64,000 bases of DNA from Minisyncoccia bacterium (lineage in GTDB: Bacteria; Patescibacteriota; Minisyncoccia; Phycocordibacterales; UBA918), in the NCBI GenBank assembly GCA_046293175.1, contig JBKBPM010000002.1, forward strand, positions 158,428 through 222,427. Direction: 5' to 3'. The notes beneath the pieces are model-generated. The model saw nothing but the letters and a program-made list of their open reading frames with translations. It was not told the origin of the DNA and did not search any database. How positions within the stretch are numbered: the first letter of the stretch is position 1; the number at the start of each line of letters is the position of its first letter. The position numbers were made by a program, and so were the translations under genes. Positions 1 through 64,000 of the stretch are shown here, one piece after another.

Positions 1-165
1 CTGGTAAGATACCAAAACCTTCCATCAAATCATCATCGGTCACCACATCATCATCGCTTACTTCATCTAGTAAGTCATCATCAAGGGTTGCTTCATCATC
101 CCCGAGATCAAGATCTTCATCTTCTACTTCATCAGTATTGTCGGTACCAAAATCTTGCGTCATAA
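1..165 (-). CDS. Partial CDS (N-terminal ~55 codons only; continues beyond window start), strongly acidic N-terminus, product unknown
   Basis: ATG at 165 on minus strand, open to window edge; translation MTQDFGTDNTDEVEDEDLDLGDDEATLDDDLLDEVSDDD...; absent from ORF track because truncated. Confidence 0.35.
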
Positions 166-237
166 AAAACATTATAATTATGTGAATGGTTATAACAAAA
201 CTAAAAAAGTTTGCAAGCCCCCTCAATCCAGCTGATT

Positions 238-717
238 CTACCGATTTCGCCCGTACTGCGCAAGGGTGGTGATACCTATCGCAATGGCGTCATATTCGTC
301 ATCTTTCGCTTTTTTTGGGATATTGGGTATCAAGCGCTGTACCATGGCGTAGACCGCAGTTTTATCGCTATTACCATAGCCAGTGACCGCTACTTTCACT
401 TCCTGCGGTCCGTGTTCATAGATAGTTAGTCCGTGATGTTCTGCAATATAGAGTACTACTCCACGCGACTGCGCTACCCCAATACCAGTAGTGATGTTTT
501 TGTTAAAGAAGAGGGTCTCAATACCAAGCGTTGTTGGCTTATATTCGGCAATTATAGTTTCGAGTGCTGCTCCGATAGTCGTGAGGCGTTGGGAAAGTAC
601 AGCTGTCTTATTGGTTGTGATGCAAGTGGAGTAGAGCAATGCTTCTTTACCGTTAACATATTCAAGAACTGCTACGCCGCAGCGGTCAAAACCAGGATCG
701 ATAGCTAGTACTCGCAT
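238..717 (-). CDS. ruvC: Holliday junction resolvase RuvC
   Basis: 159 aa; N-term MRVLAIDPGFDRCG and RNase-H-like fold signature typical of RuvC. Confidence 0.85.
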   Translation of the reverse strand: MRVLAIDPGFDRCGVAVLEYVNGKEALLYSTCITTNKTAVLSQRLTTIGAALETIIAEYKPTTLGIETLFFNKNITTGIGVAQSRGVVLYIAEHHGLTIYEHGPQEVKVAVTGYGNSDKTAVYAMVQRLIPNIPKKAKDDEYDAIAIGITTLAQYGRNR

Positions 718-945
718 ACATGGTTGTAGTATATCATTTGCATTTTTTTAATGTGTAGTAACATCTTAACCAGGAACGTATAAGGGGCGCTTAAACCATA
801 ATTGACGGCTGCGATACGCTCTGCGGAGGAAATCTCATTATTCTGGCTGTCTTGATGTATTCGAACTGATCGCAGGGTAATGACCACTGATGACTTATAT
901 CAAGACAAACCACCCACTATTTTTTGATACTGGACGGTTCCCTAT

Positions 946-1485
946 TTATTCTGGAATATCAGCTGTGGTGAAGATTTCTTGCACATCGTCATGTTCCTCA
1001 AGGGCTTCGATAAGGTTTGCTAAGGCTTCACCATCGGTGTCGTTAAGTTCAATAGGGTTTTGGGGTACGTAACCATCAGCGGTTTTGGTAAAAGCCCACA
1101 TGGCAGTACCCGGCGCACCGAGATTGTAACCAGCTTTAGTGAAGATGTGGCGGATCTCTGGTGAGGTGCGGTTATTGTTATCAGTCACCGCGGTAATGAT
1201 CATACCGACCCCTCCTGGACCAAAGGCTTCAAAGACTACTTCCTCAAGGGCAGCCGCGCCAGCGCCTGCTCCCTTTGCGACCGCGCGGTCAATATTCTCC
1301 TTTGGCATCGAATCTTTCTTGGCGCGATCAATTGCGGCAATGAGACTAGGTGAGGAGAGATTGCCGCCGGCACGACGCGATTCCATCGTGATCATGAGGG
1401 CGTGTTTACTAAACAGCTTACTCTTCTGGGCGTCGGTCGCCGCCTTCTTGTGCTTAATTTTTGACCATTTGTTATGTCCTGACAT
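946..1485 (-). CDS. YebC/PmpR-family probable transcriptional regulator (short form)
   Basis: N-term MSGHNKWSKIKHKK matches YebC/TACO1 family start; 179 aa, shorter than typical ~240 aa. Confidence 0.75.
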   Translation of the reverse strand: MSGHNKWSKIKHKKAATDAQKSKLFSKHALMITMESRRAGGNLSSPSLIAAIDRAKKDSMPKENIDRAVAKGAGAGAAALEEVVFEAFGPGGVGMIITAVTDNNNRTSPEIRHIFTKAGYNLGAPGTAMWAFTKTADGYVPQNPIELNDTDGEALANLIEALEEHDDVQEIFTTADIPE

Positions 1486-1493
1486 ATCAATAT

Positions 1494-1691
1494 TTATCTA
1501 CCAACTTCACGAAAACAAGAGTCTGACTTTTCTCTGTATATGTCATTATCACTACCGTAAAGGGACCACATAGAATCTAGGCAAGAATCGAGCTTTTTAT
1601 CGAGCATGTTAGGCCTAATGACTAAATAATAAAAACTTGAAATACTTATAACGATCCCACAAACAATAAAAATTTTATCTTTAACACTCAT
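1494..1691 (-). CDS. Small hypothetical membrane peptide
   Basis: 65 aa ORF with one hydrophobic helix between ruvB and yebC; no other support. Confidence 0.25.
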   Translation of the reverse strand: MSVKDKIFIVCGIVISISSFYYLVIRPNMLDKKLDSCLDSMWSLYGSDNDIYREKSDSCFREVGR

Positions 1692-1703
1692 ACAATTTCA
1701 ATA

Positions 1704-2696
1704 TTAAATACGCTCTAAATGTTTATACGCCTCACTCGTTGCTACTCGTCCGCGGGGAGTACGTTCTATGAGGCCTTGGCGGATGAGATATGGTTCAATC
1801 ACGTCCTCAATGGTTGATTCTTCTTCACCAGTGGCGGCCGCAATCGTGTTAAGACCAACTGGGCCACCACTAAATTTGTGAATAATTGCCTCAAGGACCG
1901 CTCGGTCCGGGCGGGTGAGACCAATCCTATCAATATCAAGCAGGTCAAAGGTGCGATTAATGATGTCGGCATTAAATGCACCGCCTTCGATCTGAGCTAA
2001 ATCCCGGCAGCGCTTCAAGAGATAATTAGCCGTACGTGGTGTAGCACGGCAGCGCTTCGCGATACCCGATAAAAGTTGGTGTTCTGAGGCGATACCAAGG
2101 AGTTCTGCTGAGCGGGCAAGGATGTTCGTAATCTCTTCGTCACTATAAAATTCGAGGCGGAAGGTCCCACCTGAGAAACGGGAACGGAGTGGGGCTGAAA
2201 GCAGAGAAATACGAGTGGTGGCAGCCACGAGGGTAAACGGAGGGAGCTCGAGCTGAACGGTGCGAGCAGACGGACCTTTACCAATGATGATATCAAGCAC
2301 ACCCGATTCCATAGCAGGATAAAGAACCTCCTCTATACTTTTACTAAGGCGGTGGATTTCGTCGATAAAAAGTACATCACCCGGGGAGAGATTAGTGAGA
2401 ATAGCCGCTAAGTCAGCTACCCGTTCAATGGCCGGGCCAGAGGTGGTGCGCATGTTTGTACCAAGGGTTTTGGCAACCAGGTGTGCTAAGGTAGTCTTGC
2501 CAAGGCCGGGTGGTCCATAGAGGAGAATATGCTCGGCAGCATGACCACGTTCTCGAGCGGCCGTGAGTAAAATACGCAAGTTTTCCTTGGTTTTTGCCTG
2601 TCCGATGTACTCTTCCCAGGATTGTGGACGAAGAGTCTGATCGAGATTCCCAGCATCATCGCGGGTAACTGGTGGGCGGGGGGTTGAGCTAGCCAT
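1704..2696 (-). CDS. ruvB: Holliday junction branch-migration ATPase RuvB
   Basis: 330 aa; Walker A GPPGLGKTT, AAA+ RuvB motifs. Confidence 0.95.
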   Translation of the reverse strand: MASSTPRPPVTRDDAGNLDQTLRPQSWEEYIGQAKTKENLRILLTAARERGHAAEHILLYGPPGLGKTTLAHLVAKTLGTNMRTTSGPAIERVADLAAILTNLSPGDVLFIDEIHRLSKSIEEVLYPAMESGVLDIIIGKGPSARTVQLELPPFTLVAATTRISLLSAPLRSRFSGGTFRLEFYSDEEITNILARSAELLGIASEHQLLSGIAKRCRATPRTANYLLKRCRDLAQIEGGAFNADIINRTFDLLDIDRIGLTRPDRAVLEAIIHKFSGGPVGLNTIAAATGEEESTIEDVIEPYLIRQGLIERTPRGRVATSEAYKHLERI

Positions 2697-3136
2697 AATA
2701 GATTTAGTATATCAGAAAGTGAGCATTGGGGCGGGTAGCTTGACAAATAGTTGAGACTATGCTAGTATAGGTACGTTGAGTTCTCCAGTTCATGTAGTGT
2801 TATATCCAATCGGTATTACCTATTTGGCCGCTCTCCACAAAAAAATAACTAAAAAACGCCCACCAAGGCGCCTTTTATTGTGTTCAAGATGATAACTCTC
2901 TAAGCAACATGAGTACGTTGCGAGGATTGTGGGGTCCCACTCTTGAAGTGGAACACTCTGTATCCCCTTAGCGCGGTATTCACTTTCTATGCGGAAGCTT
3001 GCTTAGAGAGTTATACTCTCGAATACATCTCTATAAAGACGCTGTCAGGGAACTGATTGGTATGTCGACTATAGCGCAGTCATTCTTGTTTGCCTATATT
3101 GACCATATATCCTTTTCTTATTTGAATAAAGTCAAT

Positions 3137-3180
3137 ACAGACGCGCGACCATTTGTGTGGTCGCGCGTCTGTTTGTATTT
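3137..3180. terminator. Bidirectional intrinsic terminator hairpin (15-bp stem ACAGACGCGCGACCA/TGGTCGCGCGTCTGT)
   Basis: Perfect inverted repeat directly at the 3' end of pilB, followed by T-rich tract. Confidence 0.6.
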
Positions 3181-4924
3181 AGACTATATACTTACTGATG
3201 TCGATTTCTTCATCTGACGCTGGCGGTAGGTCTTTAGTTCGTCGTACATTCTGAAGATCAACCACACGCTCGAGTTCATCAATTGTCGTGACACCAGCGA
3301 GTACCTTAATCATACCATCTTCCGCCATACTCGGAATTTTTTGTGGAGCAGCTGCATCAAGAATCATGACTTCACGAGGATCACGAATGACAATTTCCTC
3401 TACCGCATCATCAATAATGATTGCTTCAAATACACCCACTCGACCTTTAAAGCCGGTACCACCACAAACATCACAGCCAACACTTTCATAAATCGTTACT
3501 CCATCTGGGATTGTTACTGGTTCTGGATAATGAGCGAGGGTTTGTCGCATAATAGTTACTTGTTCTGGTGTTGCCACTACCGCTTTTTTACAGTGTGAAC
3601 AAAGGACACGAACGAGTCGTTGTCCGAGCATTACGTTAACTGAACTTCCGATAATACGTGGATCAACACCGAGGTCGATAAGGCGAGGGAAGCCACCAGC
3701 CGCACTGTTGGTGTGTAGTGTAGAAAATACCAAGTGACCAGTCTGGGCTGCGTGAATAGCGGTTTCGGCTACTTCACGGTCACGGATTTCTCCTACCATA
3801 ATGATGTCAGGGTCTTGACGGAGAATGGCACGAAGACCAGAGGCAAATGTGTAATCGGGTCCGATTTGGGTTTGGACAATACCGGTCAGTTTATATTCAA
3901 CAGGGTTTTCAATAGTGATGATTTTTTTCTCACTATCATGAACAGCCCGCAAAAATGCATAAAGGGCAGTGGTTTTACCTGAGCCAGTTGGACCGGTAGT
4001 AATAATAAGACCGTTTGGTCGCTTGAGTTCACGCTCCATCACTGCTTTAAGGTATGGGTTAAGGTCTAGTTTATCGATACTAAAACTCGCAACATTTGGG
4101 TCAAGGAGACGCATTACCATTGATTCGCCACTAGCACCGGGGATTACTGAGGCACGCACTTCAATCTCAGTTTCGCCAAAGACGAATTGAAATCGACCGT
4201 CTTGTGCTTCTTTACGTTCATTGAGGGTCATACCCGACAACAATTTGAGGCGACTCATTAACCGTCCATAGAGGTGACTGTCGATATCAGCAATATCAAG
4301 GAGTACACCATCAAGACGATAGCGGAGTCGAATACCAGTTGCCGCTGGTTCGATATGGATGTCAGATGCCTTGAGTGCGAGGGCTCCTGCGAACATAAGC
4401 TCAAGTGTTTCAGATATTTGGCGTGGGCTGTTAACGGATGAAATTTTTGTGAGACCTTGGTGTACATCACCAATCGTTTTGATGGTACCAGCAGTCGCAT
4501 TAATCGCATCAGTATTGATATCAAGTATCCCTTTCTTACTCGCGGTGGTCATTTTTTGATCTGCGTATCGGATGAGGCCGTGTTCGATACTGGCACGAGA
4601 AGCCAAAAAGACGGAGAGGGTATAACCAGCTTGTTTCAGCTCGTGTAGCAACTGTGCCGTATTTGGTTCTTGAGGGGCCATTACTGCTACCGAGAGGTTT
4701 TGACGCGTCAGGGCAAAAGCGATGACGTTGGCCTGCCTGGCCCGAACTTCCGGCACTTTCATGAGAGCTTCGGGATTGATAGTCACACCATGAAGGTCGA
4801 TATACTTCAGCCCGTATTTTGGTGCCAAACTTTGCATCAAAGCCTCCTCACCTCGCTTGCGAAGGTCAGCGATACGTTTATTAGTATCATCATCATGGAA
4901 CTGATTCATACCCGTATTGTACAT
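3179..4924 (-). CDS. pilB: Type IV pilus/type II secretion assembly ATPase, GspE/PilB family
   Basis: 581 aa; N-terminal GspE_N-like region, Walker A GPTGSGKTT, tetracysteine CSHC..CDVCGGTG motif. Confidence 0.85.
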   Translation of the reverse strand: MYNTGMNQFHDDDTNKRIADLRKRGEEALMQSLAPKYGLKYIDLHGVTINPEALMKVPEVRARQANVIAFALTRQNLSVAVMAPQEPNTAQLLHELKQAGYTLSVFLASRASIEHGLIRYADQKMTTASKKGILDINTDAINATAGTIKTIGDVHQGLTKISSVNSPRQISETLELMFAGALALKASDIHIEPAATGIRLRYRLDGVLLDIADIDSHLYGRLMSRLKLLSGMTLNERKEAQDGRFQFVFGETEIEVRASVIPGASGESMVMRLLDPNVASFSIDKLDLNPYLKAVMERELKRPNGLIITTGPTGSGKTTALYAFLRAVHDSEKKIITIENPVEYKLTGIVQTQIGPDYTFASGLRAILRQDPDIIMVGEIRDREVAETAIHAAQTGHLVFSTLHTNSAAGGFPRLIDLGVDPRIIGSSVNVMLGQRLVRVLCSHCKKAVVATPEQVTIMRQTLAHYPEPVTIPDGVTIYESVGCDVCGGTGFKGRVGVFEAIIIDDAVEEIVIRDPREVMILDAAAPQKIPSMAEDGMIKVLAGVTTIDELERVVDLQNVRRTKDLPPASDEEIDISKYIV

Positions 4925-4996
4925 GAAATACCAGACGGTTAGAGACTAAACGGTGGAAGGCGACAGTGAGTTTTTTCGGTGCTACAATGCGACCAT

Positions 4997-5443
4997 ATGG
5001 AAACCTACGTTGCTCCAACCCTGGCTGCACTCGGTGAGGCTGCCCGAGAGATTCTTACCAACCTGAAGTTATTCCCACGAGCCGGTGCCATGGTACTGAC
5101 ACTCTCTGGAGAACTCGGTGCTGGTAAAACCGCGTTTGTGCAGCAGCTCGGTCTACATCTCGGGATAGCCGACACCATGGTCAGTCCGACCTTTGTGGTA
5201 ATGAAACGATACCAAACTACCGACCAGGTATTTACCAACCTCGTCCATATCGATGCCTATCGCCTCGAAGATGAAGCTGAAACAATACCACTACATTTTA
5301 GTGATATTTTTGCTGAACCACACACACTTATTTGTATCGAGTGGGCTTCTCGTATACCGACAACGATCCCAAGTCCTCATGCCACTTTGTCCATTGTTGA
5401 TGCAGATGGTGTTCGCACACTCACCTATACCAAACCTGTATGA
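4997..5443 (+). CDS. tsaE: tRNA threonylcarbamoyladenosine biosynthesis ATPase TsaE (YjeE)
   Basis: P-loop LSGELGAGKT; ATG at 4997 (METYV...) sits ~8 nt after a TACAAT -10 box, suggesting a leaderless start; ORF track shows GTG at 4979. Confidence 0.75.
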   Translation: METYVAPTLAALGEAAREILTNLKLFPRAGAMVLTLSGELGAGKTAFVQQLGLHLGIADTMVSPTFVVMKRYQTTDQVFTNLVHIDAYRLEDEAETIPLHFSDIFAEPHTLICIEWASRIPTTIPSPHATLSIVDADGVRTLTYTKPV

Positions 5444-7830
5444 CCAAAAAACCTGCCCCTGAAACCCTTGTCCTGTTAGACGCTCACGCGATTTTACACC
5501 GGGCCTTTCATGCGTTGCCTGACTTCACGTCACCAAGTGGAGAACCAACTGGCGCTTTGTATGGGGTAGTAGCTATGCTCTTGCGGATTATTGAAGAGTT
5601 TAAACCAACCTACATTGCTGCTTGTTTTGACTTACCAGAGCCAACCTATCGGCACGATGCGTATGCAGATTACAAAGGGACGCGAACCAAAACGGATGAA
5701 GCACTGGTGATGCAGATCAAACGATCCTATGATATTTTTGCTGCTTTTGGTATTCCCGTCTTTGAAGTAGCTGGGTTTGAGGCTGACGATATGCTCGGTA
5801 CCATTGCCCACCAAATGAAGGAACATAAAACAATTGAAGTTGTTATTGCTTCGGGTGATATGGATACACTTCAGTGTGTAGATAAAAAGCGGGTGAAAGT
5901 ATATACCCTCAAAAAAGGCATTAATGACACCATTCTCTACGACGAGGCAGCAGTGCTCGAACGGTTTGGCTTTCCGCCAAAGCTTGTTCCTGACTACAAA
6001 GGTTTGCGGGGAGACACCTCAGATAACATTCCGGGTATCCGGGGTATTGGCGAAAAGACCGCTAGTGATTTGATTAGGCAATTTGGTAGCCTTGAGGCCA
6101 TCTACAAGGTTCTTAAAAAAGATCCAGAGAAACTCAAAACTGCTGGTATCAAAGATCGGATGATAGGTCTCTTGCGTGATGGGGAAGAGGAAGCGCTTTT
6201 TTCAAAAATGCTCGCGACCATTCGCACCGATGCACCAATTACTATAGATCTTGAAACGATGCGCTGGCGTGAAAAGCTTGATACTGAACGCATTGGCGCC
6301 CTGTTTGGTGAGTTTGGTTTTCGTACCTTAGGAGCTCGGGTCAAAAGTATTATTGGTGCGACGCTTCCGACACCTGATGAGTCTACATTTGGGGCGAGTA
6401 ACGTGAGTCACGAGCAGTTAACTCGACTCCAAATCTATCTTTGGCTGCTTGAGAGTGAGCGTACCAATGCATCCCTTTCAGATATTATCGACTATGGTCG
6501 GGCGTACCTTGGTACCACTGAACCCACTACTATTGAAACCGCGCTCGAGGCACGGCTCAAAGAGGAAGGGACCTGGCGTGTGTACGAAGAAATCGAGGCA
6601 CCTCTGATACCGGTCCTTGCGTACATGCATGAGGTGGGAATTTCACTTGATGTGCCGTACCTGAAGACGCTCTCAGTAAAAATGCACGACGAACTCACCA
6701 AGCTCGAAACCGCGATTTATGAAGCAGCAGGGCAGACCTTTAATATCAATTCTCCAAAACAGCTGGGAGATATCTTGTTTGATACTTTAGGATTAAAACC
6801 AAAGCAGCAAAAGAAAACGGCGGGTGGGCAACGTTCAACCAAAGAGTCTGAACTCGAGAAGATGCGCGATATGCATCCGATCATTGATTACATTATGCGG
6901 TATCGGGAATTACAGAAATTGGTATCGACCTACATCGATAATCTCCCGACCTATGTGGCAAGTGATGGCCGGGTACACACTACCTTCATTCAAACTGGGG
7001 CCGCGACCGGCCGTATGGCGTCACAAAATCCAGGTCTCCAAAATATCCCGGTACGGACCGAAGAGAGTCGAGCTATTAGACAAGCTTTTGTTGCTACGCC
7101 GGGGTACACACTCGTGTCAATCGATTACTCACAAATCGAACTGCGGGTAGCGGCGATTCTCTCGCGTGATGAAAAGCTCATCGATATCTTCAAGCGTGGG
7201 GAGGATGTGCATACGGGGGTCGCTATGCGCGTCTTTGGGGTGACGGCAGAAGAAGTTACGAAGGACATGCGCCGCAAAGCTAAGGTGATCAACTTTGGTA
7301 TTCTTTATGGTATGGGCGTTAATGCGCTGCGGGGTAACCTCGGTGATGATACAAGTCGGGAAGAAGCCCAACAGTTCTACACTGCTTACTTTAATACCTT
7401 CACCACCCTCGCCGCTTACCTTGAAGACACTAAAGCCGCGGCGCGACGTGATGGGTATACAAAAACCCTTTTTGGTCGTCGTCGTCATTTTCCGGGTATC
7501 AATTCAGGTGCACCCTTTATTCGCGCCATGGCCGAACGCATGGCGATTAATGCACCAGTCCAGGGTACGGCAGCCGATATGATGCGGGTAGCGATGATTA
7601 ACATCTACACCCGTCTTACACTTGAGAATAAAACTGATATCGTCCGCATGCTCCTCCAGGTACACGACGAACTCGTTTTTGAGATTAAAGATGAGGTGCT
7701 CGCCAAAGAAATTGGTGTGCTTAAAGCCGAGATGGAAGCGGTACTTGCTGACTTTGAGACCTACGGAGTACCACTGACTGCTGAAGCTGCAACCGGAAAA
7801 AATTGGGGGGAGTTGGTACCCTACAAATAA
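5440..7830 (+). CDS. polA: DNA polymerase I (5'-3' exonuclease + polymerase domains; no obvious 3'-5' exonuclease domain)
   Basis: 796 aa; 5'-3' exo N-terminus, family A polymerase motifs (RRxAKxxNFGxxYG, QVHDELV); start overlaps tsaE stop (ATGA). Confidence 0.9.
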   Translation: MTKKPAPETLVLLDAHAILHRAFHALPDFTSPSGEPTGALYGVVAMLLRIIEEFKPTYIAACFDLPEPTYRHDAYADYKGTRTKTDEALVMQIKRSYDIFAAFGIPVFEVAGFEADDMLGTIAHQMKEHKTIEVVIASGDMDTLQCVDKKRVKVYTLKKGINDTILYDEAAVLERFGFPPKLVPDYKGLRGDTSDNIPGIRGIGEKTASDLIRQFGSLEAIYKVLKKDPEKLKTAGIKDRMIGLLRDGEEEALFSKMLATIRTDAPITIDLETMRWREKLDTERIGALFGEFGFRTLGARVKSIIGATLPTPDESTFGASNVSHEQLTRLQIYLWLLESERTNASLSDIIDYGRAYLGTTEPTTIETALEARLKEEGTWRVYEEIEAPLIPVLAYMHEVGISLDVPYLKTLSVKMHDELTKLETAIYEAAGQTFNINSPKQLGDILFDTLGLKPKQQKKTAGGQRSTKESELEKMRDMHPIIDYIMRYRELQKLVSTYIDNLPTYVASDGRVHTTFIQTGAATGRMASQNPGLQNIPVRTEESRAIRQAFVATPGYTLVSIDYSQIELRVAAILSRDEKLIDIFKRGEDVHTGVAMRVFGVTAEEVTKDMRRKAKVINFGILYGMGVNALRGNLGDDTSREEAQQFYTAYFNTFTTLAAYLEDTKAAARRDGYTKTLFGRRRHFPGINSGAPFIRAMAERMAINAPVQGTAADMMRVAMINIYTRLTLENKTDIVRMLLQVHDELVFEIKDEVLAKEIGVLKAEMEAVLADFETYGVPLTAEAATGKNWGELVPYK

Positions 7831-7840
7831 TAGAGATGCG

Positions 7841-7867
7841 AAAAAGGCGCCCGGAGGCGCCTTTATT
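7841..7867. terminator. Intrinsic terminator hairpin GGCGCC-CGGA-GGCGCC between convergent polA and 7867..8229 ORF
   Basis: GC hairpin flanked by A/T tracts. Confidence 0.5.
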
Positions 7868-8229
7868 CAAGCCGCTTTGTCTTGTTGCAGATTGTTAATC
7901 CAGGCCTTAAGCTCTGGCAACAGTGGCTTACAGTACACAAACGTAACGAGTTGTGAATAAATATGTGCCATCTGTTGTTTGGTTGTGAGGCGATTGCCAA
8001 AGACAAAAATCGGCAACTCCCGATTGCTGACATACCAGTTCTTTCCGATGGTTCGAATAACGCCTGGTTGTGGATCGCTGGGAGCTATGACTCCGTCAAA
8101 AAAGCCATGGGTTTCCTCGAACGCTTTGTTCAGGAGGGCGGCACTTTCGACGATTTCATAATCGACACCAGTTGCATCAAGGTGTCGTTTGATAGTTTTG
8201 GTTGGGGAGATGACTAAGAGACGCATCAC
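7867..8229 (-). CDS. Hypothetical protein
   Basis: 120 aa ORF convergent with polA, no recognisable motif. Confidence 0.4.
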   Translation of the reverse strand: MMRLLVISPTKTIKRHLDATGVDYEIVESAALLNKAFEETHGFFDGVIAPSDPQPGVIRTIGKNWYVSNRELPIFVFGNRLTTKQQMAHIYSQLVTFVYCKPLLPELKAWINNLQQDKAA

Positions 8230-8336
8230 CTTTTCCTTTCATCTTGTACTAATTCGTTTCCGCGCACACTGTAGTCTTTTAATAAGTATCTGTCAACTCA
8301 AGCGAGGTTTACAATGTTTGCTACAATAATGGCACT

Positions 8337-9041
8337 ATGATGAAACTCTTTTATGGGACGGATACGATTAAAGTGAGACAGGTAGCAATGGCCGAAGCTG
8401 ATACTTTGCGCGAGGGTGGGGTAAGCGTCGAGCGGCTTGAAACCAGAGATATCACGACAGCAAGACTGATTGATATTGCTTCCTCAGTGTCACTTTTTGG
8501 AGGTGAGACTGCGTATGTATTTGATACTCCGTCGGAGGATAAAGAAGTAGAAGAAATATTACTAAAGCACTTATCGGCTTTGGCAGAAAGTGGGCATACA
8601 ATACTCATTATTGAGACAGCAGTATTAGCGTCGGTGACAAAGCAGTACGAAAAAGCCGGAGCAGAACTTGTTGAATATAAAAAAGAAACAGGCAAACAAA
8701 CTTTTGACCCGTTTTTATTAGCCGGGGCGCTACTGACCAAAGACAAAAAAACCATGTGGATGTTACTCACTGAATCAGTCAGGCTTGGTATTCCAGCAGA
8801 AGAAACGGTCGGGATTATTTGGTGGCAACTGAAGACCTTGCGTCTCGCGGCGGTGGGGAAGTCGGCAGAGGAAGTGGGACTGAAATCCTATTCATATGAT
8901 AAGGCGAAGCGAGCTTTGCGGAATTTTGCGCCGGGGGAATTGGAGCGGTTGTCGGAGACATTGCTGTCTGTACATCATGAGGCGAGAAGTGGGCGGACGG
9001 AGTTAGGAGTGGGGTTAGAGAAGTGGGTGTTGGGGGTGTAG
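8337..9041 (+). CDS. holA: DNA polymerase III delta subunit-like (HolA-like, short)
   Basis: 234 aa; N-term LFYGTD... and overall pattern resemble short delta subunits; weak assignment. Confidence 0.55.
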   Translation: MMKLFYGTDTIKVRQVAMAEADTLREGGVSVERLETRDITTARLIDIASSVSLFGGETAYVFDTPSEDKEVEEILLKHLSALAESGHTILIIETAVLASVTKQYEKAGAELVEYKKETGKQTFDPFLLAGALLTKDKKTMWMLLTESVRLGIPAEETVGIIWWQLKTLRLAAVGKSAEEVGLKSYSYDKAKRALRNFAPGELERLSETLLSVHHEARSGRTELGVGLEKWVLGV

Positions 9042-9086
9042 GGATCTTCCCCTACGGGACGGTACAGGTTTCGTAACATTATTTGT

Positions 9087-9200
9087 GGTCACGAATCACT
9101 AAGTATATTTCTTCACTACGTTCGAAATCTACTAAGTGTTCGCGACCCCGCCTCGCGGTTTTCTGCTTTGGTCAAGCAGAAAACATCGCTGCGGCTCGCG
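9087..9200 (+). repeat. tRNA-downstream structured module, copy A (18-nt mini-repeat 9087-9104 + ~90-nt main repeat 9112-9200), antisense to tRNA-Lys
   Basis: ~80% identical to reverse complement of 36206-36290; the hairpin shows compensatory changes (GGTTTTCTGCTT/AAGCAGAAAACA here vs GGTTTTCTTTT/AAAAGAAAACA in copy B); partial copies at 32058-32118 and 33237-33302. Confidence 0.6.
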
Positions 9201-9236
9201 CCACCGTCGCAAGCAATACTAATTGCTTGCTAAACC

Positions 9237-9270
9237 AAAAACATCCCCATTAGCTAATGGGGATGTTTTT
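9237..9270. terminator. Intrinsic terminator hairpin AAAAACATCCCCATTAGCTAATGGGGATGTTTTT downstream of tRNA-Lys
   Basis: Perfect 12-bp stem flanked by A5/T5. Confidence 0.6.
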
Positions 9271-9279
9271 GGTTTTCGG

Positions 9280-9356
9280 TGGTGCGCCCAGTAGGGATCG
9301 AACCTACGACCTTCTCCTTAAAAGGGAGCTGCTCTACCGGCTGAGCTATAGGCGCA
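9280..9356 (-). tRNA. tRNA-Lys (anticodon TTT), CCA encoded
   Basis: Manual fold: acceptor GCGCCTA/TGGGCGC, T-arm GGTTCGATCC, anticodon loop CTTTTAA. Confidence 0.9.
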
Positions 9357-9395
9357 TTCTTTTTTATGTAAAAAAGGTGCGAGCACTATACCATA

Positions 9396-9794
9396 TTAGA
9401 TTGGTAAATCAAACGCTAGTGATCCAGCGCCAGTGATAAAGAGCGTGATGCCAATAGCGAGTAGCAGGATGGTGGTTCGGGTATCGGGGAAGCTTGAGTC
9501 ACTGAAGTAGCGTCTGAGGACCAGTAATTTTAGGCACCAGAGAATAGATAATAGTGCTGCCACTTGGGTAAAGAGGCCGATGATAAAAAGTCCACCAATC
9601 ACAAATTCGGTAATGATAATCATCACAACTGCAAATTTTGGCCAAGGCCAAAGCGGAAGACGAAGTGTTTCCGTAAGTCGGGCACCGTCTTGTTTATGGC
9701 GCAGTGCTAGCTCAATCCAAACAAAACCAACTACAATACGGAGAATGGCATACCCAAAGAGAGCAAGGAATTGCAAAGGGACTAGATTCAACAT
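9396..9794 (-). CDS. DoxX-family membrane protein
   Basis: 132 aa, 4 predicted TM helices, DoxX-like pattern. Confidence 0.6.
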   Translation of the reverse strand: MLNLVPLQFLALFGYAILRIVVGFVWIELALRHKQDGARLTETLRLPLWPWPKFAVVMIIITEFVIGGLFIIGLFTQVAALLSILWCLKLLVLRRYFSDSSFPDTRTTILLLAIGITLFITGAGSLAFDLPI

Positions 9795-9818
9795 ACTTAC
9801 TCTGGTAGTCTAGCACAT

Positions 9819-10292
9819 ATGCGGTATGTCATTCTCCATAACATTCGAAGTAAATACAACGTTGGTGCTATTTTTCGTACCGCTGATGCGGCGCGAGTGA
9901 CAACACTTTTTCTTACCGGATATACACCAGGTCCGAAGGACCGTTTTGGTCGGGTTGACCAAGAAATTATGAAAACCTCGCTTGGTGCCGTGGAGACAGT
10001 TCCGTATGAGCATGCCCCCACCGTCGAAGCTGTGGTAGAGAGGCTACAGCGGGAGGGGGTGGAAATTGTGGCTGTAGAGATTGCACCCGGAAGTGTCTCT
10101 CTCTACGATTATCAACCTAGACGGGATGTGGCGTATATATTTGGAAATGAAATCGAGGGTGTACCAAAAAGCGTGTTAGCGAAGGTTGATCGTATTCTAG
10201 AAATCCCAATGGGTGGGATGAAAGAGTCACTTAATGTATCTGTGACGGCTGGAGTGGTATTATTGCATCATCCGTATGATGTCTCGACTTAA
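9819..10292 (+). CDS. SpoU/TrmH-family RNA 2'-O-methyltransferase
   Basis: 157 aa; SPOUT motifs (IFGNE..GVP, EIPM.G...SLNVSV). Confidence 0.8.
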   Translation: MRYVILHNIRSKYNVGAIFRTADAARVTTLFLTGYTPGPKDRFGRVDQEIMKTSLGAVETVPYEHAPTVEAVVERLQREGVEIVAVEIAPGSVSLYDYQPRRDVAYIFGNEIEGVPKSVLAKVDRILEIPMGGMKESLNVSVTAGVVLLHHPYDVST

Positions 10293-11763
10293 GATTTTTT
10301 TTGATTGGTTGGTGGATCATCCGCGTTATGCGGGGATGATAGTCGGGGTGGGGCTCGGATCAGCTTTTGTATGGCCACTTGCCACACCATTTGTCATGGT
10401 GTGTTTATTTTTGGCGGTGTATCTTATTGAACGAGTTCCACTAACAGTCCTCCCGACAGTCCTTATGCTGGTCTTTGGCATAAAGTCGCTTATCGCCTTA
10501 TCGTGGTTTTGGAGTACCTACCCGATTTCATGGTTATTTGAATTAGCACCCAGTACGCAATATATTGCTATATTTTTTTATTGGACCAGCTCCGCTTTAT
10601 GGTTGTCATCAGCTGGGTTGATATTGGCGCTGTTGTGGCGGTTTAGTCCATTGCGGTATCGTCGGTATTTACTGCCAGCAGTATGGGTCTTGGCAGAATA
10701 TCTTGGGGCAGTTGTTTTTTCGATTTTAACTGCAGGTCCGGGATCATATATCACCGGCGCCTTTTCGTTTGGACATATTGGCTATCTTTTTCCGTACCTA
10801 ACACCAATTGCAGTATGGGGTGGGGTATATGCGGTCGGCTTGATTGGACTTATATTGGTGGTGATTATATATGACTACTTCACCACTAAACGACTGTTCC
10901 GTTTTGGGGTGATGATATGTATGTTACTAATAATCATAGCGGGGTCAGTTTTGTACCGAGTACCAGCAACACCATTACCAGTCGTGGTCGCAATTAATAC
11001 TACTTTTCCGGCTGCCACCAATCAAGAGACGCGGCAGGCAGCGCTTGATGAGATGATGAAGGTAGCGGTTAGTTTGCAGCCAGAGTACATTATCTTGCCA
11101 GAAGACTCACGGTATCTCTATACATACAAATCTGATCAGTTGGGAGCTGCTGTTGCGGTAGAGGCCTGGCAAATCCTTCATGCTACCAGTACGGCAATGG
11201 TGATTGATAGTGGTCGTACCACCGATGAAGTAACCGGTAAGATCGTGGCGCGGGCATTTTTATGGGGTACCAGTTCGAGTTTATACACAGCCGATAAACA
11301 GTACTTGGTACCCCAAGGGGAGTACATGCCGTCACTCTATGCATTTGTTTTACGTTTTATTGGGCTTGGTGTAGTAGCTGACGCTTTATCAGAAACCATT
11401 AACTACACTTCAAGTCGGCGTGTGGTGGCAGCGGAGGCCTTACCGTATGTCCCTAACCTCCTTTTTTGTTTTGAGAGTGTCAGTCCGCTGGCAGCTAAAC
11501 GACTGATTGCAAATCGATCAAGTGATTTTATTGTGCACCCGATGTCACATAGTTGGTTTAATGAACCGCGCGTATTGTGGCGACAGCTCGAGACCATGCT
11601 TCGCTATCAGGCGGTGTTTGCGCGTACGCCGATTGTGAGCGTAGGGAATGAAATCCGCGGTCAGGTGTACCAACCAAATGGTGAAATAGAAACATATACC
11701 ACCATTGCTACATTTCCCTTTGGAACTATTGATAGTACCCCGGCGGCACGAGTGGCCAACTAG
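10276..11763 (+). CDS. lnt: Apolipoprotein N-acyltransferase-like (Lnt-like): N-terminal polytopic membrane domain + C-terminal CN-hydrolase-like domain
   Basis: 495 aa; ~7 N-terminal TM helices followed by soluble domain of nitrilase/CN-hydrolase size; architecture-based call. Confidence 0.5.
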   Translation: MMSRLKIFFDWLVDHPRYAGMIVGVGLGSAFVWPLATPFVMVCLFLAVYLIERVPLTVLPTVLMLVFGIKSLIALSWFWSTYPISWLFELAPSTQYIAIFFYWTSSALWLSSAGLILALLWRFSPLRYRRYLLPAVWVLAEYLGAVVFSILTAGPGSYITGAFSFGHIGYLFPYLTPIAVWGGVYAVGLIGLILVVIIYDYFTTKRLFRFGVMICMLLIIIAGSVLYRVPATPLPVVVAINTTFPAATNQETRQAALDEMMKVAVSLQPEYIILPEDSRYLYTYKSDQLGAAVAVEAWQILHATSTAMVIDSGRTTDEVTGKIVARAFLWGTSSSLYTADKQYLVPQGEYMPSLYAFVLRFIGLGVVADALSETINYTSSRRVVAAEALPYVPNLLFCFESVSPLAAKRLIANRSSDFIVHPMSHSWFNEPRVLWRQLETMLRYQAVFARTPIVSVGNEIRGQVYQPNGEIETYTTIATFPFGTIDSTPAARVAN

Positions 11764-11766
11764 TTG

Positions 11767-13035
11767 TTACAGACGAGCCAGTTCTTCTTTTACTACCTCA
11801 GCATCACTCCACACTTGTCGTGTGTTATTTGGTCCCATGATATATGGATCGGTCCCTTTACCTGAAATAAGGACATACCCACCTTCAGGTGCCATAGCAA
11901 GCGCTGCACGGATAGCCTCACGTCGGTCCATAATAATGGTGAGTTTACTTTTGTCGTCTATACCTTTGGCCATATCGTCAACAATCTTGCGTGGGTTTTC
12001 ATCGTACGGATCTTCGTTAGTGAGGATAACCTGATCACAGTAGTGGGCAGCAATACTACCCATCTCGGGTCGCTTCCAGGTATCTCGACCACCACCGGTG
12101 TTACCGAGGATACACACTTTAGGAACATTGGGGAAAGCTTCGTAGAACTGCTTAAGTGAATCAGGGGTATGGGCGTAGTCCACCACGGCAGTCACAGCCT
12201 TTTTGTCTTTGCTGCTGTGGAATTGTTCAACCCGGCCATGGACAGGTGGTAGGGAACGAAAAGCCCGTTCGATAGTGCTCAAATCAACACCAAGTGCCCG
12301 AGCCAAGGTGGTAGCAGCAAGTGCGTTGTAGACATTAAATAATCCAACGAGCGGAACGCGAATCGTAGTGTTTTCTATAACCATAGTGACACTCTCTTTT
12401 TGTAACGTGTACAACGACACATCACTCAGTCCGTAGCCAATTTTGTGTTCAACATCAAAATTAAGGAAATCGACTCCATGCTCATTATCGGTATTGGCAA
12501 TAAGGTAACGTGGCCGCTTCTTTGAACGAAAGACTGCTCCAGCAATACGGAGCTTGGCATTTTTATAATTTTCAAATGACCCATGCGACTCGATATGCTC
12601 CGGACTGAGATTGGTGAAAATGAGGGCATCAAACTCAATAAAGCGGTGACGGAATTGTTTGGCTCCTTCGGAGGTCATCTCAAGTACGACATGCGTACAG
12701 CCGGCATCAGCGGCCTTACGCAAAAATCGCTGGACGAAGAAACGCCCCGGGGTGGTCATCTTAAATAGATTCTTTGTCTCTTCGTCTCCAATCATAAAGC
12801 GGATGGTGGAGAGAGAAGCGACTTTAAACCCATGGGTGCGTAGGAGATGAGCGGTCATTTCAGTCACGGTGGATTTACCCTTGGTGCCAGTAACCGCAAT
12901 CACCGCCAGATGGCGGCTTGGATGGCGATACCAGACTGCACCAGTGTAGGCGAGGAGAAAGTGATAAAGCGGGCGGACCTGTTGTAATAGGGTTTTGGGA
13001 ATAAAACGCTTGAGACGATACAAGATTGAGTCCAT
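11767..13035 (-). CDS. Mur ligase family protein (MurE/MurF-like UDP-MurNAc-peptide ligase)
   Basis: 422 aa; ATP-binding VTGTKGKST motif and Mur ligase middle/C-terminal domain pattern. Confidence 0.8.
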   Translation of the reverse strand: MDSILYRLKRFIPKTLLQQVRPLYHFLLAYTGAVWYRHPSRHLAVIAVTGTKGKSTVTEMTAHLLRTHGFKVASLSTIRFMIGDEETKNLFKMTTPGRFFVQRFLRKAADAGCTHVVLEMTSEGAKQFRHRFIEFDALIFTNLSPEHIESHGSFENYKNAKLRIAGAVFRSKKRPRYLIANTDNEHGVDFLNFDVEHKIGYGLSDVSLYTLQKESVTMVIENTTIRVPLVGLFNVYNALAATTLARALGVDLSTIERAFRSLPPVHGRVEQFHSSKDKKAVTAVVDYAHTPDSLKQFYEAFPNVPKVCILGNTGGGRDTWKRPEMGSIAAHYCDQVILTNEDPYDENPRKIVDDMAKGIDDKSKLTIIMDRREAIRAALAMAPEGGYVLISGKGTDPYIMGPNNTRQVWSDAEVVKEELARL

Positions 13036-13135
13036 ATCTCTTTATTATACGGCGTTCTCATGGCTTTGGCTAATCAGAACAAAACCGGTTTTACTATAGC
13101 AAAGTGACTTCTCCCGCCGTATACTTATAACTGTT

Positions 13136-14083
13136 ATGCTGGGCTATGTTATTAATAAAATTGCCAGTCTACTCATTCCAATAGTGGCCATAGCGGTGGT
13201 GGTTGCACTGGTGCCTGTGCCGCAAAGTTGGACCTTACTCCTCGTTCTGGTGTCGCTGCTTGGGTACACCCACTATTTCATTGGTGCCTACTACCAACAT
13301 CAAGCTTGGCGTCGTCGTGGCATGTATAGACGTTTTTTATATAGATTTACACTACTGAGTGTAGTTTCAGTTGGATTGGTAGTTTTGGCAATCTTGAATG
13401 ATCTCCTTTGGTTAGTAGCAATTTTGACCATTCCATACTTTGTTTGGCATGGGTATGAAAATGAACATACACTCTTCACTCGTGCGACCGGTCAGCAGCT
13501 GTCTGTGTGGTTACTAGGGGGTATTAGCGCCGTCGCTGTTGGAGCGACCATTGATGCCTTTCGGCATACGAGTGCCAACTTCTCTTATTCACTTATCTAT
13601 ACAGCGGGACTCATCCCAAAATTTACAGGTACATTGGCAGAGCTGGATTCGTATTTGTACTTCGTTGGTTTTGGTCTAATGTTAGTGGGGAGTATGGCAA
13701 TTTGGTTCGCTACATTCAAACGCTACTCCAGAGCCAATGTTTTTTGGAGTGTAGCATCAGCTACTGCACTTATATGGTTTTTTATTGACAATCCACTGCC
13801 ATATATTTGGCTATTTGTATTATTACTCGGGTACCATTTTCTCACGTGGGGAATTCACTACGGAGTCGTTTTTTGGCCACAAACAAAAAAATTCTTTAAC
13901 TACCTCATGGTACATGGTCTGGTGGTGGTTGGGGTAGTAGTAGTTTCTATGGGTATTGGTTTGATTACTAGTCAATTTCCACTGGGTTTACTGAATAGTG
14001 AATTCTTTTTGACTGCCACACTTGTGCATATCTCGACTTCATTCTTGAACGACAACTGGTTACAAAAAGCCCTCGGGTTATAA
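13136..14083 (+). CDS. Hypothetical polytopic membrane protein (~9 TM)
   Basis: 315 aa, highly hydrophobic, no motif. Confidence 0.55.
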   Translation: MLGYVINKIASLLIPIVAIAVVVALVPVPQSWTLLLVLVSLLGYTHYFIGAYYQHQAWRRRGMYRRFLYRFTLLSVVSVGLVVLAILNDLLWLVAILTIPYFVWHGYENEHTLFTRATGQQLSVWLLGGISAVAVGATIDAFRHTSANFSYSLIYTAGLIPKFTGTLAELDSYLYFVGFGLMLVGSMAIWFATFKRYSRANVFWSVASATALIWFFIDNPLPYIWLFVLLLGYHFLTWGIHYGVVFWPQTKKFFNYLMVHGLVVVGVVVVSMGIGLITSQFPLGLLNSEFFLTATLVHISTSFLNDNWLQKALGL

Positions 14084-14153
14084 CCAACGTGTATAATATA
14101 TGTAAGAAATATCAGTTGATATTATCGGTACATTACTAACATAATTTTATCAT

Positions 14154-14963
14154 ATGGAACCAGAGATTGAAGGACGTCTCGTGAGCGACCATAAAGTGAT
14201 ATCTCGCCGTACATACAAACGGATTGGAATAACTTTCGTTGGCCTCTGTTTCTTGGTGGGAGCTCTATACACTGGGTATATGTTTTATGCGGCGCCAACC
14301 ATTCGTGAAGATAAACTATGGCAAGAGTTTGAAGCCAAAATAGCTGAAATAGAAGCCAATCCCCCAGCCTTTGAATTCATCGTTGTACCAAATGCTCTCG
14401 AAGCTATTTCTCTCCCAGAACGTATCAATCAAGATCCTGAAGAACTAAAGACTGAGTTCTTGTTGGCTCAAGCCAAAACCTCTCGCGTTAATGAGGAGCC
14501 GCCTACTATCTTTGATATGCCAGTTGGAGAAACTACGTATATCGAATACATCAATAATCTTCCGGTAGAGTTGCAAGAGACGCTGTTCCAAATGCACGAC
14601 GAGTTGCGGGCCGTAACCAGGTCGCTTGGTACGATGTATGAGCAGGTGCCACTAGCCGAGCGTATCGGAGAAGGTGATCAAGTAGCCTACAAAGACTTAC
14701 TGACTCCAGAGAAAGACCAACCACTGGTCTACCCCAGTCTTCGTGTGGTTGAGGCAGAGTTCATTCACCAAGTGTTAGCCACCCAGTTCCCAACAAATGC
14801 GCCTTTTTACCAGGAATATGTGAACTCATACATCGCAGATGGAGTGGGATATGGGTACTATTCTGCACTTGAGGCTGATGTAGCTAAAATGGTGGTAAGT
14901 GATTACCTAGCGGCCGCAAGACAAAATGCCTCTACAGCCGCAGTGTTACAATCATTAGAATAA
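14154..14963 (+). CDS. Hypothetical single-pass membrane-anchored protein
   Basis: 269 aa, one N-terminal TM (ITFVGLCFLVGALYTGYMFYAA), acidic soluble domain. Confidence 0.5.
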   Translation: MEPEIEGRLVSDHKVISRRTYKRIGITFVGLCFLVGALYTGYMFYAAPTIREDKLWQEFEAKIAEIEANPPAFEFIVVPNALEAISLPERINQDPEELKTEFLLAQAKTSRVNEEPPTIFDMPVGETTYIEYINNLPVELQETLFQMHDELRAVTRSLGTMYEQVPLAERIGEGDQVAYKDLLTPEKDQPLVYPSLRVVEAEFIHQVLATQFPTNAPFYQEYVNSYIADGVGYGYYSALEADVAKMVVSDYLAAARQNASTAAVLQSLE

Positions 14964-14967
14964 AGGT

Positions 14968-16752
14968 ATGATATTCACTCTAAAACTTGGTTCTGCATTA
15001 ATAATTATTGCAAGCCTCAGTATATTTGGACTCATTCAGCATGTTGAAGCGGGAGGCGGTGGAGGAAATAGTAATGGTGGAGGAAATAGTAACTCACGGC
15101 CGGCCGCAAGCCCCACATATAATTGGAGTAGAGCAGCTGCAAATGCTACTACTCAAGCCTATAACAACTTAGCTCGGTCACTCAATCGTAATTATACGTA
15201 CAGTACCCGTACAACATATAACTCAACGTATGGTTGGGGTTACACAACAGTAAGAAATGTGCCTGAGCGGGGCGGTGGCAATAACATTAATTTTGGTAGA
15301 GGTATCCCAGACACTCCATCAACAACTTGTGAAAATCAAAACCTCACAACGATTGATATATTTTTTGTTCCTGCCGGTGCACAACCAGCGCCTGGTAACA
15401 CTAATCCTTCAACACAAGGGGTTTCCTTAGCAGTACTCACTTCTAACCCATATCAGCGGCATATAATTCCCAACAATGAACTTGAGGTTGGAGTCTTGTA
15501 TGATCCAATAGTGCAGGTACGAAATTACGCTTTAAATTGGATGCCGAGCACTTGTGCCCCTAGTCCAGCGTCTGGAGCACGAGGCTTTCGTTTAATTCCA
15601 ACCGTGCACGCAGGTGGTGGCAGTAGTGACAGGGGTGCGACACCGCAACCAAACGACTACCCCAATAACTTCCGGACCCAAGCCCCATTTGGCGCAAATG
15701 GCTCGTTCCCAATTCGGGCTCGCATTGATGTAGGGAATAACAATACCTATGAGTGGGAACAGTACCTCAACGCTCTAGGCCCAATCGCTAATGGTCGAAG
15801 TATATTCGTGCGTTTGCCGTCGTTCTCGACACCTGAAGGTGGTACCCATACAATCGAAGTTGTTACCGATATCCGCCACAATGTTGATCCGGGACGTGGC
15901 TGCTTTGCTGCCAGTACACCAGCCTCAGCCGGTTGGGGTTGCGTCCGCGAAACGAGTGAGACTGATAATGATCGCAGTGAAGCCTTCACGACTCGTGTTG
16001 GTAATGCGAGTTACCGACTGGCGGTTGATGTTTCAGATGTTACCGTGCGAGCTGGCTCAATGCTGACCGAGGTACCATTTGTGGGTATCAACACTGGCCT
16101 GGCAACCATTAATGACTATCGATACCGAGTAACCATAAACGGCGCAACTTTCGCGAGCACCACTCGCACCACCAGTCTCGCTCCATCAGCCAGAGAGACT
16201 GTCCGCGCTACTGGTAGCTACACCGCACCTATGACACCAACATCATTACCACTGATAGTTTGTGCTCGGATCGCTACCAGTACCGAAGTATGTGATACCG
16301 CTCGTCTTATTGTGACCACCCCACAGTGTTCAGATACTCGAGATAATGAACCAGACGGCACCTTAGATGCTAATGATCCAGGTTGTTATGGTGACCCACT
16401 GGATCCAACCACCTATGATCCAAACGATGATAACGAAGGGGATATGGCTACCACCTCACCATCGGTAACTATCGAATTCAAACCAGTAGTGAATCCAGTT
16501 CGGTACAATACCGGTGCAGCACTCGAGTACGTGATCAATGGTCCCGCCCTAATGTCCTGTGTGGTAACTGGTGGGGAAACGAATAGTCCTATCATGCATA
16601 CACCACCTCGCACCACCGGACAGATAACCACCGCGCCCGTGACTAGTACCCAACAGTACACACTCCGCTGTACCGTCAGTGTTGGTGGCAGTATCCTCCA
16701 GTTTGAGCGTACAACTACAGTAGATGTCTTGCCACAAATTCAAGAAACGTAA
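14968..16752 (+). CDS. Large secreted protein, Gly/Asn/Thr-rich, with conserved C-terminal Cys-containing domain shared with 17670..19931
   Basis: 594 aa; signal/anchor MIFTLKLGSALIIIASLSIFG; GGGGGNSNGGGNSN low-complexity; C-terminal ~65 aa aligns with C-terminus of next large protein (C..G...H....TTG.I.T.P.TSTQ.(F/Y)TL.C). Confidence 0.6.
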   Translation: MIFTLKLGSALIIIASLSIFGLIQHVEAGGGGGNSNGGGNSNSRPAASPTYNWSRAAANATTQAYNNLARSLNRNYTYSTRTTYNSTYGWGYTTVRNVPERGGGNNINFGRGIPDTPSTTCENQNLTTIDIFFVPAGAQPAPGNTNPSTQGVSLAVLTSNPYQRHIIPNNELEVGVLYDPIVQVRNYALNWMPSTCAPSPASGARGFRLIPTVHAGGGSSDRGATPQPNDYPNNFRTQAPFGANGSFPIRARIDVGNNNTYEWEQYLNALGPIANGRSIFVRLPSFSTPEGGTHTIEVVTDIRHNVDPGRGCFAASTPASAGWGCVRETSETDNDRSEAFTTRVGNASYRLAVDVSDVTVRAGSMLTEVPFVGINTGLATINDYRYRVTINGATFASTTRTTSLAPSARETVRATGSYTAPMTPTSLPLIVCARIATSTEVCDTARLIVTTPQCSDTRDNEPDGTLDANDPGCYGDPLDPTTYDPNDDNEGDMATTSPSVTIEFKPVVNPVRYNTGAALEYVINGPALMSCVVTGGETNSPIMHTPPRTTGQITTAPVTSTQQYTLRCTVSVGGSILQFERTTTVDVLPQIQET

Positions 16753-16771
16753 AAGTTAAAAATAGCAGATA

Positions 16772-16803
16772 CCAAAAAAAGCGCCAGGTTGGCGCTTTTT
16801 TTG
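16772..16803. terminator. Intrinsic terminator AAAAAAAGCGCCAGGTTGGCGCTTTTTTT
   Basis: GC hairpin with flanking A/T runs after 14968..16752. Confidence 0.55.
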
Positions 16804-16828
16804 GTATCCACGAATTTAGTTTTAGAAA

Positions 16829-17665
16829 GTGTCCGTCTTTGTAAGAGCATGCCATAATATGATTATGGATTCGTTACAACAAAAATTCGGCGGAGAACCG
16901 GATATTATTACCCCAAAAAGACCTTGGCTCCCGTTGGTAGGACTCGGCATTATGAGCTTAATCGGATTTGGAGTGATTGGTTACTGGTGGTTACAACCAG
17001 CTCCAACTCCAATAGTGAAAGACGTTGTTCCCGTGACACTGACAGTTGAAGAGGTGGAGTCATATCGTGCGTCATTACCACGTACCTTCAATGGTGCTGA
17101 ACCGGTAGTAGAAGGATCCACTTCGGAAGAACTTATTGTGCCAACAAAACAAACGTTGACAGATCCGATGATTGAAAATTTTGATGAGAATAACAATGCT
17201 GGGAATGTCACTAATGATGTAGCGGTATCGTATGTGCCACCAGCTGAGGCGGTAGGTGTGCCGGTTACGATTGCGATGGGTAGTGACGCGACGGCCAACA
17301 TGACCAGTGTCATGCCAAACAACACCTCATATGTCGAGGGAGACGTTACGATTAGTGACGTTACTATTACACAGCCAGATCGTAGCGAAAAGACTCCTTT
17401 TTCGGCCACCGGTGTTGTTAACGGTACTGACGACAATTTACAGAAAGTGAGCGTTTCAAGTAACGGGGAAGTGATTGAGCTTGAGGTGTCTGGTGGATCT
17501 ATTAAAACAACTGATGGTCGATTAATTCCATTTTCGGCATTACGTACAAACGATATTGTTGAAATTTATGGACAACGATATAAGGACGTCCCAGTGGTAG
17601 CTGAAGTCACCATAACTTTGATTGGTGTCCAAGAATTTATTCCGGCGATTGATATTGGTGTATAA
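16829..17665 (+). CDS. Hypothetical single-pass membrane protein
   Basis: 278 aa; TM LPLVGLGIMSLIGFGVIGYWW, Thr/Val-rich extracytoplasmic part. Confidence 0.5.
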   Translation: MSVFVRACHNMIMDSLQQKFGGEPDIITPKRPWLPLVGLGIMSLIGFGVIGYWWLQPAPTPIVKDVVPVTLTVEEVESYRASLPRTFNGAEPVVEGSTSEELIVPTKQTLTDPMIENFDENNNAGNVTNDVAVSYVPPAEAVGVPVTIAMGSDATANMTSVMPNNTSYVEGDVTISDVTITQPDRSEKTPFSATGVVNGTDDNLQKVSVSSNGEVIELEVSGGSIKTTDGRLIPFSALRTNDIVEIYGQRYKDVPVVAEVTITLIGVQEFIPAIDIGV

Positions 17666-17669
17666 ACAT

Positions 17670-19931
17670 ATGAAAAAGGTAATAATTTTAGCTCTGGCCC
17701 TACTATTCCTTCAAACTGCGTCACCAGCGGTAGCGGCTGTCGGCGGCTGGGAACACTTTCAAGCCCAGCAATTAGGACGCCATAATGGTGATTGTTCATC
17801 AGGGCAGTCAAAGCGCGACTTCATTCTCAAAGACTATAGTAATAATGACATTAACCCGCAAGGGTTACGAATGAAAGCACAGGTTGTTGGTCGTAATGAT
17901 GGTAATGGTGCTTGGGAGGTTACAAGAGAAACTGAGTGGGTAACCAACACAAACATTAGTCCGGCTGTTTGTTACAGTCCCGATACCGAGTCTACCCGAG
18001 TAGTAGTAGAAGCGGCCGATAGTTCACCGTACATGCCCTTTTACGGGGCTGGTTGGTGGGGGGAAACGGCAGCTTCACGTGAGGTTGAGCGTGGTCGCTA
18101 TCAGCGCGGCGTGGTCCACCTAAAAGCCAAAGGGGTACCCACAATCGATCTTATGGCACCCGCTGAAGTGTTCCTACGAACCAGTACGCCAACTTTTATC
18201 GTCCGCACTAATGATGCCCCATTGCTCTACAATGCTACCGCAATGTCGAGAACTTTTATTGGGTTTTGGCAAAACAACCGTCGTACTGCTCGTTTTGCTC
18301 AAGAGCACGGTGGGCTCAGTGGAGTACGGCAATTTACTCCAGGCAATTTTCCAGATGGTTTATATACCTGGACAGTAGTGCAACAGCTCAACGGTGTAGC
18401 CGATGTTGAGCAAATGCTCAATACCTTCGATCGGTCATGTGGTGCTGCCGTGGAGCGTGTTGATTATGCACTTCGAGAACAGGGAGGTATCAGGCCAATA
18501 AACCCTCGTGATATAACAGCGAGTGTCGTCGTGCGAAATAGTAGAACGCAGGCAATTGTCAGTGAAACCCCATTTGCTGCTGGCTCGACAGTTTCTCCGG
18601 CGGTTTGTTACGACCAGAGTACTCAGAGCATCGGTTTAAGATTACAGGTTGATGCAAATGCTTACTACTTCAATGGTGGTACTGAGACAGTACGGCAAAG
18701 TTCACAAGTAACCGCAAACGCCCAAGGAAAATTGTACTTCCGTATCATTGCCGAACTTCCTGCTCGAACAAGACAGGTTACTGAACCAATCAATATGCAA
18801 TTTACTCCAATCGGGAACATCAACACCCTCAAAGACTTGTATACACAACGGTGGAGGTGGGTTCCGGGGACTGGTATTTCAGAAACCAAACAGTTCTATA
18901 TTGATAGAACATTACCAACCTTAACAGCCTCATTGCAGGCTGCTACATCAACAGCTGGATCGCAGGCGATTGCTACCGTAAACGCTCGTGATATGGGTTC
19001 AGGTCTGCGACAAATTAATATGGTTTTCACACCTGTTAGCGGACAAGGAAGTGTTGCCACAGTAACAATTCCATTTGCAGTCGGAACCGGCATCATCGGT
19101 GGTCCAAAAGATACTCAAGTGGTTACTTGGCGTACAAATCTCCGACCAGGCACTACGTACCGCTACGTTGCTACTGCTGTTGATGTGGCCGGCAACACAA
19201 TGAGTACTGCTGCCCGCACCTTCACTGCGCCAACACTAACGCCTGATATTGCCTTCCAAAACTTCTTTATCCGCAGCACGTGTACACCTGAGGCAGTGAA
19301 CTTTGTGGTAGATGCATTTTGTCCATTAACCACCGTAGCTATGGCGATTCGTAATACCAGTAATGGTGTTATCAACCGCGGGGTGAATATTCCGTATCGT
19401 ATTGAGTACCGCTACCCAGGTAATGACACGGGTGTTTGGACTGAGGTTTATCGTGGCAATTATGCGGGTGGCTTAGAAGCCCAGGCTACTACACCGGTAT
19501 TTAATGTCGCTATAGCCCGAAGTATGCGGGGAAGTGGACAGCTACGCGCCTTGGTCAATATGGCGCCCCAAACGAACAATTCGATTGGTGAAACAGAATT
19601 CAGTAATAACACCAGCCCAACCCGTACCATTGTATTTGCGACAACGCCGCCGACGCTCACCCTCACTACCGATCGTAGTACTGTCAGAAGTGGACAAACG
19701 GTCACTCTAACGTACAACATTGAGTCACCACAGCCGTTTACTTGTGAATTGCGTGGCAATGGTACACCAACGGTTATTCGTCATGAAGGTGGAGACACGA
19801 CTGGTTCAATCCAAACTACTCCTATCACCAGTACTCAGACGTTTACCCTATCTTGTGTCAGTGATATGGGTGGTGAACCAACGGAGCAAAGTATAACGGT
19901 TGAAGTGATACCGTTTATTGATGAGGTCTAA
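17670..19931 (+). CDS. Large secreted protein, paralogous C-terminal domain with 14968..16752
   Basis: Start moved to MKKVIILALALLFLQTASPAVAAVGG (classic signal peptide) inside ORF 17622..19931; 753 aa; shared C-terminal domain. Confidence 0.65.
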   Translation: MKKVIILALALLFLQTASPAVAAVGGWEHFQAQQLGRHNGDCSSGQSKRDFILKDYSNNDINPQGLRMKAQVVGRNDGNGAWEVTRETEWVTNTNISPAVCYSPDTESTRVVVEAADSSPYMPFYGAGWWGETAASREVERGRYQRGVVHLKAKGVPTIDLMAPAEVFLRTSTPTFIVRTNDAPLLYNATAMSRTFIGFWQNNRRTARFAQEHGGLSGVRQFTPGNFPDGLYTWTVVQQLNGVADVEQMLNTFDRSCGAAVERVDYALREQGGIRPINPRDITASVVVRNSRTQAIVSETPFAAGSTVSPAVCYDQSTQSIGLRLQVDANAYYFNGGTETVRQSSQVTANAQGKLYFRIIAELPARTRQVTEPINMQFTPIGNINTLKDLYTQRWRWVPGTGISETKQFYIDRTLPTLTASLQAATSTAGSQAIATVNARDMGSGLRQINMVFTPVSGQGSVATVTIPFAVGTGIIGGPKDTQVVTWRTNLRPGTTYRYVATAVDVAGNTMSTAARTFTAPTLTPDIAFQNFFIRSTCTPEAVNFVVDAFCPLTTVAMAIRNTSNGVINRGVNIPYRIEYRYPGNDTGVWTEVYRGNYAGGLEAQATTPVFNVAIARSMRGSGQLRALVNMAPQTNNSIGETEFSNNTSPTRTIVFATTPPTLTLTTDRSTVRSGQTVTLTYNIESPQPFTCELRGNGTPTVIRHEGGDTTGSIQTTPITSTQTFTLSCVSDMGGEPTEQSITVEVIPFIDEV

Positions 19932-19938
19932 CTAATTA

Positions 19939-19980
19939 AAAAACAAAACACCCCACTTTGGTGGGGTGTTTTGTTTTTTA
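19939..19980. terminator. Bidirectional terminator AAAACAAAACACCCCACTTTGGTGGGGTGTTTTGTTTTTT between convergent genes
   Basis: Perfect GC-cored hairpin with symmetric A/T tracts. Confidence 0.6.
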
Positions 19981-20541
19981 ATTGAGTTGCCGCAGAGCTT
20001 CTCCGACAATTGCACTGGTCGAATCACCAGAACCAATCGCGTCAAGTACCTGCCGTACTGACTGTGGGTTGTACCCGAGCGTGACGAGTGTATCAAAGGC
20101 GTCTTGGTAGACGGTACCGCGTACCGGTGCAGTTGGTACAATTGTCGTATCAAGTTTGTCTTTGAGTCCGAGGATAATTTTTTCGGCCGTTTTTTTTGAA
20201 ATACTCGAGAGTTTTGTCAGGTGTAGTGGGTCTTCAGCAGCCACCGCTTCAACAATTAATGTACGATCAGCCTGGTCCATAATTTGGAGAGCACTTTTTG
20301 GTCCAATACCGGAGATGGTAAGGAGGAGTTCAAAGAGGTCGAGATCTTCACGGTTCACAAATCCATAGAGGTCTAAGGCGGTTTCGCGTACTGCCAGGTG
20401 CGTATAGAGACGAATGATTTCCCCTGGAAGGGTAATTAGTCGGTGGGTGACCGCTACCATATACCCAACGCCACTTGAGGTCTCAATAATAAGTGTGTTA
20501 CCGCTAGTCTCGACGACAGTGCCAGAAATGAGGCGAATCAT
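19978..20541 (-). CDS. ruvA: Holliday junction DNA helicase subunit RuvA
   Basis: Start taken at MIRLISGTVVE (canonical RuvA N-terminus) within ORF 19978..20583; HhH motifs ISGIGPKSA. Confidence 0.85.
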   Translation of the reverse strand: MIRLISGTVVETSGNTLIIETSSGVGYMVAVTHRLITLPGEIIRLYTHLAVRETALDLYGFVNREDLDLFELLLTISGIGPKSALQIMDQADRTLIVEAVAAEDPLHLTKLSSISKKTAEKIILGLKDKLDTTIVPTAPVRGTVYQDAFDTLVTLGYNPQSVRQVLDAIGSGDSTSAIVGEALRQLN

Positions 20542-20633
20542 AGTGTTTCTATTGTACACTAATCTGCGGCGGATGGTCGCCATTGATTTATTTTGTCAAA
20601 TACCGTATAGTACGCACCACATAACAAATCAAT

Positions 20634-20906
20634 ATGGCAATTACTAAAAATGCAAAAAAAGCAGTCCGCAGTAGTGAGCGAAAGCGTGTATACAACCTTC
20701 GCCGTATTACCGCAATGCGCGAAGTAGTGAAGTCGGTCCGAAAGTCGGCTGCTCTAGGTACTGTTACAGACGCCAAGGCTGATCTCGCAAAGGCGTACAA
20801 AGCTATTGATAAGGCTGCTAAGCGTGGTGTTATCAAAGCTAATACTGCAGCACGAAAGAAGTCTCGTTTGGCTGCTGCAGTCAAAAAGTCAACCAAAAAG
20901 GATTAA
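20634..20906 (+). CDS. rpsT: 30S ribosomal protein S20
   Basis: 90 aa, MAITKNAKKAVRSSERKR... lysine/alanine-rich S20 pattern. Confidence 0.9.
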   Translation: MAITKNAKKAVRSSERKRVYNLRRITAMREVVKSVRKSAALGTVTDAKADLAKAYKAIDKAAKRGVIKANTAARKKSRLAAAVKKSTKKD

Positions 20907-20968
20907 ATCTTGGTAACAGAACAAAAACCACTCGCATGATGTGAGTGGTTTTTGTATACTAGTGGCAT

Positions 20969-21754
20969 ATGAAAGCAACCTACATGATTGTGGTGCTGAT
21001 GTTATTTACGCTTATCGGTGGTTTGGGATGGCTCATGAGTCGTTACCTTGATACCACACCAACGTCAATATCAGAAGACGAAGCTGCACGTTTTGCAGAT
21101 GCTACAAAAGTTTTTTATAAAAGCGAAGCAGGGGAGATCACTGTTGAATATATAAGTAATCTAGCGCGGGTATCGGGTGGAGCTTACGACGGGATGGTTT
21201 TTAGGCAAGTGGTGGCTGCTTCCGGTGCAAAGTACAAAGGCGAAAGAGGTGTTACTTTATGGACTAAAAATAATGAGGTGCGCATTGAAACCCCACAGCA
21301 GGTGGTCTATACCGGAACTGCGGTGCCGAGAGAGGAGCCGGTTCCAACACCGCCTCCAATAGTTCCTGAGACGCTGGTCGCCACATCATCAGTCGCAACA
21401 ACATCCCCTGAAACGAGTAGTCTCACTGAAAAAACCTGGGTATGGGAGTCTGCGATTCAAGGTAGTGAAACCATACAACCGAAGAAAGCTGATGCTTTTT
21501 CACTTATCTTTACGGCTGACGGTACGATGCAAGGAAAAACCGATTGTAATGGCTTTGGTGGGGAGTACACTATTGCTGGTTCAGAAATCAAACTAGGCGC
21601 GCTCCAGTCAACGCTCATGTTCTGCGAAAACTCAGAAGAAGGACTGTTTGTAAGCTTGATAGAAAGTCCTTTGACGATTGTTGCAGTGACTGACACTACA
21701 CTTGAATTCAAAAATGCTTCGGGTGATATGTTGCGCTTTAAGCGTGGGGAGTAG
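20969..21754 (+). CDS. Membrane-anchored protein with MliC-like (lysozyme-inhibitor) N-domain and META/HslJ-like C-domain
   Basis: 261 aa; N-terminal TM; YKSEAGEITVEY...GVTLWTKNNEVRIE (MliC-like); TDCNGFGGEY...LMFC (META/DUF306-like two-Cys pattern). Confidence 0.55.
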   Translation: MKATYMIVVLMLFTLIGGLGWLMSRYLDTTPTSISEDEAARFADATKVFYKSEAGEITVEYISNLARVSGGAYDGMVFRQVVAASGAKYKGERGVTLWTKNNEVRIETPQQVVYTGTAVPREEPVPTPPPIVPETLVATSSVATTSPETSSLTEKTWVWESAIQGSETIQPKKADAFSLIFTADGTMQGKTDCNGFGGEYTIAGSEIKLGALQSTLMFCENSEEGLFVSLIESPLTIVAVTDTTLEFKNASGDMLRFKRGE

Positions 21755-21769
21755 CTCTCTTACCAATGC

Positions 21770-22400
21770 GCTAGTCTCTTTAACTATTACTCGGATATAT
21801 TCATCGGTGCAACACGATACTACAATTTACTTGATTGGAGTGAAATAAAGATTTCGTTATCGTAGCTGATTCCTTGATAATAGATTCGTACTATGAGACT
21901 TTGATTTTCAAAGTAATCTTTTGGACGAATAGATATTTTACGGTGATATATCTTGTTCAGTTTTAAGGGTATAACATCAATTTGGTATCGAAGTGGTTTA
22001 CCAGGAAGTGGTTCAAGGCTAAGTATTTCAATTTTTTCCGTCCCATTTATTACTTGTATCTCCATTTCTTTCGAAGGATATAACCATTCTAAAAGTACAC
22101 TTGGGATTCTAAAACGAAAGAGTCCATATCACACTTTTGGTTTAAGTGAAAAACTTATATCAGTTACAGTTAGATTGAAAGCCGCAGCTTCTGGCCAGAA
22201 TATGTTTTTTGATTTAAGAAATTATGAACTATGGATGTCTAAATCCTCTGGAATAAAGAAAACCTTAAACGTAAGAGGTATAAATTTCTTTAACAATGGT
22301 TTCATTGTAAATTTAATTACTCCTAGAATCAATGCCAAGCCAATAGTTATTTTAATCATAATGTTACATTTTACCACCTGAGAGAGATTCGGTCGCTACA
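21770..22400. other. AT-rich islet (~33% GC vs ~50% flanks) abutting the 3' end of tRNA-Ser; possible remnant of foreign DNA
   Basis: Compositional break visible by eye; only weak ORFs; ends at an inverted copy of the tRNA-Ser 3' end. Confidence 0.5.
21820..22065 (-). CDS. Hypothetical small protein inside AT-rich islet
   Basis: 81 aa, MEIQVINGTEKIEILSLEPLPGKPLRYQIDVIPLK; plausible beta-rich protein, no homology assignable. Confidence 0.3.
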   Translation of the reverse strand: MEIQVINGTEKIEILSLEPLPGKPLRYQIDVIPLKLNKIYHRKISIRPKDYFENQSLIVRIYYQGISYDNEIFISLQSSKL

Positions 22401-22496
22401 CGACCAGTACACCTTTTGGGTACTTTATTTCGCACGGCTCATAAAGTTCTGCAAAAGGTTTTCGAATCCCTACGCACAAGCTCCCAGCTTGTGCTC

Positions 22497-22556
22497 TCTC
22501 TCCGCGAACAAAAAAGGCGCCAAACGGCGCTCTATTTTGTACTCGCGGAGAGAGAG
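22497..22556. repeat. 14-bp perfect inverted repeat (CTCTCTCTCCGCGA / TCGCGGAGAGAGAG) made of the tRNA-Ser 3' acceptor end and an inverted copy, flanking a GC hairpin
   Basis: Read directly; inverted copy continues into a degenerate T-arm-like TTCGAATCCCT at 22474-22484. Confidence 0.6.
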
Positions 22557-22632
22557 GGATTCGAACCCTCGAGGAGCTTTCACCCCTAACAGTTTTCAAG
22601 ACTGCCGCCTTCAACCACTCAGCCATCTCTCC
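22546..22632 (-). tRNA. tRNA-Ser (anticodon TGA), long variable arm
   Basis: Manual fold: acceptor GGAGAGA/TCTCTCC, anticodon loop CTTGAAA, variable arm ~18 nt, T-arm GAGGGTTCGAATCCCTC; ORFs 22396..22749(-) and 22489..22815(+) are translation artefacts of this gene. Confidence 0.9.
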
Positions 22633-22756
22633 AATATATGCAATTTTTGTAGGTGGTTGAAGGTTCGTCCACCTGGCACTGGTTCGCTTTCGCTCACATC
22701 GTGCCTCCGCGATTTGATCGCGGAACGGATCAAAAGTGAAACTTTTCACTTTTCAT

Positions 22757-22774
22757 CCACTCAGCCATCTCTCC
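22757..22774 (-). repeat. Direct partial copy of tRNA-Ser 5' end (GGAGAGATGGCTGAGTGG) 125 nt upstream of the gene
   Basis: 18/18 identity to 22615-22632; followed by hairpin-rich sequence, no matching 3' half. Confidence 0.55.
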
Positions 22775-22899
22775 AAATATATTCAGTTGTGGCATGCACT
22801 ATAGCATTTTTTTGATTTTATACAACCATAGCTCGTAGGGGTGCGAGGGTAGGGGAAAGACCACTTTGACGTCCATCCCCATGCTAAAATAAAATTACT

Positions 22900-23370
22900 A
22901 TGAATGAAGCAATGCGGAGCATTACCTGGGAAGCCCCAGAACGTGCGCGTGGCGACAAAGGCGGGGATTGGTACTTTGCACTAAGTATTTTAACGGTGGC
23001 GGTAGTGATTGCCGCTATTATTTTTGGTAACTTCCTTTTTGCAATTTTGGCTGGTCTCTCTGGGGCGTCGCTCGCGGTCGCTGCGTCACAACCACCGCGG
23101 ATTATCCGGTACGGGGTCAGCGTCCGTGGGGTGCTTGAGGAGAACATCGTTCATCCTTTTGCGTCACTGCGGGCTTACTCGATTAATGAAGATGACCCGC
23201 GTGGGCCACAACTTCTCATTCTTTCGACGAAGACATTTGCCCCGATGATTGTCATGCCGATTCCCGAGGAATACATTGATGATATTGATGCTATCTTGTC
23301 TGAACGACTACCAGAGGAAGCTCTCGAGGAACCACTGTTTAATCGGTTGCTTGAACTAGCTGGATTCTGA
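22900..23370 (+). CDS. Hypothetical membrane protein (2 TM)
   Basis: 156 aa; TM YFALSILTVAVVIAAIIFGNFLFAILAGLSGASLAVA. Confidence 0.5.
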   Translation: MNEAMRSITWEAPERARGDKGGDWYFALSILTVAVVIAAIIFGNFLFAILAGLSGASLAVAASQPPRIIRYGVSVRGVLEENIVHPFASLRAYSINEDDPRGPQLLILSTKTFAPMIVMPIPEEYIDDIDAILSERLPEEALEEPLFNRLLELAGF

Positions 23371-23427
23371 TACTATCTTTCCCGTAACGTGACAAACAAA
23401 AAAGCTTGTGGTACTATGCCACGCATC

Positions 23428-23499
23428 GCTCTCATAGTTTAATGGATAGAATGCCGGTTTGCGGTACCTGCGATCCAGGTTCGATTCCTGGTGAGAGCA
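23428..23499 (+). tRNA. tRNA-Arg (anticodon GCG by manual fold; one C-T mismatch in anticodon stem)
   Basis: Perfect 7-bp acceptor GCTCTCA/TGAGAGC, T-arm CCAGGTTCGATTCCTGG, D-arm TAGTTTAATGGATAGAAT; TACTAT -10-like box 10 nt upstream; ORF 23406..23618 is an artefact. Confidence 0.7.
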
Positions 23500-23566
23500 C
23501 AAACGGCCGACCCATATGCGCAAGCATATGGGTCGTTGCCGTTTGTAGCTCTCACCAGGAATCGAA
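23481..23566. repeat. ~38-bp imperfect inverted repeat: tRNA-Arg 3' end plus trailer pairs with an inverted copy (loop CGCAAG)
   Basis: Arm 23481-23518 vs arm 23525-23566; followed by second GC hairpin 23569-23601. Confidence 0.6.
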
Positions 23567-23762
23567 AGACTGTTCCGGGGTCCCCTTAGGGCCGGAACAG
23601 TCCGGGTCGGGCGAATGAGATATTTTATGAGGCACGAAATAAAATATCCATGAGCGTGACCGATTCCTTCTAAAGAATTGCGTTAGGAATCGAAGCCCGA
23701 TTGAGCTGGATTATGAGCTTGCGAAATAATCCAGCCAATTGGGTGACTTCCCCTGTAAGGAC

Positions 23763-23782
23763 CGATTCCTGGTGAGAGCACA
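23763..23782 (+). repeat. Direct repeat of tRNA-Arg 3' end (CGATTCCTGGTGAGAGCACAA) ~270 nt downstream of the gene
   Basis: 20/20 identity with 23483-23502; att-like duplication signature but no integrase nearby. Confidence 0.55.
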
Positions 23783-23899
23783 ACTACGAAAAAGCGCACC
23801 CTTATGAGTGCATTTTTCGTTCGTGCTCCCATCAAAAACTACCTGAAGCATAATGTAAAACAGCATCCCTTTCGGGAGCTGTTTTACATGAGCTAATTA

Positions 23900-25795
23900 T
23901 TAATCGACAATTGTTACAACACTTGTCTCAAAGCGGTTTGCCGGAGCTGCTGTCCATGTTTGGTTTGGATTAGTAGCAGTTGCAGCATACTCGAGAGTGA
24001 GGAGTCGAAGTCGGCTTGATGTTAGCGGTGACTGTGGCTGGTGGGTAACTGAGAGGGTAACCGTCCTGGTCTGTCCTTCTGGAATAAAGAAGTAGTTCCC
24101 TTGTTCTCGAGCCGATGATGAGATGACGGCAGTACCAGTTGCAGAAAGACTATTTCCACTTGCGTCGCGAAGTTCATATGATATCGCAGCTGTATTTGAT
24201 GGCATATACACATCTTGGTTAATCGCTGTGACATCAATTGAAATCTGATAGGTGGCATAGTCATTTAGGCTGCCATTTGTACTTGTGACTACTGCATTGG
24301 TATTTTTGATAGTCACTGCCGCTCCAGCTGTTTGAAGAATATGGGTATCACCAGATACTGTGCCTGAGAGTTGGTTGCCGCTGAGATCGTCAGCACCTTC
24401 GGCTTTGATAGTCGAGCCAACCACGCGGCCTGAAATTGTGGTCCCTTCATACATTGCAGGTAAGGCTTTGAAGTCTACCTCAACAATAGCGGTGACTCTG
24501 TCGCCAGCATCTATGACCAGCTCATTGCTTTTAAAGTCGAATGTGACAATTCCTGTTGTGCCGTCAACAAGTGCTTTACGGGTATAGGTTTTACCATCAA
24601 TTATGATTCGCACGTCGCGCACCAACGTATTCATGGTTCCTGTACTGACGGATAATTCTATTGGTAGGCTGTTAATTTCTATGTCATTGATACTGTCATC
24701 AGTATCAAGGTCAAAGGCAAATACAGGGGTGAATCCTGAACGAGTAGTTCGATTGAGTACCAAAGTGGTGGCATCAATGTCATCATCACTAGTACGAATC
24801 ATCAATTCGTCACCAGTCCCCGCTTCTTCAAGTGTAATTTCAACTTGTTCACTATTATTGCCGATCTCAACCGTTGTTCGCTCTGCATCAAGAGCACGAA
24901 TACCGTTGTTTGGTACATAAACCGTCCAGTTTTCTCCATCACTGATACCGCGGATACTATTTGCAGCAGATACCTTAACTGTTAATTGTGTATCACTGTC
25001 TTCGGCTAGGAAGTGATTGAGACCTGAAATACGGAGCGTTGCTTCTCCTGTAGATCGGTTTATATCACGCCAAGCTGATTTTGAACTAGTATTAATGCGG
25101 GCAATACGGTTATTACCGTCCCAGATGCTCACGTCACTGAAAGTGTCCCAAGCATCCTTTTCATTGTTAGCAGTATTTGGTTTAAAAACCAAATCAATAC
25201 GTTGTAGTGTTGCGTCCCCGTCTTCTACGGTAAACTCGATATCAGCAATCGAACGGTTCTCGTCACGTTCTTCAAGAGTGGTATCATCTCCTGCTTTAAA
25301 TTGATAATCTCGAAACGAAGCTTCTCCCTGTGGGGTTGGATTTGTTGGAGTGGTGGTACCAGTGCCAGGGTTAATTGGAGTTGATACACAAGTTGCATTT
25401 ACTTTAGATCGAGTAACGGGACCGAAGTAACCAACGGCTGGTGTAATGTTTTGACTTCGCTGATAACTGCTAAGCGCTTGTCTTGTTTGTTCACCAAAAT
25501 ATCCTGTCGCTCCAGCAGAAATAGTGTGCCCTTTCGCTATAAGATACTGTTGTAGACGAGTAACTTCACTCCCGGTACGTCCAACCGTTAGATCTGATGT
25601 AAACGGAAGACAAGTCGTTGGGGCAGTGTTATTGCGCAATGCCTCAAGCTGTGCAAGTAATTGTGTAATCTGAGCTTGTAGATCTGCTACCGTGGTGTTA
25701 GCAGAGGCTGTGGGCGCAGGGACGCCCGCTGTCAAAAGGGAAAGTGCGAGCATACTGCCCACCACACCTTTCTGGATTTTAGAATACGGTTTCAT
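23900..25795 (-). CDS. Large secreted protein with peptidoglycan-binding (PG_binding_1-like) domain and long beta-rich C-terminal region
   Basis: Start moved to MKPYSKIQKGVVGSMLALSLLTAGVPAPTASA (signal peptide); TRLQQYLIAKGH...GYFGEQTRQALSSYQ resembles PG-binding repeat. Confidence 0.65.
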   Translation of the reverse strand: MKPYSKIQKGVVGSMLALSLLTAGVPAPTASANTTVADLQAQITQLLAQLEALRNNTAPTTCLPFTSDLTVGRTGSEVTRLQQYLIAKGHTISAGATGYFGEQTRQALSSYQRSQNITPAVGYFGPVTRSKVNATCVSTPINPGTGTTTPTNPTPQGEASFRDYQFKAGDDTTLEERDENRSIADIEFTVEDGDATLQRIDLVFKPNTANNEKDAWDTFSDVSIWDGNNRIARINTSSKSAWRDINRSTGEATLRISGLNHFLAEDSDTQLTVKVSAANSIRGISDGENWTVYVPNNGIRALDAERTTVEIGNNSEQVEITLEEAGTGDELMIRTSDDDIDATTLVLNRTTRSGFTPVFAFDLDTDDSINDIEINSLPIELSVSTGTMNTLVRDVRIIIDGKTYTRKALVDGTTGIVTFDFKSNELVIDAGDRVTAIVEVDFKALPAMYEGTTISGRVVGSTIKAEGADDLSGNQLSGTVSGDTHILQTAGAAVTIKNTNAVVTSTNGSLNDYATYQISIDVTAINQDVYMPSNTAAISYELRDASGNSLSATGTAVISSSAREQGNYFFIPEGQTRTVTLSVTHQPQSPLTSSRLRLLTLEYAATATNPNQTWTAAPANRFETSVVTIVD

Positions 25796-25944
25796 TATAA
25801 GTTTATTAGATGTTTTGTAAGTAGACGATGGGTCGTCAGTACGCGTCCGTACAAATATATAGACACGAGACCTTGGCAAATCTCACACGAAGTAATAGTT
25901 GACAGTGGCAGTCGTCATAGTACTGTGAGGAAACAGAGCGAGCG

Positions 25945-26463
25945 GTGTCTATATATATGGATAAAGAAACATGGTTTACAAAATTGTACGACTCTCACGC
26001 AGATGCAATCTGGCGATATTTTATGGTACGTCTTGCAAATGCAGAGCGCGCAAATGAATTAACTCATGACACATTTTTGCGAGTCTGGGAGGTTGTCACA
26101 AAAGGGGATATTATAGAATATGAACGGACTTATCTTTACGTAGTAGCAAAACGTTTGTTTCTCAATGAGATTCGCAATAAAAAGATCATGACATCACTAG
26201 ATGACTTAACAGAAATTGGTTTTGATATCCCTGATACTGAAGTTTTGCCAGACCGTGCAGCTGAGCACCAAGAGCTCTGGCAAAATCTCAGTATGATCTT
26301 ACCGTCGTATCAAGAAGTTCTTATTTTGCGATACGTGGACGGTTTGCCGGTCAATGAGATAGCCAAACTCCTGGAGGTGCAGGAAACGAATGTATCGATG
26401 AGAATTAAACGAGGAATTGATGCACTGCTAAACCTATATCAAAAAAAACCGCACACGACATGA
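25945..26463 (+). CDS. ECF-type RNA polymerase sigma factor (sigma-70 regions 2 and 4)
   Basis: 172 aa; region 2 (DTFLRVWE) and region 4 HTH (LRYVDGLPVNEIAKLLEVQETNVSMRIKRG). Confidence 0.85.
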   Translation: MSIYMDKETWFTKLYDSHADAIWRYFMVRLANAERANELTHDTFLRVWEVVTKGDIIEYERTYLYVVAKRLFLNEIRNKKIMTSLDDLTEIGFDIPDTEVLPDRAAEHQELWQNLSMILPSYQEVLILRYVDGLPVNEIAKLLEVQETNVSMRIKRGIDALLNLYQKKPHTT

Positions 26464-27299
26464 AAAATCAACACGACATCGAACAACTACTTTCTACATT
26501 ATCTCCCGACGATACGTCATTTGACCGTGCCGGTGTAAAGTCACGGCTGATGAAAAAAATTTCAGAAAAACCAATTCCATCATTGTATTATTCACATGTG
26601 CGTAGGTTTGGAGTAAGTATTGCAATGCTTTGTATATTGTTCACGGGGACTAGTTATGCATCACTTTCGAGTCTTCCAGGTGAACCACTGTATATAGTTA
26701 AAGTTAATGTGGCTGAAGAGTTGGTTGCTCTAACAAAACGTTCACCGGATACAGCACTTGATTATGCGATTGAACGCCTCGAAACCCGGCAATTTGAGCT
26801 TGTTACACTGCAGCGTGGTCAAACACCATTAGTTACATCTGTGGCTGATGATTTGAGTGAGCAATTAACCGAAGATATCAATACCATTGAAAGTATTGTA
26901 GATAGTATTAAAGTTGATGCAAAAACTGAAGAGGTTCTCTCAAAGCTTGCTAGAATGAAGTCTTTAGTTATCACTAATAATGATTTAACAGCTGATTTAT
27001 TGGCGACAACTAGTGTTTCTGTTGCTGGCCTTGCTTCAGAAAATAATGCCGTTGAAATATTTGAAAGCGAAGTGGCAGAATATGTCGCCTCGACTGCTAC
27101 CTCAACAGTAATAGACTTTGTTTCAGATCAGTTGTCAGAAATTGAAGACGTCTTATTGGCATCTTCAACCCCAAACACCTTGCACTATGAGAGTGAAATG
27201 AAGTTACAGACGATGATCGATTACCTGAATGAGGAAAATTTCACCGAAGCAATTATTGAGACATTAGAGTTAGCAGAAACCTTAGATGTAAATAGCTAA
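26460..27299 (+). CDS. Putative anti-sigma factor / membrane protein (translationally coupled to ECF sigma)
   Basis: 4-bp overlap with sigma gene; cytoplasmic N-terminus, one TM (GVSIAMLCILFTGTSYASL), acidic extracytoplasmic domain. Confidence 0.5.
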   Translation: MKNQHDIEQLLSTLSPDDTSFDRAGVKSRLMKKISEKPIPSLYYSHVRRFGVSIAMLCILFTGTSYASLSSLPGEPLYIVKVNVAEELVALTKRSPDTALDYAIERLETRQFELVTLQRGQTPLVTSVADDLSEQLTEDINTIESIVDSIKVDAKTEEVLSKLARMKSLVITNNDLTADLLATTSVSVAGLASENNAVEIFESEVAEYVASTATSTVIDFVSDQLSEIEDVLLASSTPNTLHYESEMKLQTMIDYLNEENFTEAIIETLELAETLDVNS

Positions 27300-27349
27300 C
27301 TTATAGCAAGTCAGCAGTTTGCAATTAGTGATTAAAAATTAGGTATAAG

Positions 27350-27382
27350 AAAATCGGCCTCTTTGAGGCCGATTTTCTTTAT
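27350..27382. terminator. Bidirectional terminator AAAATCGGCCTCTTTGAGGCCGATTTTCTTT
   Basis: GC hairpin between convergent genes. Confidence 0.55.
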
Positions 27383-27408
27383 ATGTGCAGGTTTTGTTAC
27401 CTCACAAT

Positions 27409-28467
27409 TTACATAGACAACTTGAGCTTAAGTAGTTGCTGCAAGAGACTTATGATTTGCTGCATTAATTTGATGTTCAATTCGTTATTTTCAACAGCTT
27501 CGACAACTTCCTCGACTTCATCCACTTCTTCTTCCTCTACCACTTCTTCATCTTCGTCAGTGTTATCCGGAGCACTGACGTAGTTTACTCCTTGGTTAAT
27601 GACTATGTTAGGGTTTTGCTTACGGGCTTCGTAATTAAGATGAACCTTGCTCGGTTGGAAGTTTATTTCACGCCAAATGTTTGGAACACTACCAGTATAT
27701 TTGGCAATCGAATCAGATGTTACATAGCCCCAGTGACCATCAGCCACACGGAGCTTGTACCAAGTTTTTCCACCAATCGTTTGCGGTGTATAGAAGTACA
27801 GAATTTCCGTCAGACTCCCTTTGGCGACAACGAACTTACGGTTGCCGTTTGGTGCATCGTAGTAGGTGGCGTCTTTACTCAATACCACAATTTCACCACC
27901 CTTGAATTCTTTCGTAGGGGTTGGAGTAGGAGTTGGTGTTGGGGTCGGTGTTGGGGTAGGAGTTGGTGTTGGAGTTGTATTCCCGCCACTATTTGCAGGA
28001 GCTCCCGCTGGTGGGGTAACGTAATTAACTCCTTGGTCAATAACGATATTGTAATTTACTTTACGAGCTTCGTAGTTGAGGTGTACCTGACTTGGTTGGT
28101 AGTCAATTTCACGCCAAATAGTTGGAACGGTACCTGTATATTTGGAAATCAAACTTTCTCGCACATATCCGTAATATCCGTCGGCCACACGTAGTTTGCG
28201 CCAGATTTGCCCATTGCGCACTTCCGGATCGGCGAAGTAAAGTACTTCTGCTAAGGTGCCTGGCGCGACCACAAATCGCACTGCCTCATTTCCTGGTTCG
28301 TAATGGAATGGTGTGTTTTGGTTAAGTATAACAATCTCAGACCCAGCAAAAGCGCTTGTCTGGGCGTGGGTAACAGCTGGGCTAAAACAAACTATATATG
28401 CCGTAGCGATAAACGCCATTCCGACTACAAGTTTGCGAAACAAACTTTGGTAACTAATTATTTGCAT
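27409..28467 (-). CDS. Secreted protein with two SH3b-like repeats separated by a (TP)n linker and an acidic C-terminal tail
   Basis: 352 aa; signal peptide; two ~110-aa internal repeats (..KLRVADG.WGYV..IAKYTG.VP.IWREI..QPS.VHLNYEARK..NIVI.QGVNYV); TPTPTPTPTPTPTPT linker; EDEEVVEEEEVDEVEEVVE tail. Confidence 0.6.
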   Translation of the reverse strand: MQIISYQSLFRKLVVGMAFIATAYIVCFSPAVTHAQTSAFAGSEIVILNQNTPFHYEPGNEAVRFVVAPGTLAEVLYFADPEVRNGQIWRKLRVADGYYGYVRESLISKYTGTVPTIWREIDYQPSQVHLNYEARKVNYNIVIDQGVNYVTPPAGAPANSGGNTTPTPTPTPTPTPTPTPTPTPTKEFKGGEIVVLSKDATYYDAPNGNRKFVVAKGSLTEILYFYTPQTIGGKTWYKLRVADGHWGYVTSDSIAKYTGSVPNIWREINFQPSKVHLNYEARKQNPNIVINQGVNYVSAPDNTDEDEEVVEEEEVDEVEEVVEAVENNELNIKLMQQIISLLQQLLKLKLSM

Positions 28468-28627
28468 AAAATGCTTCTGCAGAATTTAGGTAGTGATTAA
28501 TAATTTTGAACGAAAATATGGTCAGATCACAATCTGACCACACCTCCCCTTATTATAGAGTACCCAAAACCGTGAATTTCCCGCCCTGGGCATAAGAATT
28601 TGTAGGCAAAACCATTAATTTTTGCCA

Positions 28628-28661
28628 ACCCAAACATTTTCGCCTACAATACGACACATAT
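28628..28661 (+). promoter_or_regulatory. Sigma-70-like promoter (TTGCCA-17-TACAAT) immediately upstream of ruvX
   Basis: Hexamers and 17-nt spacing read from sequence. Confidence 0.4.
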
Positions 28662-29040
28662 GCGACTCATGGGAATTGATTACGGTACCAAAAAAGTAGG
28701 GATTGCCTTCACCGATGAGAGTGGGACGATGGCCTTTCCCCACGCAGTGGTGCCCAACACTCCCAAGCTTCTTGATGTTATTACTGGTTTGATCAATGAA
28801 AAAGGGGTTGGTGCGGTTGTCATTGGTCACTCGCTTGATAAAGAAGGAAAGCCAAACGCGGTTCATGCCGCAGTTGAAGCGCTCATGCTCGACCTCACGC
28901 TTGCGACCGGCCTCCCAATCCATCTTGAGCCAGAACAGTACTCAACCCAGGCCGCTATGCAGCTACAAGGACGAAATGCTAACACCGATGCTTCCGCTGC
29001 CGCCCTGATTCTCGACGGATTCCTTACTCGCAAAAAATAA
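28660..29040 (+). CDS. ruvX: Putative pre-16S rRNA nuclease / Holliday junction resolvase-like YqgF (RuvX)
   Basis: 126 aa; MRLMGIDYGTKKVGIA... RNase H-like YqgF signature. Confidence 0.85.
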   Translation: MRLMGIDYGTKKVGIAFTDESGTMAFPHAVVPNTPKLLDVITGLINEKGVGAVVIGHSLDKEGKPNAVHAAVEALMLDLTLATGLPIHLEPEQYSTQAAMQLQGRNANTDASAAALILDGFLTRKK

Positions 29041-29051
29041 TCATTATCTCT

Positions 29052-29384
29052 ATGGAACAAATCAGCTACGAAGATTTTGCAAAATTACACATTGGTATTG
29101 GTACCATTCTGTCCGTTGAAATTGTAGAGGGAGCCGATAAGCTCCTTAAGCTCGCGGTTGAAGTAGGGGAGGAGACACCGCGGCAGATTCTCTCTGGTAT
29201 TCGTGAATACTTTGAAGATCCACAATCACTCGTTGGAAAACAATTTCCGTTTGTACTCAATCTCGCACCGAGAGTGATTCGTGGCTTTGAAAGTCAGGGG
29301 ATGATTTTGGCAGCGAGTCACGAAGACAGTCTCGCCTTATTGGCACCAACTATCGTCGTACCACCAGGAACAAAAGTTAAGTAG
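29052..29384 (+). CDS. tRNA-binding domain protein (CsaA/Myf/EMAP-like OB fold)
   Basis: 110 aa; pattern F..L....G.I......E.ADKL.....VG.E..RQI.SGI resembles MetRS C-terminal/CsaA domain. Confidence 0.65.
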   Translation: MEQISYEDFAKLHIGIGTILSVEIVEGADKLLKLAVEVGEETPRQILSGIREYFEDPQSLVGKQFPFVLNLAPRVIRGFESQGMILAASHEDSLALLAPTIVVPPGTKVK

Positions 29385-29441
29385 AAATAGTTGGGGGTTT
29401 TGGCTGAGATTTTTAACCCACCTACCCGTATAATAGAAGGA

Positions 29442-30536
29442 ATGTCGATTAGTTCGTTACTCGCGCGCTATTTACCGCCGCCCCAGTTCCTTTCTATGCC
29501 AAGCCTTGGGGTGGATATTTCTGATACCTCACTCAAGTACGTACAGTTTGGTGATGAAAAGCGGGGGATGCGCCCGCTCAAAATGTGGGGAGAAATTGAT
29601 ATTCCTACTGGGGTACTCGATCGGGGGTATGTCCACGATCAAAAGAAGTTGGCTGAAGTACTTAAAGAGTGTAAGCAAAAGACTAATGCTACCTTTGTGC
29701 GAGTTTCTCTTCCAGAGGAACGAGCGTACCTATTTGAAACCGAAATAAAACGTTCAACTCCGACCAAAGAGATCCGTAGTCTCCTCGAATTTCGCCTAGA
29801 AGAAAACGTTCCCATCCCAGCCCGGGAAGCCTTTTTTGATTTTGATATCCTCAAAGGGGAGACGACTGATAAGACCGTACGTGTAGTGGTAGCAGCGTAT
29901 GCACGTGAGACCATCCTCAATTATTTTGATGCCTGTAATGAAGCTGGACTCATACCACTCTCTTTTGAAGTAGAGGCGCAGGCGATGGTGCGTTCCGTGT
30001 TACCAACTGGCGCACGTGGTGCCCATATGTTGGTGGACTTTGGGAAGACGCGTACCGGGGTGGGGATAGTGCTTGATGGCACTTTGATGTACACCTCCAC
30101 TATCGACTTTGGTGGGAATCAACTTTCAGAGGTGTTACGTAAGGTACATGGACAAATTACTGAAGGGGAGCTCACCACCATCAAAAATACCCAAGGACTC
30201 ATTAAGGGGGTGCACGATACACGTAGCTATGATGCACTTATTTCGACTATCTCGGTGATTAAAGATGAACTTTCGTCTCGGATTCAATACTGGCACGGTG
30301 GTAATTACAAAACCGACTCCCGTCGCATTCAGTCAGTGACGCTCTGTGGTGGTAGTTCAAATCTCAAAGGCCTGCCGGAATACTTTACCGAGACGCTTGG
30401 TATTCCGACCTCACGGGCGAGTGTCTGGCAAAATGCTTTTCGAGTTGATGACTACATCCCACCAGTGAGTGTCCGATATTCGTATGGCTATGCTACTGCG
30501 ATTGGTCTCGCGTTGCCGTCACAAAATCCTCTATGA
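29442..30536 (+). CDS. pilM: Type IV pilus assembly protein PilM (actin-like ATPase fold)
   Basis: Start chosen at ATG preceded by GAAGGA SD and TATAAT; LGVDISDTSLKYVQF N-terminus and actin-like motifs typical of PilM. Confidence 0.75.
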   Translation: MSISSLLARYLPPPQFLSMPSLGVDISDTSLKYVQFGDEKRGMRPLKMWGEIDIPTGVLDRGYVHDQKKLAEVLKECKQKTNATFVRVSLPEERAYLFETEIKRSTPTKEIRSLLEFRLEENVPIPAREAFFDFDILKGETTDKTVRVVVAAYARETILNYFDACNEAGLIPLSFEVEAQAMVRSVLPTGARGAHMLVDFGKTRTGVGIVLDGTLMYTSTIDFGGNQLSEVLRKVHGQITEGELTTIKNTQGLIKGVHDTRSYDALISTISVIKDELSSRIQYWHGGNYKTDSRRIQSVTLCGGSSNLKGLPEYFTETLGIPTSRASVWQNAFRVDDYIPPVSVRYSYGYATAIGLALPSQNPL

Positions 30537-31069
30537 TAAACCTGATTCCACCTAGTGCTGAAAAGCTAATCATCAAAGAGTATTGGCTCCGCGTCTTGGC
30601 GGTATGGTTGTTCTTGTTTGGAACAGGCTGCTTGATTGTGGCGAGTTTACACCTCCCGACCTATGTGCTGTTGCGCAATGAGCTCACCAGTCTCCGCGAA
30701 CAGGTCGCGAACAACGCTGCAGAGACGGCTTCGTTTGATACTGGTTCAGCAGCGCTTGCTACCGCTATGGCCGAAGCTGCGCTCTTGCAATCGGCAGGTA
30801 CGAGTAGTGCTCTTCATGTAGATGACATCAAAGCTCTAACTGAAATTGCTGGGAGTGAAGTCATCTTGTCATCTTTTGTGTTTACCAAGGCGGATAGTAC
30901 AACAATGGTGACCCTGATCGGGACGGCGCGCACCCGCGCCGCTCTGGCAAATTTTCGTGATGCTATTGAGGCTGATCAACGTTTTGCTGATGCGATTTTG
31001 CCAATTTCGAGTCTCATCAAAGATCGCAATATTGACTTTACTATGACCGTAACAAGTACCCACCTATGA
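30533..31069 (+). CDS. pilN: PilN-like inner-membrane pilus assembly protein
   Basis: 178 aa; N-terminal TM after conserved INLIP motif; overlaps pilM stop. Confidence 0.6.
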   Translation: MINLIPPSAEKLIIKEYWLRVLAVWLFLFGTGCLIVASLHLPTYVLLRNELTSLREQVANNAAETASFDTGSAALATAMAEAALLQSAGTSSALHVDDIKALTEIAGSEVILSSFVFTKADSTTMVTLIGTARTRAALANFRDAIEADQRFADAILPISSLIKDRNIDFTMTVTSTHL

Positions 31070-31575
31070 CCAAACAAACTGTCACAACGCTTGGTGTTGC
31101 TTCTCTCTACTTTGTGATTGTGGCGTCGGTTATGGTGTATGCGTTTATATCGGTACGTTCGCAAAAAGCTGATGCGCTGGCACTGGCGACTACATTGGCA
31201 GAACAGACGAGTAAACAATCGGTCGCTCGCACAGTAGCCACTACCATTGAATCAACCGCCGCACTTCGCGAAGAGGTCAGCACGTACTTTTTAGAAGAGA
31301 AAGAAACCATCTCGTTTATTACCGAGATTGAAGGTCTCGCTGGTGTACTTGGAGTGACGATTGAAACAACCTCCCTAGATATGACTAAAACAGAAGGTGG
31401 TCGGGGTGAGCTCAAAACTGGCTTTTCAGTAAAAGGCACCCGAGCAGCGGTGCTCCGTTTTATGGAGGCAATTGAAACACTCCCATACCATAGTCGGATT
31501 GCGACCATGCAGGTGACCGGTGAGGGTAATGAATGGCGTGGACAGGTAGATATCTTTGTTACAATAAAACCATGA
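31066..31575 (+). CDS. pilO: PilO-like pilus assembly protein
   Basis: 169 aa; single N-terminal TM, coiled-coil, position after pilN with 4-bp overlap. Confidence 0.5.
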   Translation: MTKQTVTTLGVASLYFVIVASVMVYAFISVRSQKADALALATTLAEQTSKQSVARTVATTIESTAALREEVSTYFLEEKETISFITEIEGLAGVLGVTIETTSLDMTKTEGGRGELKTGFSVKGTRAAVLRFMEAIETLPYHSRIATMQVTGEGNEWRGQVDIFVTIKP

Positions 31576-32030
31576 TAGACCAAGCGCGTATTCAACAAAT
31601 AGTAAAACGTCTTCTGAAGTCGCCTTCGGTCGAGGAACGACAAGCCATTAATCCACCACGGGAATGGGCCCTTGGTATTATGCTTTCACTAATTGGTGTT
31701 GGGGTAGGAGGGGCGGTGAGTTACCTTTCATATCTAAATACCGTATCGGTTGAGGTGGTGGCTCCGGTAGTTGTTGAACCTGCAGCGTATAGCGGGGTAG
31801 TAGTCGAAGGTGCCGCGATGCAATTCCGAGAGCGGGCAGCGCGGTTTGCCGAGCTGCGCGGGGACACTAGTGTTCCGGTTCCAGCGCCAATTGAAACTGT
31901 GGCAACTACAACAAAAGCCGAAGTACCGCCACCGACAGAAGTTGAAGTTGTGCCGGAGATACCAGAGACACCAGTCGATGAGGCTCCGGCTTCGGAACCG
32001 GATGGTTTGACACCGGAGTTGGGTGTGTAG
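31572..32030 (+). CDS. Hypothetical membrane protein with Pro/Glu/Val-rich C-terminus (possible PilP/PilQ-associated)
   Basis: Start taken at ATGA overlap with pilO stop; one TM (ALGIMLSLIGVGVGGAV). Confidence 0.45.
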   Translation: MIDQARIQQIVKRLLKSPSVEERQAINPPREWALGIMLSLIGVGVGGAVSYLSYLNTVSVEVVAPVVVEPAAYSGVVVEGAAMQFRERAARFAELRGDTSVPVPAPIETVATTTKAEVPPPTEVEVVPEIPETPVDEAPASEPDGLTPELGV

Positions 32031-32057
32031 GGTACAGTTACAAATCGTGAATCATTT

Positions 32058-32118
32058 GGTCACCAGTCACTAATTATAATTGTTCACTACGTTCGAAATC
32101 TACTAAGTGTTCACGACC
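32058..32118 (+). repeat. tRNA-downstream module, partial copy C (mini-repeat + first ~36 nt of main repeat), antisense to tRNA-Arg(TCT)
   Basis: TTCACTACGTTCGAAATCTACTAAGTGTTC identical to copy A for 30 nt. Confidence 0.5.
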
Positions 32119-32249
32119 TTGGCTTGGAATCGTCCTGACGGTCACCAAGCTAGATTGTTTCGTATACACTCACAATCTAGCAGGTGCCGCGGGACACGGC
32201 TCGCCGGCCCTAAACTTGCAAAAGCGTCCCACGCTTTCTCACCCGGCTT

Positions 32250-32340
32250 TGCCGTTCGATTCCAAGCCGTGCCTACAAATGGCAACAGCCAGAACGCATG
32301 CGCGTGCTGGCTGGCCATTTGTGCCCCGGCTTGGAATCGA
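32250..32340. repeat. ~36-bp inverted repeat: tRNA-Arg(TCT) T-arm/acceptor/trailer pairs with an inverted copy; inner palindrome CGCATGCG
   Basis: Arm GTTCGATTCCAAGCCG.GGCACAAATGGC.AGCCAG on both strands; same architecture as at tRNA-Arg(GCG). Confidence 0.6.
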
Positions 32341-32392
32341 ACCAAGAATAACGGCTTAGAAGTCCGCAGTTATATCCATTTAACTACCGGGA
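32321..32392 (-). tRNA. tRNA-Arg (anticodon TCT)
   Basis: Manual fold: acceptor GTCCCGG/CCGGGGC (one G-U), D-arm GTTAAATGGATATAAC, anticodon loop CTTCTAA, T-arm CTTGGTTCGATTCCAAG; 72 nt; ORFs 32107..32406(+) and 32142..32345(-) are spurious. Confidence 0.7.
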
Positions 32393-32487
32393 CGCACCCC
32401 ATCTAAAGATGAGGTGAAGCTAGCATAGCAAAAAAATGCTGTGTCGGAAACTTCGTAAATCGTGGCAGGTTTTGTATACTAAGGCGT

Positions 32488-33225
32488 ATGCAAACACGAC
32501 CGACTATTCTCTTGGTACAATTCAGACAAACTCCTGCTGCAGATTTGCTTGAACGACAGAGTATTGAACGTGAAGTTTCTCCTTTTGTAACTGTAAAAAC
32601 AATTTGTGGTGTCACTGAAGATGTTCGGGCAGTATTAAACGAAGTCGATGGAGTGATTCTTGGTGGTTCGGGCGACTACGACTTTGATGGGGCGCGGTCA
32701 GTTGATGATCCGGTGCGGGCTCGTACTGAGAGCCTCTTCCGTTCTCTTGGTCCGACGCTTGATTATTTATTTACTATCGATAAACCCCTCCTTGGTATCT
32801 GTTTTGGACACCAGCTCATGGGTGCCTTTCGAGGGGCTAGTGTCTATCATGATAAAGAGCAGAGTAAGTTGAAGACTCACACGGTGACCATGCATGAGGA
32901 AGGGCGAAATCATCGCCTGTTCGCGAACATGCCGACTACCTTTGATGCGCAGTATGGGCACAAGGATGTACTTGCACATATTCCGACGGGCGCAACGTTG
33001 CTCGCCCACGGCGGTGAGTCGTGTCGGGTCTCAGCGCTCGCGTATAGTGATAATATTATCTCGACACAATTCCATCCCGAATTGACCTTAACCGATATGT
33101 ATGACCGTGTGGCCCATATTCCACACTATTTGCCTGAGGGAACGACCGTGGATGAAATGTTTTTTGATACTCCGCACGCGCGGACGATTTTGCATAATTT
33201 TGCGAAGGTGGTGGCGGTGGGGTAG
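32488..33225 (+). CDS. Class I glutamine amidotransferase-like protein
   Basis: 245 aa; nucleophile elbow GICFGHQLM and His/Glu region typical of GATase1. Confidence 0.7.
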   Translation: MQTRPTILLVQFRQTPAADLLERQSIEREVSPFVTVKTICGVTEDVRAVLNEVDGVILGGSGDYDFDGARSVDDPVRARTESLFRSLGPTLDYLFTIDKPLLGICFGHQLMGAFRGASVYHDKEQSKLKTHTVTMHEEGRNHRLFANMPTTFDAQYGHKDVLAHIPTGATLLAHGGESCRVSALAYSDNIISTQFHPELTLTDMYDRVAHIPHYLPEGTTVDEMFFDTPHARTILHNFAKVVAVG

Positions 33226-33236
33226 GGGCGGGACTT

Positions 33237-33302
33237 GGTCATAAGTCACTAAGCTTTTTATTGAACTCAGTTCATAAAAATCTAAGTACTTGCGACCCCT
33301 CC
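33237..33302 (+). repeat. tRNA-downstream module, partial copy D, antisense to tRNA-Val
   Basis: GGTCATAAGTCACTAAGC + TTCATAAAAATCTAAGTACTTGCGACCCCTCC; ~75% identity to copy A. Confidence 0.5.
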
Positions 33303-33418
33303 TTGACTCTCTCTTTCTCCGCTTCGCTCCGAAATTCGCATGAGTCCCCGGCTTTCAAGTCCCTTATCGCCAGACCAACAGCAACGGCCGGAACACTAAC
33401 GTGTTCCGGCCGGCTGAT

Positions 33419-33494
33419 TGGTGGGCGATGAGGGACTTGAACCCCCGACCTTCTCAGTGTAAATGAGCTGCTCTACCAACTGAGCTAATCGCCC
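33419..33494 (-). tRNA. tRNA-Val (anticodon TAC), CCA encoded
   Basis: Manual fold: acceptor GGGCGAT/ATCGCCC, anticodon loop TTTACAC, T-arm GGGGGTTCAAGTCCCTC. Confidence 0.9.
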
Positions 33495-33573
33495 GCACTT
33501 AGTTGCCTAAGGTAGCCACTATACTACCTGCTTTTGAAAATATTTCAATAGCTGCTCATTATTAGGTATACTG

Positions 33574-33855
33574 GTGACTATGATAGAGCTGCACGCAACC
33601 GTAACCGGAAAAGTCCAAGGCGTCCGCTACCGGGACTATGTTCAACAAGTAGCTACCAATATGGGATTGGTTGGTTCGGTCGAGAATCGGAGAGATGGTT
33701 CAGTTTTTGTGATTGCCCAAGGTATGCCTGACGTACTTAAGGAATTTGTTGAGTACCTCCATGAGGGATCTCTCCTTTCTAAGGTAGATGGGGTAGCGGT
33801 TGAGTGGCGGAGCCAGGCGAAGGTTTACCAAGAGTTCTCCATTCTTTTTACTTAG
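33574..33855 (+). CDS. acyP: Acylphosphatase
   Basis: 93 aa; V.G.VQGV.YR motif (VTGKVQGVRYRDY) and GxVxN (GSVENRRDG). Confidence 0.85.
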   Translation: MTMIELHATVTGKVQGVRYRDYVQQVATNMGLVGSVENRRDGSVFVIAQGMPDVLKEFVEYLHEGSLLSKVDGVAVEWRSQAKVYQEFSILFT

Positions 33856-33859
33856 CTGT

Positions 33860-34546
33860 ATGACAGATAGCCCAATACGTCCCACCTGCGTTGGTTTTAT
33901 CATGGATGGTAACCGTCGCTGGGCACTCGAGCAAAATGCGGAAACAATCTTTGGTCACGAAGCCGGTGAAAAAAAATTTTATGAAGTGGCACAGTGGATA
34001 AAAGAAGCGCATATTCCACACGCGGTCTTTTATGCGTTTTCCAGTGAGAACTGGAAGCGTAGTTTGCTTGAGGTGACCTATCTTCAAGAACTCTTTTTGC
34101 GCTTCACGAAGCGAATGTTGGCCGAAGTGCACCAATGGCAGGTGAGAGTCAACGTTTTTGGAGATCTCTCCCTATTTAGTGATGAGCTGCGACAAGCAGT
34201 TGGTGAACTCATGCAGGAAAGTGCCCGCTATGAGACTACTACTATTTGGGTAGCGCTCTCTTATGGTGGGCGAGCAGAGATAGTGGCGGCAGTCAACAAA
34301 GCAATCGTTGTAGGGCGACCAGTTGATGATGTGACCTTTGCTCGTCACCTGGCTACCGCTGGAATGCCAGACCCTGACCTTATTATTCGGACTGGGGGAG
34401 ACGTTCGACTGTCTAATTTTTTACCGTGGCAGTCGGTCTACAGCGAGCTTATGTTTACTCCTACCTATTGGCCGGCATTTACTAAAGACGAATTTATGAG
34501 TATGCTGACGCAGTATGGAGATAGAAAACGTCGTTTCGGACGCTAA
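33860..34546 (+). CDS. uppS: Undecaprenyl (isoprenyl) diphosphate synthase, cis-prenyltransferase
   Basis: Start at MTDSPIRP...; motifs FIMDGNRRWA, ENW.R, RTGG..RLS.FLPWQ. Confidence 0.85.
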   Translation: MTDSPIRPTCVGFIMDGNRRWALEQNAETIFGHEAGEKKFYEVAQWIKEAHIPHAVFYAFSSENWKRSLLEVTYLQELFLRFTKRMLAEVHQWQVRVNVFGDLSLFSDELRQAVGELMQESARYETTTIWVALSYGGRAEIVAAVNKAIVVGRPVDDVTFARHLATAGMPDPDLIIRTGGDVRLSNFLPWQSVYSELMFTPTYWPAFTKDEFMSMLTQYGDRKRRFGR

Positions 34547-35291
34547 AGATATAACTGAGCCAGTGGTCCTCTTTGAAAATGAGGCTGTGTTGGTCGTGAA
34601 TAAGCCCTACGGTATGCTCGTTCACGAGGATTGGCAAAAAGCCGATACGACACTTGTCGATTGGTTCTTGATCCGCTGTCCGGAGGCGAAGGGAGTGGGG
34701 GAAGCGACCGCGACCCCTGATGGGAAGCCACTTGAACGCTCTGGGGTAGTCCACCGACTCGACCGTGATACTTCCGGCGTCATGATCCTGGCAAAGACGG
34801 CGGAGGCTCATGCGCACCTCAAGGCCCAGTTCCATGATCGTCACGCCAAAAAAGAATATCGTGCCTTTGTCTACGGTCGCCTCAATGAACGGTGGGGAAC
34901 GATTAATCGCCCGATTGGTCGCAATACCCAGAACTTCCGCCTACGCTCCGCCCAGCGGGGTGCCAAAGGTACGTTGCGCAGTGCCGTGACAGATTGGGAA
35001 CGAATTGCGGCCGGCGAGTACGCAGGAGAGCCCTTTTCCTATGTAAAGCTTATCCCGAAGACTGGACGTACTCACCAGCTGCGCGTCCACCTCAAAGCCA
35101 TTGACCGACCAATTGTGGGGGATGTCCTCTACAGCGGCAAAAAGCGAGAACTTTCTAACAATCTTGAGCTCGACCGTTTGGCCCTCCATGCTCATGTCCT
35201 TGAGCTTACGTTGCCAAATGGAAGCCTTGAACGCTTTATTGCTCCGGTACCCCACAGCTTTGAACTAGCAGCGGAACGTATTGCAGAATAA
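34515..35291 (+). CDS. RluA-family pseudouridine synthase
   Basis: 258 aa; catalytic HRLDRDTSGVMILAKT motif. Confidence 0.8.
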   Translation: MEIENVVSDAKDITEPVVLFENEAVLVVNKPYGMLVHEDWQKADTTLVDWFLIRCPEAKGVGEATATPDGKPLERSGVVHRLDRDTSGVMILAKTAEAHAHLKAQFHDRHAKKEYRAFVYGRLNERWGTINRPIGRNTQNFRLRSAQRGAKGTLRSAVTDWERIAAGEYAGEPFSYVKLIPKTGRTHQLRVHLKAIDRPIVGDVLYSGKKRELSNNLELDRLALHAHVLELTLPNGSLERFIAPVPHSFELAAERIAE

Positions 35292-35357
35292 GGGAGCTTG
35301 TGGTAGATTAGGGCACGTTTTACACGGACCAGAGGCATTTATTGTTATTATTATTGT

Positions 35358-35930
35358 ATGAACACAGCATTACAAGGCGTTGCTATCTCGCCAGTACAGA
35401 TGGCAGACCGCAAAGCGCTCGGCATCAAGCCAGGTGACACAGTTAAGGTGCACCAGAAAATCGTCGATAAGGGAAAGACTCGTCTTCAGGTATTTGAAGG
35501 TGTGGTCCTTGCTCGTAAGCATGGCAATGAGCCAGGCGCTACATTCACCGTCCGTAAGGTTTCAAGTGGGGTTGGCGTAGAGAAGATTTTCCCGCTCTAC
35601 ACACCACTGATTGAAAAAATTGAAATTGTGAAGCGCGCCAAGGTCCGTCGTGCCAAGCTCTATTACATCCGCGAGAAGGTGGCGCGTGAAATCAAGCGTC
35701 AAATGCGCCGCATGTCTCTCGTTTCGATGTCTACTGAAAGTGAGACTGAAGCGAACGCTCGTATTGAAGCAGAAGCAAACGCGGTCGCCGAAGCTGCCGC
35801 CGCTGCAGAAGCAGCAGCACTCGCAGCTGCAGCACCAGCGATAGAAGAAACTCCAGCTGAAGCCACACCAGCGGTGGCTGAAGAAACTTCGGCTGTTGAA
35901 ACACCCGCTGAAGAAGAGAAGAAGGACTAA
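35358..35930 (+). CDS. rplS: 50S ribosomal protein L19 with Ala/Glu-rich C-terminal extension
   Basis: N-terminal 115 aa canonical L19; ~70-aa low-complexity AEAxAAA tail. Confidence 0.9.
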
Positions 35931-36040
35931 AGAATTTTCCTCACAAAAACCGAACGCCTCGTGCGCTCGGTTTTTGTTATGGTTGCAAATTACGTACTTT
36001 CCGTGCATAATGTCGCCACTTGAGAAATCAAGGGACACCT

Positions 36041-36124
36041 GCCCAGGTGGCGAAATTGGTAGACGCACTACCTTGAGGTGGTAGCGCCTTCACAGGCATG
36101 CTGGTTCAAATCCAGTCTTGGGCA
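36041..36124 (+). tRNA. tRNA-Leu (anticodon GAG), long variable arm, CCA not encoded
   Basis: Manual fold: acceptor GCCCAGG/CTTGGGC, anticodon stem CTACC/GGTAG loop TTGAGGT, T-arm CTGGTTCAAATCCAG. Confidence 0.9.
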
Positions 36125-36127
36125 CAA

Positions 36128-36155
36128 TATAAAAGACGCACCGAGGTGCGTCTTT
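36128..36155 (+). terminator. Intrinsic terminator AAAAGACGCACCGAGGTGCGTCTTTT after tRNA-Leu
   Basis: Perfect hairpin with A4/T4 flanks. Confidence 0.6.
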
Positions 36156-36205
36156 TATATTGTGCCCAAGAAGAAAAGCATTAATATGCTTTTCGTCTGG
36201 ATTTG

Positions 36206-36290
36206 AAAGCCGCAGCGTTGTTTTCTTTTAACAAAAAAGAAAACCGCGAGGCGGGGTCGAGAGTACTTAGATTTTTATGAACGAAGTGAA
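36206..36290 (-). repeat. tRNA-downstream module, copy B main repeat (reverse complement of copy A), antisense to tRNA-Leu; mini-repeat at 36523-36540
   Basis: ~80% identity to 9112-9200 with compensatory hairpin substitutions; mini-repeat ACTTAGTGATTCGTGACC identical to copy A. Confidence 0.6.
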
Positions 36291-36592
36291 ATAAAAAGCT
36301 TTGTAACTTGTGACCTAATCCAGTCTTGGTTATTCATAATACCGAAACGGGTGAGCCCTGGGTGAGAAATGGGAAAGGGACCCATTTCGCAAGACCTTTT
36401 GAGAAATCTTTTATTTCCAAAAGGGGTACTGCTCCTGTAAGGAGGAAGTTCTTACTAGAATTGGAGCGAAGCAAACAATTATAGTTAGCAACTTGACCCC
36501 AGTGAAAATACGCACCTCAAAAACTTAGTGATTCGTGACCAAGACAAACAACTTCTGACCAAATCCACTCTCTACACCACCGTCTATAGCTG

Positions 36593-37999
36593 ATGATATA
36601 CTACTCCCGTATGACCTACTCGCTTGCCCCACAGTTTCTAAAAGCCTTCAAAGATGCTGATATTCGTGGGACCTATCCCGAAGAGATTAACGAGGGAGTT
36701 GCCTACGCTGTAGCGCGTGCCTTTGTGGAGGAGTTTGCCTATACCAAGGTGGTGGTGGGACGAGATATGCGACTGTCTTCACCAGAGCTACACACCGCTT
36801 TTGTGGCTGGTGTGCGAGACGCCGGTGCGGACGTTATTGATGTGGGGATGGTAGCGACCCCACAGCTCTACTTTGCCTCTGGGTCCATGGATATCCCCGG
36901 GGTGATGATTACCGCCTCGCACAGTCCAGCTGAATATAATGGGATGAAGCTCGTGCATGCACAGGCGATACCGCTCACTAAGCGCAATGGCCTCGCGCAA
37001 CTCCTCAAACGAGTGAAAAAAGGGCAGCGGGTGACACCGAATAAAAAAGGAAAGTACACCAAAAAGAATATTGACGCTGGCTATCAGAAGCAAGTCCTCG
37101 CCGGCATCAAACCAAAGCGCTACGCCGGTATTCGTCTCGCGACCGATATTGGTAACGGGATGGCGCATGATATTGTGCCACTCTTAGCCGCAAAGCTCCC
37201 CATTAAGTTTGATACAATTTTTGCCCGCCGTGATGGTCATTTCCCGAATCGGGACTCTGATCCAAACCTCCGCGAGAATCAAATTGCGCTTGATAATAAA
37301 ATTGATCACGGTCACTATGACTTCGGTATCTCCTTTGATGGTGATGCTGACCGTATTGCTTTCTTAGACGAACATGGTAACTACGTAAACAGTGCCGCTA
37401 TTGGTGCCTTGATTGCGAAGCGTATTTTGGCTCGCGAACCAAAAGCGAAGATCGCCTCAACTAATCTCAATAGCCGTATCTACGACGAAACGATTAAAAA
37501 GCATGGAGGGAAAGTAGTAATGGCACGTACGGGACACACCTTTGTGAAAGAAGCGATGCGCAAACATCAAGCTGTCTTTGGTTGCGAATACTCAGGCCAC
37601 TTCTTCTTTCGTGATTTCTTTTATACCGATTCGGTGGTATTAACCCTCCGTGAGGTGCTTGATGCCTATGTCGAAGGTAAAGCCGCTGGGCAGACCTTCA
37701 GCCAGCTTATGGCACCGTACCTCATCTACGAACAGACCGAAGATATTGTCATACCAGTTAAAGATAAGGATGTCGCTATGGCGAAGGTTCATGACTATCT
37801 CGTCTCTCTAAAACCTAAAACACTCAAGAAATTTGATGGCTACTTTGTTGATTTCGGTGACGTGTGGGGTGCGGTCAAAATGAGTGTGACCGAATACGGC
37901 GTGAAGTTGATGTTTGAATCAACGAGCAAAACGAAAGCTCAAAAGCTTCAGCGGAAGATTCAGCAGTTTGTGAAATCGATTACCAAAGATACTCAATAG
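36593..37999 (+). CDS. Phosphoglucomutase/phosphomannomutase family protein
   Basis: 468 aa; active-site ITASHSPAEYNGMK, metal loop FDGDADR. Confidence 0.8.
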   Translation: MIYYSRMTYSLAPQFLKAFKDADIRGTYPEEINEGVAYAVARAFVEEFAYTKVVVGRDMRLSSPELHTAFVAGVRDAGADVIDVGMVATPQLYFASGSMDIPGVMITASHSPAEYNGMKLVHAQAIPLTKRNGLAQLLKRVKKGQRVTPNKKGKYTKKNIDAGYQKQVLAGIKPKRYAGIRLATDIGNGMAHDIVPLLAAKLPIKFDTIFARRDGHFPNRDSDPNLRENQIALDNKIDHGHYDFGISFDGDADRIAFLDEHGNYVNSAAIGALIAKRILAREPKAKIASTNLNSRIYDETIKKHGGKVVMARTGHTFVKEAMRKHQAVFGCEYSGHFFFRDFFYTDSVVLTLREVLDAYVEGKAAGQTFSQLMAPYLIYEQTEDIVIPVKDKDVAMAKVHDYLVSLKPKTLKKFDGYFVDFGDVWGAVKMSVTEYGVKLMFESTSKTKAQKLQRKIQQFVKSITKDTQ

Positions 38000-38001
38000 C
38001 A

Positions 38002-39126
38002 TTAATCAACCATGACCTCAGAGGCAATGGGGAAGGAGTTGTAGCCACGAGCACGCATACTGGCACAGTAGGCGCCGGTGTCATAGATACGGACCTCGTC
38101 ACCAATGTGAGCAGTTTTAAGTTTCCTTGGGGCAACTGATTCTGAGTCACCTGGTACGGTCGTGAAAATATCACCTGACTCGCAATTGTGTCCGACTACC
38201 ACATATTCCTCGTAGGTTTCTTCATCATTTATCACGGCAATCTTGTGTTGCGCGCCGTACATAGTAGTGCGAAGAAAGTCATTCATACCAGTGTTGAGTT
38301 TGAGGAAGGTGTAGCCGTTTTTACCAGTATCGACGATATCATCAATGGTGGCCACAAGCGTACCAGCATGCGCAATAAAGTAGGTGCCGGGTTCAATTTC
38401 AAGTGCTAACTGGCGTCCGGTGGAGGCGGCAAAAGCTTCGAGTTGTCGTTTGAATTCGGCAGCGATGATAGACATATCGGCTTCTTTTTCTTCGGCAAAG
38501 CGATGGACTTTATACCCACCACCAATATCAAGTGTGGTGACGTCAGGAAAGAGAGTAACTATCTCGAGCGCTCGAGCCATTACTTCACTCCAAACTTTTG
38601 GGTCAGCCCCGGAACCGATGTGGAGATGGAGACGATCAATGGTCCCTCCTGCCGCATCAGTACGTGCGAGGATATCAGGTATGTACTCATACCAGATACC
38701 AAAACTGGCGGACACCCCACCGGTACTCGTGCGAGCATTATGACCCATGCCCAAATCAGGATTAATGCGGACTGCAACGGTATCCGGACGACCTGGCGTA
38801 TCCAGAAAAAGCTCGAGTTGATGAAGTGATGTCGCTACAAACTGGACTTTGGCTGCGAGTAACTCGGGAAGATTGTGTGGCGTTTGCTGGGAAGAGAGTG
38901 AGATATGTGCGCCAGGGATACCAAGTGCGAGGAGCTCGCTTGCTTCATAGCTTGAGCTCGCATCAAAGTGCACACCATTTTTATGCATCAGAGCGATGAT
39001 GTCGGGGAAGGGGTTAGCTTTAACCGCGTACCGAACCGTGAGGCCGTAGGGTAGATCAAGGTTGGTGAGGAGATTAATTCGATCGCTAATGACCTGACGA
39101 CTATACTCGTAACGTGGGGTAGACAT
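38002..39126 (-). CDS. PLP-dependent group IV decarboxylase (diaminopimelate/ornithine decarboxylase-like)
   Basis: 374 aa; YAVKAN PLP-lysine motif, GGG loop, TIM-barrel + beta-sandwich pattern. Confidence 0.7.
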   Translation of the reverse strand: MSTPRYEYSRQVISDRINLLTNLDLPYGLTVRYAVKANPFPDIIALMHKNGVHFDASSSYEASELLALGIPGAHISLSSQQTPHNLPELLAAKVQFVATSLHQLELFLDTPGRPDTVAVRINPDLGMGHNARTSTGGVSASFGIWYEYIPDILARTDAAGGTIDRLHLHIGSGADPKVWSEVMARALEIVTLFPDVTTLDIGGGYKVHRFAEEKEADMSIIAAEFKRQLEAFAASTGRQLALEIEPGTYFIAHAGTLVATIDDIVDTGKNGYTFLKLNTGMNDFLRTTMYGAQHKIAVINDEETYEEYVVVGHNCESGDIFTTVPGDSESVAPRKLKTAHIGDEVRIYDTGAYCASMRARGYNSFPIASEVMVD

Positions 39127-39177
39127 TGTTCAAGTATAGAATAGTAGCAGGTTAGACGCCAGATGGCATTTTTATTG

Positions 39178-39250
39178 GGCGGCTACCGGGAATTGAACCC
39201 GAATTGAGAGTTCCACAAACTCCAGTAATAACCATTATACCATAGCCGCC
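39178..39250 (-). tRNA. tRNA-His (anticodon GTG) with genomically encoded G-1
   Basis: Manual fold: G-1 + acceptor GCGGCTA/TAGCCGC, anticodon loop TTGTGGA, T-arm TCGGGTTCAATTCCCGG. Confidence 0.85.
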
Positions 39251-39466
39251 ATATGTGTCGGCGAGCAATTGGTTGCTCGCGTGACCACTGTTATACCTAT
39301 TTTTTGGGAAAAAGTCGAGCCCTGTGTTGTCATTGGTAGTTAGCGAGATATTTTGTATACTTACGTATACCACTATGGATCAAGAAACCCTCTTAATTGC
39401 TATTTTCTTCACCTTTATGATTGGTGCGGGAATTGGTTTTTACGCCACCAAAGTTATTATTGGCGT

Positions 39467-40597
39467 ATGAGTCGCTGGTTGTTTGGGGTAGTGACTGGTC
39501 TTTCCCTACTTATCGGGGGAGTATCGGTCTCTGCTCAGGAGGTTCACCAGGAACTGCAAGAGACCGTACGAGCCGAGGTCCTTGAGATTGTTGAGCAATA
39601 TGACCGAGATATCCTTGGTACCGGAGCGACGACCACAGTCCAGGAGCTTCGTGCTAAGCTCCTCTCGGGGAGTAAAGAAGGTGAGGTGGTGCGATTTGAA
39701 AACGACCTTATGGTACTTGAGGTGGGGGATAAGATATTCGTCAATCGTCTGATTGCCATTGATGGCGAGGAATACTATACCTTTAAGGATATCGAGCGGC
39801 GACCGCAGCTGTTGATTCTAGCGATTGTGCTTTCCATCCTCGTCGTGGTGTTTGCGCGCTGGCAAGGGCTGCGGGCGCTCCTGAGTCTCGCCCTCAGTGC
39901 GATCGCGATTATCTTCCTTCTTGTACCCGCCCTCCTCGCCGGCTATGATCCGGCGCTCGCAAGCTTTGCGATTGCAGCGGTCATCCTTGCCCTTACGCTC
40001 TTTTTGACCCATGGGTTTGGCATCTATGTGCGGATTGCGTATTTTGGCACTATGGCGGCGGTGGGGGTGACCTGTCTTATTGCTTGGGTGTCAGTCTCGT
40101 GGCTCCACCTCACGGGCTTTAGTGCGGATGCATCGGTGTATCTCAACTTCGCCACGGGCGGACAGCTTGATCTTGCTGGGCTCCTTCTTGGCGGAATTAT
40201 CATTGGGCTCCTGGGGGTTCTCGACGATGTCTCGATTACTCAGGCTTCAGTGGTCCAGGAGCTTCGCCGAGCCAACCCTACCCTCGGTATCCGGTCACTC
40301 TATGAACGAGGGGTACGGGTAGGTCGAGATCACGTTGGGTCGCTTGTTAATACCTTGGCGCTAGCCTATGTTGGTACCACACTCCCGCTTGTACTCCTCT
40401 ACGCCCAATCACAAGCGCCATTTTTGGATATTCTTAATCAGGAAGTAGTAGCCGCCGAGCTTGTGCGTATTATTGTGGGGAGTATTGGCCTTGTTCTGGC
40501 CGTACCATTCACCACTCTGGTCGCTGCTTACTACTTTTCTCGTCACGAAATTGACAACGATTCGTCCCCATCGCACAACCACCACCATTATCATTAG
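39467..40597 (+). CDS. YibE/F-family polytopic membrane protein with His-rich C-terminal tail
   Basis: Start at MSRWLFGVV (signal-like) inside ORF 39353..40597; many TM helices; ends ...SPSHNHHHYH. Confidence 0.6.
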   Translation: MSRWLFGVVTGLSLLIGGVSVSAQEVHQELQETVRAEVLEIVEQYDRDILGTGATTTVQELRAKLLSGSKEGEVVRFENDLMVLEVGDKIFVNRLIAIDGEEYYTFKDIERRPQLLILAIVLSILVVVFARWQGLRALLSLALSAIAIIFLLVPALLAGYDPALASFAIAAVILALTLFLTHGFGIYVRIAYFGTMAAVGVTCLIAWVSVSWLHLTGFSADASVYLNFATGGQLDLAGLLLGGIIIGLLGVLDDVSITQASVVQELRRANPTLGIRSLYERGVRVGRDHVGSLVNTLALAYVGTTLPLVLLYAQSQAPFLDILNQEVVAAELVRIIVGSIGLVLAVPFTTLVAAYYFSRHEIDNDSSPSHNHHHYH

Positions 40598-40651
40598 AAG
40601 CGTATACTATTATTACCTTTATTTAATCAAGGGTAATTTTTAAACAAAATT

Positions 40652-41044
40652 ATGAAAGCATTTTTAGAAGAATTCAAAGCCTTCGCCATGCGAGGGAACG
40701 TTGTTGATTTGGCCGTAGCGGTGATTATTGGTACCGCTTTTGGCAAGATTGTCTCATCACTCGTTGAGAACATCTTTATGCCAATCATTGGCATCTTGGT
40801 CGGTGGGGTGGACTTTACCGGCTGGACATTGACTGTTGGCGAAGCAAATATTACCTACGGCGCGTTTATTCAGAGTGTTTTTGACTTTATCATTGTGGCC
40901 CTCGTCATCTTTATGGTGGTGAAGGCGATGGCTAAAATGAAGAAGACTGCAGAAGAAGCACCAACAAAGCCAGTAGAACCATCAGCTGAGGTAAAGCTGT
41001 TGACCGAAATCCGCGACAGTCTTCGCCACCATCACCACAACTAA
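40652..41044 (+). CDS. mscL: Large-conductance mechanosensitive channel MscL (His-rich C-terminus HHHHN)
   Basis: 130 aa; [24 protein letters not shown]... canonical MscL. Confidence 0.9.
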
Positions 41045-41521
41045 AGATAAAGATTGTTGTGGCGAGATACAACCCGCAAAACAGCCAAAGCGCGTGACAG
41101 CATAGTCACGTGCTTTTGCTTTCTCTCGCCAAAGTCATAAATCAGTATTCCAATACGTACTGTCCACCAGTTATCCACATTTGGTGGGGTGTGGTGGCGA
41201 ATATAACTATATTTTTCAATCCTATTTCCGAAAAGACTGGTCTTTTTACAAGAAAGCAAAACCACTCTATGATAGAGGTACCGCACGAGTTCTCCAATCG
41301 TGCGTGTCGGAGGTATAGACACGCCACGTGCACGCCAATTTCATGACGTGAACCATGGCCAGCATGTTCTGGTGTGTCTTTATTTCCCTCATTCTTTCCC
41401 AGACCCAATCGGCACGTAGGACACTAGAGTTAGTCGCTTGAGTACTATACGCACCACCACAGATTGTGTTTGGATGAGAAACCAATTATTACCACTGTCG
41501 CCTAACTGTTCTTGTTGTGAT

Positions 41522-42835
41522 ATGGAAATTAAGCAGATAAAAAAGCGTGACGGTTCAATCAAGCCTTTTGATATTGCAAAGATTGAGCACGCCATTCTGA
41601 GGGCTCTCATGGAGACCAATGCCGGTGGAGAAGCAGATGCCAAAAAAGTTGCAACGCTCGTCCATCAAAAAGTAGTATCAATGTGTGTCCAAGCCGGCAC
41701 GGCTGAAGCTGGTGATCCAAAGGCGCAGAAATGTGTTGATGGATACCCAACCGTCGAAGAAATCCAAGACCTGGTTGAGGCGTCACTCATGGAGCTTAAC
41801 TATTTTGATACCGCCAAGGCGTACATCATTTATCGTAATGAGCGGAAGAAGATGCGTGAGCGAGATATTTTCCGCAAACGCCAGCACCTCAAGCCCTACG
41901 AGTACCCAGAACTGTACGAGTATGTTGATGCTATCCGCCACTCCTACTGGGTACACACTGAATTCAACTTTACCGGTGACGTGCAGCACTTCCACGTGAA
42001 CGTCAACGATGCTGAACGAAACGCTATCAAGAACACAATGCTTGCTATCGCGCAGATTGAAGTCGCGGTGAAAAGCTTTTGGGGGGACATATACAAGAAG
42101 ATGCCAAAGCCAGAGATTGGGGCGGTGGGGTCTACTTTTGCGGAATCTGAGATTCGTCACACTGATGCCTATTCACACCTGCTTGAAATTCTTGGTCTCA
42201 ATAATGAGTTTGCCAAGATCAAAGATATTCCTGTGATTAAGCAGCGTATGGACTACCTTGATAAGGTAGCTGAACTCTCACGTACGCAGGAGAACCGTGA
42301 GTACGCACACGCGATCATGCTCTTCTCACTTTTTATAGAACATGTGTCATTGTTCTCACAGTTCCTCATCATGATGTCATTTAACAAGCACAAGAACTTG
42401 TTTAAAGGTATCAGTAATGCGGTCGAGGCAACCAGTAAAGAAGAGAACCTTCACGGCCTCTTTGGTATTGATGTGATCAACATCATTAAAGAAGAACACC
42501 CAGAATGGTTTGATAAGGCGATGCAAGAAGCAATCTTAAAGGCATGTGAAGAAGCGTACGAAGCTGAAAGTCGCGTGGTGGACTGGATTTTCGAAGCGGG
42601 AGAACTCGACTTTTTGCCGTCACAGAACGTGAAGGAATTTATCAAGAATCGTCTCAATAACTCACTTGCGGCTATTGGTATGCCTCGCCACTTTGAAGTA
42701 AGTGAAGCTCTCCTTGAGGAAACTGATTGGTTTGATAATGAAGTCATTGCGACCAAACACGTCGACTTCTTCGATAAGCGTTCAATCAACTACAACAAAC
42801 GCGCTGCCAGTGTCACCAGTGAAGATTTATTCTAG
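41522..42835 (+). CDS. nrdB: Class I ribonucleotide reductase small (beta/R2) subunit with N-terminal ATP-cone domain
   Basis: Start at MEIKQIKKRDGSIKPFDIAKIEHAI (ATP-cone pattern K.RDG....F...KI); remainder is a ferritin-like R2 fold with the metal-ligand E..H pair (AESEIRHTDAYS); the N-terminal 28 codons of the ORF-track call are discarded. Confidence 0.75.
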   Translation: MEIKQIKKRDGSIKPFDIAKIEHAILRALMETNAGGEADAKKVATLVHQKVVSMCVQAGTAEAGDPKAQKCVDGYPTVEEIQDLVEASLMELNYFDTAKAYIIYRNERKKMRERDIFRKRQHLKPYEYPELYEYVDAIRHSYWVHTEFNFTGDVQHFHVNVNDAERNAIKNTMLAIAQIEVAVKSFWGDIYKKMPKPEIGAVGSTFAESEIRHTDAYSHLLEILGLNNEFAKIKDIPVIKQRMDYLDKVAELSRTQENREYAHAIMLFSLFIEHVSLFSQFLIMMSFNKHKNLFKGISNAVEATSKEENLHGLFGIDVINIIKEEHPEWFDKAMQEAILKACEEAYEAESRVVDWIFEAGELDFLPSQNVKEFIKNRLNNSLAAIGMPRHFEVSEALLEETDWFDNEVIATKHVDFFDKRSINYNKRAASVTSEDLF

Positions 42836-42856
42836 TAATGCTGTATTTCTGTCCAT

Positions 42857-44551
42857 ATGTCTATTAACTACCAAGAGCCGTGGTACTGGGTAAATGAAAA
42901 TACCCGAGCCTTCATGTCCCGGGGGTACCTCGTTGACGGTCAGACGACCGAAGAACGAGTTCGTTACATTGGCGAGTACGCCGAAAAAGTATTAAATAAA
43001 CCAGGCTTTGCGAAGAAGTTTGAGGATTATATGAGTCGTGGCTGGATTTCGCTCGCCACACCAGTATGGGCCAACTTTGGTCTTAAGCGTGGTCTACCAA
43101 TCAGTTGTTTTGGCTCGTTTGTGGCAGATGATATGGCGAACATTCTCCATACGCAGGCCGAAGTTGGGATGATGAGTAAGTACGGTGGGGGATGCTCTGC
43201 TTATTTTGGTGATCTTCGTCCACGTGGTAGCGAAATTACCCAGAATGGACACTCATCTGGTCCAGTCCACTTCATGCAGCTGTTTGAAAAGATTCTTGAT
43301 GTGGTGAGTCAAGGAGCAACTCGTCGTGGTGTTTTTGCTGCCTACCTGCCGGTTGAACATCCCGATATTCTTGAGTTTCTCGATATTGGCACCGAAGGGA
43401 ATCCGATTCAAAAAATCAACCATGCAGTGACGGTAACTAATAAGTGGATGGAAGAGATGGTGGCGGGCGATGCTGATAAGCGTGCAATTTGGGCGAAGGT
43501 GATACAGCGCCGCGGTGAAATCGGCTACCCGTACATTATCTTCATTGATAATGCGAACGAAGGGAAGCCAGACGTCTACAAGGACAAGAATCTCCCGATT
43601 TATGCAAGTAATGTCTGTAGTGAGATTATGCTCCCGAGTAACCGTGATTGGTCATTTGTGTGTTGTCTCTCGTCTATTAACATCATGCATTATGATGACT
43701 GGAAGGATACTGATCTCGTCGAAACGATGACCTACTTCCTTGACGCGGTGATGAGTGAGTTTATCTCGAAGCTCGAAGTCATGCGTGATCACGAGGATAA
43801 GGACAAGCGTCTAGCCTTCCGTTTTATGGAACGACCATACAACTTTGCGGTGGCGAACCGTGCGCTGGGACTTGGGGTGCTGGGGTACCACTCATACTTA
43901 CAGTCAAAAGGTCTGCCGTTTGAAAGTGAAGAAGCTAGACGTATCAACAAAGAGATTTTTGCCTTGATGCAAGAGCGGTCACTGAAGGCTTCAGCTGAAA
44001 TGGCTAAAGAGTACGGTGAACCAGAAATCCTTAAGGGTTATGGCCGCCGCCACACAACCACCATGGCGATTGCCCCGACTACCTCATCAGCCTTTATTCT
44101 TGGTCAGGTGTCACAGGGGATTGAACCAATCTGGTCCAACTGCTACATTAAGGACGTGGCGAAGCTCAAGGTGGTTATTAAGAACCCAACACTTGAAACC
44201 TTGCTTGATGAGAAAGGGAAGAACACCAAAGAAGTCTGGGACAGTATTCGTGACAACGATGGTTCGGTGCAACACCTTGATTTTCTCTCTGATGATGAAA
44301 AGGCGGTATTCCGCACCTTTGCCGAGATTGATCAGAGCAAGCTCATTATGCACGCTGGTGAACGGCAAAAGTTTATTGACCAAGGGCAATCACTCAATGT
44401 GATGGTGGCGCCTGATACGCCAGTAAAGGAAATCAACCAGCTCTACCTCCAGGCCTGGAAGCAGGGTTGCAAGGCACTCTACTACCAACACAGTATGAAC
44501 GCCGCACAGCAGTTGACTCGCAAGAAGATTCAGGAACGAGCGCAGAAGTGA
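42857..44551 (+). CDS. nrdA: Ribonucleotide reductase large (alpha) subunit, short form lacking N-terminal ATP-cone
   Basis: 564 aa; conserved catalytic core motifs (CFG...NLC..I pattern: ISCFGSFV, SNVCSEI); paired with ATP-cone NrdB upstream. Confidence 0.85.
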   Translation: MSINYQEPWYWVNENTRAFMSRGYLVDGQTTEERVRYIGEYAEKVLNKPGFAKKFEDYMSRGWISLATPVWANFGLKRGLPISCFGSFVADDMANILHTQAEVGMMSKYGGGCSAYFGDLRPRGSEITQNGHSSGPVHFMQLFEKILDVVSQGATRRGVFAAYLPVEHPDILEFLDIGTEGNPIQKINHAVTVTNKWMEEMVAGDADKRAIWAKVIQRRGEIGYPYIIFIDNANEGKPDVYKDKNLPIYASNVCSEIMLPSNRDWSFVCCLSSINIMHYDDWKDTDLVETMTYFLDAVMSEFISKLEVMRDHEDKDKRLAFRFMERPYNFAVANRALGLGVLGYHSYLQSKGLPFESEEARRINKEIFALMQERSLKASAEMAKEYGEPEILKGYGRRHTTTMAIAPTTSSAFILGQVSQGIEPIWSNCYIKDVAKLKVVIKNPTLETLLDEKGKNTKEVWDSIRDNDGSVQHLDFLSDDEKAVFRTFAEIDQSKLIMHAGERQKFIDQGQSLNVMVAPDTPVKEINQLYLQAWKQGCKALYYQHSMNAAQQLTRKKIQERAQK

Positions 44552-44659
44552 AATGAGCCAAGGAGGCTACAAGCCGACTATGGTGAATTTCCACCTGTGA
44601 GGCTTATCTTTAATGGCCTCATCGACGCACTACCACTTTGTTTATTAAATTGCCAAAGA

Positions 44660-44698
44660 AAAAGCCCGCCGATGTCCGTATCGACGGGCTTTTTTGGT
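44660..44698 (+). terminator. Intrinsic terminator AAAAAGCCCGCCGATGTCCGTATCGACGGGCTTTTTT after nrdA
   Basis: GC stem-loop with flanking A5/T6. Confidence 0.6.
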
Positions 44699-44708
44699 GG
44701 GAGAGTAA

Positions 44709-45029
44709 TCAGTGGGCAAACTGCTCGCAGAGGATGGCGAGCATGTTTTCGGCCGTAAGCGCATCCTTGTCGCGCTTTTGCCAGTCCTTTTCAAGCTGGC
44801 GAAAGGTTTTTGGTCGCTGACAGCCAAGTATCTCGCCGATAGCGAAGAGCAGATTGATCAGATGATCGTTGACCTGTTTCTTGCGTAGACTGAGTTGACC
44901 AAAACGAAGCCTCTGGTCTTCTTTTTCGAGTTTACGAAACTCGGCGACCACCTCGGGGAGGGTGATGCTGCCATCGGTCAGATGGATATTGGCAGCGTGC
45001 ATGAACGGGGAGATGGGAAGATCAGTCAT
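44709..45029 (-). CDS. Hypothetical protein
   Basis: Start taken at MTDLPISPF within ORF 44709..45080; no motif. Confidence 0.4.
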   Translation of the reverse strand: MTDLPISPFMHAANIHLTDGSITLPEVVAEFRKLEKEDQRLRFGQLSLRKKQVNDHLINLLFAIGEILGCQRPKTFRQLEKDWQKRDKDALTAENMLAILCEQFAH

Positions 45030-45595
45030 CAGTCGTCCTTTCTGCCACAACGGGCTTGGTTGATGTTTCCGCACTACCATACAACAGTCCTTTGATTTTG
45101 TATACAGTAGCCGTGGATATGTCCCTTCGGTAACTGCACACCTCGTGTATGATAGAGGGTAAGGAAGCCAAAGCGGTGTTGGGCAGGGACTATGTTTCGC
45201 GACGACATGGTCCCCGCCGAGTACCGCTTTGCTTTATATACATGGGCTGATACACTAAATGGTAGTGTAGTCTCAATTGGCGCAGGGAGGTGTCAATGTT
45301 CCCGTTTTTTCTAAACGTGTCTGGTCTCCTCTTTGGGAGCGCTGAGATAGTACTACGGCCCAACTTTCCTTCGTGTGAGCGGTGGGAAGCGCCACAGGTA
45401 CAAGTCGAGCAAGTGGCTTGCTTGTGCAAAGAAGTAGCAGGTCTAGATTTTTGTGTGGGAAATTTACTTCGCCGTACAAAATTCATCGAGGTGTATCTAA
45501 TCCCGCGAAATGGACAACATCCGCTTCTGTACTTGAAGATGAAGTTGGAAAAACAATGAACGGGGCGACCAACGGTCGCCCCTTCGCCTGCAATT

Positions 45596-45991
45596 TTGTA
45601 TAATATCATCATGGATTCATACCTTGACCAAGTAATACAAAGTCCCTCGCGTGTGCTTGCCACCTATGGTCCGGCTGGACTAAATGTGGTGCCGGTGTCT
45701 GTAGTTACCAAAGAGGGTGACACACTCACCCTCTACGATTTTTTTATGGGGAAGACTGTCGTTAATATCAAAGCTACTGGTGAGGTGGCATTAACCGCTT
45801 GGGATGGACTGTCAGGTATTCAAATCAAGGGTCAGGCTTGTTACGAATCATCAGGGGAATCGTATACTAATGCGGTGACCGTCATGCGCGGGCGGTTTCC
45901 AGAACGAACGCTTCGTGGCCTTATTCGTATTAGTCCAAAGACGGTATTTTTGGTTTCACCTGGTACTGAGGCTGGACAACAATTAGTATAG
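45596..45991 (+). CDS. PNPOx/flavin-reductase-like split-barrel protein (putative FMN-binding)
   Basis: 131 aa; pattern resembles pyridoxamine 5'-phosphate oxidase-like fold; weak. Confidence 0.45.
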   Translation: MYNIIMDSYLDQVIQSPSRVLATYGPAGLNVVPVSVVTKEGDTLTLYDFFMGKTVVNIKATGEVALTAWDGLSGIQIKGQACYESSGESYTNAVTVMRGRFPERTLRGLIRISPKTVFLVSPGTEAGQQLV

Positions 45992-46001
45992 GCATATTGG
46001 T

Positions 46002-46943
46002 ATGCTCAGAACTCTGTCGTTATTATTAATAGTCTCTTTAGCGCTCTACTGGTATGCGGCGGTGGGACAGGTGTGCCAGGCGCCACTCTCGTACCAGATT
46101 GTCGGACCAATCGATGAACGATTTGGTATCACTGAGGCAGAAGCCGCCGAAGCAGTCAAAGAGGCAGAGACGGTCTGGGAAGAAGCGCTCGGGCGAGAGC
46201 TCTTCTATGTGGCAGCGGGAAGTCGCGCTGACGTCACGATTAATTTCGTATTTGGTGAGCGACAAGCTACCGCAATCGCTGAAGCTGACTTTAGGGAGCG
46301 TCTTCTCGACAAACAAATGTCTTCAAGTGATTTGCAGGCAGAGTACGATAAGCTCGTCAGTGCATATCAAGCCGCCCGAAAGGCACACGAAGCTCGGGTA
46401 GGAACCTACGAAGCACGACTAGCCTCATACAATGCAGAGGTTGCTCGCTACAACAATGAGGGCGGAGCACCGCCTGATGTGTATGAACGGTTAGATCAAA
46501 CTGAAGGGGAGTTGGCTAAAGAAGCCGACTCCCTCGAGGCCGAAGCCGCTGTGCTCCAAGAGCAGGCCGCTGAGATCAATAAACTCGGTGAAGCTGGTAA
46601 CCAAATTATTCGCCAGTACAACGCCGGTGTAGAGTCGTACAACGAGCAATTTGGCACCGCTGAAGAGTTTACCGAAGGGGACTACCAAGATGGTCGTATC
46701 AATATCTATACTTTTGCCAATGAGGCAGAATTAGTGAAGGTACTCGCGCATGAACTTGGGCACTCCTTATCAGTGTCTCACGTTGAGGGGAGCAATTCCG
46801 TGATGTATTATTTACTCGAGGATCAACCGACGCCTTTGACCTTATCACCACAAGATACTGCTGCCGTGACAGCTGTCTGTGGAGAGACCGGCAGTGTTGG
46901 GACGAAAGTAAGAACACTTATTAATCGTTATATATTATTATAG
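46002..46943 (+). CDS. Membrane-anchored zinc metallopeptidase (metzincin-type HExxHxxxxxH)
   Basis: 313 aa; N-terminal TM; VLAHELGHSLSVSHVEGSNSVMYY; coiled-coil middle region. Confidence 0.65.
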   Translation: MLRTLSLLLIVSLALYWYAAVGQVCQAPLSYQIVGPIDERFGITEAEAAEAVKEAETVWEEALGRELFYVAAGSRADVTINFVFGERQATAIAEADFRERLLDKQMSSSDLQAEYDKLVSAYQAARKAHEARVGTYEARLASYNAEVARYNNEGGAPPDVYERLDQTEGELAKEADSLEAEAAVLQEQAAEINKLGEAGNQIIRQYNAGVESYNEQFGTAEEFTEGDYQDGRINIYTFANEAELVKVLAHELGHSLSVSHVEGSNSVMYYLLEDQPTPLTLSPQDTAAVTAVCGETGSVGTKVRTLINRYILL

Positions 46944-46945
46944 TT

Positions 46946-47734
46946 ATGAATAGTTTGTTTAGTACTGTGCTCAATCGTACCTTAGCGACACTTGTTCTCG
47001 TTGGGATCGTAGCTGCGCTTGGTAGTTATGCGTACGTAACGCTCAAAAATGCAGGCGGTTGGGTTGGGCCAACAACAATTAATGTGGTTGGTAATGGTGA
47101 AGTAACGGCCGTGCCTGATATTGCAACCTTCTCATTTTCAGTGAAGGCGGAAGGGGCTGATGCAGCCGCCGCTCAGGCCAAGTCAACTGAAGCAATGAAG
47201 GCCGTCAATGATTACTTGAAGGGTGAGGGGGTTGAAGAAAAAGATATCAAAACAACAGGATACAATTTGATGCCAAAGTACACCTACGAAACAAAACCTT
47301 GTGCGATGGGTATGTGGTGTCCACCTGGGGAGCAGAAGCAAGATGGCTTTGAGGTTTACCAAACGGTGACCGTCAAGGTGCGCGATACCGCAAAGGCTGG
47401 CAACCTGCTCACTGGAGTTGGAAGCAAGGGAGCTACTGATATCAGTGGTCTTGGTTTCACCATCGATGATGACGAGAAGTACAAAGCTGATGCTCGCAAG
47501 CTTGCTATTGAAGACGCCAAGGCACAAGCTGAAGCGCTTGCGGAACAGCTCGGTGTCCGTTTGGTTGAGATGACAGGCTACTACGAAGAGTCGCCAATGA
47601 ACCCAATGCCATACTACGGTATGGGTGGTGACATGGCGATGTCTGCCAAGGCAGAGATGGCGCCAGCCGCTGATGTACCAATGGGTGAAAACACTATCAC
47701 CAGTCGCGTCAATTTGACCTACACAATTCGCTAG
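46946..47734 (+). CDS. SIMPL-domain (DUF541) secreted/periplasmic protein
   Basis: 262 aa; N-terminal TM/signal; NVVGNGEVTAVPDIATFSFSV...DYLK pattern typical of SIMPL/26-kDa periplasmic immunogenic protein family. Confidence 0.65.
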   Translation: MNSLFSTVLNRTLATLVLVGIVAALGSYAYVTLKNAGGWVGPTTINVVGNGEVTAVPDIATFSFSVKAEGADAAAAQAKSTEAMKAVNDYLKGEGVEEKDIKTTGYNLMPKYTYETKPCAMGMWCPPGEQKQDGFEVYQTVTVKVRDTAKAGNLLTGVGSKGATDISGLGFTIDDDEKYKADARKLAIEDAKAQAEALAEQLGVRLVEMTGYYEESPMNPMPYYGMGGDMAMSAKAEMAPAADVPMGENTITSRVNLTYTIR

Positions 47735-47750
47735 TTTAATCGATTTAGGC

Positions 47751-47783
47751 AACACAAAAGACCCCGCCGGGGTCTTTTGTTTT
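47751..47783 (+). terminator. Intrinsic terminator AAAAGACCCCGCCGGGGTCTTTTGTTTTG
   Basis: GC hairpin plus U-tract. Confidence 0.6.
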
Positions 47784-47882
47784 GCCTGCGGTTGACACCC
47801 TCATAACGGGGGAGTATAGTAGTACTAAATCGCCCCCGAGGCGTTTTTATTTTGACCACCTATTCGTTAATTAATTACTATT

Positions 47883-48071
47883 ATGGAACGTTTTTCTCGT
47901 TACATTCGCGCTACCATCGCTGAAATGAAGCATGTAAAGTGGCCAACTCGCCATCAGGCTGGGGTGTATACCGTGCTCGTTATTGGTATTTCTGCTATCG
48001 TGATGGTTTTTGTGTCACTCGCAGACTTTGTCTTTACCTCTGGTATCGACTTTATTATTAATCGCTTCTAA
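47883..48071 (+). CDS. secE: Preprotein translocase subunit SecE
   Basis: 62 aa; ..EMKHVKWPTR....T..V.. single TM; position before nusG. Confidence 0.85.
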   Translation: MERFSRYIRATIAEMKHVKWPTRHQAGVYTVLVIGISAIVMVFVSLADFVFTSGIDFIINRF

Positions 48072-48076
48072 ATCGT

Positions 48077-48622
48077 ATGGCCAAACAACATTCAACCGGT
48101 GAACGTCGTTGGTATGCTATCCATACCTATTCTGGTTACGAAAATGCGGTAGCCCGTAACCTTCGCCAGCGTATTGATTCACTCAACATGCAGGAGAAGA
48201 TTTTTGATGTGGTTGTCCCGTCAGAGAAGAAGATTCGGGTCAAAGGAGGTAAGCGTGTCACTGAAGAAGAGAATCTTTTCCCCGGGTATGTCTTGGTGGA
48301 AATGATTGTAGACGACGAATCATGGTACGTCGTGCGTAATACGCCTCGGGTTACCGGCTTTGTTGGTTCAGGCACCCAACCGGTACCACTCTCAGAGGCT
48401 GAATATCGCGCGCTCGTGCGTCAAATGTCTGATGACACGCCAACCCACAAGGTTGATCTCTCAGTTGGTGACATGGTTATTATTGCCGATGGTCCATTTA
48501 AGGATCTTGAAGGTAAGGTAGGGGAGGTAGATGAGAAGTCAGGTAAGGTGAAGGTACTTGTGGCGATGTTTGGGCGGGAGACTCCCGTGGAACTCGACTT
48601 CCTCCAGATTAAAAAAGTATAA
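48077..48622 (+). CDS. nusG: Transcription termination/antitermination factor NusG
   Basis: 181 aa; NGN domain (WYAIHTYSGYENAV) and KOW (GDMVIIADGPFKDLEGKV). Confidence 0.9.
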   Translation: MAKQHSTGERRWYAIHTYSGYENAVARNLRQRIDSLNMQEKIFDVVVPSEKKIRVKGGKRVTEEENLFPGYVLVEMIVDDESWYVVRNTPRVTGFVGSGTQPVPLSEAEYRALVRQMSDDTPTHKVDLSVGDMVIIADGPFKDLEGKVGEVDEKSGKVKVLVAMFGRETPVELDFLQIKKV

Positions 48623-48755
48623 ACGGGCAAATAGCTTTGTCGGTACGAAGTTTTTCTCAGTCATCGTACAAGAAGTACGCCTTCTTCCAAAAATTTCTAG
48701 CCTCCTCGCTCTTTATCCCGTTTCTACATTTTTAGAAGTCTAAGCAAGACAATAA

Positions 48756-48786
48756 AGACGCCGGCCTATAGGCCGGCGTCTTTAGA
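48756..48786 (+). terminator. Intrinsic terminator AAAGACGCCGGCCTATAGGCCGGCGTCTTT after nusG
   Basis: Perfect 11-bp stem. Confidence 0.6.
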
Positions 48787-48900
48787 TGGTTGCAAAATAG
48801 CCGTTTTCTTGTATACTGCGTGAGCTTCTAAAAGCTAGACGCTCGTGGCTATGGAAAACACGGCGGGTAGCGCACACGTTAATTATTTCAATCACACACC

Positions 48901-49329
48901 ATGGCAAAGAAACTTGTAAAGAAAATCAAGGTTCAGGCAGTGGGCGGTAAGGCAACTCCCGCTCCACCACTTGGACCAGTACTCGGTCAGGCCGGTATCA
49001 ATATCGGTGAATTCGTTAACCAGTTCAACGAACAAACTCGTGCCGAACGCATGGGCGAAGTGGTCCCGGTAGAACTCTCAGTCTTTGATGACCGTTCGTT
49101 CACGTTCATCCTCAAGACCTCACCGGCTTCACGTCTTATCCTCAAGAAGATGGGCAAGGAGAAGGGTTCACAGAAGCCAGGTACCCAGAGTGGTGGTACT
49201 ATCACCAAGGCGCAGATTCGCGAGATCGCCGAAATCAAGGCTGTTGACCTCACTGCCGCTTCAGTTGAAGCAGCGATGCGCAGTATCGAAGGTACTGCAC
49301 GATCAATGGGTGTAAAGGTCGTAGATTAA
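48901..49329 (+). CDS. rplK: 50S ribosomal protein L11
   Basis: 142 aa; canonical L11 sequence (VGGKATPAPPLGPVLGQAGINI...). Confidence 0.95.
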   Translation: MAKKLVKKIKVQAVGGKATPAPPLGPVLGQAGINIGEFVNQFNEQTRAERMGEVVPVELSVFDDRSFTFILKTSPASRLILKKMGKEKGSQKPGTQSGGTITKAQIREIAEIKAVDLTAASVEAAMRSIEGTARSMGVKVVD

Positions 49330-49355
49330 TCCACATCTTATACTCTAAACAAAAT

Positions 49356-49380
49356 GCACCCACCAGGGTGCTTTTTGTTT
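49356..49380 (+). terminator. Intrinsic terminator GCACCCACCAGGGTGCTTTTTGTTT after rplK (no rplA follows)
   Basis: GC hairpin and T-run. Confidence 0.55.
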
Positions 49381-49527
49381 ACGGGTCTGAGATTACGGTT
49401 GACGCACTCATGCTGTTGTCCTCTTATGTACCCATTATCTTGGTCTCTGTAAGAAATAGGGAAGTGAGGCGTCAAAGGGTTTGGAGCCCCAATAATGGGG
49501 TGAGTTCAATAATACAATGGGGCAGAG

Positions 49528-49932
49528 ATGCTTGACCAACTATTAACTATCAAGAGGCCCGAACTTGTTATCGTGGTCCACGATCCAGTCCCAGGCGAGT
49601 CACCCTTTTCTAGACCTTCGCCGCGGATTGTCTCGACTATGGTTGCAAAGCAACCTTCAATCTGGGGTGTTGCCAAACGTGTGCAGATGTTACTTGTCCC
49701 ACCGAATGACCGTGTAACCAATTCGTTCACTGTCCACGAGTCTCGGCGCGTTGAAGTGAATGGTGTCGACCGATTCTACTTCATGGTTAGCGGTCATAAC
49801 TTTAGCTTTGGCAAACGACTTCGGAGGCAGTTCTTCCAACCAGGTTCAGCGGCCGCTATGTTTGGTCCGGTTGATGGTCCGGTCGTCGAAGAGATGATTC
49901 AAAAGTTCCTCGACGAACTAAAGCGGAAGTAA
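49528..49932 (+). CDS. Hypothetical protein (first gene of the deoxynucleotide island)
   Basis: 134 aa; no recognisable motif. Confidence 0.4.
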   Translation: MLDQLLTIKRPELVIVVHDPVPGESPFSRPSPRIVSTMVAKQPSIWGVAKRVQMLLVPPNDRVTNSFTVHESRRVEVNGVDRFYFMVSGHNFSFGKRLRRQFFQPGSAAAMFGPVDGPVVEEMIQKFLDELKRK

Positions 49933-50061
49933 GTCGCTAATACATCAGCCATGCTGACAATCCACCCGTCCAGTTCGTGTAACTGGGCGGTTTTTGCATG
50001 TGATTGCGTTTGGGTTCATAGTTTGTTACCTTTGTCCCAGTTGTTGGACAAGGAGATCCAC

Positions 50062-50490
50062 ATGTTAGAAGTGTACGTTGGTGCTGCTCTTACCGGAGCT
50101 CCGCCTGAATTCGTCAATAACTTCCTGCCGGCACTTAAGGCAGGAATTCGCCAGATGGATATCCATGTGTTCGACTTCATCGGTCTGGAGGGAGAAACGG
50201 CACTCAAGGTCTATATTCATGACCGGAACTGCACCGAGCTGGCCGATGTCTGTGTTTTTTTGGTTGGTGAACCATCGACTGGCCTCGGCATGGAAATCAT
50301 GCTGCGGGAGGGGACAGGGAAACCTGCTCTGTTCTTTGCACAGGAGAACGCTCGTGTGACCCGCATGCTTCTCGGTTTTCTCGAGGTGCGCGGGCAGAAA
50401 CTCCACCGCTACAACACTGCCGAAGACATTTGTCATGTGCTGCGGGAGCATGTCCTCGCTCGGGATCCGAACTACTGGTCGCGCGGCTAG
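50062..50490 (+). CDS. Nucleoside 2-deoxyribosyltransferase-like / Rcl(DNPH1)-like protein
   Basis: Start at ATG preceded by AGGAGA SD (inside ORF 49951..50490); N-terminal VYVGAALTG..F and C-terminal ADVCVFLVGEPSTGLGMEIMLREGTGKPAL match the NDT-family A-D/G/E-x-GT-x-E-x-G-x-A-x-GKP signature. Confidence 0.6.
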   Translation: MLEVYVGAALTGAPPEFVNNFLPALKAGIRQMDIHVFDFIGLEGETALKVYIHDRNCTELADVCVFLVGEPSTGLGMEIMLREGTGKPALFFAQENARVTRMLLGFLEVRGQKLHRYNTAEDICHVLREHVLARDPNYWSRG

Positions 50491-50507
50491 GGGCAGAGCT
50501 GAATCAA

Positions 50508-50540
50508 AGAAAGGGCGCGGGAGACTGCGCCTTTTTCTTA
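50508..50540 (+). terminator. Intrinsic terminator GGCGCGGGAGACTGCGCCTTTTTCTT
   Basis: GC hairpin plus T-run after NDT-like gene. Confidence 0.5.
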
Positions 50541-50570
50541 TCTCATATCACTGCTATACTACTAACCAAT

Positions 50571-51674
50571 ATGGAATTGTCGCGACAGGGAGCCTTGCCC
50601 GCCCAACAGCTACAACAGCTTATGGACAGTGGTTTTATAAAAGGAGCAGACACCACTCATGTGTCACCAGCTTCACTTGATCTCACCGTCAGTGATGAGG
50701 TGTATGAAATTGAAGGGCTCCTCTTACCAAAAAGTGGGGAGACCATTAAGAGTCTCTTGCCACTTATGGATGCAAGGCGTATTGATTATAGTAATCCCTG
50801 TCGAGCGAAGAAACTTTACCTCGCTCGCCTCAATGAATCCCTCGAGCTTCCATCTGCTATCTATGGGTACTGCAATCCGAAATCATCAACCGGAAGACTT
50901 GATGTCCATGTACGGGTGCTCGCTGATGGGGTACCACGCTTTGATTCAGTGACTCCAAAGGGTTTTGTAGGTGAGTTATGGGTGGCGATTATCCCGCAGT
51001 CTTTTTCTGTCCAACTTCATGTGGGAACGCCGCTGACCCAGCTCCGCCTTTTTACCGCTGATACCCGCTTTTCAGAACTTGATTTAGAAATTGCCATGAA
51101 AGAAGGTTTGGTCTATAGTCGTGAATCTGGTGAAAAACTTTCGTATAGTGAATTGGTAACTAACGATCAAGATGGGGCAGTGGTACTCACCGCTTTAGTC
51201 GAAGAAGGGCTTTGTGGCTATGAGTGTATAGCGATCCCTGACCAAATTATTGACGTGGCACAAGTGGGTGGCTATGAAGCAGCCGAGTTTTTTAAACCGC
51301 TAACCATTGACCGCGGGGCACTGCGTCTTAAGCGCGACCGCTTTTACATACTCTCGGGTGCTGAAGCCGTACGGATTCCACCAGGATTAGCCTCTGAGAT
51401 GGTGCCAATGGATGAACGCAGTGGTGATTTTCGCTCCCACTATGCCGGTTTCCTTGACCCTGGATGGGGCTACGGACAGGACGGTGCTGGGAAGGGGCGC
51501 CCGTTTACGCTTGAGGTCCGACCGTTTGAGGATTTAGTAGTGAGACCAGGTCAACCAATCGCGAAGATTCGTTTTGAGCGAATGGCTGAGGTGCCCACCT
51601 TTCATTACGACACAAAACAATCAAACTACCTCATCCAGTTTGGTCCAAAACTTGGAAAGCAATTTAAGAGCTAA
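50571..51674 (+). CDS. Tandem dUTPase-fold dCTP deaminase-like protein (PF06559 'DCD'-like)
   Basis: Start at MELSRQG.. (upstream 47 codons overlap previous gene and terminator); both halves resemble Dcd (KSSTGRLDVHVRV ~ GRSSLARLGLMVHV; FLDPGWGYG...FTLEVRPFEDLVVRPGQPIAKIRFERM ~ IDPGWSG..IVLEFYN...LRPGMLIGALSFE). Confidence 0.65.
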   Translation: MELSRQGALPAQQLQQLMDSGFIKGADTTHVSPASLDLTVSDEVYEIEGLLLPKSGETIKSLLPLMDARRIDYSNPCRAKKLYLARLNESLELPSAIYGYCNPKSSTGRLDVHVRVLADGVPRFDSVTPKGFVGELWVAIIPQSFSVQLHVGTPLTQLRLFTADTRFSELDLEIAMKEGLVYSRESGEKLSYSELVTNDQDGAVVLTALVEEGLCGYECIAIPDQIIDVAQVGGYEAAEFFKPLTIDRGALRLKRDRFYILSGAEAVRIPPGLASEMVPMDERSGDFRSHYAGFLDPGWGYGQDGAGKGRPFTLEVRPFEDLVVRPGQPIAKIRFERMAEVPTFHYDTKQSNYLIQFGPKLGKQFKS

Positions 51675-51678
51675 ACAA

Positions 51679-51708
51679 AAACCCCGCGACAATGTCGCGG
51701 GTTTTTTT
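51679..51708. terminator. Bidirectional terminator AAAAACCCCGCGACAATGTCGCGGGTTTTTTTG between convergent DCD-like and thyX-like genes
   Basis: Perfect GC hairpin with A5/T7 flanks. Confidence 0.6.
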
Positions 51709-51714
51709 GTTTAG

Positions 51715-53076
51715 CTAGTCCTTTTTTACGATATCGTGCTCACCACGTTTGATATTGAAGCGCCCTGGTTCAGGGTCAAGATGGAGTATAAGGCCACTGT
51801 CACCATAAGCATCTTCAAGCATGTGGGCCATCTCAGCCGCTCTTGCGGCGAGGGTGGGGTGGACGACACTCGTAGCCCGGAGTTCAACGAGATACACCAG
51901 AGCCGGTAGGTCACCGGTGAGGTAATTACTGATGTTGTTGCCCATGGCGTGGTAGTACTGAGCGATATACGCATCATTGGTCAAGGCTTCAATAGCAGCT
52001 TTTTGATTAGCAATAAGCGCTTCTGCTTCGCTGCGCAGGGTTGGGGTGAGTTCATCAAGATACCACTCATGGAAACCGATTTCAGTGGTGAGGAGTGGCA
52101 TGCGCTGTGTCACTGCGCGGTGGCGCTGGATGTCACGGAAGGAACCAAAGTCGAGCGTAAAAGCAAAAGCTACTTCACCAGTTGTACCGAGCCACTTTGG
52201 CAACTCAGTTTTGGCCGGGCGGTTTTTAAGCAGAGACTCGTACGGAATCAGTTCAGTGCGATCAATGCCATCACGCACCAGAGCGAGAGATGGAGTTTCT
52301 GGATCGTGATAGTAATAGTGTGCCATGGTCTCGGCCACATATGCCTCCGTTGCTTCATAGCGCTTCTTTTCGCGACTAAATGAGTTGGGATAGGCAGCAA
52401 TCATGCCGTCTTCGAGCTTCTGCGCAATATCACGTACTTCTGGCAGTGGATGGTGGCGGAGAATAACAATCCGATCTGCAAATTGACGAAGGGTACCACT
52501 CCACGCGAGGTTCGTTGAAGCACCAGCCGGGAGGAAGCCACGACAGATATCAAAAGCTCTAGCGGCAATAGCCTTATCGTATACGGCTTCCTTCTCACCG
52601 TCGCCAAGTGGGTACCGCTCTTTGAGAGCGTCTTTCATCTCGGCGACAGCTTTGAGATAAAAGGCCCGCCAGTTTTCGAGAATGCTTGTACCGGCGTCTG
52701 AAGCAATTGGGTTAATAAACGGTTGATGAGCAAAATCTATATAACGAGTTGATGCCTCCTGGCCGTTGTAGAGCTTGTAGTCCTGAATCGCTTTAGCGGC
52801 GAGCATTGATACTCCTTCAATAAAAACGACCGCAAAACCGCAGTCACCAATTGATTTATGGCCGTAGCCGACATAGTACGTCGACATGAATTTGTCTGCG
52901 CCTTTTTCGGCAAGTACAGTGAGGTGTTCAGCGACACCACCAACCGAGCGAGAGTGGAGCGCTTGGAGCATTGCGAGCGCTTCAGCGGTGAGAGTGGCGC
53001 CTGGATCAATAATAACAATATGACCACCGTCTTTAAGTAATTCTTTTTGATGATTAAGGGATTCAATTGATTGCAT
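51715..53076 (-). CDS. thyX: Flavin-dependent thymidylate synthase ThyX-like, tandem-fused (two ThyX folds in one 453-aa chain)
   Basis: First half aligns to ThyX core but has QDYK in place of RHR while keeping Q.S.RY-like QEASTRY; second half has RHR (DIQRHRAVTQRMP) but lacks the S..S.RY segment; both halves retain the C-terminal R..LP / R.L..F pattern. Confidence 0.7.
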   Translation of the reverse strand: MQSIESLNHQKELLKDGGHIVIIDPGATLTAEALAMLQALHSRSVGGVAEHLTVLAEKGADKFMSTYYVGYGHKSIGDCGFAVVFIEGVSMLAAKAIQDYKLYNGQEASTRYIDFAHQPFINPIASDAGTSILENWRAFYLKAVAEMKDALKERYPLGDGEKEAVYDKAIAARAFDICRGFLPAGASTNLAWSGTLRQFADRIVILRHHPLPEVRDIAQKLEDGMIAAYPNSFSREKKRYEATEAYVAETMAHYYYHDPETPSLALVRDGIDRTELIPYESLLKNRPAKTELPKWLGTTGEVAFAFTLDFGSFRDIQRHRAVTQRMPLLTTEIGFHEWYLDELTPTLRSEAEALIANQKAAIEALTNDAYIAQYYHAMGNNISNYLTGDLPALVYLVELRATSVVHPTLAARAAEMAHMLEDAYGDSGLILHLDPEPGRFNIKRGEHDIVKKD

Positions 53077-53230
53077 ATATCTCTATTGTACGCTTTTTCT
53101 AGGGCAACAATTAAACGATTCTCGGTTTTGACAGGGGACAGTCACTTTGACTAGATTGACCGTTGAGCAAAGCTGTTTTTGAGTGCCTCGAATATTTGGC
53201 TTGAAACCGTGGTATTAGGTAAAATAGCGT

Positions 53231-53926
53231 ATGCCTGGAACTTTAATTGTCCTTGATGGTGCTGATGGCGCTGGCAAGGCTACTCAAACTCGTTTACTCG
53301 TTGATCGCTTAAATGCTGAAGGGTATGTCGTTCATACTCTCGATTTCCCGCAATACACCCAGAATCATTTTGGTCGTCTCCTCCGTGAATGTCTCGATGG
53401 TAAGCGCGGTGATTTTATTGGCCTTGATGCCCGGTTGGCCTCAACGATTTTTGCTGCCGACCGTTTTGAATCAGCGCCGATTATTCGAGAATGGCTTGAA
53501 AGTGGGGCAGTGGTAATTCTCGACCGGTATGTGAGCTCAAATATGCTGCATCAAGGTGCCAAGATTTATGATGCCGAAGAACTATCAAACTTTTTAACCT
53601 GGCTTGATCATATGGAACATGGTGTCTTTGGCATTCCTCGTCCCGACACTATCGTGTATCTTGATGTGCCATTTGATGTTCGAAAAAAGCTCAAAGCTGA
53701 AGCGGTGGCAGCTGGAAAACATGGGGTAGAAGTAAAACTCGATCAAGCCGAAGCTAACGACCAGCATCAGCAAGATGCTGAGGAGAATGCTAAACGTTTA
53801 GTGGCGCTTCATAATGAATGGCGGACGGTAGTTTGTGTAGATGGTGATACACTTTTATCTCGTGAAGCTATCCATGAGCAAGTCTACGAAACCGTAAAGC
53901 CAATCTTGCCGCCACGTTACGAGTAG
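53231..53926 (+). CDS. tmk: Thymidylate kinase-like P-loop kinase (paralog 1)
   Basis: 231 aa; P-loop IVLDGADGAGKATQ, DRY motif (LDRYVSSNMLHQG), Tmk length. Confidence 0.7.
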   Translation: MPGTLIVLDGADGAGKATQTRLLVDRLNAEGYVVHTLDFPQYTQNHFGRLLRECLDGKRGDFIGLDARLASTIFAADRFESAPIIREWLESGAVVILDRYVSSNMLHQGAKIYDAEELSNFLTWLDHMEHGVFGIPRPDTIVYLDVPFDVRKKLKAEAVAAGKHGVEVKLDQAEANDQHQQDAEENAKRLVALHNEWRTVVCVDGDTLLSREAIHEQVYETVKPILPPRYE

Positions 53927-53929
53927 GGT

Positions 53930-54352
53930 ATGGAACTCAAAGTCAAAAAGCTACACCCCGATGCCAAGCTACCGAGCTATGCGCACGCGAGTGATGCGGG
54001 GATGGATTTGTATACGGTTGAGTATTTTGTTATCGAACCAGGAGCGCATGTGATTGCAAAGACCGGTATCGCCCTTGTTATACCAGATGGGTATGCCGCC
54101 CTTGTATGGGACAAAGGTGGTATTGCGAACAAACGTCACCTCAAAACCGTGGGCGGCGTGTTTGATACTGATTATCGGGGGGAGTATCTCATCGGCCTCT
54201 ACAATTTTGGGACGGAAGCACAGGCTTTTAAGGCAGGTGATAAGATTGCGCAGCTCATTATACAACGAGTTGAACACCCGACTCTCATTGAGGTGACTGA
54301 ACTCGATGCAACACCCCGTGGGGAAGGCCGATTTGGTAGTACTGGAGAGTAG
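53930..54352 (+). CDS. dut: dUTP diphosphatase (dUTPase)
   Basis: 140 aa; all five dUTPase motifs (ASDAGMDLY, KTGIAL, GVFDTDYRGE, RGEGRFGSTG). Confidence 0.9.
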   Translation: MELKVKKLHPDAKLPSYAHASDAGMDLYTVEYFVIEPGAHVIAKTGIALVIPDGYAALVWDKGGIANKRHLKTVGGVFDTDYRGEYLIGLYNFGTEAQAFKAGDKIAQLIIQRVEHPTLIEVTELDATPRGEGRFGSTGE

Positions 54353-54361
54353 CGTACAATA

Positions 54362-55051
54362 ATGAAAACATTTATGGAAAAAGCAAAATTGATTGTCGTA
54401 GACGGTGGGGCAAATATTGGTAAGGCGACACAAGCCGACATGCTCATGAACCGGCTCATGAATGAAGGGTATACGGTTGGGAAGATGGATTTCCCGCGCT
54501 ACAACCAAAACACTATTGGCCACTTCATCAATGAGTTTATTGATAGTGATAGTCCATCTTTGGCGACCTTGCCACCCAAGTGTTTTGCGATTCTCTTTGC
54601 GGCTGACCGTTTTGAATCAAAAAAGCAGATTGAAGAATGGATAGCCGAAGGACGGGTGATTATCTTTGACCGGTACGTCAGCGCCTCGATGCTGCACCAG
54701 GGGAGTAAGATTACCGATATCGATGCGCGGGAGGAGTTCCTTCGTTGGGTAGAGCACGTGGAGTATGAAATATTTGGTATGCCGCGCCCCGACCTCACGG
54801 TCTATCTTGATGTACCACCAAATGAGAGTGATAAGCTTCTCGGTTATGTAGAAGAGCTTGGGGTGAAAGTCATAAACGATGAAAGTAAGGCAAAGATCGA
54901 CCAAGCCAAAGTTTCTGATTGCGCAAAGTACCTTGCTGCTATTAATCACAACTGGGTGACGGTACCGTGTATGGCTGATGGTAACCTCCGCAACCGTGAT
55001 GATATTCACGAAGAAGTGTATCAGGCGGTCAAAAGTAAGGTGTTGATTTAA
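54362..55051 (+). CDS. Thymidylate kinase-like P-loop kinase (paralog 2, divergent P-loop)
   Basis: 229 aa; IVVDGGANIGKATQ, FDRYVSASMLHQG; clear paralog of 53231..53926. Confidence 0.6.
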   Translation: MKTFMEKAKLIVVDGGANIGKATQADMLMNRLMNEGYTVGKMDFPRYNQNTIGHFINEFIDSDSPSLATLPPKCFAILFAADRFESKKQIEEWIAEGRVIIFDRYVSASMLHQGSKITDIDAREEFLRWVEHVEYEIFGMPRPDLTVYLDVPPNESDKLLGYVEELGVKVINDESKAKIDQAKVSDCAKYLAAINHNWVTVPCMADGNLRNRDDIHEEVYQAVKSKVLI

Positions 55052-55172
55052 GAGTCTAGTCAAAAAAGCCTGCAGACAAGGAACGAGAGCGAGTAAATGT
55101 GAAGCGTATTAGATATACGATGAACTTTTACGAGCGAGCAGTGACGTCGTATCCAGGTTTTTTGGACGGACT

Positions 55173-55544
55173 CTAGTACATGGCGGTGCGAGCCCGGTTT
55201 ACTATCTCCTTTACATCATGACTTGCTTTTACGATGTAGTCTTCTGGCTTGAGTGATACCGCCTCATAGACATTTTCTGGAGCGCTGTAGTTTGTAAGGT
55301 AGATGACCTTGGCGGTTCGTCCCCAAGCATCTTCACGGATTTTTTTCATCGCTTCATATCCATCCATATTTGGCATATCAATATCCATGAGAATGAGTGA
55401 CGGGTGATATTCAAGCGCAAGAGCAATCGCCTCAGTATTGTCTTTGGCGATTAACACATTGATACCGGCCTCACTAAACGCAAAGCGGTACATTTCGCTC
55501 AGTACCATATCATCATCAACGAGTAAAATAGTTTTTTGGTCCAT
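55173..55544 (-). CDS. Stand-alone response-regulator receiver domain (CheY-like)
   Basis: 123 aa; LLVDDD...LILMDIDMPNMDG...K motif set of receiver domains; no output domain. Confidence 0.8.
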   Translation of the reverse strand: MDQKTILLVDDDMVLSEMYRFAFSEAGINVLIAKDNTEAIALALEYHPSLILMDIDMPNMDGYEAMKKIREDAWGRTAKVIYLTNYSAPENVYEAVSLKPEDYIVKASHDVKEIVNRARTAMY

Positions 55545-55704
55545 ATTGACAGTATATCACCTGCGTAGGCTAGTGGGTAGCAAATCGTTTTCTTTAGCTT
55601 CACTGCCAAAAATCTTGTATACTACAGCTACTAAATATCCGCCCTATGATCTAAGTACCTGCGACATTGATGAGAGGAATTATCTAAAGCTAATTTACTA
55701 TCGT

Positions 55705-56973
55705 ATGGAACACTATTCATTCATCAAAGCGCAGGATCCAGAATTGTATACCGCTCTTGTTGGCGAAGAGGCCCGCGAAGCGCGCGGGGTAGAGCTTATC
55801 CCAAGTGAGAACTACGTCTCACGAGCGGTACTTGAGGCCAATGGTTCTGTGTTTACCAATAAGTACTCTGAGGGGTATCCCGGCAAGCGGTACTACGGCG
55901 GACAAGAGTATACTGATATTGCGGAGACGCTCGCTATCGAGCGGGCCAAAGAACTTTTTAAGGCCAAATATGCTAATGTGCAGCCACTTGGGGGTGCAGC
56001 AGCGAACGTCGCGATGTACTTTGCTTTGATGGAGCCAGGTGATACCGTCCTTGGTATGGATCTCAGTCATGGGGGACACCTCACCCATGGACATCCCACT
56101 ACTGCCATAAACAAAGTCTTCAACTTTGTCCGCTATAAGATGAAAGATGTTGAGACGGGAGAAATCGATTACGAGGAATTACGTCGTGTCGCCCTCGAAT
56201 ATAAACCAAGGGTTATCCTGGCTGGCTTCTCTGCGTATAGTCGTGAGCTTGATTATCAAAAGTTTGTTGATATCGCCAAAGAAGTTGGTGCGTACACCGT
56301 CGCAGATATGGCTCATATTGCTGGACTGATTGCCGGTGGGGTAGCGAAGAATCCGTTTGACTTCGGTTTTGATGTGATTACCACCACTACCCACAAGACA
56401 CTTCGTGGTCCACGTGGGGGAATGATTCTTGTTCGTGATGATGAAGAGATTGCGAAGAAAATCAATAAGGCAGTTTTCCCCGGTATGCAAGGTGGTCCAC
56501 ATATGCACATTATTGCAGCGAAGGCGGTCGCTTTTGGAGAGGCGCTCACACCAGCCTTTAAGGTCTATGCGGCCCAGATTCTCAAAAATGCCAAAGCAAT
56601 GGAAGCGGTCTTTAAGGCTGAAGGTGTACGTCTGCTCTGTGGCGGAACAGATAACCATCTCCTCGTGGCTGATGTCTTTGGAAGTCTTGGGGTCACTGGT
56701 CAGGAGGCCGAGACGGTGCTTGATGAGGTCGGTATCACCCTTAATAAGAATATGATTGCCGACGATACTCGTACGGCGATGGATCCGTCTGGTATTCGCT
56801 TTGGTACCCCAGCGATGACTACTCGAGGCATGAAAGAAGGGGAAGCGACCAAGCTCGCCGAAATCATGATTACTGCCATGCGCGCGAAGTCCGATGCTAG
56901 GAAGAAAGCCGAACTCCAGAAAGAGGTGCAAGCGCTTTGTGAGGCGTTCCCCGTCCCAGAGAAAATGGTTTAA
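55705..56973 (+). CDS. glyA: Serine hydroxymethyltransferase
   Basis: Start at MEHYSFIK (inside ORF 55438..56973; upstream part overlaps the receiver gene on the other strand); PLP-lysine motif TTTTHKTLRGPRGG. Confidence 0.9.
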   Translation: MEHYSFIKAQDPELYTALVGEEAREARGVELIPSENYVSRAVLEANGSVFTNKYSEGYPGKRYYGGQEYTDIAETLAIERAKELFKAKYANVQPLGGAAANVAMYFALMEPGDTVLGMDLSHGGHLTHGHPTTAINKVFNFVRYKMKDVETGEIDYEELRRVALEYKPRVILAGFSAYSRELDYQKFVDIAKEVGAYTVADMAHIAGLIAGGVAKNPFDFGFDVITTTTHKTLRGPRGGMILVRDDEEIAKKINKAVFPGMQGGPHMHIIAAKAVAFGEALTPAFKVYAAQILKNAKAMEAVFKAEGVRLLCGGTDNHLLVADVFGSLGVTGQEAETVLDEVGITLNKNMIADDTRTAMDPSGIRFGTPAMTTRGMKEGEATKLAEIMITAMRAKSDARKKAELQKEVQALCEAFPVPEKMV

Positions 56974-57126
56974 ATCGCGTTTTCTAAACCCACATACTTT
57001 GTCGTGTTTCATTCGTTAATATTCACCGTATAACAAATACGTCTCACATCCCCCTCAATCACACTCCTCGTCTCTGGGGTCATAAAACCCGATTTATCAT
57101 GACTGCATTTAGTGTTGAATCTCAAA

Positions 57127-57165
57127 ACCACCGGCCTAAAGGGCCGGTGGTTGCTTTTTTGTTTC
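57127..57165 (+). terminator. Strong intrinsic terminator AAAACCACCGGCCTAAAGGGCCGGTGGTTGCTTTTTTGTTT
   Basis: 11-bp GC stem, T-run. Confidence 0.65.
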
Positions 57166-57186
57166 TGATGTGTCATAATCATGTTG

Positions 57187-57290
57187 AGGCACGGGACCGG
57201 AACCCCGTAACTCTCTTCACTGTCCCTCGTTCCGCGACTGGGCGCCTGAGAGCAATCTTGGGCGCCATTTTTTATTTAGCCCGTTAGAAG
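57187..57290 (+). ncRNA. Candidate small RNA (~100 nt) between two intrinsic terminators
   Basis: Putative promoter TTGCTT-17-CATAAT (57152-57180) then hairpin ACGGG/CCCGT and terminal hairpin GGGCGCC...GGGCGCC + T6 at ~57250-57290; no ORF. Confidence 0.3.
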
Positions 57291-57387
57291 TTTCCATATA
57301 GCGTTTTTTAGCGTTTTTTATAGTAACGATGACACTTCATTAAAAATTGAAGAAATTCTAACGGGCTCTATCTGCTACAATACCTCT

Positions 57388-58479
57388 ATGGACGACGAGC
57401 GGGAACCATTTTTAAAACGTATCAAGCATACGGTCAAACACCACTGGCTGACACTGGCTTTTGTCGGTGGATTTATCACTGACTTCCTCCTCCTCAATCG
57501 TGTTGATGATGCAATTGATAATGCGATTCTTACCGCGTATGTGGTACTCGCCACCATCTCACTGCTGCTCTTTTATGCTGGCATTGCGCAGCGCTTTGGG
57601 TACATCTGGTCGCCACGCGTGCAAAAAGGGGCGAGTATCGTCATGCAGTATGCGTACGGTGGTCTCTTCTCGGGCATGCTCATTTTTTATGGCAAGAGCG
57701 GCGCGATTCTCTCGAGTTGGCCGTTTCTCCTTCTTATCATTATTGCGATTCTCGGCAACGAATTGATTAAGAATCGGGGACAGCAGCTGGTCTTTAACCT
57801 CTTTGCCTATTTTGTTGGACTCTTCTCGTTTATGGTACTTCAAGTACCTGTCTTAAGTGGTTACATGGGTGGCTGGATATTTTTTGGTTCGGGGCTTCTC
57901 GCACTCTTTGGGGTGTACATTGTCATCCAATTGCTGACCTTTATTATTCCCAACTACCTCCTTCTCGAGATGCGGAAGATTGTCTTTGTGATTCTCGGTA
58001 CGTTTGTCGTCTTTCAGGGTTTCTATATTACAAACATCATTCCACCAATCCCACTATCACTAAAGGAAATTACTATTGCGCAATCCGTTGTTCGGGTAGG
58101 GAATGATTATGAGGTAGTCTATGAACCGGCACCGTGGTGGCAGTTCTGGGTGCGCGCACATGAGACCTTTCATCCCGCCACAGGATCAGTGGCTTGCTTT
58201 ACTCGGGTCTTTGCACCAACAAAGCTCTCGACTGAAATAGAGCATGTCTGGGAATACAAAGACCCCAAGACGGGGAAGTGGGTGCACCATTTTAGCTTGC
58301 CATTTCCGATTGTCGGTGGAGGTGAAAATGGCTATCGGGGCTTTACCGCTATTTCGAGTTATCGCGATGGTACCTGGCGCTGTCGGGTGACGACGAAGCG
58401 TGGCCAGGTGATTGGTCAACAGATATTTACGATTGATTCGACCGAAAAACCTGGTCGGACTGAACGACGGGTTGAGTAG
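57388..58479 (+). CDS. Hypothetical polytopic membrane protein with C-terminal soluble domain
   Basis: 363 aa; ~7 TM helices then ~120-aa hydrophilic domain. Confidence 0.55.
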   Translation: MDDEREPFLKRIKHTVKHHWLTLAFVGGFITDFLLLNRVDDAIDNAILTAYVVLATISLLLFYAGIAQRFGYIWSPRVQKGASIVMQYAYGGLFSGMLIFYGKSGAILSSWPFLLLIIIAILGNELIKNRGQQLVFNLFAYFVGLFSFMVLQVPVLSGYMGGWIFFGSGLLALFGVYIVIQLLTFIIPNYLLLEMRKIVFVILGTFVVFQGFYITNIIPPIPLSLKEITIAQSVVRVGNDYEVVYEPAPWWQFWVRAHETFHPATGSVACFTRVFAPTKLSTEIEHVWEYKDPKTGKWVHHFSLPFPIVGGGENGYRGFTAISSYRDGTWRCRVTTKRGQVIGQQIFTIDSTEKPGRTERRVE

Positions 58480-58515
58480 TTCATAATTTAGGGTTTTCTG
58501 TTATAGTGTGCCCAT

Positions 58516-60201
58516 ATGGAAGCTGTTATCTGTGCTGCTATCAAAGACGCGCTGGTCGAACTTGGTCTCCCCGAGGTAGTTTTTTCCATTGAGCACCCGA
58601 AGATCCTTGATCATGGTGATTACGCCTGCAACATAGCGATGGTTCTGGGTAAGCAGGTGGGGCAGGCACCACGCACGCTAGCGGAGCAAATCCTTGCGAA
58701 GCTTCAAGGTCAGATTGAGTATGTTGAGCGGATCGAAATCGCTGGTCCGGGTTTTTTGAACTTTTACCTCAGTCGAGACTTGTTCTCAGCTGAAGCTGTC
58801 CGTGTTTTACAGCTGGGAGACACTTGGGGTAAAAATGATAGTTGGTCAGACAAAAAAGTAGTTGTTGAATATACCGACCCCAATCCGTTTAAAGAGTTTC
58901 ATATTGGTCATCTTTTTACCAATGCCGTTGGTGAATCAATCGCTCGTCTTTTTATGATGAATGGAGCTGAAGTGAAGCGTGTTTGTTACCAAGGTGATGT
59001 TGGTCTTCATGTGGCGTATGCGCTTTGGGGTATGCAAGAACTTGGTATTACTGCGCAGAGCGATTTTACTGCAAAGGATTTGGGTCGTGCCTATGCCCTT
59101 GGTGCCACCACGTACAAAAACGATGAGTCCAAGCAAGAGATGATTCGATCGATTAATAAGGCGGTGTATGATCGTAGTAACGAAGAACTAAACGCCCTTT
59201 ATGACGCAGGACGAACTATTTCTCTAGCGTATTTTGAAACTATTTATCAGACAGTAGGAACCAAGTTCGACGAGTACTTTTTTGAAAGTGAAGCTGGTCC
59301 ACGCGGCAAACAGCTGGTTTTAGATAACCCTACCCATTTCGGAGAAAGTGATGGTGCGCGTGTATTTAAGGGTGAAGACTACGGGCTTCATACTCGAGTA
59401 TTTCTAAATAAAGAAGGTCTCCCGACGTACGAAGCAAAAGAGCTTGCACTTGCAAAAATGAAAGAAGAAAAGCTTGGTGTTTACGATCACTCAGTCATTT
59501 CTACCGCCAAAGAAATCAATGAGTATTTCAAGGTACTTCTAAAGGCTATGAGTTTTGTCTATCCCGATTTAGCTGCTAAGACCGAACATATTGGTCATGG
59601 TATGGTTCGTCTTACTACTGGGAAGATGTCATCGCGAACAGGTGATGTTATTCCAGCTCTTGAATTTATTGAGGATGTCGCAGCTACTGCGCGCGAACGA
59701 ATTGATGCGTCAGGTGTTTCCAGAGCTACCGATACACTTGCGACCCAAATCGCTGTGGCCGCTATAAAGTACGCAACTCTAAAGGGAAGTATTTTCCAAG
59801 ACTCTGTTTTTGATAAAGAGAAAGCCCTCTCTTTTGAAGGGGACTCCGGTCCATACCTGCAATACACGTATGCGCGCTGTCTTTCAGTCCTTGAGAAAGC
59901 GAGGGACGTAGGAATCGAGCCGCAACTTGCGCCAGCACCTGAAGTCCCATACGTGCTAGAACGTATTCTCTACCGTTTTCCCGAAGCGGTGGAGGAGGCG
60001 CTAGACGAGCGAGCGCCACACACTGTCGTAACATACCTCACCGAACTGGCCGGAGAATTTAATTCTTTCTATGCGCATGAAATGATTGCAGATGCGAGTG
60101 ATATATACGCACCATACAAAACCTTACTGACCAGTGCGGTGGCGACCACACTCAAGAACGGCCTTTGGGTCCTTGGTATTGAAGCACCAGAACGACTCTA
60201 A
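58516..60201 (+). CDS. argS: Arginine--tRNA ligase
   Basis: 561 aa; HIGH-type motif PNPFKEFHIGHL, class I ArgS C-terminal anticodon-binding pattern. Confidence 0.9.
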   Translation: MEAVICAAIKDALVELGLPEVVFSIEHPKILDHGDYACNIAMVLGKQVGQAPRTLAEQILAKLQGQIEYVERIEIAGPGFLNFYLSRDLFSAEAVRVLQLGDTWGKNDSWSDKKVVVEYTDPNPFKEFHIGHLFTNAVGESIARLFMMNGAEVKRVCYQGDVGLHVAYALWGMQELGITAQSDFTAKDLGRAYALGATTYKNDESKQEMIRSINKAVYDRSNEELNALYDAGRTISLAYFETIYQTVGTKFDEYFFESEAGPRGKQLVLDNPTHFGESDGARVFKGEDYGLHTRVFLNKEGLPTYEAKELALAKMKEEKLGVYDHSVISTAKEINEYFKVLLKAMSFVYPDLAAKTEHIGHGMVRLTTGKMSSRTGDVIPALEFIEDVAATARERIDASGVSRATDTLATQIAVAAIKYATLKGSIFQDSVFDKEKALSFEGDSGPYLQYTYARCLSVLEKARDVGIEPQLAPAPEVPYVLERILYRFPEAVEEALDERAPHTVVTYLTELAGEFNSFYAHEMIADASDIYAPYKTLLTSAVATTLKNGLWVLGIEAPERL

Positions 60202-60275
60202 TGACCTTGACGGTAATACTGACGGGTGTACGATTATAGTCTATCCGCTTCAGAGAGGAGATGATGAAGATGGGG

Positions 60276-60377
60276 TGATGTTTTTTGTGGTAATTATCGG
60301 TCTGTTAGGACTGATGCTCTACGACATACTCGAAATAAGTATGCGTTGTGGTCGAGCAAGGAAACTGAGCGGGTAAC
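60276..60377 (+). CDS. Candidate small hydrophobic peptide (33 aa, one TM helix)
   Basis: GAGGAG SD-like at 60252; MFFVVIIGLLGLMLYDILEISMRCGRARKLSG; followed by terminator GAGCGGGTAACACCCGCTCTTTGCTTTG. Confidence 0.3.
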
Positions 60378-60516
60378 ACCCGCTCTTTGCTTTGTATCAT
60401 TCGCCAAACCAAAGAATCGTGGTACTATCTGAATTACCGGCCTGATATGTCGGTGTAAGTAAGGGGTCCGACCCCTAACTGGCATTAATAATGTCTGATA
60501 TACATTTTATATTTTT

Positions 60517-63500
60517 ATGTCTAAACAACACGGTCGTGAAAACGACAGTGTCGAGGTAGTAACCTCGACCCCAAAGAGTGACGTTGCTCTGCGCGAAGAG
60601 ACTATTCTCGCGTTTTGGCAAGAGCACGATATTTTTAATAAAACACTAGCGACCCCAGCTGGGGAAGCACCAATTGGTGACTACGTCTTCTATGACGGAC
60701 CACCGTTTGCGACCGGGACACCACACTACGGTCATATACTAGCAAGTACCATCAAGGACGCTGTGCCACGCTTTTGGACTATGCGCGGTTACCGCGTCCC
60801 ACGGAAGTGGGGCTGGGACTGTCATGGTCTGCCACTTGAAAACCTCATCGAGAAGAAACTTGGCCTCGCCACGAAGCGCGACATCGAAGACTATGGCGTG
60901 AAGAACTTCAACGAAGCCGCGCGTGGCACCGTGATGGAGTATGCTGATTATTGGAAGATGGCTATCCCTCGGATGGGACGCTGGGCCGACATGGAGAATG
61001 ACTACAAGACCATGGACAGTACCTACACCGAAAGTGTTTGGTGGGTCTTCTCTGAACTCTACAAAAAAGGTCTTGCCTTTGAAGGCTTCAAGACTATGCA
61101 CCTCTGTCCACGCTGTGGGACAACCCTCTCAAACTTTGAAGTAAACCAGGGCTATAAAGATATCAAAGATATCGCGGTGACGGTGAAGTTGCCACTCCTT
61201 GATGAACAGGGTGCTGTGACTGATACCTCACTCCTCGTGTGGACGACCACTCCCTGGACACTCCCAGGGAACTTGGCGGCTGCTATCAATCGTGAGTTTG
61301 ATTATGTGAAGGTGGCGTTGACTTCCGATGGCGTAACAGAAAATCTTATTATCGCCAAAGGACGCCTCGTACAGCTCGGTGATGCATCGTACGACATAAT
61401 CGAAGAAATGAAGGGCGAAGCCTTGATTGGTCGACGTTATCAACCACCATTTCCATTTTTGGCAGGACAGTCGTTTGACCAGACGAATGCCTGGAAGATT
61501 TGGCATGCGGACTATGTCGAGCTCGGTGAAGAGGGGACCGGTGCTGTGCATATTGCTCCTGCTTATGGTGAGGATGACATGCAGCTCGCGAAGACTAATG
61601 GCGTGCCAATTGTTCACCACGTCGACGAGAGCGGTCGCTTCAAAGACTGGGTGACGGGCTTTAACTGTGCGCTGGTGAAGCCAAAAGATGATGATGCTGC
61701 AGGTGTCGATCACAAAGACACTGATATCGAAATCCTCAAGTCTCTCCAGGCCGCGGGCAAGATTTTTAAGAAAGAGAACATCACGCACAGCTACCCACAC
61801 TGTTGGCGCTGTGATACGCCACTCCTCAATTACGCGACTACCTCGTGGTTTGTGAACGTACCAAAGATCAAAGACGAACTCGTCGCCGTGAACAGCGAAG
61901 TTAATTGGGTGCCAGATCACGTCGGTACCAATCGCTTCGGGAAGTGGCTTGAAGGCGCCCGCGACTGGGCTATCTCTCGTCAGCGCTACTGGGGAGCACC
62001 ACTCCCAATCTGGAAAAATCCGACCACTGGTGAGGTGAAGGTTATTGGCTCGCTTAAGGACCTCCAGTCATATATTCGTAAGAGTGGCAACACCTACACC
62101 ATCACCCGTCATGCTGAGGCAGAGAGTAATATCACGGGTGTGATTGACGCGTTTGCCGATGAGAGCAATCACCTCACTGATAATGGTCGGGCACAGGCCA
62201 AAGCTACTGCCGAGACACTTCGATCTCGCGGTGTTACCCGAATTGTCCACTCGGGAATGACCCGAGCCCGCGAGACGGCCGAACTTATTGCAGCCGAACT
62301 CGGACTTCCGAGTGATGCTGTCATTGCCGATGTAAGACTACAAGAATTTAAGGTAGGAACCGAGTGGGAAGGTAAGACCTGGGCCGAGTTCAACTCGCAG
62401 TTTGCCACTGAGGAAGAAAAGTTTGAGAAGACTTTTACTGGAGGAGAGAGTCGGTACGATCTCCTCAAGCGTGTCGGAGCGTGGCTTTATGAATATGAGT
62501 CCAAGCACCAAAATGAACATACTCTGGTTGTTGGGCACGGTAGTTCACTGTTTGCCCTTGAGGCGGTAGCGCGTGGAGCCAATCACGTAGAAATGATGAC
62601 ACTCAAAAAACAGGGTTACCTGAGCAATAGTGAAGTCCGTGACTTGCCATTTACACCGGTCCCACACAATGACCTCTTCCAGCTCGACTACCATCGACCA
62701 TATATCGACGAGATAGAACTCTTCGATACTGACGGTACGAAGCTCGAGCGTATCAAAGACGTCTTTGACTGTTGGTTTGAAAGTGGGTCGATGCCGTACG
62801 CGCAGCACCACTACATGGGAGAGAATCCTGAAGCCTTTGTGGGTACCTGCTTCCCAGCACAGTTTATCGCCGAAGGGCTGGATCAGACACGTGGATGGTT
62901 CTACTCACTGATTGTGCTTGGTACCGCACTTTTTGGTCGCTCTCCGTACGAGAACGTGATCGTAAACGGTCTGGCACTCGCGGAAGATGGCAAGAAAATG
63001 TCGAAGAGTCTCCGCAATTATCCTGATCCGATGGAGCTCGTAGACCGGGTTGGTGCCGACGCTATCCGTTACTACATGATGTCTGCGCCAATTATTCGTG
63101 GCGAAGACCTCAACTTCAGTGAGAAGGAAGTAACTGAACAACAGCGCAAGAATATTGGTCGTTTGCACAATGTACTCGCCATGTACGAGATGTACGCAGA
63201 TGGTACCAAGGCAGATGGTACATCGAGCAATGTCCTCGACTGCTGGATTGTCTCACGCCTCAATCAGCTGATTGGGGAAGTGACAGCTGGCTACGAAAGC
63301 TACGAGCTTGATAAAGCCACTCGTCCACTGGCTGACTTTATCGATGATGTGTCTGTCTGGTACCTCCGCCGCAGTCGTGAGCGCCTGAAGCAGGATTCGA
63401 AAATTGAGGCATCTCCGTCGTTGCGGGTCCCAGCCGATTCTTTCGCCGTAGCAGAAAGTACGTCTCCATCATCAGCTTTCCCGCGCCTTGCATCTGACAC

Positions 63501-64000
63501 TCAATTATCAAATCCTGAGACAAGCGATAAAGAATTGGCATTAGGAACCCTCCGCTTTATCCTGCGAGAACTGGCGAAGGTAATGGCACCAGCCATGCCG
63601 TTCTACGCTGAGTATCTCTACCGCGCGGTGCGCGATGAGAGCGAAGCTGAGAGTGTGCATCTCACGAAGTGGCCGGTAGCAGGGGATACAAACGAGGAGG
63701 TTGTTGAATTGATGAAGCAGGTACGAGAAGTGGTGACCGCAGCCCTTGAAGCACGCACCAAGTCTGGTATCAAAGTGCGTCAGCCCATCGCGAGTGTCAC
63801 TGGTCCAGAGTTGCCAGCGGAGTACCAGTCAATTGTCCTCGATGAACTTAATGCCAAGAGCTATCTAGTAGGGGAGATGATAGCGATTGATACCAACCTC
63901 ACCCCAGAACTTATCGCCGAAGGAGCGGTGCGCGAACTCATGCGGGCCATCCAGGATATGCGTAAAAAGGCCGACCTTACTCCAGCGGATCTCGTTATAC
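60517..64000 (+). CDS. ileS: Isoleucine--tRNA ligase, 5' partial (runs off window end), with inserted histidine-phosphatase-like domain
   Basis: My own frame-1 translation (no track ORF, because no stop in window): PPFATGTPHYGH (HIGH), ...KMSKS; insertion ~62030-62760 contains RHAEAESN...LVVGHGSS (histidine phosphatase/PGAM signature). Confidence 0.9.
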   Translation, partial: MSKQHGRENDSVEVVTSTPKSDVALREETILAFWQEHDIFNKTLATPAGEAPIGDYVFYDGPPFATGTPHYGHILASTIKDAVPRFWTMRGYRVPRKWGWDCHGLPLENLIEKKLGLATKRDIEDYGVKNFNEAARGTVMEYADYWKMAIPRMGRWADMENDYKTMDSTYTESVWWVFSELYKKGLAFEGFKTMHLCPRCGTTLSNFEVNQGYKDIKDIAVTVKLPLLDEQGAVTDTSLLVWTTTPWTLPGNLAAAINREFDYVKVALTSDGVTENLIIAKGRLVQLGDASYDIIEEMKGEALIGRRYQPPFPFLAGQSFDQTNAWKIWHADYVELGEEGTGAVHIAPAYGEDDMQLAKTNGVPIVHHVDESGRFKDWVTGFNCALVKPKDDDAAGVDHKDTDIEILKSLQAAGKIFKKENITHSYPHCWRCDTPLLNYATTSWFVNVPKIKDELVAVNSEVNWVPDHVGTNRFGKWLEGARDWAISRQRYWGAPLPIWKNPTTGEVKVIGSLKDLQSYIRKSGNTYTITRHAEAESNITGVIDAFADESNHLTDNGRAQAKATAETLRSRGVTRIVHSGMTRARETAELIAAELGLPSDAVIADVRLQEFKVGTEWEGKTWAEFNSQFATEEEKFEKTFTGGESRYDLLKRVGAWLYEYESKHQNEHTLVVGHGSSLFALEAVARGANHVEMMTLKKQGYLSNSEVRDLPFTPVPHNDLFQLDYHRPYIDEIELFDTDGTKLERIKDVFDCWFESGSMPYAQHHYMGENPEAFVGTCFPAQFIAEGLDQTRGWFYSLIVLGTALFGRSPYENVIVNGLALAEDGKKMSKSLRNYPDPMELVDRVGADAIRYYMMSAPIIRGEDLNFSEKEVTEQQRKNIGRLHNVLAMYEMYADGTKADGTSSNVLDCWIVSRLNQLIGEVTAGYESYELDKATRPLADFIDDVSVWYLRRSRERLKQDSKIEASPSLRVPADSFAVAESTSPSSAFPRLASDTQLSNPETSDKELALGTLRFILRELAKVMAPAMPFYAEYLYRAVRDESEAESVHLTKWPVAGDTNEEVVELMKQVREVVTAALEARTKSGIKVRQPIASVTGPELPAEYQSIVLDELNAKSYLVGEMIAIDTNLTPELIAEGAVRELMRAIQDMRKKADLTPADLVI

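Follow-up and report, generated by a model that had tools for sequence, protein, structure and literature searches.

Tandem gene-less hairpin elements behind tRNA genes of a Patescibacteria genome: candidate cassette-like insertions at the T-loop

The cis-mobilizable elements (CIMEs) and the ccr-less SCC cassettes found at the 3' end of rlmH are integrase-less derivatives of integrative elements. The Dada DNA transposons combine a DDE transposase with 6-7-bp target-site duplications and have neither a structured module nor an inverted target copy, and we know of no target duplication at all in the IS200/IS605 elements. There are reviews on ICEs (PMC5812530) and on integron attC sites and CTX-phage-type integration of folded single strands (PMC5027507, PMC8946536), and Dada elements of eukaryotes insert at fixed positions within tRNA and snRNA genes (PMC8869645). 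In Patescibacteria, tRNA genes harbour group I introns at anticodon-loop position 35/36, mostly without protein genes, and group II introns are reported to be absent (PMC13011429).

Here we analysed a stretch of 64,000 nucleotides (the window) in which a tRNA-Arg(GCG) gene is followed by a hairpin-rich region. Like Campbell-type insertions and CIMEs, this region has direct repeats of the target and a restored gene end, here as an exact repeat of 21 nt. A literature search returned no published description of such a family of hairpin elements.

The tRNA-Arg(GCG) locus

The genes for PolA, a type II/IV secretion ATPase, PilM, L19 and ArgRS, together with the L19-based relatives, assign the window to a Kaiserbacteria-like member of the Patescibacteria, and this gene content ruled out the archaeal or phage origin that the GCG anticodon and the dispersed tRNAs had led us to suspect. 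The preliminary description of the locus had regarded the anticodon as unusual and in need of confirmation, and had considered that the gene might be a pseudogene or carry another anticodon. ARAGORN called an intact tRNA-Arg(GCG), the Rfam tRNA model (RF00005) matched it with 59.2 bits against a gathering score of 29, and orthologues that keep the anticodon were found in 13 related Patescibacteria genomes; a pseudogene or a mis-called anticodon was thereby ruled out, and GCG is normal for the host lineage. The hairpin that follows the whole feature (Table 1) is probably the native terminator of this gene, shared with the convergent gene.

To describe the sequence behind the gene we use a simple grammar, in which the tRNA end (A) is followed by a hairpin (H), then by A in reverse complement (A'), by the structured module X and by a second copy of A (A2). 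The anatomy and its boundaries were read directly from the sequence (Table 1). Immediately after the gene lies a 41-bp hairpin that mirrors the tRNA 3' end and contains two pairs of inverted arms, 23480-23498 / 23548-23566 (19 nt) and 23508-23519 / 23524-23535 (12 nt), each 100% complementary; read jointly, they form a single hairpin (23480-23519 / 23524-23566) whose loop is GCAA and whose stem has two bulges, one of TT and one of 1 nt at the discriminator. Both the inverted copy of the tRNA 3' end and a 20-nt direct repeat at 23763-23782 had been recognised previously. The first is present with fully complementary arms, and the second is essentially right, its exact part being the 21 nt CGATTCCTGGTGAGAGCACAA (23482-23502 and 23763-23783, 281 nt apart) within a longer repeat of 26 nt and 92% identity (23477-23502 and 23758-23783). 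The suggestion that this repeat is attL/attR-like also pointed in the right direction, as the distal copy behaves as a displaced original tRNA end; since A and A2 are identical here, the window copy alone cannot separate import from local duplication.

The interval of about 270 nt between the repeats had been taken as one stretch, but it is made up of two elements in tandem, of which the first is a type-3 module (23548-23668) and the second an S-type module (23685-23783). It had been called ORF-free; the ORFs overlapping the region are short (at most 70 aa) with TTG or GTG starts, and no credible ORF was found inside the element. The RNA fold of 23428-23800 reaches -191 kcal/mol (z = -12.95; 0 of 100 shuffles were equally stable), and the DNA fold of 23480-23783 reaches -97.7 kcal/mol (z = -18.6). 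A terminator scan did not call H at 23500-23547 as an intrinsic terminator, its tail being TTTGTAG. In the window, tRNA-Arg(TCT) combines the same type of H with a type-3 X, and so does tRNA-Leu at another locus (L003).

Table 1. Features of the tRNA-Arg(GCG) locus and of the other elements in the window
Feature	Position	Strand	Basis
tRNA-Arg(GCG) promoter, sigma-70-like, GTGACA-17-TACTAT with TG extension	23389..23417	+	consensus match only
tRNA-Arg(GCG), intact, CCA not encoded	23428-23500	+	ARAGORN call and Rfam tRNA
A, T-loop (T54) to tRNA 3' end plus CAA; functional target copy; exact repeat part 23482-23502	23480..23502	+	repeat search
H, CAAAYRGCC-stem-GCAA-stem-GTTGCYRTTTGTAG; runs into the tRNA end and into A'	23500..23547	+	inverted-repeat search, folds
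A' no. 1, T54 to C72 (23480-23498) in exact reverse complement, ending exactly at T54	23548..23566	+	inverted-repeat search
X module, type 3, AGACWGTTYCGGGG...GGGTCGGGCGAATGAG-hairpin-CATGAGYGTGAC	23567..23660	+	alignment with the L003 tRNA-Leu copy
Short direct copy of T-loop and T-stem, CGATTCCT, closing the first element	23661..23668	+	direct-repeat search
A' no. 2, AGGAATCGAA, reverse complement of T54 to T63	23685..23694	+	direct- and inverted-repeat search
X module, S-type, GCCCGATTGAG-hairpin-CCAATTGGGTGAC-hairpin with TGTAA loop	23695..23762	+	24-member alignment
A2, exact 21-nt direct copy, C56 to 3' end plus CAA	23763..23783	+	direct-repeat search
Terminator-like hairpin 3' of A2 (core 23795-23812)	23786..23820		terminator scan and sequence
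Elements 3' of tRNA-Arg(TCT) (32321-32393): H, A', type-3 variant X, A2 (32121-32132), then type-2 module	32058..32320	-	
S-type element 3' of tRNA-Ser(TGA) (22545-22632); A' split by an extra hairpin	22381..22544	-	
Insertion 5' of tRNA-Ser: relic promoter and tRNA 5' 23 nt (22752-22782), structured segment, inverted D-loop copy CCTTCAACCACC	22633..22782	-	
Type-2 element 3' of tRNA-Lys (9280-9355), extreme-3'-end configuration	9087..9279	-	covariance model, 115.9 bits
Type-2 element 3' of tRNA-Val (33419-33494)	33230..33418	-	
Type-2 element and second composite module 3' of tRNA-Leu(GAG) (36041-36125)	36126..36498	+	

Recurrence and structural conservation of the elements

Six of the seven tRNA genes in the window, those for Arg(GCG), Arg(TCT), Ser, Lys, Val and Leu, show the grammar A-H-A'-X-A2, and the remaining one, tRNA-His, is without an element. 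The earlier proposal that the same design at tRNA-Arg(TCT) reflects a recurring mechanism was thus borne out at that minus-strand gene, and it extends to Ser, Lys, Val and Leu. At tRNA-Lys and tRNA-Leu, H has the look of a canonical terminator. The grammar also occurs upstream of tRNA-Ser, there in the opposite orientation if the strand has been read correctly.

The association with tRNA genes was also seen in Kaiserbacteria-like relatives. Among 159 tRNAs, 57 had a downstream inverted copy and 58 a downstream direct copy of at least 10 nt, whereas the upstream control regions of the same tRNAs had 0 inverted and 0 direct copies, which excludes chance. It had been thought that relatives might lack the mirror copy; they do have it, although built with different elements. 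The junctions are precise, with A' ending exactly at T54 in 104 of 130 inverted copies and A2 beginning at C56 in 46 of 81 cases, and the direct repeats range from 5 to 24 nt across the copies. A covariance model gave 81 matches from loci that had not been chosen for their X content, and 65 of these (80%, against 8.3% expected by chance) lay no more than 600 nt downstream of a tRNA on the same strand. Among metagenome sequences, the pattern occurs on at least 120 contigs and stands downstream of 34 tRNA species; tmRNA and the 3' end of ftsZ are also targeted, as are, occasionally, 5' parts of tRNAs.

The X modules, which are about 70-130 nt long in whole elements of about 100-280 nt without genes, show strong compensatory covariation, and by sequence they group into at least three families (types 2, 3 and S). 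For type 2, 96% of cells were paired over 29 pairs (30-40% in slid controls), 19 pairs showed compensatory changes, and the covariation of 0.454, compared with about 0.05-0.07, was matched by 0 of 500 shuffles. Compensatory changes were present in all 19 predicted pairs of the S-type module (24-member alignment), and the type-3 copy at the tRNA-Leu of L003 was close to the Arg(GCG) module by inspection, again with compensatory changes. Judged from these alignments, X is under structural selection.

Turnover of the elements and competing explanations

Among assembled contigs, turnover was seen at orthologous tRNA-Leu sites, which are empty, filled, or filled with different types, and contigs of sister strains with an identical 156-aa neighbouring protein have different elements at the same tRNA-Arg(GCG). 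Tandem arrays were found at three loci (L005, L035 and L056). Identical X also occurs at different tRNAs: the module at tRNA-Arg(TCT) in the window and that at tRNA-Ser(TGA) of L205 are 100% identical over about 86 nt, whereas their H is wholly different and A' and A2 match the own tRNA in each. At L002, A2 matches another tRNA-Leu allele and not its own tRNA, and the ftsZ relic of L193 shows many synonymous differences and codes for an unchanged peptide; these two cases indicate that the distal copy is the old target. Together, the strain-level variation in presence and type, the occurrence of the grammar at the ftsZ 3' end and its occurrence upstream of tRNA-Ser argue for a mobile element at the DNA level. 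H types track X types in some cases and not in others, so the unit of mobility is not cleanly defined.

The explanation we favour, with a probability of roughly 55%, is that the Arg(GCG) feature consists of two tandem, gene-less integrative mini-elements that are non-autonomous, behave like cassettes and use sites derived from the T-loop for recombination; they would be members of a large family settled at tRNA 3' flanks of Kaiserbacteria-like Patescibacteria. Each unit is an X cassette between an inverted (A') and a direct (A2) copy of the local target, with its junctions in the T-loop, at T54 for the end of A' and at C56 for the start of A2. The working tRNA end A lies upstream of H and A2 would be the displaced original end, so that insertion would leave the gene active. 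A trans-acting enzyme may carry out conservative site-specific recombination at the T-loop-derived sites, by which X would move as a cassette, either through excision and insertion or through exchange. Folded single-stranded DNA is the probable substrate, with A' paired to A or A2 so as to mimic a double-stranded target. We infer a circular or single-stranded intermediate, and likewise the class of the enzyme and any role of H as a terminator. No transposase, integrase or reverse transcriptase Pfam domain was found in the 50 scanned window ORFs of at least 142 aa.

A role at the RNA level, in which the X modules are small structured RNA genes or cis-acting parts of tRNA precursors that spread by duplication, appears fairly unlikely to us. 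Read-through of H would then bring X into the tRNA transcript, and the A':A2 stem, as a copy of the acceptor/T-arm helix, would let RNase P and RNase Z-type enzymes release the product; in a variant, A' would compete with the tRNA fold and so regulate maturation. The strong covariation speaks for this, as it includes a G.U pair, conserved in 28 of 31 sequences, that is readable on the tRNA-sense strand only, and RNA function would fit this pair and the extensive sequence conservation of X equally well. X and tRNA are also co-oriented in nearly all cases, and in the minimum free energy RNA fold A' binds the 3' half of the tRNA, whereas A2 binds its 5' strand. However, a folded single-stranded DNA substrate accounts for the covariation just as well, X lies behind terminator-like hairpins that are strong at several loci (Lys, Leu), and a promoter scan gave it no convincing promoter of its own. 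The same X follows the coding end of ftsZ and also occurs upstream of tRNAs, its presence and type vary between sister strains, which implies that it is dispensable, and no Rfam family matched it (at gathering threshold the curated models found only tRNAs in the whole window, and at E <=10 only noise in 22300-23950).

An extension of the cassette explanation, which we consider distinctly doubtful, is that the constant X serves as scaffold for one trans-acting enzyme and the variable A' as guide, so that targeting would be nucleic-acid-programmed. A' is complementary to the intact target, reaching 2-8 nt past the A2 boundary, and together with the carried copy A it could let one cassette family address dozens of unrelated sites; the putative targets would be the T-loops of 34 tRNA species, tRNA 3' ends, tmRNA, the ftsZ 3' end and the complement of a D-loop. 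If true, this would be a natural, reprogrammable and gene-restoring form of insertion in the spirit of bridge RNA and omega-RNA, with a different architecture. An omega-RNA-like arrangement proper, with X as scaffold and A2 as 3' guide, was rejected, as the functional tRNA copy would be self-targeted and there is no TnpB or IscB.

An origin that needs no enzyme is very unlikely in our judgement. Replication would switch templates at the palindrome of the terminator, by an MMBIR-like extension of a quasi-palindrome, and so produce the direct-inverted-direct pattern, with X spreading by gene conversion through T-loop microhomology. A-H-A' at tRNA-Arg(GCG) is indeed a continuous near-perfect palindrome, T-loops offer near-universal microhomology, and the identity of transferred X copies stops inside the T-loop-derived TCGAA and CGAWTCC. 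At ftsZ, however, A' is a discrete segment of 10-12 nt that spans the junction and is no continuous fold-back, and at many loci a conserved extra hairpin interrupts A'. The precision of the junctions over 34 tRNA species, like the conserved structure of X, suggests that a protein does the recognising.

The view that these are decayed att-site scars of larger integrative elements or prophages strikes us as highly improbable. Its candidate would be the large-serine-recombinase elements common in the lineage, of which genes or fragments adjoin tRNA 3' ends at at least seven loci. At one tRNA-Tyr (L116), 5.4 kb with a large serine recombinase is followed by H-A'-X and a 21-nt direct repeat, and two cargo islands (L050 and L054), with genes for a two-component system, hydrolase, phosphatase and methyltransferase and with no recombinase found in them, also end in H-A'-X and a direct repeat. 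But L116, the one candidate for an autonomous parent and the only case in which a complete element and a recombinase occur together, has the look of a nested insertion: its recombinase element and that of L201 are homologous right from the tRNA end, which places the recombinase insertion inside a pre-existing mini-element, between its A and its H. In L201, an 11-nt 'inverted copy' lies inside a coding region and was discarded as a chance match. Four other loci of this recombinase family, reached through a homologue search, have no X and no direct repeat of at least 12 nt within 10 kb. Large-serine-recombinase att sites are about 40-50 bp long, with a dyad around a 2-nt crossover, and are bound by an adjacent recombinase; A' and A2 would form a perfect dyad around T54-T55 were X removed, but X interrupts it, and the recombinase and X show no co-occurrence. 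The recombinase appears an unlikely mobiliser, as the family sits on tRNA genes without X or long repeats at those four loci. Viral contigs matched neither the recombinase nor the X pattern, and covarying structure and modules 100% identical at different tRNAs are not expected of scars.

The preliminary description had read the locus as a single regulatory design in which the primary transcript would have its tRNA 3' end sequestered by the long hairpin; this is physically possible, as the predicted fold does hide that end and the design recurs, but it is scarcely probable, as the tRNA folds ahead of A' transcription and the elements are polymorphic between strains, absent at tRNA-His and many orthologous sites, and present at non-tRNA targets, so that the comparative data point to mobile DNA instead. 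Reverse-transcription models (tRNA-primed or snap-back) were rejected, with no reverse transcriptase in the window and no continuous fold-back in the ftsZ A', as was a group I intron in the T-loop, for which there was no model match and the module is too small.

If the cassette explanation is correct, active mobile cassettes with no genes and a conserved structure, missed by annotation, accompany a large share of the tRNA genes of a major uncultured bacterial lineage, with about a third of the sampled tRNAs as carriers. Synteny between strains breaks at the elements, which would also cause tRNA 3' halves and the flanking terminators to turn over and which sometimes bracket cargo genes. They would also offer a new model of how minimal genomes tolerate mobile DNA, namely because insertion rebuilds the gene that it hits. 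The T54/C56 junctions and the target-matching inverted copy provide a testable handle on a recombination activity that is either undescribed or not yet linked to these sites, and the family would account for spurious hairpins and tRNA fragments that annotation pipelines encounter near Patescibacteria tRNAs.

Comparison with known systems

The group I introns of Patescibacteria are structured elements at tRNA genes in the same phylum, but the hairpin elements lie outside the mature tRNA and are too small; in the whole window at gathering threshold, no Rfam model of a group I or II intron or of a known small ribozyme matched. Dada elements share the fixed insertion positions in tRNA genes, and differ from the bacterial elements, which have a structured module and an inverted target copy. 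MITEs, and the PATEs (palindrome-associated miniature derivatives of IS200/IS605), are likewise small, non-coding, multi-copy, hairpin-rich and bracketed by inverted repeats. Here, however, the bracketing repeats copy the local tRNA end and so vary among the copies, a short target-site duplication of fixed length is lacking, and no parent IS was found. Unlike in an IS200/IS605 PATE, which has hairpins at its left and right ends and inserts 3' of a tetra- or pentanucleotide, the target duplication is long; the window yielded neither a Y1 transposase nor TnpB, and Rfam gave no match to the elements.

Integron cassettes with their attC sites are closer in several respects. They too have imperfect inverted repeats around a variable, structure-conserved segment, a precise recombination point in a short core and tandem arrays at one docking site; some are gene-less and others have cargo, and structure is conserved above sequence. 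The folded-strand substrate that we propose would, by analogy, follow the logic of attC sites and the CTX phage. In contrast to integrons, docking is at the tRNA T-loop or another gene 3' end instead of attI, and no IntI-type integrase was found among the scanned window ORFs. The sequence of X is much more conserved than that of attC, and the GTTRRRY core is only loosely like the GTTCRAN seen here: A' ends in ...TCGAA and A2 starts with (G)TTCRA or CRANYCC, which gives a layout like RYYYAAC/GTTRRRY without matching the consensus. The direct repeats are long here (12-24 nt), unlike those of integrons, because the element restores the gene end.

In this last respect the elements resemble CIMEs and ccr-less SCC cassettes, which also insert in the 3' part of a conserved gene and restore the displaced end, are flanked by direct repeats of the target, accrete in tandem and include non-autonomous members without a recombinase. 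They differ from these in their size of only about 100-280 nt, the lack of genes, the inverted target copy and the covarying module, and whereas classical integrative elements are tied to one att site, a single hairpin-element module serves dozens of tRNAs.

Anatomy and genomic setting of the tRNA-Arg(GCG) locus

The 19 nt before the discriminator of tRNA-Arg(GCG) (23480-23498) are the exact reverse complement of 23548-23566, and an inner hairpin (23508-23519/23524-23535) fills the space between these arms, giving over 23480-23566 a single helix of about 41 bp in all with a GCAA loop and two small bulges. Further downstream, at 23763-23783, the part of the gene running from C56 to its 3' end, together with the following CAA, is directly repeated without mismatch (21 nt). 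The preliminary description of a long hairpin and a direct repeat was thus correct, and folding calculations showed the region to be far more stable than shuffled controls (z = -12.95 as RNA, z = -18.6 as DNA). Its reading of the repeat as att-like and of the design as recurrent also stood, but the interval of about 270 nt that it had treated as one stretch did not: motif comparison resolved the 280 nt 3' of the tRNA into two tandem units (see table). In what follows, A denotes the tRNA end, H the hairpin, A' the reverse complement of A, X a structured module (type 2, type 3 or S-type) and A2 the second direct copy of A.

Coordinates of the elements at tRNA-Arg(GCG) (window positions) and of large serine recombinase copies in related loci
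Feature	Location	Remark
tRNA-Arg(GCG)	23428-23500	intact
Unit 1, A'	23548-23566	
Unit 1, type-3 module	23567-23660	
Unit 1, short target copy	23661-23668	CGATTCCT
Unit 2, A'	23685-23694	AGGAATCGAA
Unit 2, S-type module	23695-23762	
Unit 2, A2	23763-23783	
Recombinase copies	L116:4303-5832; L201:8378-9991; L203:10001-11572; L204:231-1787	
Recombinase fragments	L020, L121, L043, L068, L072	

The GCG anticodon had been flagged as unusual and in need of confirmation. ARAGORN and Rfam agree on an intact tRNA-Arg, a consensus match to a sigma-70-like promoter lies directly 5' of it, and among the loci selected via ribosomal protein L19 from metagenome-assembled Candidatus Kaiserbacteria, Paceibacteria and other Patescibacteria genomes, 13 genomes carry tRNA-Arg(GCG) at the orthologous position, so the anticodon is characteristic of the lineage rather than miscalled. 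Proteins encoded in the window include PolA, a type II/IV secretion ATPase, PilM, RuvABC, L19, ArgRS and nucleotide-metabolism enzymes; no mobile-element enzymes were found among the window ORFs scanned. Genes for deoxynucleotide metabolism are densely clustered at 41438-44551 and 50430-56973 (small and large ribonucleotide reductase subunits, dCTP deaminase-like, ThyX-like, two thymidylate kinase paralogues and SHMT). The region of a 352-aa ORF with a weak SH3 match (27409-28467, minus strand) contains a 135-nt direct repeat of 77% identity (27578-27712/28019-28153) and a GT-rich 12-nt tandem repeat (27914-27985).

Recurrence at tRNA, tmRNA and ftsZ 3' ends

The order A-H-A'-X-A2 was also found 3' of the window genes for tRNA-Arg(TCT), Ser, Lys, Val and Leu, tRNA-His being the only window tRNA to lack it; at some loci A' is split by an extra hairpin. 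Among 159 evaluable tRNAs of closer relatives, 57 had an inverted copy (10 nt or longer) in the 200 nt that follow the gene, 58 a direct copy of the same minimum length in the 450 nt that follow, and 41 both, and the upstream control regions of the same tRNAs had neither inverted nor direct copies. The exact complement of positions 54-61 was found downstream of 130 of 478 tRNAs, with complementarity ending exactly at T54 in 104 of these 130, and A2 started at C56 in 46/81 cases and at positions 53-55 in a further 19. The junctions are therefore precise and lie inside the T-loop. X is bracketed by inverted copies of the target and the gene end is restored.

Scanning 1.16 Mb of L19-anchored loci with a type-2 covariance model gave 81 matches, 65 of them within 600 nt downstream of a tRNA on the same strand (expected 8.3%). 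An exact-pattern scan was positive for at least 120 metagenome contigs and for none of the viral contigs, and 75 of 126 pattern matches sit after tRNAs, representing 34 anticodon species. Several of the remaining orphan matches follow sequence resembling the 3' end of tmRNA, and in one contig (L166) ARAGORN confirmed the tmRNA itself. There the gene (13154-13575) is followed by at least four type-2-like modules arrayed as far as 14273; several other metagenome contigs show the same arrangement after a tmRNA-like end (...CATCTCCACCA).

Other orphan matches lie after the 3' end of ftsZ (peptide ...DDWGAVPAFLRRSKL), a recurrent non-tRNA site of the type-2 module (L193:2156-3397, minus strand; L187:1829-3112; L190; L134). 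Beyond the element is a displaced second copy of the last ~35 nt of the gene. In L193 the two copies differ at many synonymous positions yet specify one and the same peptide; the functional ftsZ end was thus imported rather than duplicated in place. The same holds for a tRNA-Leu locus (L002), as its A2 matches a different tRNA-Leu allele. The relic copy can be older or foreign. At tRNA-Leu(GAG) downstream of rplS, orthologous in L002-L056, at least five different T-arm sequences occur with L19 80-90% identical, a variety which suggests that tRNA 3' halves are exchanged together with element turnover.

On its 5' side, the window tRNA-Ser has an insertion with a relic copy of the promoter and of the first 23 nt of the tRNA plus an inverted D-loop copy, and 5' relics of this kind were found in other genomes too. 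In four related loci (L005, L033, L023 and L006) a near-complete relic tRNA-Arg(TCT), its T-loop broken by a hairpin and an S-type module, immediately precedes the functional copy; at these loci replacement extended to the entire gene, not to its end alone.

Conservation and exchange of the structured modules

The structure of X is conserved on one strand. In an alignment of 31 type-2 modules, 29 pairs were identified with 96% of cells paired, compared to 30-40% when partners were slid, and 19 pairs showed compensatory changes; the covariation score was 0.454 against about 0.05-0.07 and was reached by 0/500 shuffles. A G.U pair on the tRNA-sense strand is kept in 28/31 sequences. Compensatory changes were seen in every one of the 19 pairs predicted for the S-type (24 modules, the two window copies among them). 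Clear homology links the type-3 module and H at the window tRNA-Arg(GCG) with their counterparts at a tRNA-Leu in a related locus (L003), and the tRNA-derived segments differ, each matching its own tRNA.

Contigs encoding a protein identical to the 156-aa product of window 22900-23370 revealed three states 3' of tRNA-Arg(GCG). L206 is arranged as the window. L205 shares the window's first element, after which come part of a foreign tRNA, another type-3 module and a gene other than the one found downstream in the window. In L207, H is unrelated and the module is of the S-type, with A' segments that once more match tRNA-Arg. Furthermore, X at the L205 tRNA-Ser is 100% identical over ~86 nt to X at the window tRNA-Arg(TCT), with H wholly different, A' and A2 fitting their own tRNA, and identity stopping within the T-loop-derived TCGAA and CGAWTCC. 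As identical modules sit at different tRNAs, X acts like a cassette, passing from one T-loop-derived site to another within a very short time. Tandem arrays of elements exist, and cassettes are exchanged.

Downstream of the L205 tRNA-Arg(GCG) is a cupin gene where the window has one for a peptidoglycan-binding protein, placing the synteny break at the X module. In this tRNA (L205:3529-3601), T is replaced by A in the 3' strand of the acceptor (TGGAGAGAGC), which would unpair position 7-66, and its A' has lost 1 nt. Directly upstream of tRNA-Ser, sister strains carry a gene for an HNH endonuclease (183 aa, PF01844; L205:2412-3001, L207, L208); the window (22633-22900) and L206 have there ~60 nt of unrelated sequence, the relic and a structured insertion, the HNH gene being an indel between strains with an otherwise identical neighbouring protein.

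Proposed mechanism and relation to known systems

Elements in tandem, belonging to a so far undescribed family of miniature integrative elements that are structured, resemble cassettes and target tRNA T-loops in Patescibacteria, best account for the feature; a function of the elements at the RNA level is a serious rival. Under integration, conservative, site-specific recombination at T-loop-derived sites would be carried out by a trans-acting enzyme, which probably acts on a single strand folded so that A' is paired with A (via H) or with A2 (via X), mimicking a double-stranded target. The same substrate logic applies to integron attC sites and to CTX phage. A' is the complement of 56-7x plus AA and A2 is 56-7x; the two would form a perfect dyad if X, which lies at the scissile position in the top strand, were removed. 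A' and A2 correspond exactly to the two strands expected from a 2-nt staggered cut at T54-T55, which is consistent with serine-type chemistry without proving it. The ftsZ A' spans the junction as a discrete segment of 10-12 nt, which argues against an origin by simple fold-back copying; A' may possibly act as a guide.

A large serine recombinase was considered as mobilising enzyme. In L116, tRNA-Tyr is followed by 5.4 kb including such a gene and then by H-A'-X and a 21-nt direct repeat; in L054 and L050, cargo genes that include no recombinase separate the tRNA from a distal H-A'-X with repeat, and recombinase fragments adjoin tRNA 3' ends in L020 and L121. However, homologues in L201-L204, convergent on tRNA genes and antisense into them, had neither X nor a direct repeat of at least 12 nt within 10 kb, and since the L116 and L201 elements are homologous from the tRNA end onward, that of L116 most probably entered an earlier mini-element, separating its A from its H. 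The recombinase is therefore no more than a candidate mobiliser. The family (2541 homologues at E <= 1e-20) is convergent on tRNA genes in Patescibacteria, its ORF running antisense through all of tRNA-Tyr in L201 and, in L203 and L204, into tRNA-Lys as far as the anticodon loop.

Our literature search found no description of these tRNA-end mini-elements. Group I introns of Patescibacteria tRNAs differ from them in being true introns, at position 35/36 (PMC13011429). The present elements differ from classical MITEs in that the repeats bracketing them are target copies, and from IS200/IS605 derivatives in that the target is duplicated. Nearest in consequence are integrase-less att-flanked elements such as CIMEs and ccr-less SCC cassettes, and nearest in layout are integron cassettes with attC.

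What the first reader, a model, noticed from the sequence alone, without database searches (positions are those of the whole stretch)
32040..32420. Unannotated tRNA-Arg(TCT) hidden under two spurious ORFs, embedded in a giant palindromic region
The ORF track proposes 32107..32406(+) and 32142..32345(-), and both contain the triplet-repeat peptide LAWNR, which is a translation artefact of GGCTTGGAATCG repeats. The region actually encodes a 72-nt tRNA on the minus strand, whose 3' end is buried in a ~36-bp inverted repeat plus nested palindromes (CGCATGCG core; CTAGATTG...CAATCTAG). Three T-loop-like copies (CGATTCCAAGCC) occur within 220 bp.
Basis: seen in the sequence. Interest (0 to 1): 0.5.

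Follow-up and report, generated by a model that had tools for sequence, protein, structure and literature searches.

The report
tRNA-Arg gene with stacked insertion cassettes
The region holds a real arginine tRNA gene, and the large palindrome beside it is the first of several stacked copies of a small, gene-less, hairpin-rich mobile cassette that inserts at the 3' ends of tRNA and other essential genes in one group of ultra-small (Patescibacteria) bacteria and appears not to have been described before.

Summary
ARAGORN and Rfam both call a tRNA-Arg(UCU) at 32322-32393(-). The two ORFs over it have no Pfam family. The 12-mer occurs three times only here, and a 36-bp hairpin buries the tRNA 3' part.

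The palindrome is neither an artefact nor a one-off. Six of the window's seven tRNAs carry similar 3' flanks. A 62-nt terminal hairpin (HP4) recurs downstream of tRNA/tmRNA genes in 58 loci, 57 of them from Patescibacteria MAGs, and it also follows ftsZ, rplB and rpsI. HP4 shows strong compensatory covariation and a G.U bias on the tRNA-sense strand.

Metagenome contigs with the same tRNA-Arg differ in their 3' flank: 3 are empty, 5 carry the "type 2" cassette and 2 carry "type 1". One occupied contig (L084) equals an empty one (L158) plus a single 179-nt insertion flanked by an 18-nt repeat of tRNA positions 56-73.

The focal region is therefore layered:
- a type-2 cassette, holding the palindrome (tRNA 3' part paired with a cassette-borne antisense copy);
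- a truncated direct repeat;
- a remnant hairpin of a type-1 cassette;
- older debris.

No recombinase lies in any copy or in the window, so what moves the cassettes is unknown. I rate it a new variant of tRNA-targeting integrative elements.

The parts
32322..32393 (-). tRNA-Arg(UCU) gene. No CCA is encoded, and A73 lies at 32322.
   Evidence: ARAGORN. Rfam RF00005 at 56.6 bits over the full model. The identical gene is found in 10 metagenome contigs.
32256..32340 (-). Long hairpin of 36 bp. The 5' arm is tRNA positions 54-73 plus the trailer CAAATGG and the outer half of HP1. The 3' arm is the cassette-borne complement.
   Evidence: MFE helix 32340..32302 / 32297..32256. Across 12 homologous copies at three different tRNAs, 15 of 30 pairs show compensatory double changes.
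32278..32320 (-). HP1 of the type-2 cassette: trailer stem AAATGG/CCATTT, a 12-bp inner stem (32286-32297 / 32302-32313), a 4-nt loop and a TTG bulge.
   Evidence: Inverted repeat I6. The same geometry with different sequence occurs in the window's Arg-gcg and Val cassettes and in L065, L084, L130, L131, L140, L143, L152 and L156.
32254..32269 (-). A': the antisense copy of tRNA positions 53-68, a perfect 16-nt complement of 32327-32342. On its 5' side (RNA sense) it is preceded by the shared imperfect segment GTAGGCA.
   Evidence: Inverted repeat I2. The same imperfect acceptor part occurs in L084, L130, L131 and L152, so A' is inherited with the cassette.
32196..32255 (-). Middle module of cassette E1 (HP3-like), including the 8-bp hairpin AAAGCGT-GGG-ACGCTTT at 32220-32238.
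   Evidence: MFE helices. Homologous segments occur in L130, L131, L140 and L143.
32132..32195 (-). Terminal hairpin of cassette E1, a variant of HP4 with 22 bp.
   Evidence: Covariance model R1 hit at 32124-32200(-), 24.7 bits, rough E-value 5e-4. MFE helix. In L065, L143 and L156 the same hairpin is followed by a complete 19-nt repeat.
32121..32132 (-). Direct repeat CGATTCCAAGCC (tRNA positions 56-67). It is the displaced older tRNA 3' end at the distal junction of E1, truncated after position 67.
   Evidence: Direct repeat D3. Full-length counterparts of 18-19 nt occur in L084, L065, L143 and L156.
32057..32118 (-). Canonical HP4: a 62-nt hairpin with apical loop GAACGTAGTGAA. It is all that remains of an older type-1 cassette.
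   Evidence: nhmmer 65.6 bits. R1 63.5 bits. Family covariation. The same order, type-2 cassette then partial repeat then HP4, occurs in L131, L140 and L067.
32032..32056 (-). Debris. AATGATTCACGATTTGTAAC looks like the collapsed start of a still older type-2 cassette (AAATG..TTTGTA). TGTAC is the last piece of the native terminator and abuts the stop codon of the convergent ORF (31533-32030).
   Evidence: Comparison with L084 and L158, where CGTACAAG...CTTGTAC(C/G)CTA..CAACTCTGG precedes the same convergent gene. This assignment is an inference.
32107..32406 (+). Spurious ORF of 99 aa. Its partner at 32142-32345(-), 67 aa, is also spurious.
   Evidence: No Pfam family for either. Both lie entirely over the tRNA and the hairpins, and their AWNR repeats translate the 12-mer.

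Best explanation
The region is a functional tRNA-Arg(UCU) gene whose 3' flank has been built by successive insertions of small (about 130-220 nt), gene-less, multi-hairpin cassettes. These cassettes belong to a family confined, as far as sampled, to Paceibacteria-type Patescibacteria.

What is shown
- A 'type 2' cassette enters the tRNA gene in the T-loop, at the 55/56 junction.
- It brings its own copy of tRNA positions 56-73, so the gene stays intact.
- That copy is followed by a hairpin (HP1), an antisense copy (A') of the tRNA 3' part, a middle hairpin (HP3) and a conserved terminal hairpin (HP4).
- The previous tRNA 3' end is pushed to the far side as an 18-19-nt direct repeat.
- The 'giant palindrome' is the tRNA 3' part paired with A' around HP1.
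- In this window the proximal type-2 cassette is followed by a truncated repeat, then by the HP4 of an older 'type 1' cassette (a class that inserts right at the tRNA 3' terminus with almost no repeat), then by debris of an older cassette and of the native terminator.

What is inferred
- The cassettes are non-autonomous and are moved in trans, most likely by a site-specific recombinase acting at the T-loop or 3' end.
- Alternatively, for type 2, they spread by RecA-type double crossover after DNA uptake, with the conserved gene as the left homology arm and the direct repeat as the right arm.
- The hairpins act as a folded single strand of tRNA-sense polarity, either as the tRNA's read-through trailer RNA or as top-strand ssDNA.
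- The enzyme and the role of A' are not known.
For: The tRNA is real.

The flank is a systematic feature:
- Inverted repeats that include the tRNA 3' end occur at 5 of the 6 other tRNAs of the window.
- HP4 occurs only 4 times in the window, each 121-202 nt downstream of a tRNA on its strand.
- Weaker extra copies inside the Arg-tct, Leu and Arg-gcg flanks show tandem stacking.

Distribution:
- A 22-specified-base HP4 pattern found 58 loci in GTDB species genomes. By my arithmetic about 0.07 chance hits are expected.
- All are Patescibacteria MAGs except one contig labelled Acidimicrobiales.
- 42 of the 59 hits outside the window (L002-L059) have a same-strand tRNA or tmRNA 87-493 nt upstream, most often 120-137 nt, covering at least 17 anticodons.

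HP4 is a hairpin (60 sequences):
- 87% of cells are paired, against 31-45% when the partners are slid.
- 10 pairs show double changes, in 127 compensatory cells; 0 of 500 shuffles reach this.

Strand polarity:
- G.T outnumbers A.C by 83 to 6, or 25 to 6 without the one fixed pair.
- The tRNA-end-to-HP3 stretch folds better as the sense strand in 34 of 45 elements, Wilcoxon p = 5e-5.

Mobility:
- Among 10 metagenome contigs with the identical tRNA, 3 are empty, 5 carry type 2 and 2 carry type 1.
- L084 equals L158 plus one 179-nt insertion, with the 18-nt repeat CGATTCCAAGCCGGGGCA and otherwise colinear flanks that differ only by scattered substitutions.
- Layered arrays occur in L065, L067 and L142.
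- The window's Arg-gcg has two cassettes and then a perfect 19-nt repeat before the native terminator. That terminator directly follows a different cassette in L020 and L059.

The cassette carries its own copy of the target's end:
- Displaced ftsZ ends still encode VPAFLRRSKLK* but differ at synonymous sites.
- The displaced copy in L014 has the sequence of the functional copy in L002.

A' is inherited yet tracks the target:
- The same imperfect GTAGGCACGG occurs in five lineages.
- 15 of 30 hairpin pairs covary across Arg-tct, Arg-gcg and Val.

Non-autonomy:
- None of the 86 detected HP4 copies lies in a cassette that holds an ORF, except one HTH cargo gene.
- No recombinase, transposase or RT Pfam domain occurs among the 43 window ORFs of at least 170 aa.
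Against: - No mobilising enzyme was identified.
- The only recombinases seen next to tRNAs are large serine recombinases at tRNA-Val. Their elements do not end in HP3/HP4. The one exception, L070, is better read as an older mini cassette pushed outward.
- It is unexplained how one family acquired matched sense and antisense copies for more than 20 different targets.
- HP1 often looks like an intrinsic terminator, which sits awkwardly with an RNA role for the HP3/HP4 downstream of it.
- Orthologous cassettes are conserved between species with compensatory changes (L020 vs L059). Host-level selection for the structure therefore cannot be excluded.
- The loci were ascertained through HP4 itself, so the tRNA association there is only partly independent. 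The unbiased sample is the 104 Arg-tct loci, where 40 carry some cassette feature.
- The assignment of the distal 25 nt as debris is an inference.
Confidence: 0.75

Rival explanations
1. The flank is a host-selected, non-mobile 3' structure of stable-RNA genes, serving as terminator, insulator or processing signal. The tRNA-complementary arm is kept for an RNA-level function, for example sequestering or marking read-through transcripts.
For: - The structure favours the sense strand.
- HP1 is commonly an A-tract/T-tract hairpin.
- A' covaries with the tRNA.
- Orthologous cassettes are conserved with compensatory changes.
- The cassettes fill the whole spacer up to convergent genes.
Against: - Identical tRNA genes occur with no cassette, with type 1 or with type 2.
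- There is a clean 179-nt insertion with an 18-nt repeat.
- There are tandem stacks with decaying distal copies.
- Displaced ftsZ ends carry synonymous differences.
- No terminator consensus is found at the focal hairpin.
- A host function and mobility are not mutually exclusive.
Confidence: 0.1
2. The cassettes are scars, that is internally deleted ends or att remnants, of larger integrative elements or prophages. Those elements would integrate into tRNA genes with large serine recombinases, and the cassettes would not be a self-standing family.
For: - L070 has a 598-aa serine recombinase (Resolvase + Recombinase + Zn_ribbon_recom) overlapping the tRNA-Val 3' end. At the far side of a 5.4-kb stretch lie A'-HP3-HP4 and a 19-nt repeat.
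- Homologous recombinases sit at tRNA-Val in L180-L185, three of them at the locus syntenic with this window.
- L052 shows a cassette carrying a cargo gene.
Against: - The other five recombinase loci have no HP4 and no tRNA repeat at their far end.
- In L070 an HP1-like hairpin and a full A' precede HP3/HP4, as in a complete mini cassette. The recombinase element therefore seems to have been inserted between the tRNA and an older cassette, as type 1 is in L142.
- Cassette size and module order are uniform across more than 80 copies.
- No homologue of that recombinase occurs in any other locus held or in the window.
Confidence: 0.1
3. The palindrome is a local accident: an inverted duplication of the tRNA 3' end by template switching, or the remains of an inverted tRNA pseudogene. 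It would be unrelated to any element family.
For: Quasi-palindrome extension by intrastrand template switching is a known mutational process (my knowledge). The arms are perfect only over 16 nt.
Against: - The same architecture, with the same TTG bulge and the same imperfect GTAGGCACGG, recurs in many independent contigs and at other tRNAs.
- It is always followed by HP3/HP4 modules and, in complete copies, by the direct repeat.
- No other part of a tRNA is present in inverted orientation.
Confidence: 0.03
4. The palindrome is an assembly or amplification artefact (a chimeric fold-back).
For: Palindromes are typical products of fold-back chimeras (my knowledge).
Against: - The palindrome is imperfect.
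- An independent Logan assembly is 100% identical across it.
- Homologous hairpins with compensatory substitutions exist in at least 10 other metagenome contigs.
Confidence: 0.01

Closest known systems
Integrative elements (genomic islands, prophages) in tRNA/tmRNA genes, with the T-loop and 3'-end 'sublocations' of Williams, Nucleic Acids Res 2002 (cited from memory)
   Same: - The targets are the 3' part of tRNA and tmRNA genes and the 3' ends of conserved protein genes.
- The element carries a replacement copy of the gene's 3' end, so the gene stays intact.
- The displaced native end remains as a direct repeat that starts in the T-loop (type 2) or at the very 3' end (type 1).
- Tandem arrays form with the newest copy next to the gene.
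   Different: - The cassettes are only 130-220 nt, with no integrase or any other gene.
- One family, sharing HP3/HP4, serves more than 20 different targets.
- Each copy also carries an antisense copy of its target, forming a long hairpin with the gene's end.
- The hairpins show single-strand (sense) covariation, which is not a feature of double-stranded att arms.
SCC / pseudo-SCC composite islands at the 3' end of rlmH (orfX) in staphylococci, moved by Ccr large serine recombinases (my knowledge)
   Same: - Stacks of elements sit at the 3' end of one conserved gene, each bounded by a short direct repeat of that gene's end.
- Many units lack recombinase genes and depend on recombinases supplied in trans.
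- Large serine recombinases are the recombinases seen next to tRNA genes in these Patescibacteria.
   Different: - SCC units are kilobases long with cargo genes and have a single target gene.
- They have no target-antisense arm and no conserved RNA-like hairpins.
- A link between the cassettes and the serine recombinases was sought and not found.
Integron gene cassettes and their attC sites (my knowledge)
   Same: - Cassettes are short and promoterless, and are stacked at a fixed site with the newest proximal.
- The recombination-site analogue is an imperfect hairpin conserved in structure more than in sequence, with conserved unpaired bases and strand-specific folding.
- The unit boundary lies at the base of the hairpin: HP4 ends ...GTGAC|C56.
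   Different: - No R''/R' (RYYYAAC / GTTRRRY) boxes, and no intI or attI.
- The cassettes carry no ORF but instead a gene's 3' end.
- The platform is any of many tRNA or protein genes.
Bacterial MITE-like palindromic repeats (REP/REPIN, Correia, RPE, RUP, ERIC) (my knowledge)
   Same: They are small, non-coding, hairpin-forming, multi-copy and intergenic, are often found at gene 3' ends, and break assemblies.
   Different: - No terminal inverted repeats and no 2-10-bp target duplication of DDE type.
- Strong target specificity for tRNA 3' ends.
- An 18-36-nt repeat of the target gene's end.
- A target-matching antisense arm.

Membership tests
tRNA (Rfam RF00005) | The cloverleaf scores above the curated threshold over the full model | tested here: met
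   56.6 bits against a gathering score of 29, model positions 1-71. ARAGORN calls anticodon tct at position 34.
tRNA (Rfam RF00005) | Conserved as a gene in relatives, i.e. not a decaying copy | tested here: met
   The identical 73-nt gene occurs in 10 metagenome contigs, and the same anticodon arm with the A31-G39 mismatch occurs in at least 120 contigs.
Integrative element at a tRNA gene (T-loop sublocation) | Direct repeat of the tRNA 3' segment at both junctions, with the gene kept intact | tested here: met
   An 18-nt repeat of C56-A73 in L084, and 19-nt repeats in L065, L143 and L156. In the window the repeat is truncated to 12 nt at 32121-32132.
Integrative element at a tRNA gene (T-loop sublocation) | Occupied and empty versions of the same site exist | tested here: met
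   L158 (empty) against L084 (occupied) differ by a single 179-nt insertion. Overall there are 3 empty, 5 type-2 and 2 type-1 sites among identical tRNAs.
Integrative element at a tRNA gene (T-loop sublocation) | The element encodes its own integrase next to an att site | tested here: not met
   No ORF in the cassettes. No recombinase domain in the window. The L070-type recombinase is absent from all other loci held.
MITE (miniature inverted-repeat transposable element) | Terminal inverted repeats and a short fixed-length target-site duplication | tested here: not met
   The two ends differ: tRNA copy plus HP1 at one end, HP4 at the other. The repeat is 18-19 nt of a specific gene for type 2 and no more than about 3 nt for type 1.
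Integron cassette / attC | R''/R' core sites and linkage to intI/attI | tested here: not met
   By eye, no RYYYAAC / GTTRRRY boxes at the hairpin bases. No integrase in the window. Whole genomes could not be searched.
Intrinsic terminator (as a reading of the focal hairpin) | G+C-rich stem followed by a T-run | tested here: not met
   No terminator-like site in 31500-33000. HP1 of many other copies does have A/T tracts.
Any described RNA family (Rfam 15) | A match to a curated covariance model | tested here: not met
   Only tRNA reaches threshold in the window. Permissive scans of two cassettes give only chance-level miRNA-hairpin matches.
Group I / group II intron or retroelement | Ribozyme core or RT, with insertion splitting the gene | tested here: not met
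   The tRNA is uninterrupted. No intron family matches. A' includes the trailer and no CCA, so it copies the gene and not the mature tRNA. Group II introns were not detected in Patescibacteria in a survey of complete genomes (PMC13011429).

The most novel reading that the evidence does not exclude
The cassettes could be a self-contained, integron-like exchange system without a dedicated element-borne enzyme. In this reading, hairpin-structured single strands (RNA or ssDNA) swap and stack alternative 3' ends of essential genes (tRNAs, tmRNA, ftsZ, ribosomal-protein genes) between lineages of naturally DNA-importing Patescibacteria. The antisense arm A' would fold onto the gene copy to create the recombination or priming substrate. 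That would be a new mode of target recognition, in which the element carries a folded mimic of its target.
Probability: 0.2. Interest if true: 0.85.

Novelty: new variant of a known kind. Interest (0 to 1): 0.62.

Why it matters
If the reading is right, a large share of tRNA genes in a major branch of ultra-small bacteria carry stacked, gene-less cassettes that replace the gene's 3' end. In the unbiased sample about 40% of tRNA-Arg(UCU) loci carry one, and in this window six of seven tRNAs do.

Practical consequences:
- The cassettes generate spurious ORFs.
- They break metagenome assemblies.
- They hide tRNA 3' ends inside long hairpins.

Biological consequences:
- They are evidence for frequent horizontal exchange at essential genes in organisms thought to have few mobile elements.
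- They pose a concrete mechanistic puzzle. One non-coding family matches more than 20 different targets with both a sense and an antisense copy, and has a strand-specific conserved hairpin with an invariant T.T mismatch, a G.U wobble and a conserved 12-nt apical loop, which suggests an unknown protein partner.

Tried and rejected
- Known RNA families: nothing but tRNA was found.
- Viral contigs with the HP4 pattern: no match. Phage and plasmid collections by blastn: no match.
- Literature searches on Patescibacteria repeats, MITEs, structured RNAs, serine recombinases and miniature integrative elements found no description. TIGR arrays and the Patescibacteria tRNA group I introns that turned up are unrelated in architecture.
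- Mature-tRNA-templated reverse transcription (a PBS-like reading of A') is rejected. A' copies the gene's trailer, lacks CCA where the gene lacks it, and extends past position 58. A survey of complete genomes detected no group II introns in the phylum.
- Fresh copying of the target at each insertion (fold-back priming) is rejected as the general rule. The same imperfect A' is shared by five lineages.
- Group I-like 3'-exon replacement is rejected. There is no ribozyme core and most distal copies are degenerate.
- A link to the L070 large serine recombinase was pursued with tblastn, a viral scan, a homologue search and six genomic contexts. The recombinases sit at tRNA-Val, but their elements lack HP3/HP4.
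- Replication-strand bias: cassette orientation simply follows the tRNA.
- A T-loop-like word in ftsZ as a common target motif does not coincide with the junction.
Full report
**1. The observation**

The minus strand of 32322-32393 encodes a tRNA-Arg(UCU).
- ARAGORN calls it.
- The Rfam tRNA model matches over its full length at 56.6 bits, against a threshold of 29.
The same anticodon arm occurs in at least 120 independent metagenome contigs, and the identical 73-nt gene in ten. This is therefore the normal form of the gene in this lineage.

The repeats and palindromes are also real.
- GGCTTGGAATCG occurs three times, only here in the 64 kb (0.21 expected).
- A perfect 16-nt inverted repeat joins tRNA positions 53-68 to 32254-32269.
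- The nested palindromes are present.
- The best fold has one 36-bp hairpin, 32340..32302 / 32297..32256.
- The whole flank folds far better than shuffles do (z = -8.4).

The two ORFs have no family, and their AWNR repeats are the translated 12-mer. An independent Logan assembly is identical across the palindrome, so the palindrome is not an artefact.

**2. The flank is not unique to this tRNA**

- Of the other six tRNAs in the window, five have inverted repeats that include or abut their own 3' end. Two also have a direct copy of their T-loop-to-acceptor segment about 200-270 nt downstream.
- Four flanks (Lys, Arg-tct, Val, Leu) share a 62-nt motif, here called HP4: GGTCG..ACTTAG..GAACGnAGTGAA..CTTAGTGA..GTGACC. 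It occurs nowhere else in the window.
- A covariance model also finds weaker HP4-like hairpins inside the Arg-tct flank (32124-32200), the Leu flank and the Arg-gcg flank. Cassettes are therefore stacked.
- The Ser and Arg-gcg flanks use a second class of terminal hairpin with apical loop GAGCnnGCGAA.
- Only tRNA-His is bare.

**3. Distribution**

- An HP4 pattern with 22 specified bases found 58 loci among one-genome-per-species GTDB contigs. I estimate about 0.07 chance hits in that collection.
- All are Patescibacteria MAGs (Kaiserbacteria, Paceibacteria/Parcubacteria, Yonathbacteria and similarly labelled bins), apart from one contig binned as Acidimicrobiales.
- 42 of the 59 hits outside the window (L002-L059) lie 87-493 nt downstream of a same-strand tRNA or tmRNA, most often 120-137 nt. 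At least 17 anticodons are represented.
- Several of the remaining hits lie within about 250 nt of the end of the sequence held, several of these at true contig ends.
- About eleven hits follow protein genes: the ftsZ C-terminal end in four genomes, rplB, rpsI, a uppS-like gene and an HTH gene.
- Nothing similar is in IMG/VR, the phage collection, the plasmid collection or Rfam 15.
- Five literature searches found no description.

**4. Anatomy**

Lining up 40 copies gives this order: tRNA 3' end | HP1 | [A'] | HP2 | [A'] | HP3 | HP4 | (direct copy of the tRNA end).
- HP1 is variable in sequence. It is either an A-tract/T-tract hairpin or a G+C-rich 12-bp stem with a TTG bulge.
- HP2 is a short conserved hairpin, ..AAGCAA...TTGCTT..
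- A' is complementary to the gene's own end.

Two classes exist.
- Type 2 (16 of 44): A' covers positions 54-73 and is often split by HP2 exactly between the acceptor part and the T-stem part. The right junction is always ...GTGAC|C56-R57-A58, followed by a copy of positions 56-73.
- Type 1 (about 26 of 44): the cassette starts right after the tRNA's last nucleotides. A' pairs only with the last 5-7 nt of the tRNA plus the first 3-7 nt of the cassette, and the repeat is at most 1-3 nt.

HP4 is a genuine hairpin.
- In 60 sequences, 87% of cells pair, against 31-45% when the partners are slid.
- Ten pairs show double substitutions, in 127 cells; no shuffle reaches this.
- A T.T mismatch is invariant. 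A G.U wobble (58 of 60), a bulged A and A.G mismatches are near-invariant or common.
- Caveat: 22 positions were fixed by the search pattern, so the covariation rests on the free positions.
- G.T outnumbers A.C by 83 to 6, or 25 to 6 without the fixed wobble.
- The upstream part of the cassette folds better in the tRNA-sense orientation in 34 of 45 cases (p = 5e-5).
- The selected structure is therefore that of a single strand of tRNA polarity.

**5. Mobility**

I used the one metagenome scan to collect tRNA-Arg(UCU) loci irrespective of their flanks.
- Of 104 loci with at least 350 nt downstream, 21 have the inverted T-arm copy, 19-23 have the direct copy, 19 have canonical HP4 and 64 have none of these.
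- Among the ten loci with exactly the window's tRNA, three are empty, five have the type-2 cassette and two have a type-1 cassette.
- L084 aligns to the empty L158 as a single 179-nt insertion. It is bounded by the 18-nt repeat CGATTCCAAGCCGGGGCA, and the right-hand copy is followed by the same base, the same native terminator and the same convergent gene as in L158.
- Layering is visible in three loci:
  - L065: type 2, then a complete 19-nt repeat, then a type-1 cassette.
  - L142: type 1 inserted between the tRNA and an older type-2 cassette (GTGACC|AAATGGCC...).
  - L067: type 1, then a decayed type 2.

**6. The cassette brings its own copy of the target's end**

- At ftsZ the successive copies of the last 11 codons all encode VPAFLRRSKLK* but differ at many synonymous sites.
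- The displaced copy in L014 has the sequence of the functional copy in L002, including its A' and HP3.
- These copies therefore evolved as working gene ends in different lineages before being stacked. This is the signature of elements that integrate into the 3' end of a gene and restore it.
- A' is also inherited rather than copied afresh. The same imperfect acceptor part (GTAGGCACGG, where a perfect complement would read GTGCCCCGG) is shared by the window, L084, L130, L131 and L152.
- Across targets A' nevertheless tracks the tRNA. In twelve homologous hairpins at Arg-tct, Arg-gcg and Val, 15 of 30 pairs show compensatory double changes.

**7. Reading of the focal region (tRNA sense, descending coordinates)**

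| Coordinates | Feature |
|---|---|
| 32393-32322 | tRNA-Arg(UCU) |
| 32321-32133 | Type-2 cassette E1 |
| 32320-32278 | HP1 of E1 |
| 32269-32254 | A' of E1 |
| 32255-32196 | HP3-like module of E1 |
| 32132-32121 | Truncated direct repeat CGATTCCAAGCC |
| 32118-32057 | Canonical HP4, the remnant of a type-1 cassette |
| 32056-32037 | AATGATTCACGATTTGTAAC, which looks like the collapsed start of an older type-2 cassette |
| 32036-32032 | TGTAC, the last piece of the native terminator, abutting the stop of the convergent ORF |

These assignments rest. The last two rows are inferences. The order 'type-2 cassette, partial repeat, HP4' is shared with L131, L140 and L067.

**8. What moves them**

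- No cassette contains an ORF, except for one HTH cargo gene in L052.
- None of the 43 window ORFs of at least 170 aa has a recombinase, transposase or RT domain.
- A search for distant repeats found a 5.4-kb stretch at tRNA-Val in L070. It holds a 598-aa large serine recombinase overlapping the tRNA end, and A'-HP3-HP4 plus a 19-nt repeat at the far side.
- Homologues are common in Patescibacteria (481 at E <= 1e-20). In six contexts they again sit convergent with tRNA-Val, three of them at the locus syntenic with this window.
- Those elements have neither HP4 nor a tRNA repeat at their far end. In L070 the far end looks like a complete older mini cassette.
- I therefore do not claim that these recombinases move the cassettes. 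They do show that tRNA 3' ends are recombination hot spots in these genomes.
- Two routes remain open:
  - A site-specific enzyme acting in trans. This is needed at least for type 1.
  - For type 2 and the protein-gene cassettes, an enzyme-free double crossover after DNA uptake. The conserved gene would be the left homology arm and the direct repeat the right arm. This would also explain the choice of highly conserved targets. The window does encode pilus/uptake-type genes (PilM and a T2SSE ATPase), but that is only circumstantial.

**9. Comparison with known systems**

- The cassettes behave like integrative elements of tRNA/tmRNA genes in three respects: repeats that start in the T-loop or at the 3' end, restoration of the gene, and stacking.
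- They also resemble recombinase-less pseudo-SCC units and, formally, integron cassettes with structured attC sites.
- They fail the defining tests for each of these families: no integrase, no R boxes or intI, no terminal inverted repeats.
- They add features I have not seen described: a target-antisense arm that forms a 20-40-bp hairpin with the gene's own end, and a shared, strand-specific terminal hairpin used across more than 20 targets.

**10. Verdict**

- The palindrome is the visible part of an apparently undescribed family of non-autonomous insertion cassettes.
- I rate it a new variant of a known kind, with interest 0.62.
- The enzyme, the form in which the cassettes move, and the role of A' and HP4 are unresolved.

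Noticed in passing
window 9077-9279(-), 22370-22544(-), 23501-23790(+), 33228-33418(-), 36126-36510(+): Five other tRNA genes of the window carry cassettes of the same family on their 3' side: Lys-ttt, Ser-tga, Arg-gcg, Val-tac and Leu-gag. Arg-gcg and Leu each have two in tandem. Arg-gcg ends with a perfect 19-nt copy of its 3' end (CGATTCCTGGTGAGAGCAC) before the native terminator. tRNA-His (39177-39249) has none.
   Followed up: partly
L070 7303-12820 (JACCDX011194796.1); L180-L185: A 598-aa large serine recombinase (Resolvase + Recombinase + Zn ribbon) lies convergent with tRNA-Val and overlaps its 3' end. The family is large in Patescibacteria (481 homologues), and in three contigs it occupies the locus syntenic with window 32-35 kb. 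Serine rather than tyrosine recombinases appear to be the tRNA-linked integrases here.
   Followed up: partly
L002 6770-7100(-), L014 5412-5720(-), L026 ~6900-7120(+), L035 ~3250-3600(+): The last 11 codons of ftsZ (VPAFLRRSKLK*) are a recurrent cassette target. Stacked displaced copies keep the peptide but differ at synonymous sites, and one genome's displaced copy equals another genome's functional copy.
   Followed up: yes
L052 1-1240(-): A cassette at tRNA-Gln carries a 198-aa HTH_31/HTH_3 gene with a promoter-like TTGACA..TATTTT upstream. The gene sits between the displaced tRNA repeat and HP1-A'-HP3-HP4, which is followed by a perfect 19-nt repeat. This is the only cargo-bearing copy seen.
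   Followed up: partly
HP4 apical loop, e.g. window 32083-32094(-), 9111-9122(-): The 12-nt loop GAAC-GNA-GU-GAA and the alternative GAGC-NNN-GC-GAA covary in their inner two pairs. They could close with tandem G.A/A.G pairs over a tri- or tetraloop. Words like TAGCGA/TAGTGA recall the CS-6 motif of ssoA single-strand origins (from memory). None of this was tested.
   Followed up: no
L013, L018, L039, L040, L042, L047 (held sequence or contig ends): In many loci the held sequence stops within about 100-200 nt of a cassette, and in several (for example L018 and L047) this is the true contig end. This suggests that the repeats fragment assemblies of these genomes.
   Followed up: no
L083 1640-4440(-): An IS3-family insertion sequence (OrfA HTH plus a split rve-type OrfB) lies within a 2.8-kb stretch between tRNA-Arg(tct) and an 18-nt copy of its 3' end.
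   Followed up: no
window 22610-22634 and 22752-22776: A 25-nt direct repeat (96% identical) of the 5' end of tRNA-Ser(tga) lies 142 nt upstream of the gene. The 5' side of a tRNA can therefore also be duplicated here.
   Followed up: no

Follow-up and report, generated by a model that had tools for sequence, protein, structure and literature searches.

A short catalytic subunit encoded beside a radical-generating subunit that begins with an ATP-cone raises the question of which class I RNR this locus specifies, on which subunit its activity would be switched, and how its expression is controlled. The locus lies in a 64,000-nucleotide stretch of DNA (hereafter the window) from a Patescibacteria MAG of an uncultured bacterium, and very probably represents an nrdB-nrdA operon of Patescibacteria (Parcubacteria/Kaiserbacteria-like) encoding a class Id (NrdAi/NrdBi) RNR with a cone-on-beta switch, together with a DnaA box and an RNA leader. 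The genes and their flanking landmarks are as follows:

40652..41044, + strand, mscL (Pfam MscL, E 1.7e-43), the upstream neighbour, outside the operon
41522..42835, + strand, nrdB, 437 aa, starting MEIKQIKKRDG, the class Id radical-generating subunit
42857..44551, + strand, nrdA, 564 aa, a minimal class Id catalytic subunit without an ATP-cone and without a C-terminal Cys pair
44659..44695, no strand, terminator hairpin 3' of nrdA, AAAAAGCCCGCCG...CGACGGGCTTTTTT, read from the sequence

The hairpin downstream of nrdA is bidirectional and is common to nrdA and the convergent ORF 44709-45080. Synteny is retained among relatives in the order yibE/F - mscL - gap - nrdB - nrdA, and mscL, of which a homologue precedes nrdB in 64 related loci, delimits the regulatory gap on its 5' side. 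A six-frame search of the 64-kb window recovered neither a second ATP-cone nor a second RNR.

The initial annotation had proposed that an ATP-cone is fused to the N-terminus of the R2/NrdB protein, and profile searches bear this out. Residues 5-110 match the Pfam ATP-cone (PF03477; E 8.1e-21, 74.8 bits against a cutoff of 25.8, that is, about three times the latter), residues 122-393 match Ribonuc_red_sm (E 3e-59), and both lie in one unbroken frame, giving a layout of an N-terminal ATP-cone (~1-112) followed by the ferritin-like core. The protein matches 5OLK, the L. blandensis NrdB with an ATP-cone, along its full length (E 2.7e-165), followed by 6SF4 (E 2.4e-146) and by 8DQ3 and 6CWO (E ~1e-97 or better). 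The next-closest class, Ic, reaches only ~1e-15, so that the closest relatives are the characterised NrdBi proteins. Overall identity to the L. blandensis protein is 61%, with the core (66%) better conserved than the cone (46%). The suggested NrdBi-like membership is thus upheld by the full-length matches to 5OLK, 6SF4 and 6CWO and by the presence of the class Id signature residues, which were taken from PMC5794259 and PMC8463856 and mapped via alignment to solved structures. The first metal ligand, E180, is paired with the second-sphere Y217 in the Tyr/Glu pairing of class Id, and the remaining ligands are E210, H213, E273, E307 and H311; E180, E210, H213, Y217 and E273 correspond to L. blandensis E170, E200, H203, Y207 and E263. 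In helix 1 (QIEVAVK184SFW187), K184 and W187 are the equivalents of L. blandensis K174 and W177. All these metal-site and helix-1 residues are invariant in 31 divergent cluster representatives. Taken together with the catalytic subunit described below, which also matches solved class Id (NrdAi/NrdBi) enzymes along its full length, the sequence points with good confidence to an aerobic class Id RNR of the manganese type. Its metal centre is predicted to be the Mn2(III/IV) cofactor of this class, which is assembled with superoxide and involves no tyrosyl radical.

The residues through which the cone would act are equally well preserved. The L. blandensis positions involved in the dATP-induced cone-cone interface or phosphate contact, D73, M80, K89, I92, I93, R95 and R102, map to D83, M90, K99, I102, I103, R105 and R112 of the present NrdB, and these, along with K8, R9, D10 and G11 of the nucleotide-binding KRDG motif, are invariant in the same 31 representatives. 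An AlphaFold2 model gives the cone a pLDDT of 74-92, within a whole model of mediocre quality (pLDDT 66). In L. blandensis, binding of dATP to the NrdB cone inactivates the enzyme by tetramerising beta (PMC5794259). Homology and the conserved residues suggest a comparable dATP/ATP switch here: ATP on the NrdB cone would keep beta dimeric and permit an active alpha2beta2 complex, dATP, expected at two molecules per cone, would cause two cones to pair and drive beta into an inactive tetramer, and substrate specificity would be set, as usual, in the cone-less NrdA. The cone is only 46% identical to its L. blandensis counterpart, and an insertion that it carries could alter cone pairing.

The ATP-cone-on-small-subunit layout is itself already known, since NrdB is 61% identical to the NrdB of the marine flavobacterium Leeuwenhoekiella blandensis, in which the layout was characterised and inactivation through a dATP-binding cone has been demonstrated; among RNR specialists this headline feature has been established knowledge since 2018. 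The annotation had further described the arrangement as reported for only a few lineages, which holds for the literature, where NrdBi with an ATP-cone was counted in 93 RefSeq sequences, mostly of Flavobacteriales (PMC5794259), but not for sequence space, since Patescibacteria very commonly have exactly this architecture: the operon recurs in no fewer than 80 species genomes and is represented by thousands of metagenome protein clusters. These data make the cone-on-NrdB architecture the usual RNR of a huge radiation of uncultured bacteria with reduced genomes, and it has been studied biochemically only from a handful of Flavobacteriia. Dependence of this conserved RNR on oxygen and superoxide, as its predicted type would imply, bears on the lifestyle of the Patescibacteria, which are assumed to be anaerobic.

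The catalytic subunit is short and without an ATP-cone, as had been proposed: the profile search of the 564-aa NrdA gave no PF03477 match, and the protein instead scores against the RNR barrel (E 1.6e-100) and TIGR02510 'NrdE-prime' (769 bits against a cutoff of 602). Its length equals the median for class Id alphas, 564 aa (PMC9669993). The statement that it starts directly in the barrel needs correction, as residues 6-80 correspond to a short helical segment at the N-terminus of solved class Id alphas and residues 32-79 give a weak Ribonuc_red_lgN match. NrdA matches the solved class Id alphas 6DQX (E 7e-217) and 6DQW (E 3e-182). Its translation, read alongside the 6DQX alignment, shows the active-site Cys pair, the thiyl Cys within the N-x-C-x-E finger loop and the YY radical-transfer dyad, the residues concerned being C84, N252/C254/E256, C269/C270 and Y541-Y542. 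The last Cys is residue 538 and the protein ends ...YYQHSMNAAQQLTRKKIQERAQK; no Cys follows Y541-Y542, and no CxxC is hidden in another frame. The literature calls this C-terminal CxxC redox-shuttle pair universal in class I alpha. All 73 clade-I loci whose alpha C-terminus is complete are without the pair; 6DQX, 6DQW and 10 loci of clade II have it, the C-termini of the two solved alphas having been read from PDB sequences.

A further peculiarity resides in the cone of NrdB:

41678..41746, + strand, cone insertion, residues 53-75, SMC55VQAGTAEAGDPKAQKC71VDGY, with two invariant Cys (C55, C71)

No counterpart of this ~13-residue insertion exists in the L. blandensis cone or in any ATP-cone of solved structure. 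Both cysteines are invariant in the 31 cluster representatives and in 74 of 74 clade-I loci, and among the best 150 ATP-cone representatives (of 1.84 billion proteins) the two occur together only in fragments of the same NrdB family. In the AlphaFold2 model the insertion is predicted with a pLDDT of 81-92 as a helix (37-60), a turn and a short helix (66-69), and this symmetric helix-turn-helix layout would probably bring C55 and C71 close to each other. The alpha CxxC and the beta cone Cys pair are mutually exclusive across 84 loci. The missing CxxC tail and the Cys-bearing insertion, both overlooked in the first reading, distinguish this enzyme from those that have been characterised.

Several other readings of the enzyme have to be weighed here. 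That a gene of its own encodes the N-terminal cone, or that the fusion is an assembly or frameshift artefact, has a negligible chance of being correct: the frame continues without a stop, conservation extends to the linker region and to the start codon, and the identical 437-aa architecture appears on independent contigs from many samples and sources. The two-domain protein is present in 80 genome loci and in the best 120 protein clusters, and its recurrence in independent loci rules out a frameshifted or separately encoded N-terminus. A cone that is a degenerate relic or has been repurposed, leaving an enzyme without a dATP off-switch like the cone-less class Id enzymes of F. johnsoniae and A. 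ureae, would accord with the identity of only 46% to the sole characterised example and with the way in which the ~13-residue insertion breaks the alpha2-alpha3 region. It is nevertheless very unlikely in the light of a Pfam score three times the cutoff, the invariance of KRDG and of every named interface and phosphate-contact residue in the divergent representatives, the high confidence with which AlphaFold2 predicts the cone (pLDDT 74-92), and strong purifying selection across at least 80 species. A functional dATP-responsive cone is hence retained as the preferred reading. With respect to the cysteines, we tentatively propose that the CxxC pair of alpha was lost and that its role was taken over by C55 and C71 of the beta cone, in which case this one mobile domain would carry both the allosteric switch and reducing equivalents, or would form a redox-gated switch; we regard this as possible though doubtful. 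A purely structural pair, serving as a clasp or metal site for the inserted helical hairpin and unrelated to the loss of the alpha-tail cysteines, with alpha being re-reduced directly by a free redoxin or small thiol, has close to an even chance. Its favour derives from the C-x15-C spacing, which is not a redoxin motif, from the predicted order of the insertion, which is not a flexible tail, and from the distribution of the traits: the anticorrelation stems from what is in essence a single phylogenetic divide (clade I versus clade II) and may therefore be a coincidence. It is opposed by the invariance of both cysteines despite variation of the intervening residues, by the restriction of the trait to a family whose alpha is without the CxxC, and by the precedent for a redox module fused to beta in the Facklamia ignava Grx-NrdB (PMC6187632). 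Whichever role the cone cysteines have, clade-I enzymes break the stated class I rule, and the route of active-site re-reduction becomes directly testable.

The region upstream of nrdB had been described as free of ORFs and as containing palindromes of possible regulatory significance. The former description stands, as no credible ORF was found in 41045-41521 and the mechanical ORFs there are not conserved; the length of the gap, ~400-500 nt, is conserved across relatives. The latter is supported as far as a regulatory region is concerned, but the palindromes are not NrdR boxes: they correspond to the mscL terminator and to covarying RNA stems, and are accompanied by a DnaA box and a promoter. 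The DNA-level elements, from 5' to 3', are:

41087..41116, + strand, mscL intrinsic terminator, a 12-bp stem followed by a T-run (terminator scan), corresponding to inverted repeat I2, the palindrome in the 5' part of the gap
41171..41179, + strand, perfect DnaA box TTATCCACA, ~100 nt upstream of the probable transcription start
41245..41273, + strand, promoter TTTACA, 17-nt spacer, TATGAT (promoter scan, 10/12 matches)

The DnaA site consists of one 9-mer, ~65 nt 5' of the -35 element, and no other exact box occurs in the 64-kb window. An exact forward box is found at -450..-100 in 47 of 79 loci, and one with at most one mismatch in 61 of 79, against an expected background of 0.0015 per such window; its distance to the leader core is constant among loci. 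Presumably it would tie transcription of nrdB-nrdA to DnaA, the initiator of replication, much as happens at E. coli nrdAB. The -10 element aligns with a conserved extended -10 (TGnTAnnAT) of relatives, and the 70-locus alignment shows a conserved block 'aaaaatg.TAt.aT' 8-11 nt before helix H1 of the leader. The promoter consensus suggests a transcription start at ~41280, and this extended -10 promoter, ~240 nt upstream of the nrdB start codon, would drive expression. A check for NrdR and its boxes gave no support for this repressor: no NrdR box (acaCwAtATaTwGtgt, tandem 16-bp) with up to 3 mismatches occurs in 41045-41521, and no nrdR gene, that is, no second ATP-cone ORF, lies in the 64-kb window. 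In the distant clade-II relative L076, taken as a positive control, a pair of NrdR-like boxes separated by 33 nt was recovered. NrdR candidates picked by eye at 41421-41468 were dropped after the consensus scan.

The predicted ~240-nt 5' UTR that follows the promoter forms a leader with strongly covarying helices, found only upstream of nrdB:

41282..41304, + strand, helix H1 (CGCACGA / UCGUGCG) with a CUCC-containing loop, in the minimum-free-energy fold
41305..41391, + strand, leader 5' domain, the long irregular helix P2 enclosing the variable hairpins H3 and H4
41386..41484, + strand, leader 3' domain H5, a long hairpin with helices P1, P2 and P3 and a variable apical hairpin

Alignments were built as anchored sub-alignments with covariance models, plain whole-leader MAFFT being too gappy. 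The minimum-free-energy fold has -50.3 kcal/mol, against -33.3 for an alternative local hairpin, RNAalifold gives the same architecture, and the whole-leader fold has a z-score of -4.1. Helix H1 shows compensatory stem changes between lineages (CACACGA/UCGUGUG, CACUCG/CGAGUG, CAAGAGA/UCUCUUG), with 97% of cells paired in the model-fitted alignment. In the 5' domain, P2 pairs GGAGGUAUAGACACGC (from 41309) with GGUGUGUCUUUAUUUCC (to 41387), and this pairing is kept across lineages despite differing sequence (e.g. CAAGAC/GUCUUG, GGGGG/CCCCC). Covariance model R2 of this domain has 92% of cells paired; changes affect both sides in 17 of its 26 pairs, and covariation is seen in each of the 6 pairs of H4. 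Since the P2 duplex z-scores against shuffles are modest (mean -1.7), the support for this helix comes from positional conservation and compensatory changes rather than from energy. The 5' domain also contains the most conserved block of the leader, cGUGUGUCGGaGG..GACAC (also written GUGUGUCGGAGG..GACAC), which hardly varies (1 of 7 pairs changes on both sides); being nearly invariant, it leaves its pairing unproven by covariation. A local hairpin, H2 (GUGUC-GGAGGUAA-GACAC), was rejected as the functional fold, as it is 97.5% pairable with one compensatory pair and is 17 kcal/mol worse than H1 plus P2; it is possible that it forms an alternative or kinetic conformer.

In H5, 94.1% of cells are paired across 40 loci and 13 of 18 pairs change on both sides. 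The 109 compensatory cells compare with 38.5 in shuffles, none of 500 of which reaches 109, the loci being related, which inflates such shuffle statistics. Slid controls give 30-40% paired, and RNAalifold independently finds the same helices. The conserved unpaired 3' junction reads CACCACCAC here and UCUUCCACC in most relatives. Covariance model R1 scores 49.3 bits (E 2e-10) on the present locus, with one match per locus and far higher scores on the sense strand. H5 is not indispensable, as the group B relatives (L004-L010, L068) are without it. Matches to the leader model are single, strand-specific and confined to positions upstream of nrdB. The leader was recovered on 17 further metagenome contigs, with nrdB downstream wherever the contig extends far enough. 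A pattern scan for the leader core in metagenome and viral contigs returned 142 matches, most of them chance occurrences in GC-rich DNA; those with full leader context all precede nrdB and include no viral cases. Searches with Rfam 15 (cobalamin, 2'-dG, Mn and other riboswitches and leaders) gave no match at gathering score in the leader or in 6 related loci, and a permissive search (E up to 10) over 40900-41650 returned only noise, the hits elsewhere being only tRNAs. Some further candidates were discarded: sequestration of the nrdB AUG by the leader, as RNAalifold predicts the stretch from H5 to the AUG to be devoid of conserved structure; base pairing of 'GAUUGAU' with H5, an apparent complementarity that did not covary; and GGAGG as a Shine-Dalgarno or leader-peptide start, as no start codon follows it and an SD is found in 3 of 48 ORFs.

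Given the above observations, we regard the leader with high confidence as a genuine cis-element that is both structured and functional. The opposing view, that the conserved upstream elements act as DNA, as palindromic sites recognised by proteins (NrdR boxes or some other operator), draws on the location of the H1 and GUGUC...GACAC inverted repeats just downstream of the -10 element, a frequent position for repressors, on the DNA-level control that the DnaA box shows at this locus, and on the paired NrdR-like boxes of L076. It is highly improbable, as the gap holds no NrdR box at up to 3 mismatches, and as the variable loops between the repeat arms (4-14 nt, and 20-60 nt in H5), the tolerance of G-U pairs, the preference of the covariance models for the sense strand (e.g. 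78 versus 32 bits) and the covariation of partners up to 90 nt apart identify RNA helices rather than operators. The transcript would hence open with a two-domain leader, comprising H1, the long P2 closing a junction, and then the hairpin H5. The most likely role of this leader is to control translation or the fate of the mRNA in cis, triggered by a protein or a small ligand. A bolder version, in which this undescribed ~240-nt leader senses a metabolite or a protein, has replaced NrdR-type control and is a true ligand-sensing riboswitch, of a new class for dNTP synthesis, is speculative and in our estimate rather unlikely. A long, covarying, nrdB-tied leader stands out in a genome that otherwise seems to use leaderless, SD-free mRNAs, and offers a clean candidate for the discovery of riboswitches or RNA regulators in organisms whose regulation is barely understood.

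Among known systems, the L. blandensis NrdAi/NrdBi enzyme (5OLK, 6SF4; Rozman Grinberg et al. 2018, PMC5794259) shares with the present one the N-terminal cone on NrdB, a cone-less NrdA of ~560 aa, the order nrdB-nrdA and all named metal-site and cone-interface residues. The present enzyme differs in belonging to the Patescibacteria rather than the Bacteroidota, in its 13-residue Cys-bearing cone insertion and in its upstream regulation. All species with such NrdBs were reported to encode other RNRs as well (PMC5794259). The cone-less class Id enzymes (alphas 6DQX and 6DQW) belong to the same subclass, with an alpha that aligns over residues 6-556 (E 7e-217) and a beta with the Tyr/Glu pairing and the helix-1 Lys; unlike the present enzyme, their betas are without an ATP-cone and their alphas end ...SCSSCE(S), where no Cys follows the YY dyad here. 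The Facklamia ignava Grx-ATP-cone-NrdB (PMC6187632) is likewise an NrdBi with N-terminal cysteines besides the ATP-cone, which in that protein are redox-active and lie in a full glutaredoxin domain (CPWC) that reduces the C-terminal pair of alpha. In contrast, the present protein is without a redoxin fold and has only C-x15-C inside the cone, next to an alpha without a C-terminal acceptor pair.

Known cis-acting devices of RNR operons include the NrdR repressor with its boxes, and cobalamin and 2'-dG riboswitches upstream of nrd genes. Unlike operons under such control, the window has neither NrdR boxes nor, in its 64 kb, an nrdR gene, and its leader is without an Rfam match. A regulatory parallel is found in E. 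coli nrdAB, for which control by DnaA is established (PMC8203912): both have a consensus DnaA box upstream of the RNR promoter, implying a coupling of dNTP supply to the replication initiator, with three boxes at the promoter in E. coli and one conserved box ~65 nt upstream of the -35 element in the present operon.

The ribonucleotide reductase (RNR) operon is of a known kind, namely class Id NrdAi/NrdBi with the ATP-cone on the beta subunit. The initial annotation was right about the feature and, as far as conserved residues allow, about its reading that activity regulation would act through beta. The operon and its surroundings comprise:

41522-42835, plus strand: nrdB, 437 aa
42857-44551, plus strand: nrdA, 564 aa, beginning 21 nt after nrdB
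44709-45080, minus strand: ORF of 123 aa, convergent with nrdA
45596-45991, plus strand: PNPOx-like (FMN-binding split-barrel) gene downstream of nrdA (PF01243, E 3.8e-9)
39178-39249, minus strand: tRNA gene between the decarboxylase-like and yibE/F-like genes, upstream of mscL
9283, 22546, 23428, 32322, 33422, 36041, 39178: the seven tRNA genes of the window

In the ORF table nrdB runs uninterrupted from ATG 41522 (MEIKQIKKRDG...) to 42835, and within this frame Pfam places both the ATP-cone (residues 5-110, E 8.1e-21, 74.8 bits against a cutoff of 25.8) and the RNR small-chain domain (residues 122-393, E 3e-59), bearing out the proposed fusion of a cone to the R2 core. This fusion is no artefact of a frameshift or a separate gene, since an independent Logan contig encodes the identical NrdB, a full two-domain NrdB followed by a short NrdA is found in 80/80 related genome loci, and every one of the top 120 protein clusters is 437 aa long with both Pfam domains. 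An alternative start at the in-frame TTG at 41438, adding 28 codons, overlaps the 3' strand of H5, a hairpin of the leader RNA described below; it was rejected in favor of ATG 41522 because the MEIKxI(K/R)KRDG start is conserved among the relatives and the extension is not. NrdA likewise lacks a cone as claimed, with Pfam recovering the RNR barrel (E 1.6e-100) and otherwise just a sub-threshold match to the all-alpha N-domain (residues 32-79); NCBIfam assigns the protein to TIGR02510 'NrdE-prime' (769 bits, cutoff 602). NrdA does not quite start in the barrel as described: its residues 6-80 match the short helical region at the N-terminus of class Id alphas with solved structures. Neither a second ATP-cone (cone against all six frames) nor a second RNR (searches with NrdA and NrdB) was detected in the 64-kb window.

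The best structure match of NrdB, over its full length, is the cone-bearing NrdB of Leeuwenhoekiella blandensis (PDB: 5OLK, E 2.7e-165), followed by the class Id betas 6SF4, 8DQ3 and 6CWO, while NrdA matches the class Id alphas of Actinobacillus ureae and Flavobacterium johnsoniae (6DQX, E 7e-217; 6DQW, E 3e-182). Over the whole protein, NrdB and its L. blandensis counterpart are 61% identical, the core (66%) being more similar than the cone (46%). When the alignment is read against the residues that the L. blandensis paper and a class I review single out, the class Id hallmarks E180 (the Glu first ligand), second-sphere Y217, helix-1 K184 and W187 are all present and, like the remaining metal ligands, invariant in 31 cluster representatives. 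The same 31 invariably retain the KRDG motif of the cone and the cone-cone interface and gamma-phosphate residues D83, M90, K99, I102, I103, R105 and R112, which correspond to D73, M80, K89, I92, I93, R95 and R102 of L. blandensis. This combined conservation makes the published L. blandensis mechanism, in which dATP induces cone pairing and beta tetramerisation (PMC5794259), the best-supported one for the present enzyme. By homology, NrdB with ATP on the cone would stay a dimer and form the active alpha2beta2 complex; dATP would cause the cones to pair, giving a beta tetramer that enters unproductive complexes with alpha.

The closest loci belong to MAGs named Candidatus Parcubacteria, Kaiserbacteria, Nomurabacteria, Paceibacteria and 'Patescibacteria group', with NrdB identities of 64-98%. 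The conserved order yibE/F-like, mscL, gap, nrdB, nrdA, (PNPOx-like), M10 peptidase-like indicates that the operon has long been resident in the Patescibacteria radiation by vertical descent. Hence, the view that this arrangement is confined to a few lineages holds for the literature, given that 70 of the 93 RefSeq NrdBi with a cone counted in 2018 came from Flavobacteriales (PMC5794259) and our literature search found no papers tying Patescibacteria to ATP-cones, but not for sequence space, where it is common in Patescibacteria. One 1702-bp contig (JALVEJ010000288.1) of a MAG named Flavobacteriales carries the Patescibacteria-type leader RNA and a Cys-insertion NrdB of 79% identity, and is probably mis-binned. 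For the 123-aa ORF at 44709-45080, Pfam gives nothing and the 80 related loci contain no homologue, the sole match being the identical Logan contig; the ORF could be an orphan or no gene at all.

The gap between mscL and nrdB spans 477 nt (41045-41521), a length kept at about 400-500 nt in most relatives, and a 70-locus alignment shows conserved blocks in a fixed order:

41087-41116: mscL terminator (block i)
41171-41179: perfect DnaA box, TTATCCACA, the sole one in the window (block ii)
41245-41273: promoter TTTACA-17-TATGAT, matching a conserved extended -10 (block iii)
about 240 nt: 5' UTR (block iv)
41282-41304: hairpin H1, in the 5' domain of the leader RNA
41386-41484: H5, the 3' domain, a long hairpin of three helices

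The leader whose palindromes the initial annotation took as possibly regulatory resolves into a terminator, a DnaA box, a promoter and a folded 5' UTR. The DnaA box is exact in 47/79 loci and within one mismatch in 61/79, against an expectation of 0.0015 per window, and its spacing to the leader core is constant across loci; DnaA regulation is established for E. coli nrdAB (PMC8203912). The gap in the window contains no NrdR box, and in this lineage the leader RNA seemingly stands in place of NrdR. In locus L076, a distant AT-rich relative in which the leader RNA is absent and the alpha CxxC tail kept, positions 3897-3945 hold two NrdR-box-like palindromes 33 nt apart, ACACCATATATAGTAT and ATACTATATATAGATT, with nrdB just downstream.

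Covariation and genomic context together point to the leader being, very probably, a real functional RNA. Across 40 loci, H5 is paired in 94% of cells, with 13/18 pairs changed on both sides and 109 compensatory cells against 38.5 in shuffles (none of 500 reaching 109), whereas slid controls are 30-40% paired. RNAalifold independently recovered the same helices, and an H5 covariance model, scoring far higher on the sense than on the antisense strand, finds exactly one match per locus, always just upstream of nrdB. The 5' domain is organized around P2, a long irregular helix that joins a highly conserved GGAGG..GACAC block to a downstream GUGU(C)UUU...CCUC/UUCC segment and encloses variable hairpins; this fold is the RNAalifold consensus and, at -50.3 kcal/mol, also the one of lowest free energy in the window. 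In a model-fitted alignment 92% of the cells of this domain are paired and 17/26 pairs changed on both sides, including 6/6 in helix H4, and P2 pairing survives sequence differences between lineages (e.g. CAAGAC/GUCUUG, GGGGG/CCCCC). A local hairpin, H2, offers an alternative for the core block; it shows scant covariation and is less stable in the window by 17 kcal/mol, but may represent an alternative conformer or a kinetic one. No Rfam family matches the leader, and a core scan of metagenome and viral contigs gave mostly chance matches, together with 17 contigs with full leader context, none viral, that have nrdB downstream wherever they extend far enough. A group of relatives (L004-L010, L068, L054, L121, L122, L130) keeps the DnaA box, promoter, H1 and P2 but lacks H5, leaving a 5' UTR of only about 130 nt, which marks H5 as a lineage-variable module.

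With regard to how the leader might act, only 3 of the 48 ORFs with 150 aa or more in the 64-kb window have an SD-like 4-mer upstream, and in 29 of the 48 (60%, against 12.6% at random positions) a -10-like TANNNT has its end 4-12 nt ahead of the first ATG, as at 22899, 32487, 20968 and 53230. This suggests a genome that relies largely on leaderless, SD-free mRNAs, in which the long structured nrdB leader would be exceptional and its GGAGG probably does not serve as an SD. Because the A/U-rich stretch between H5 and the AUG has no conserved structure, the idea that the leader simply occludes the start codon finds no support. The region 41282-41391 and its relatives contain four mutually complementary segments: CACAC-type ones at the 5' end and following GGAGG, and GUGUG-type ones between these and before H5. 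They permit two exclusive pairings (1:2 with 3:4, or 2:3), and where the window lineage has replaced U by C in the middle segment, both partners show A-to-G; the two schemes may constitute a switch. A metabolite-sensing riboswitch appears unlikely. The preferred, if tentative, reading is that the leader is a cis-acting RNA at which binding of a protein or small ligand alters translation or mRNA stability.

The solved class Id alphas end in ...NLLSCSSCE or ...SLVSCSSCES, whereas the window NrdA ends ...YYQHSMNAAQQLTRKKIQERAQK, its last Cys being residue 538, ahead of the YY dyad; no CxxC occurs downstream in a different frame. Judging from these sequences, the supposedly universal alpha-tail Cys pair is lost in the Patescibacteria version. 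NrdB, relative to L. blandensis, has an insertion of about 13 residues in the cone (SMC55VQAGTAEAGDPKAQKC71VDGY), whose C55 and C71 are invariant in 31/31 cluster representatives. Equivalents are absent from solved ATP-cones, and among the best 150 ATP-cone representatives from 1.84 billion proteins both Cys occur only in fragments of the same NrdB family, so that the pair is apparently family-specific. In the AlphaFold2 model (cone pLDDT 74-92) helix 2 is lengthened to residue 60 and leads through a turn (61-65) into a short helix (66-69), with C55 and C71 symmetric about the turn and hence predicted to lie close together. Among the 84 loci with both traits scorable, 74 (L065 included) have the beta insertion without an alpha CxxC, 10 have the alpha CxxC without the beta pair, and none is mixed; this anticorrelation is suggestive rather than statistical, because it represents essentially one phylogenetic split. 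On one reading the redox shuttle function has moved from the alpha tail to beta, for which the Grx-NrdB fusion of F. ignava offers a precedent of redox function on beta (PMC6187632); on another, C55 and C71 form a redox-sensitive or metal-binding clasp.

The interest of this very abundant Patescibacteria version lies in its distinguishing traits, namely the loss of the alpha-tail cysteines, the cone Cys pair, the DnaA-box promoter and the covarying, previously undescribed leader RNA. The PNPOx-like gene lies directly 3' of nrdA in about 10 of the relatives with the beta Cys insertion, and such a flavoprotein beside a superoxide-dependent class Id RNR might be likened to NrdI of class Ib.
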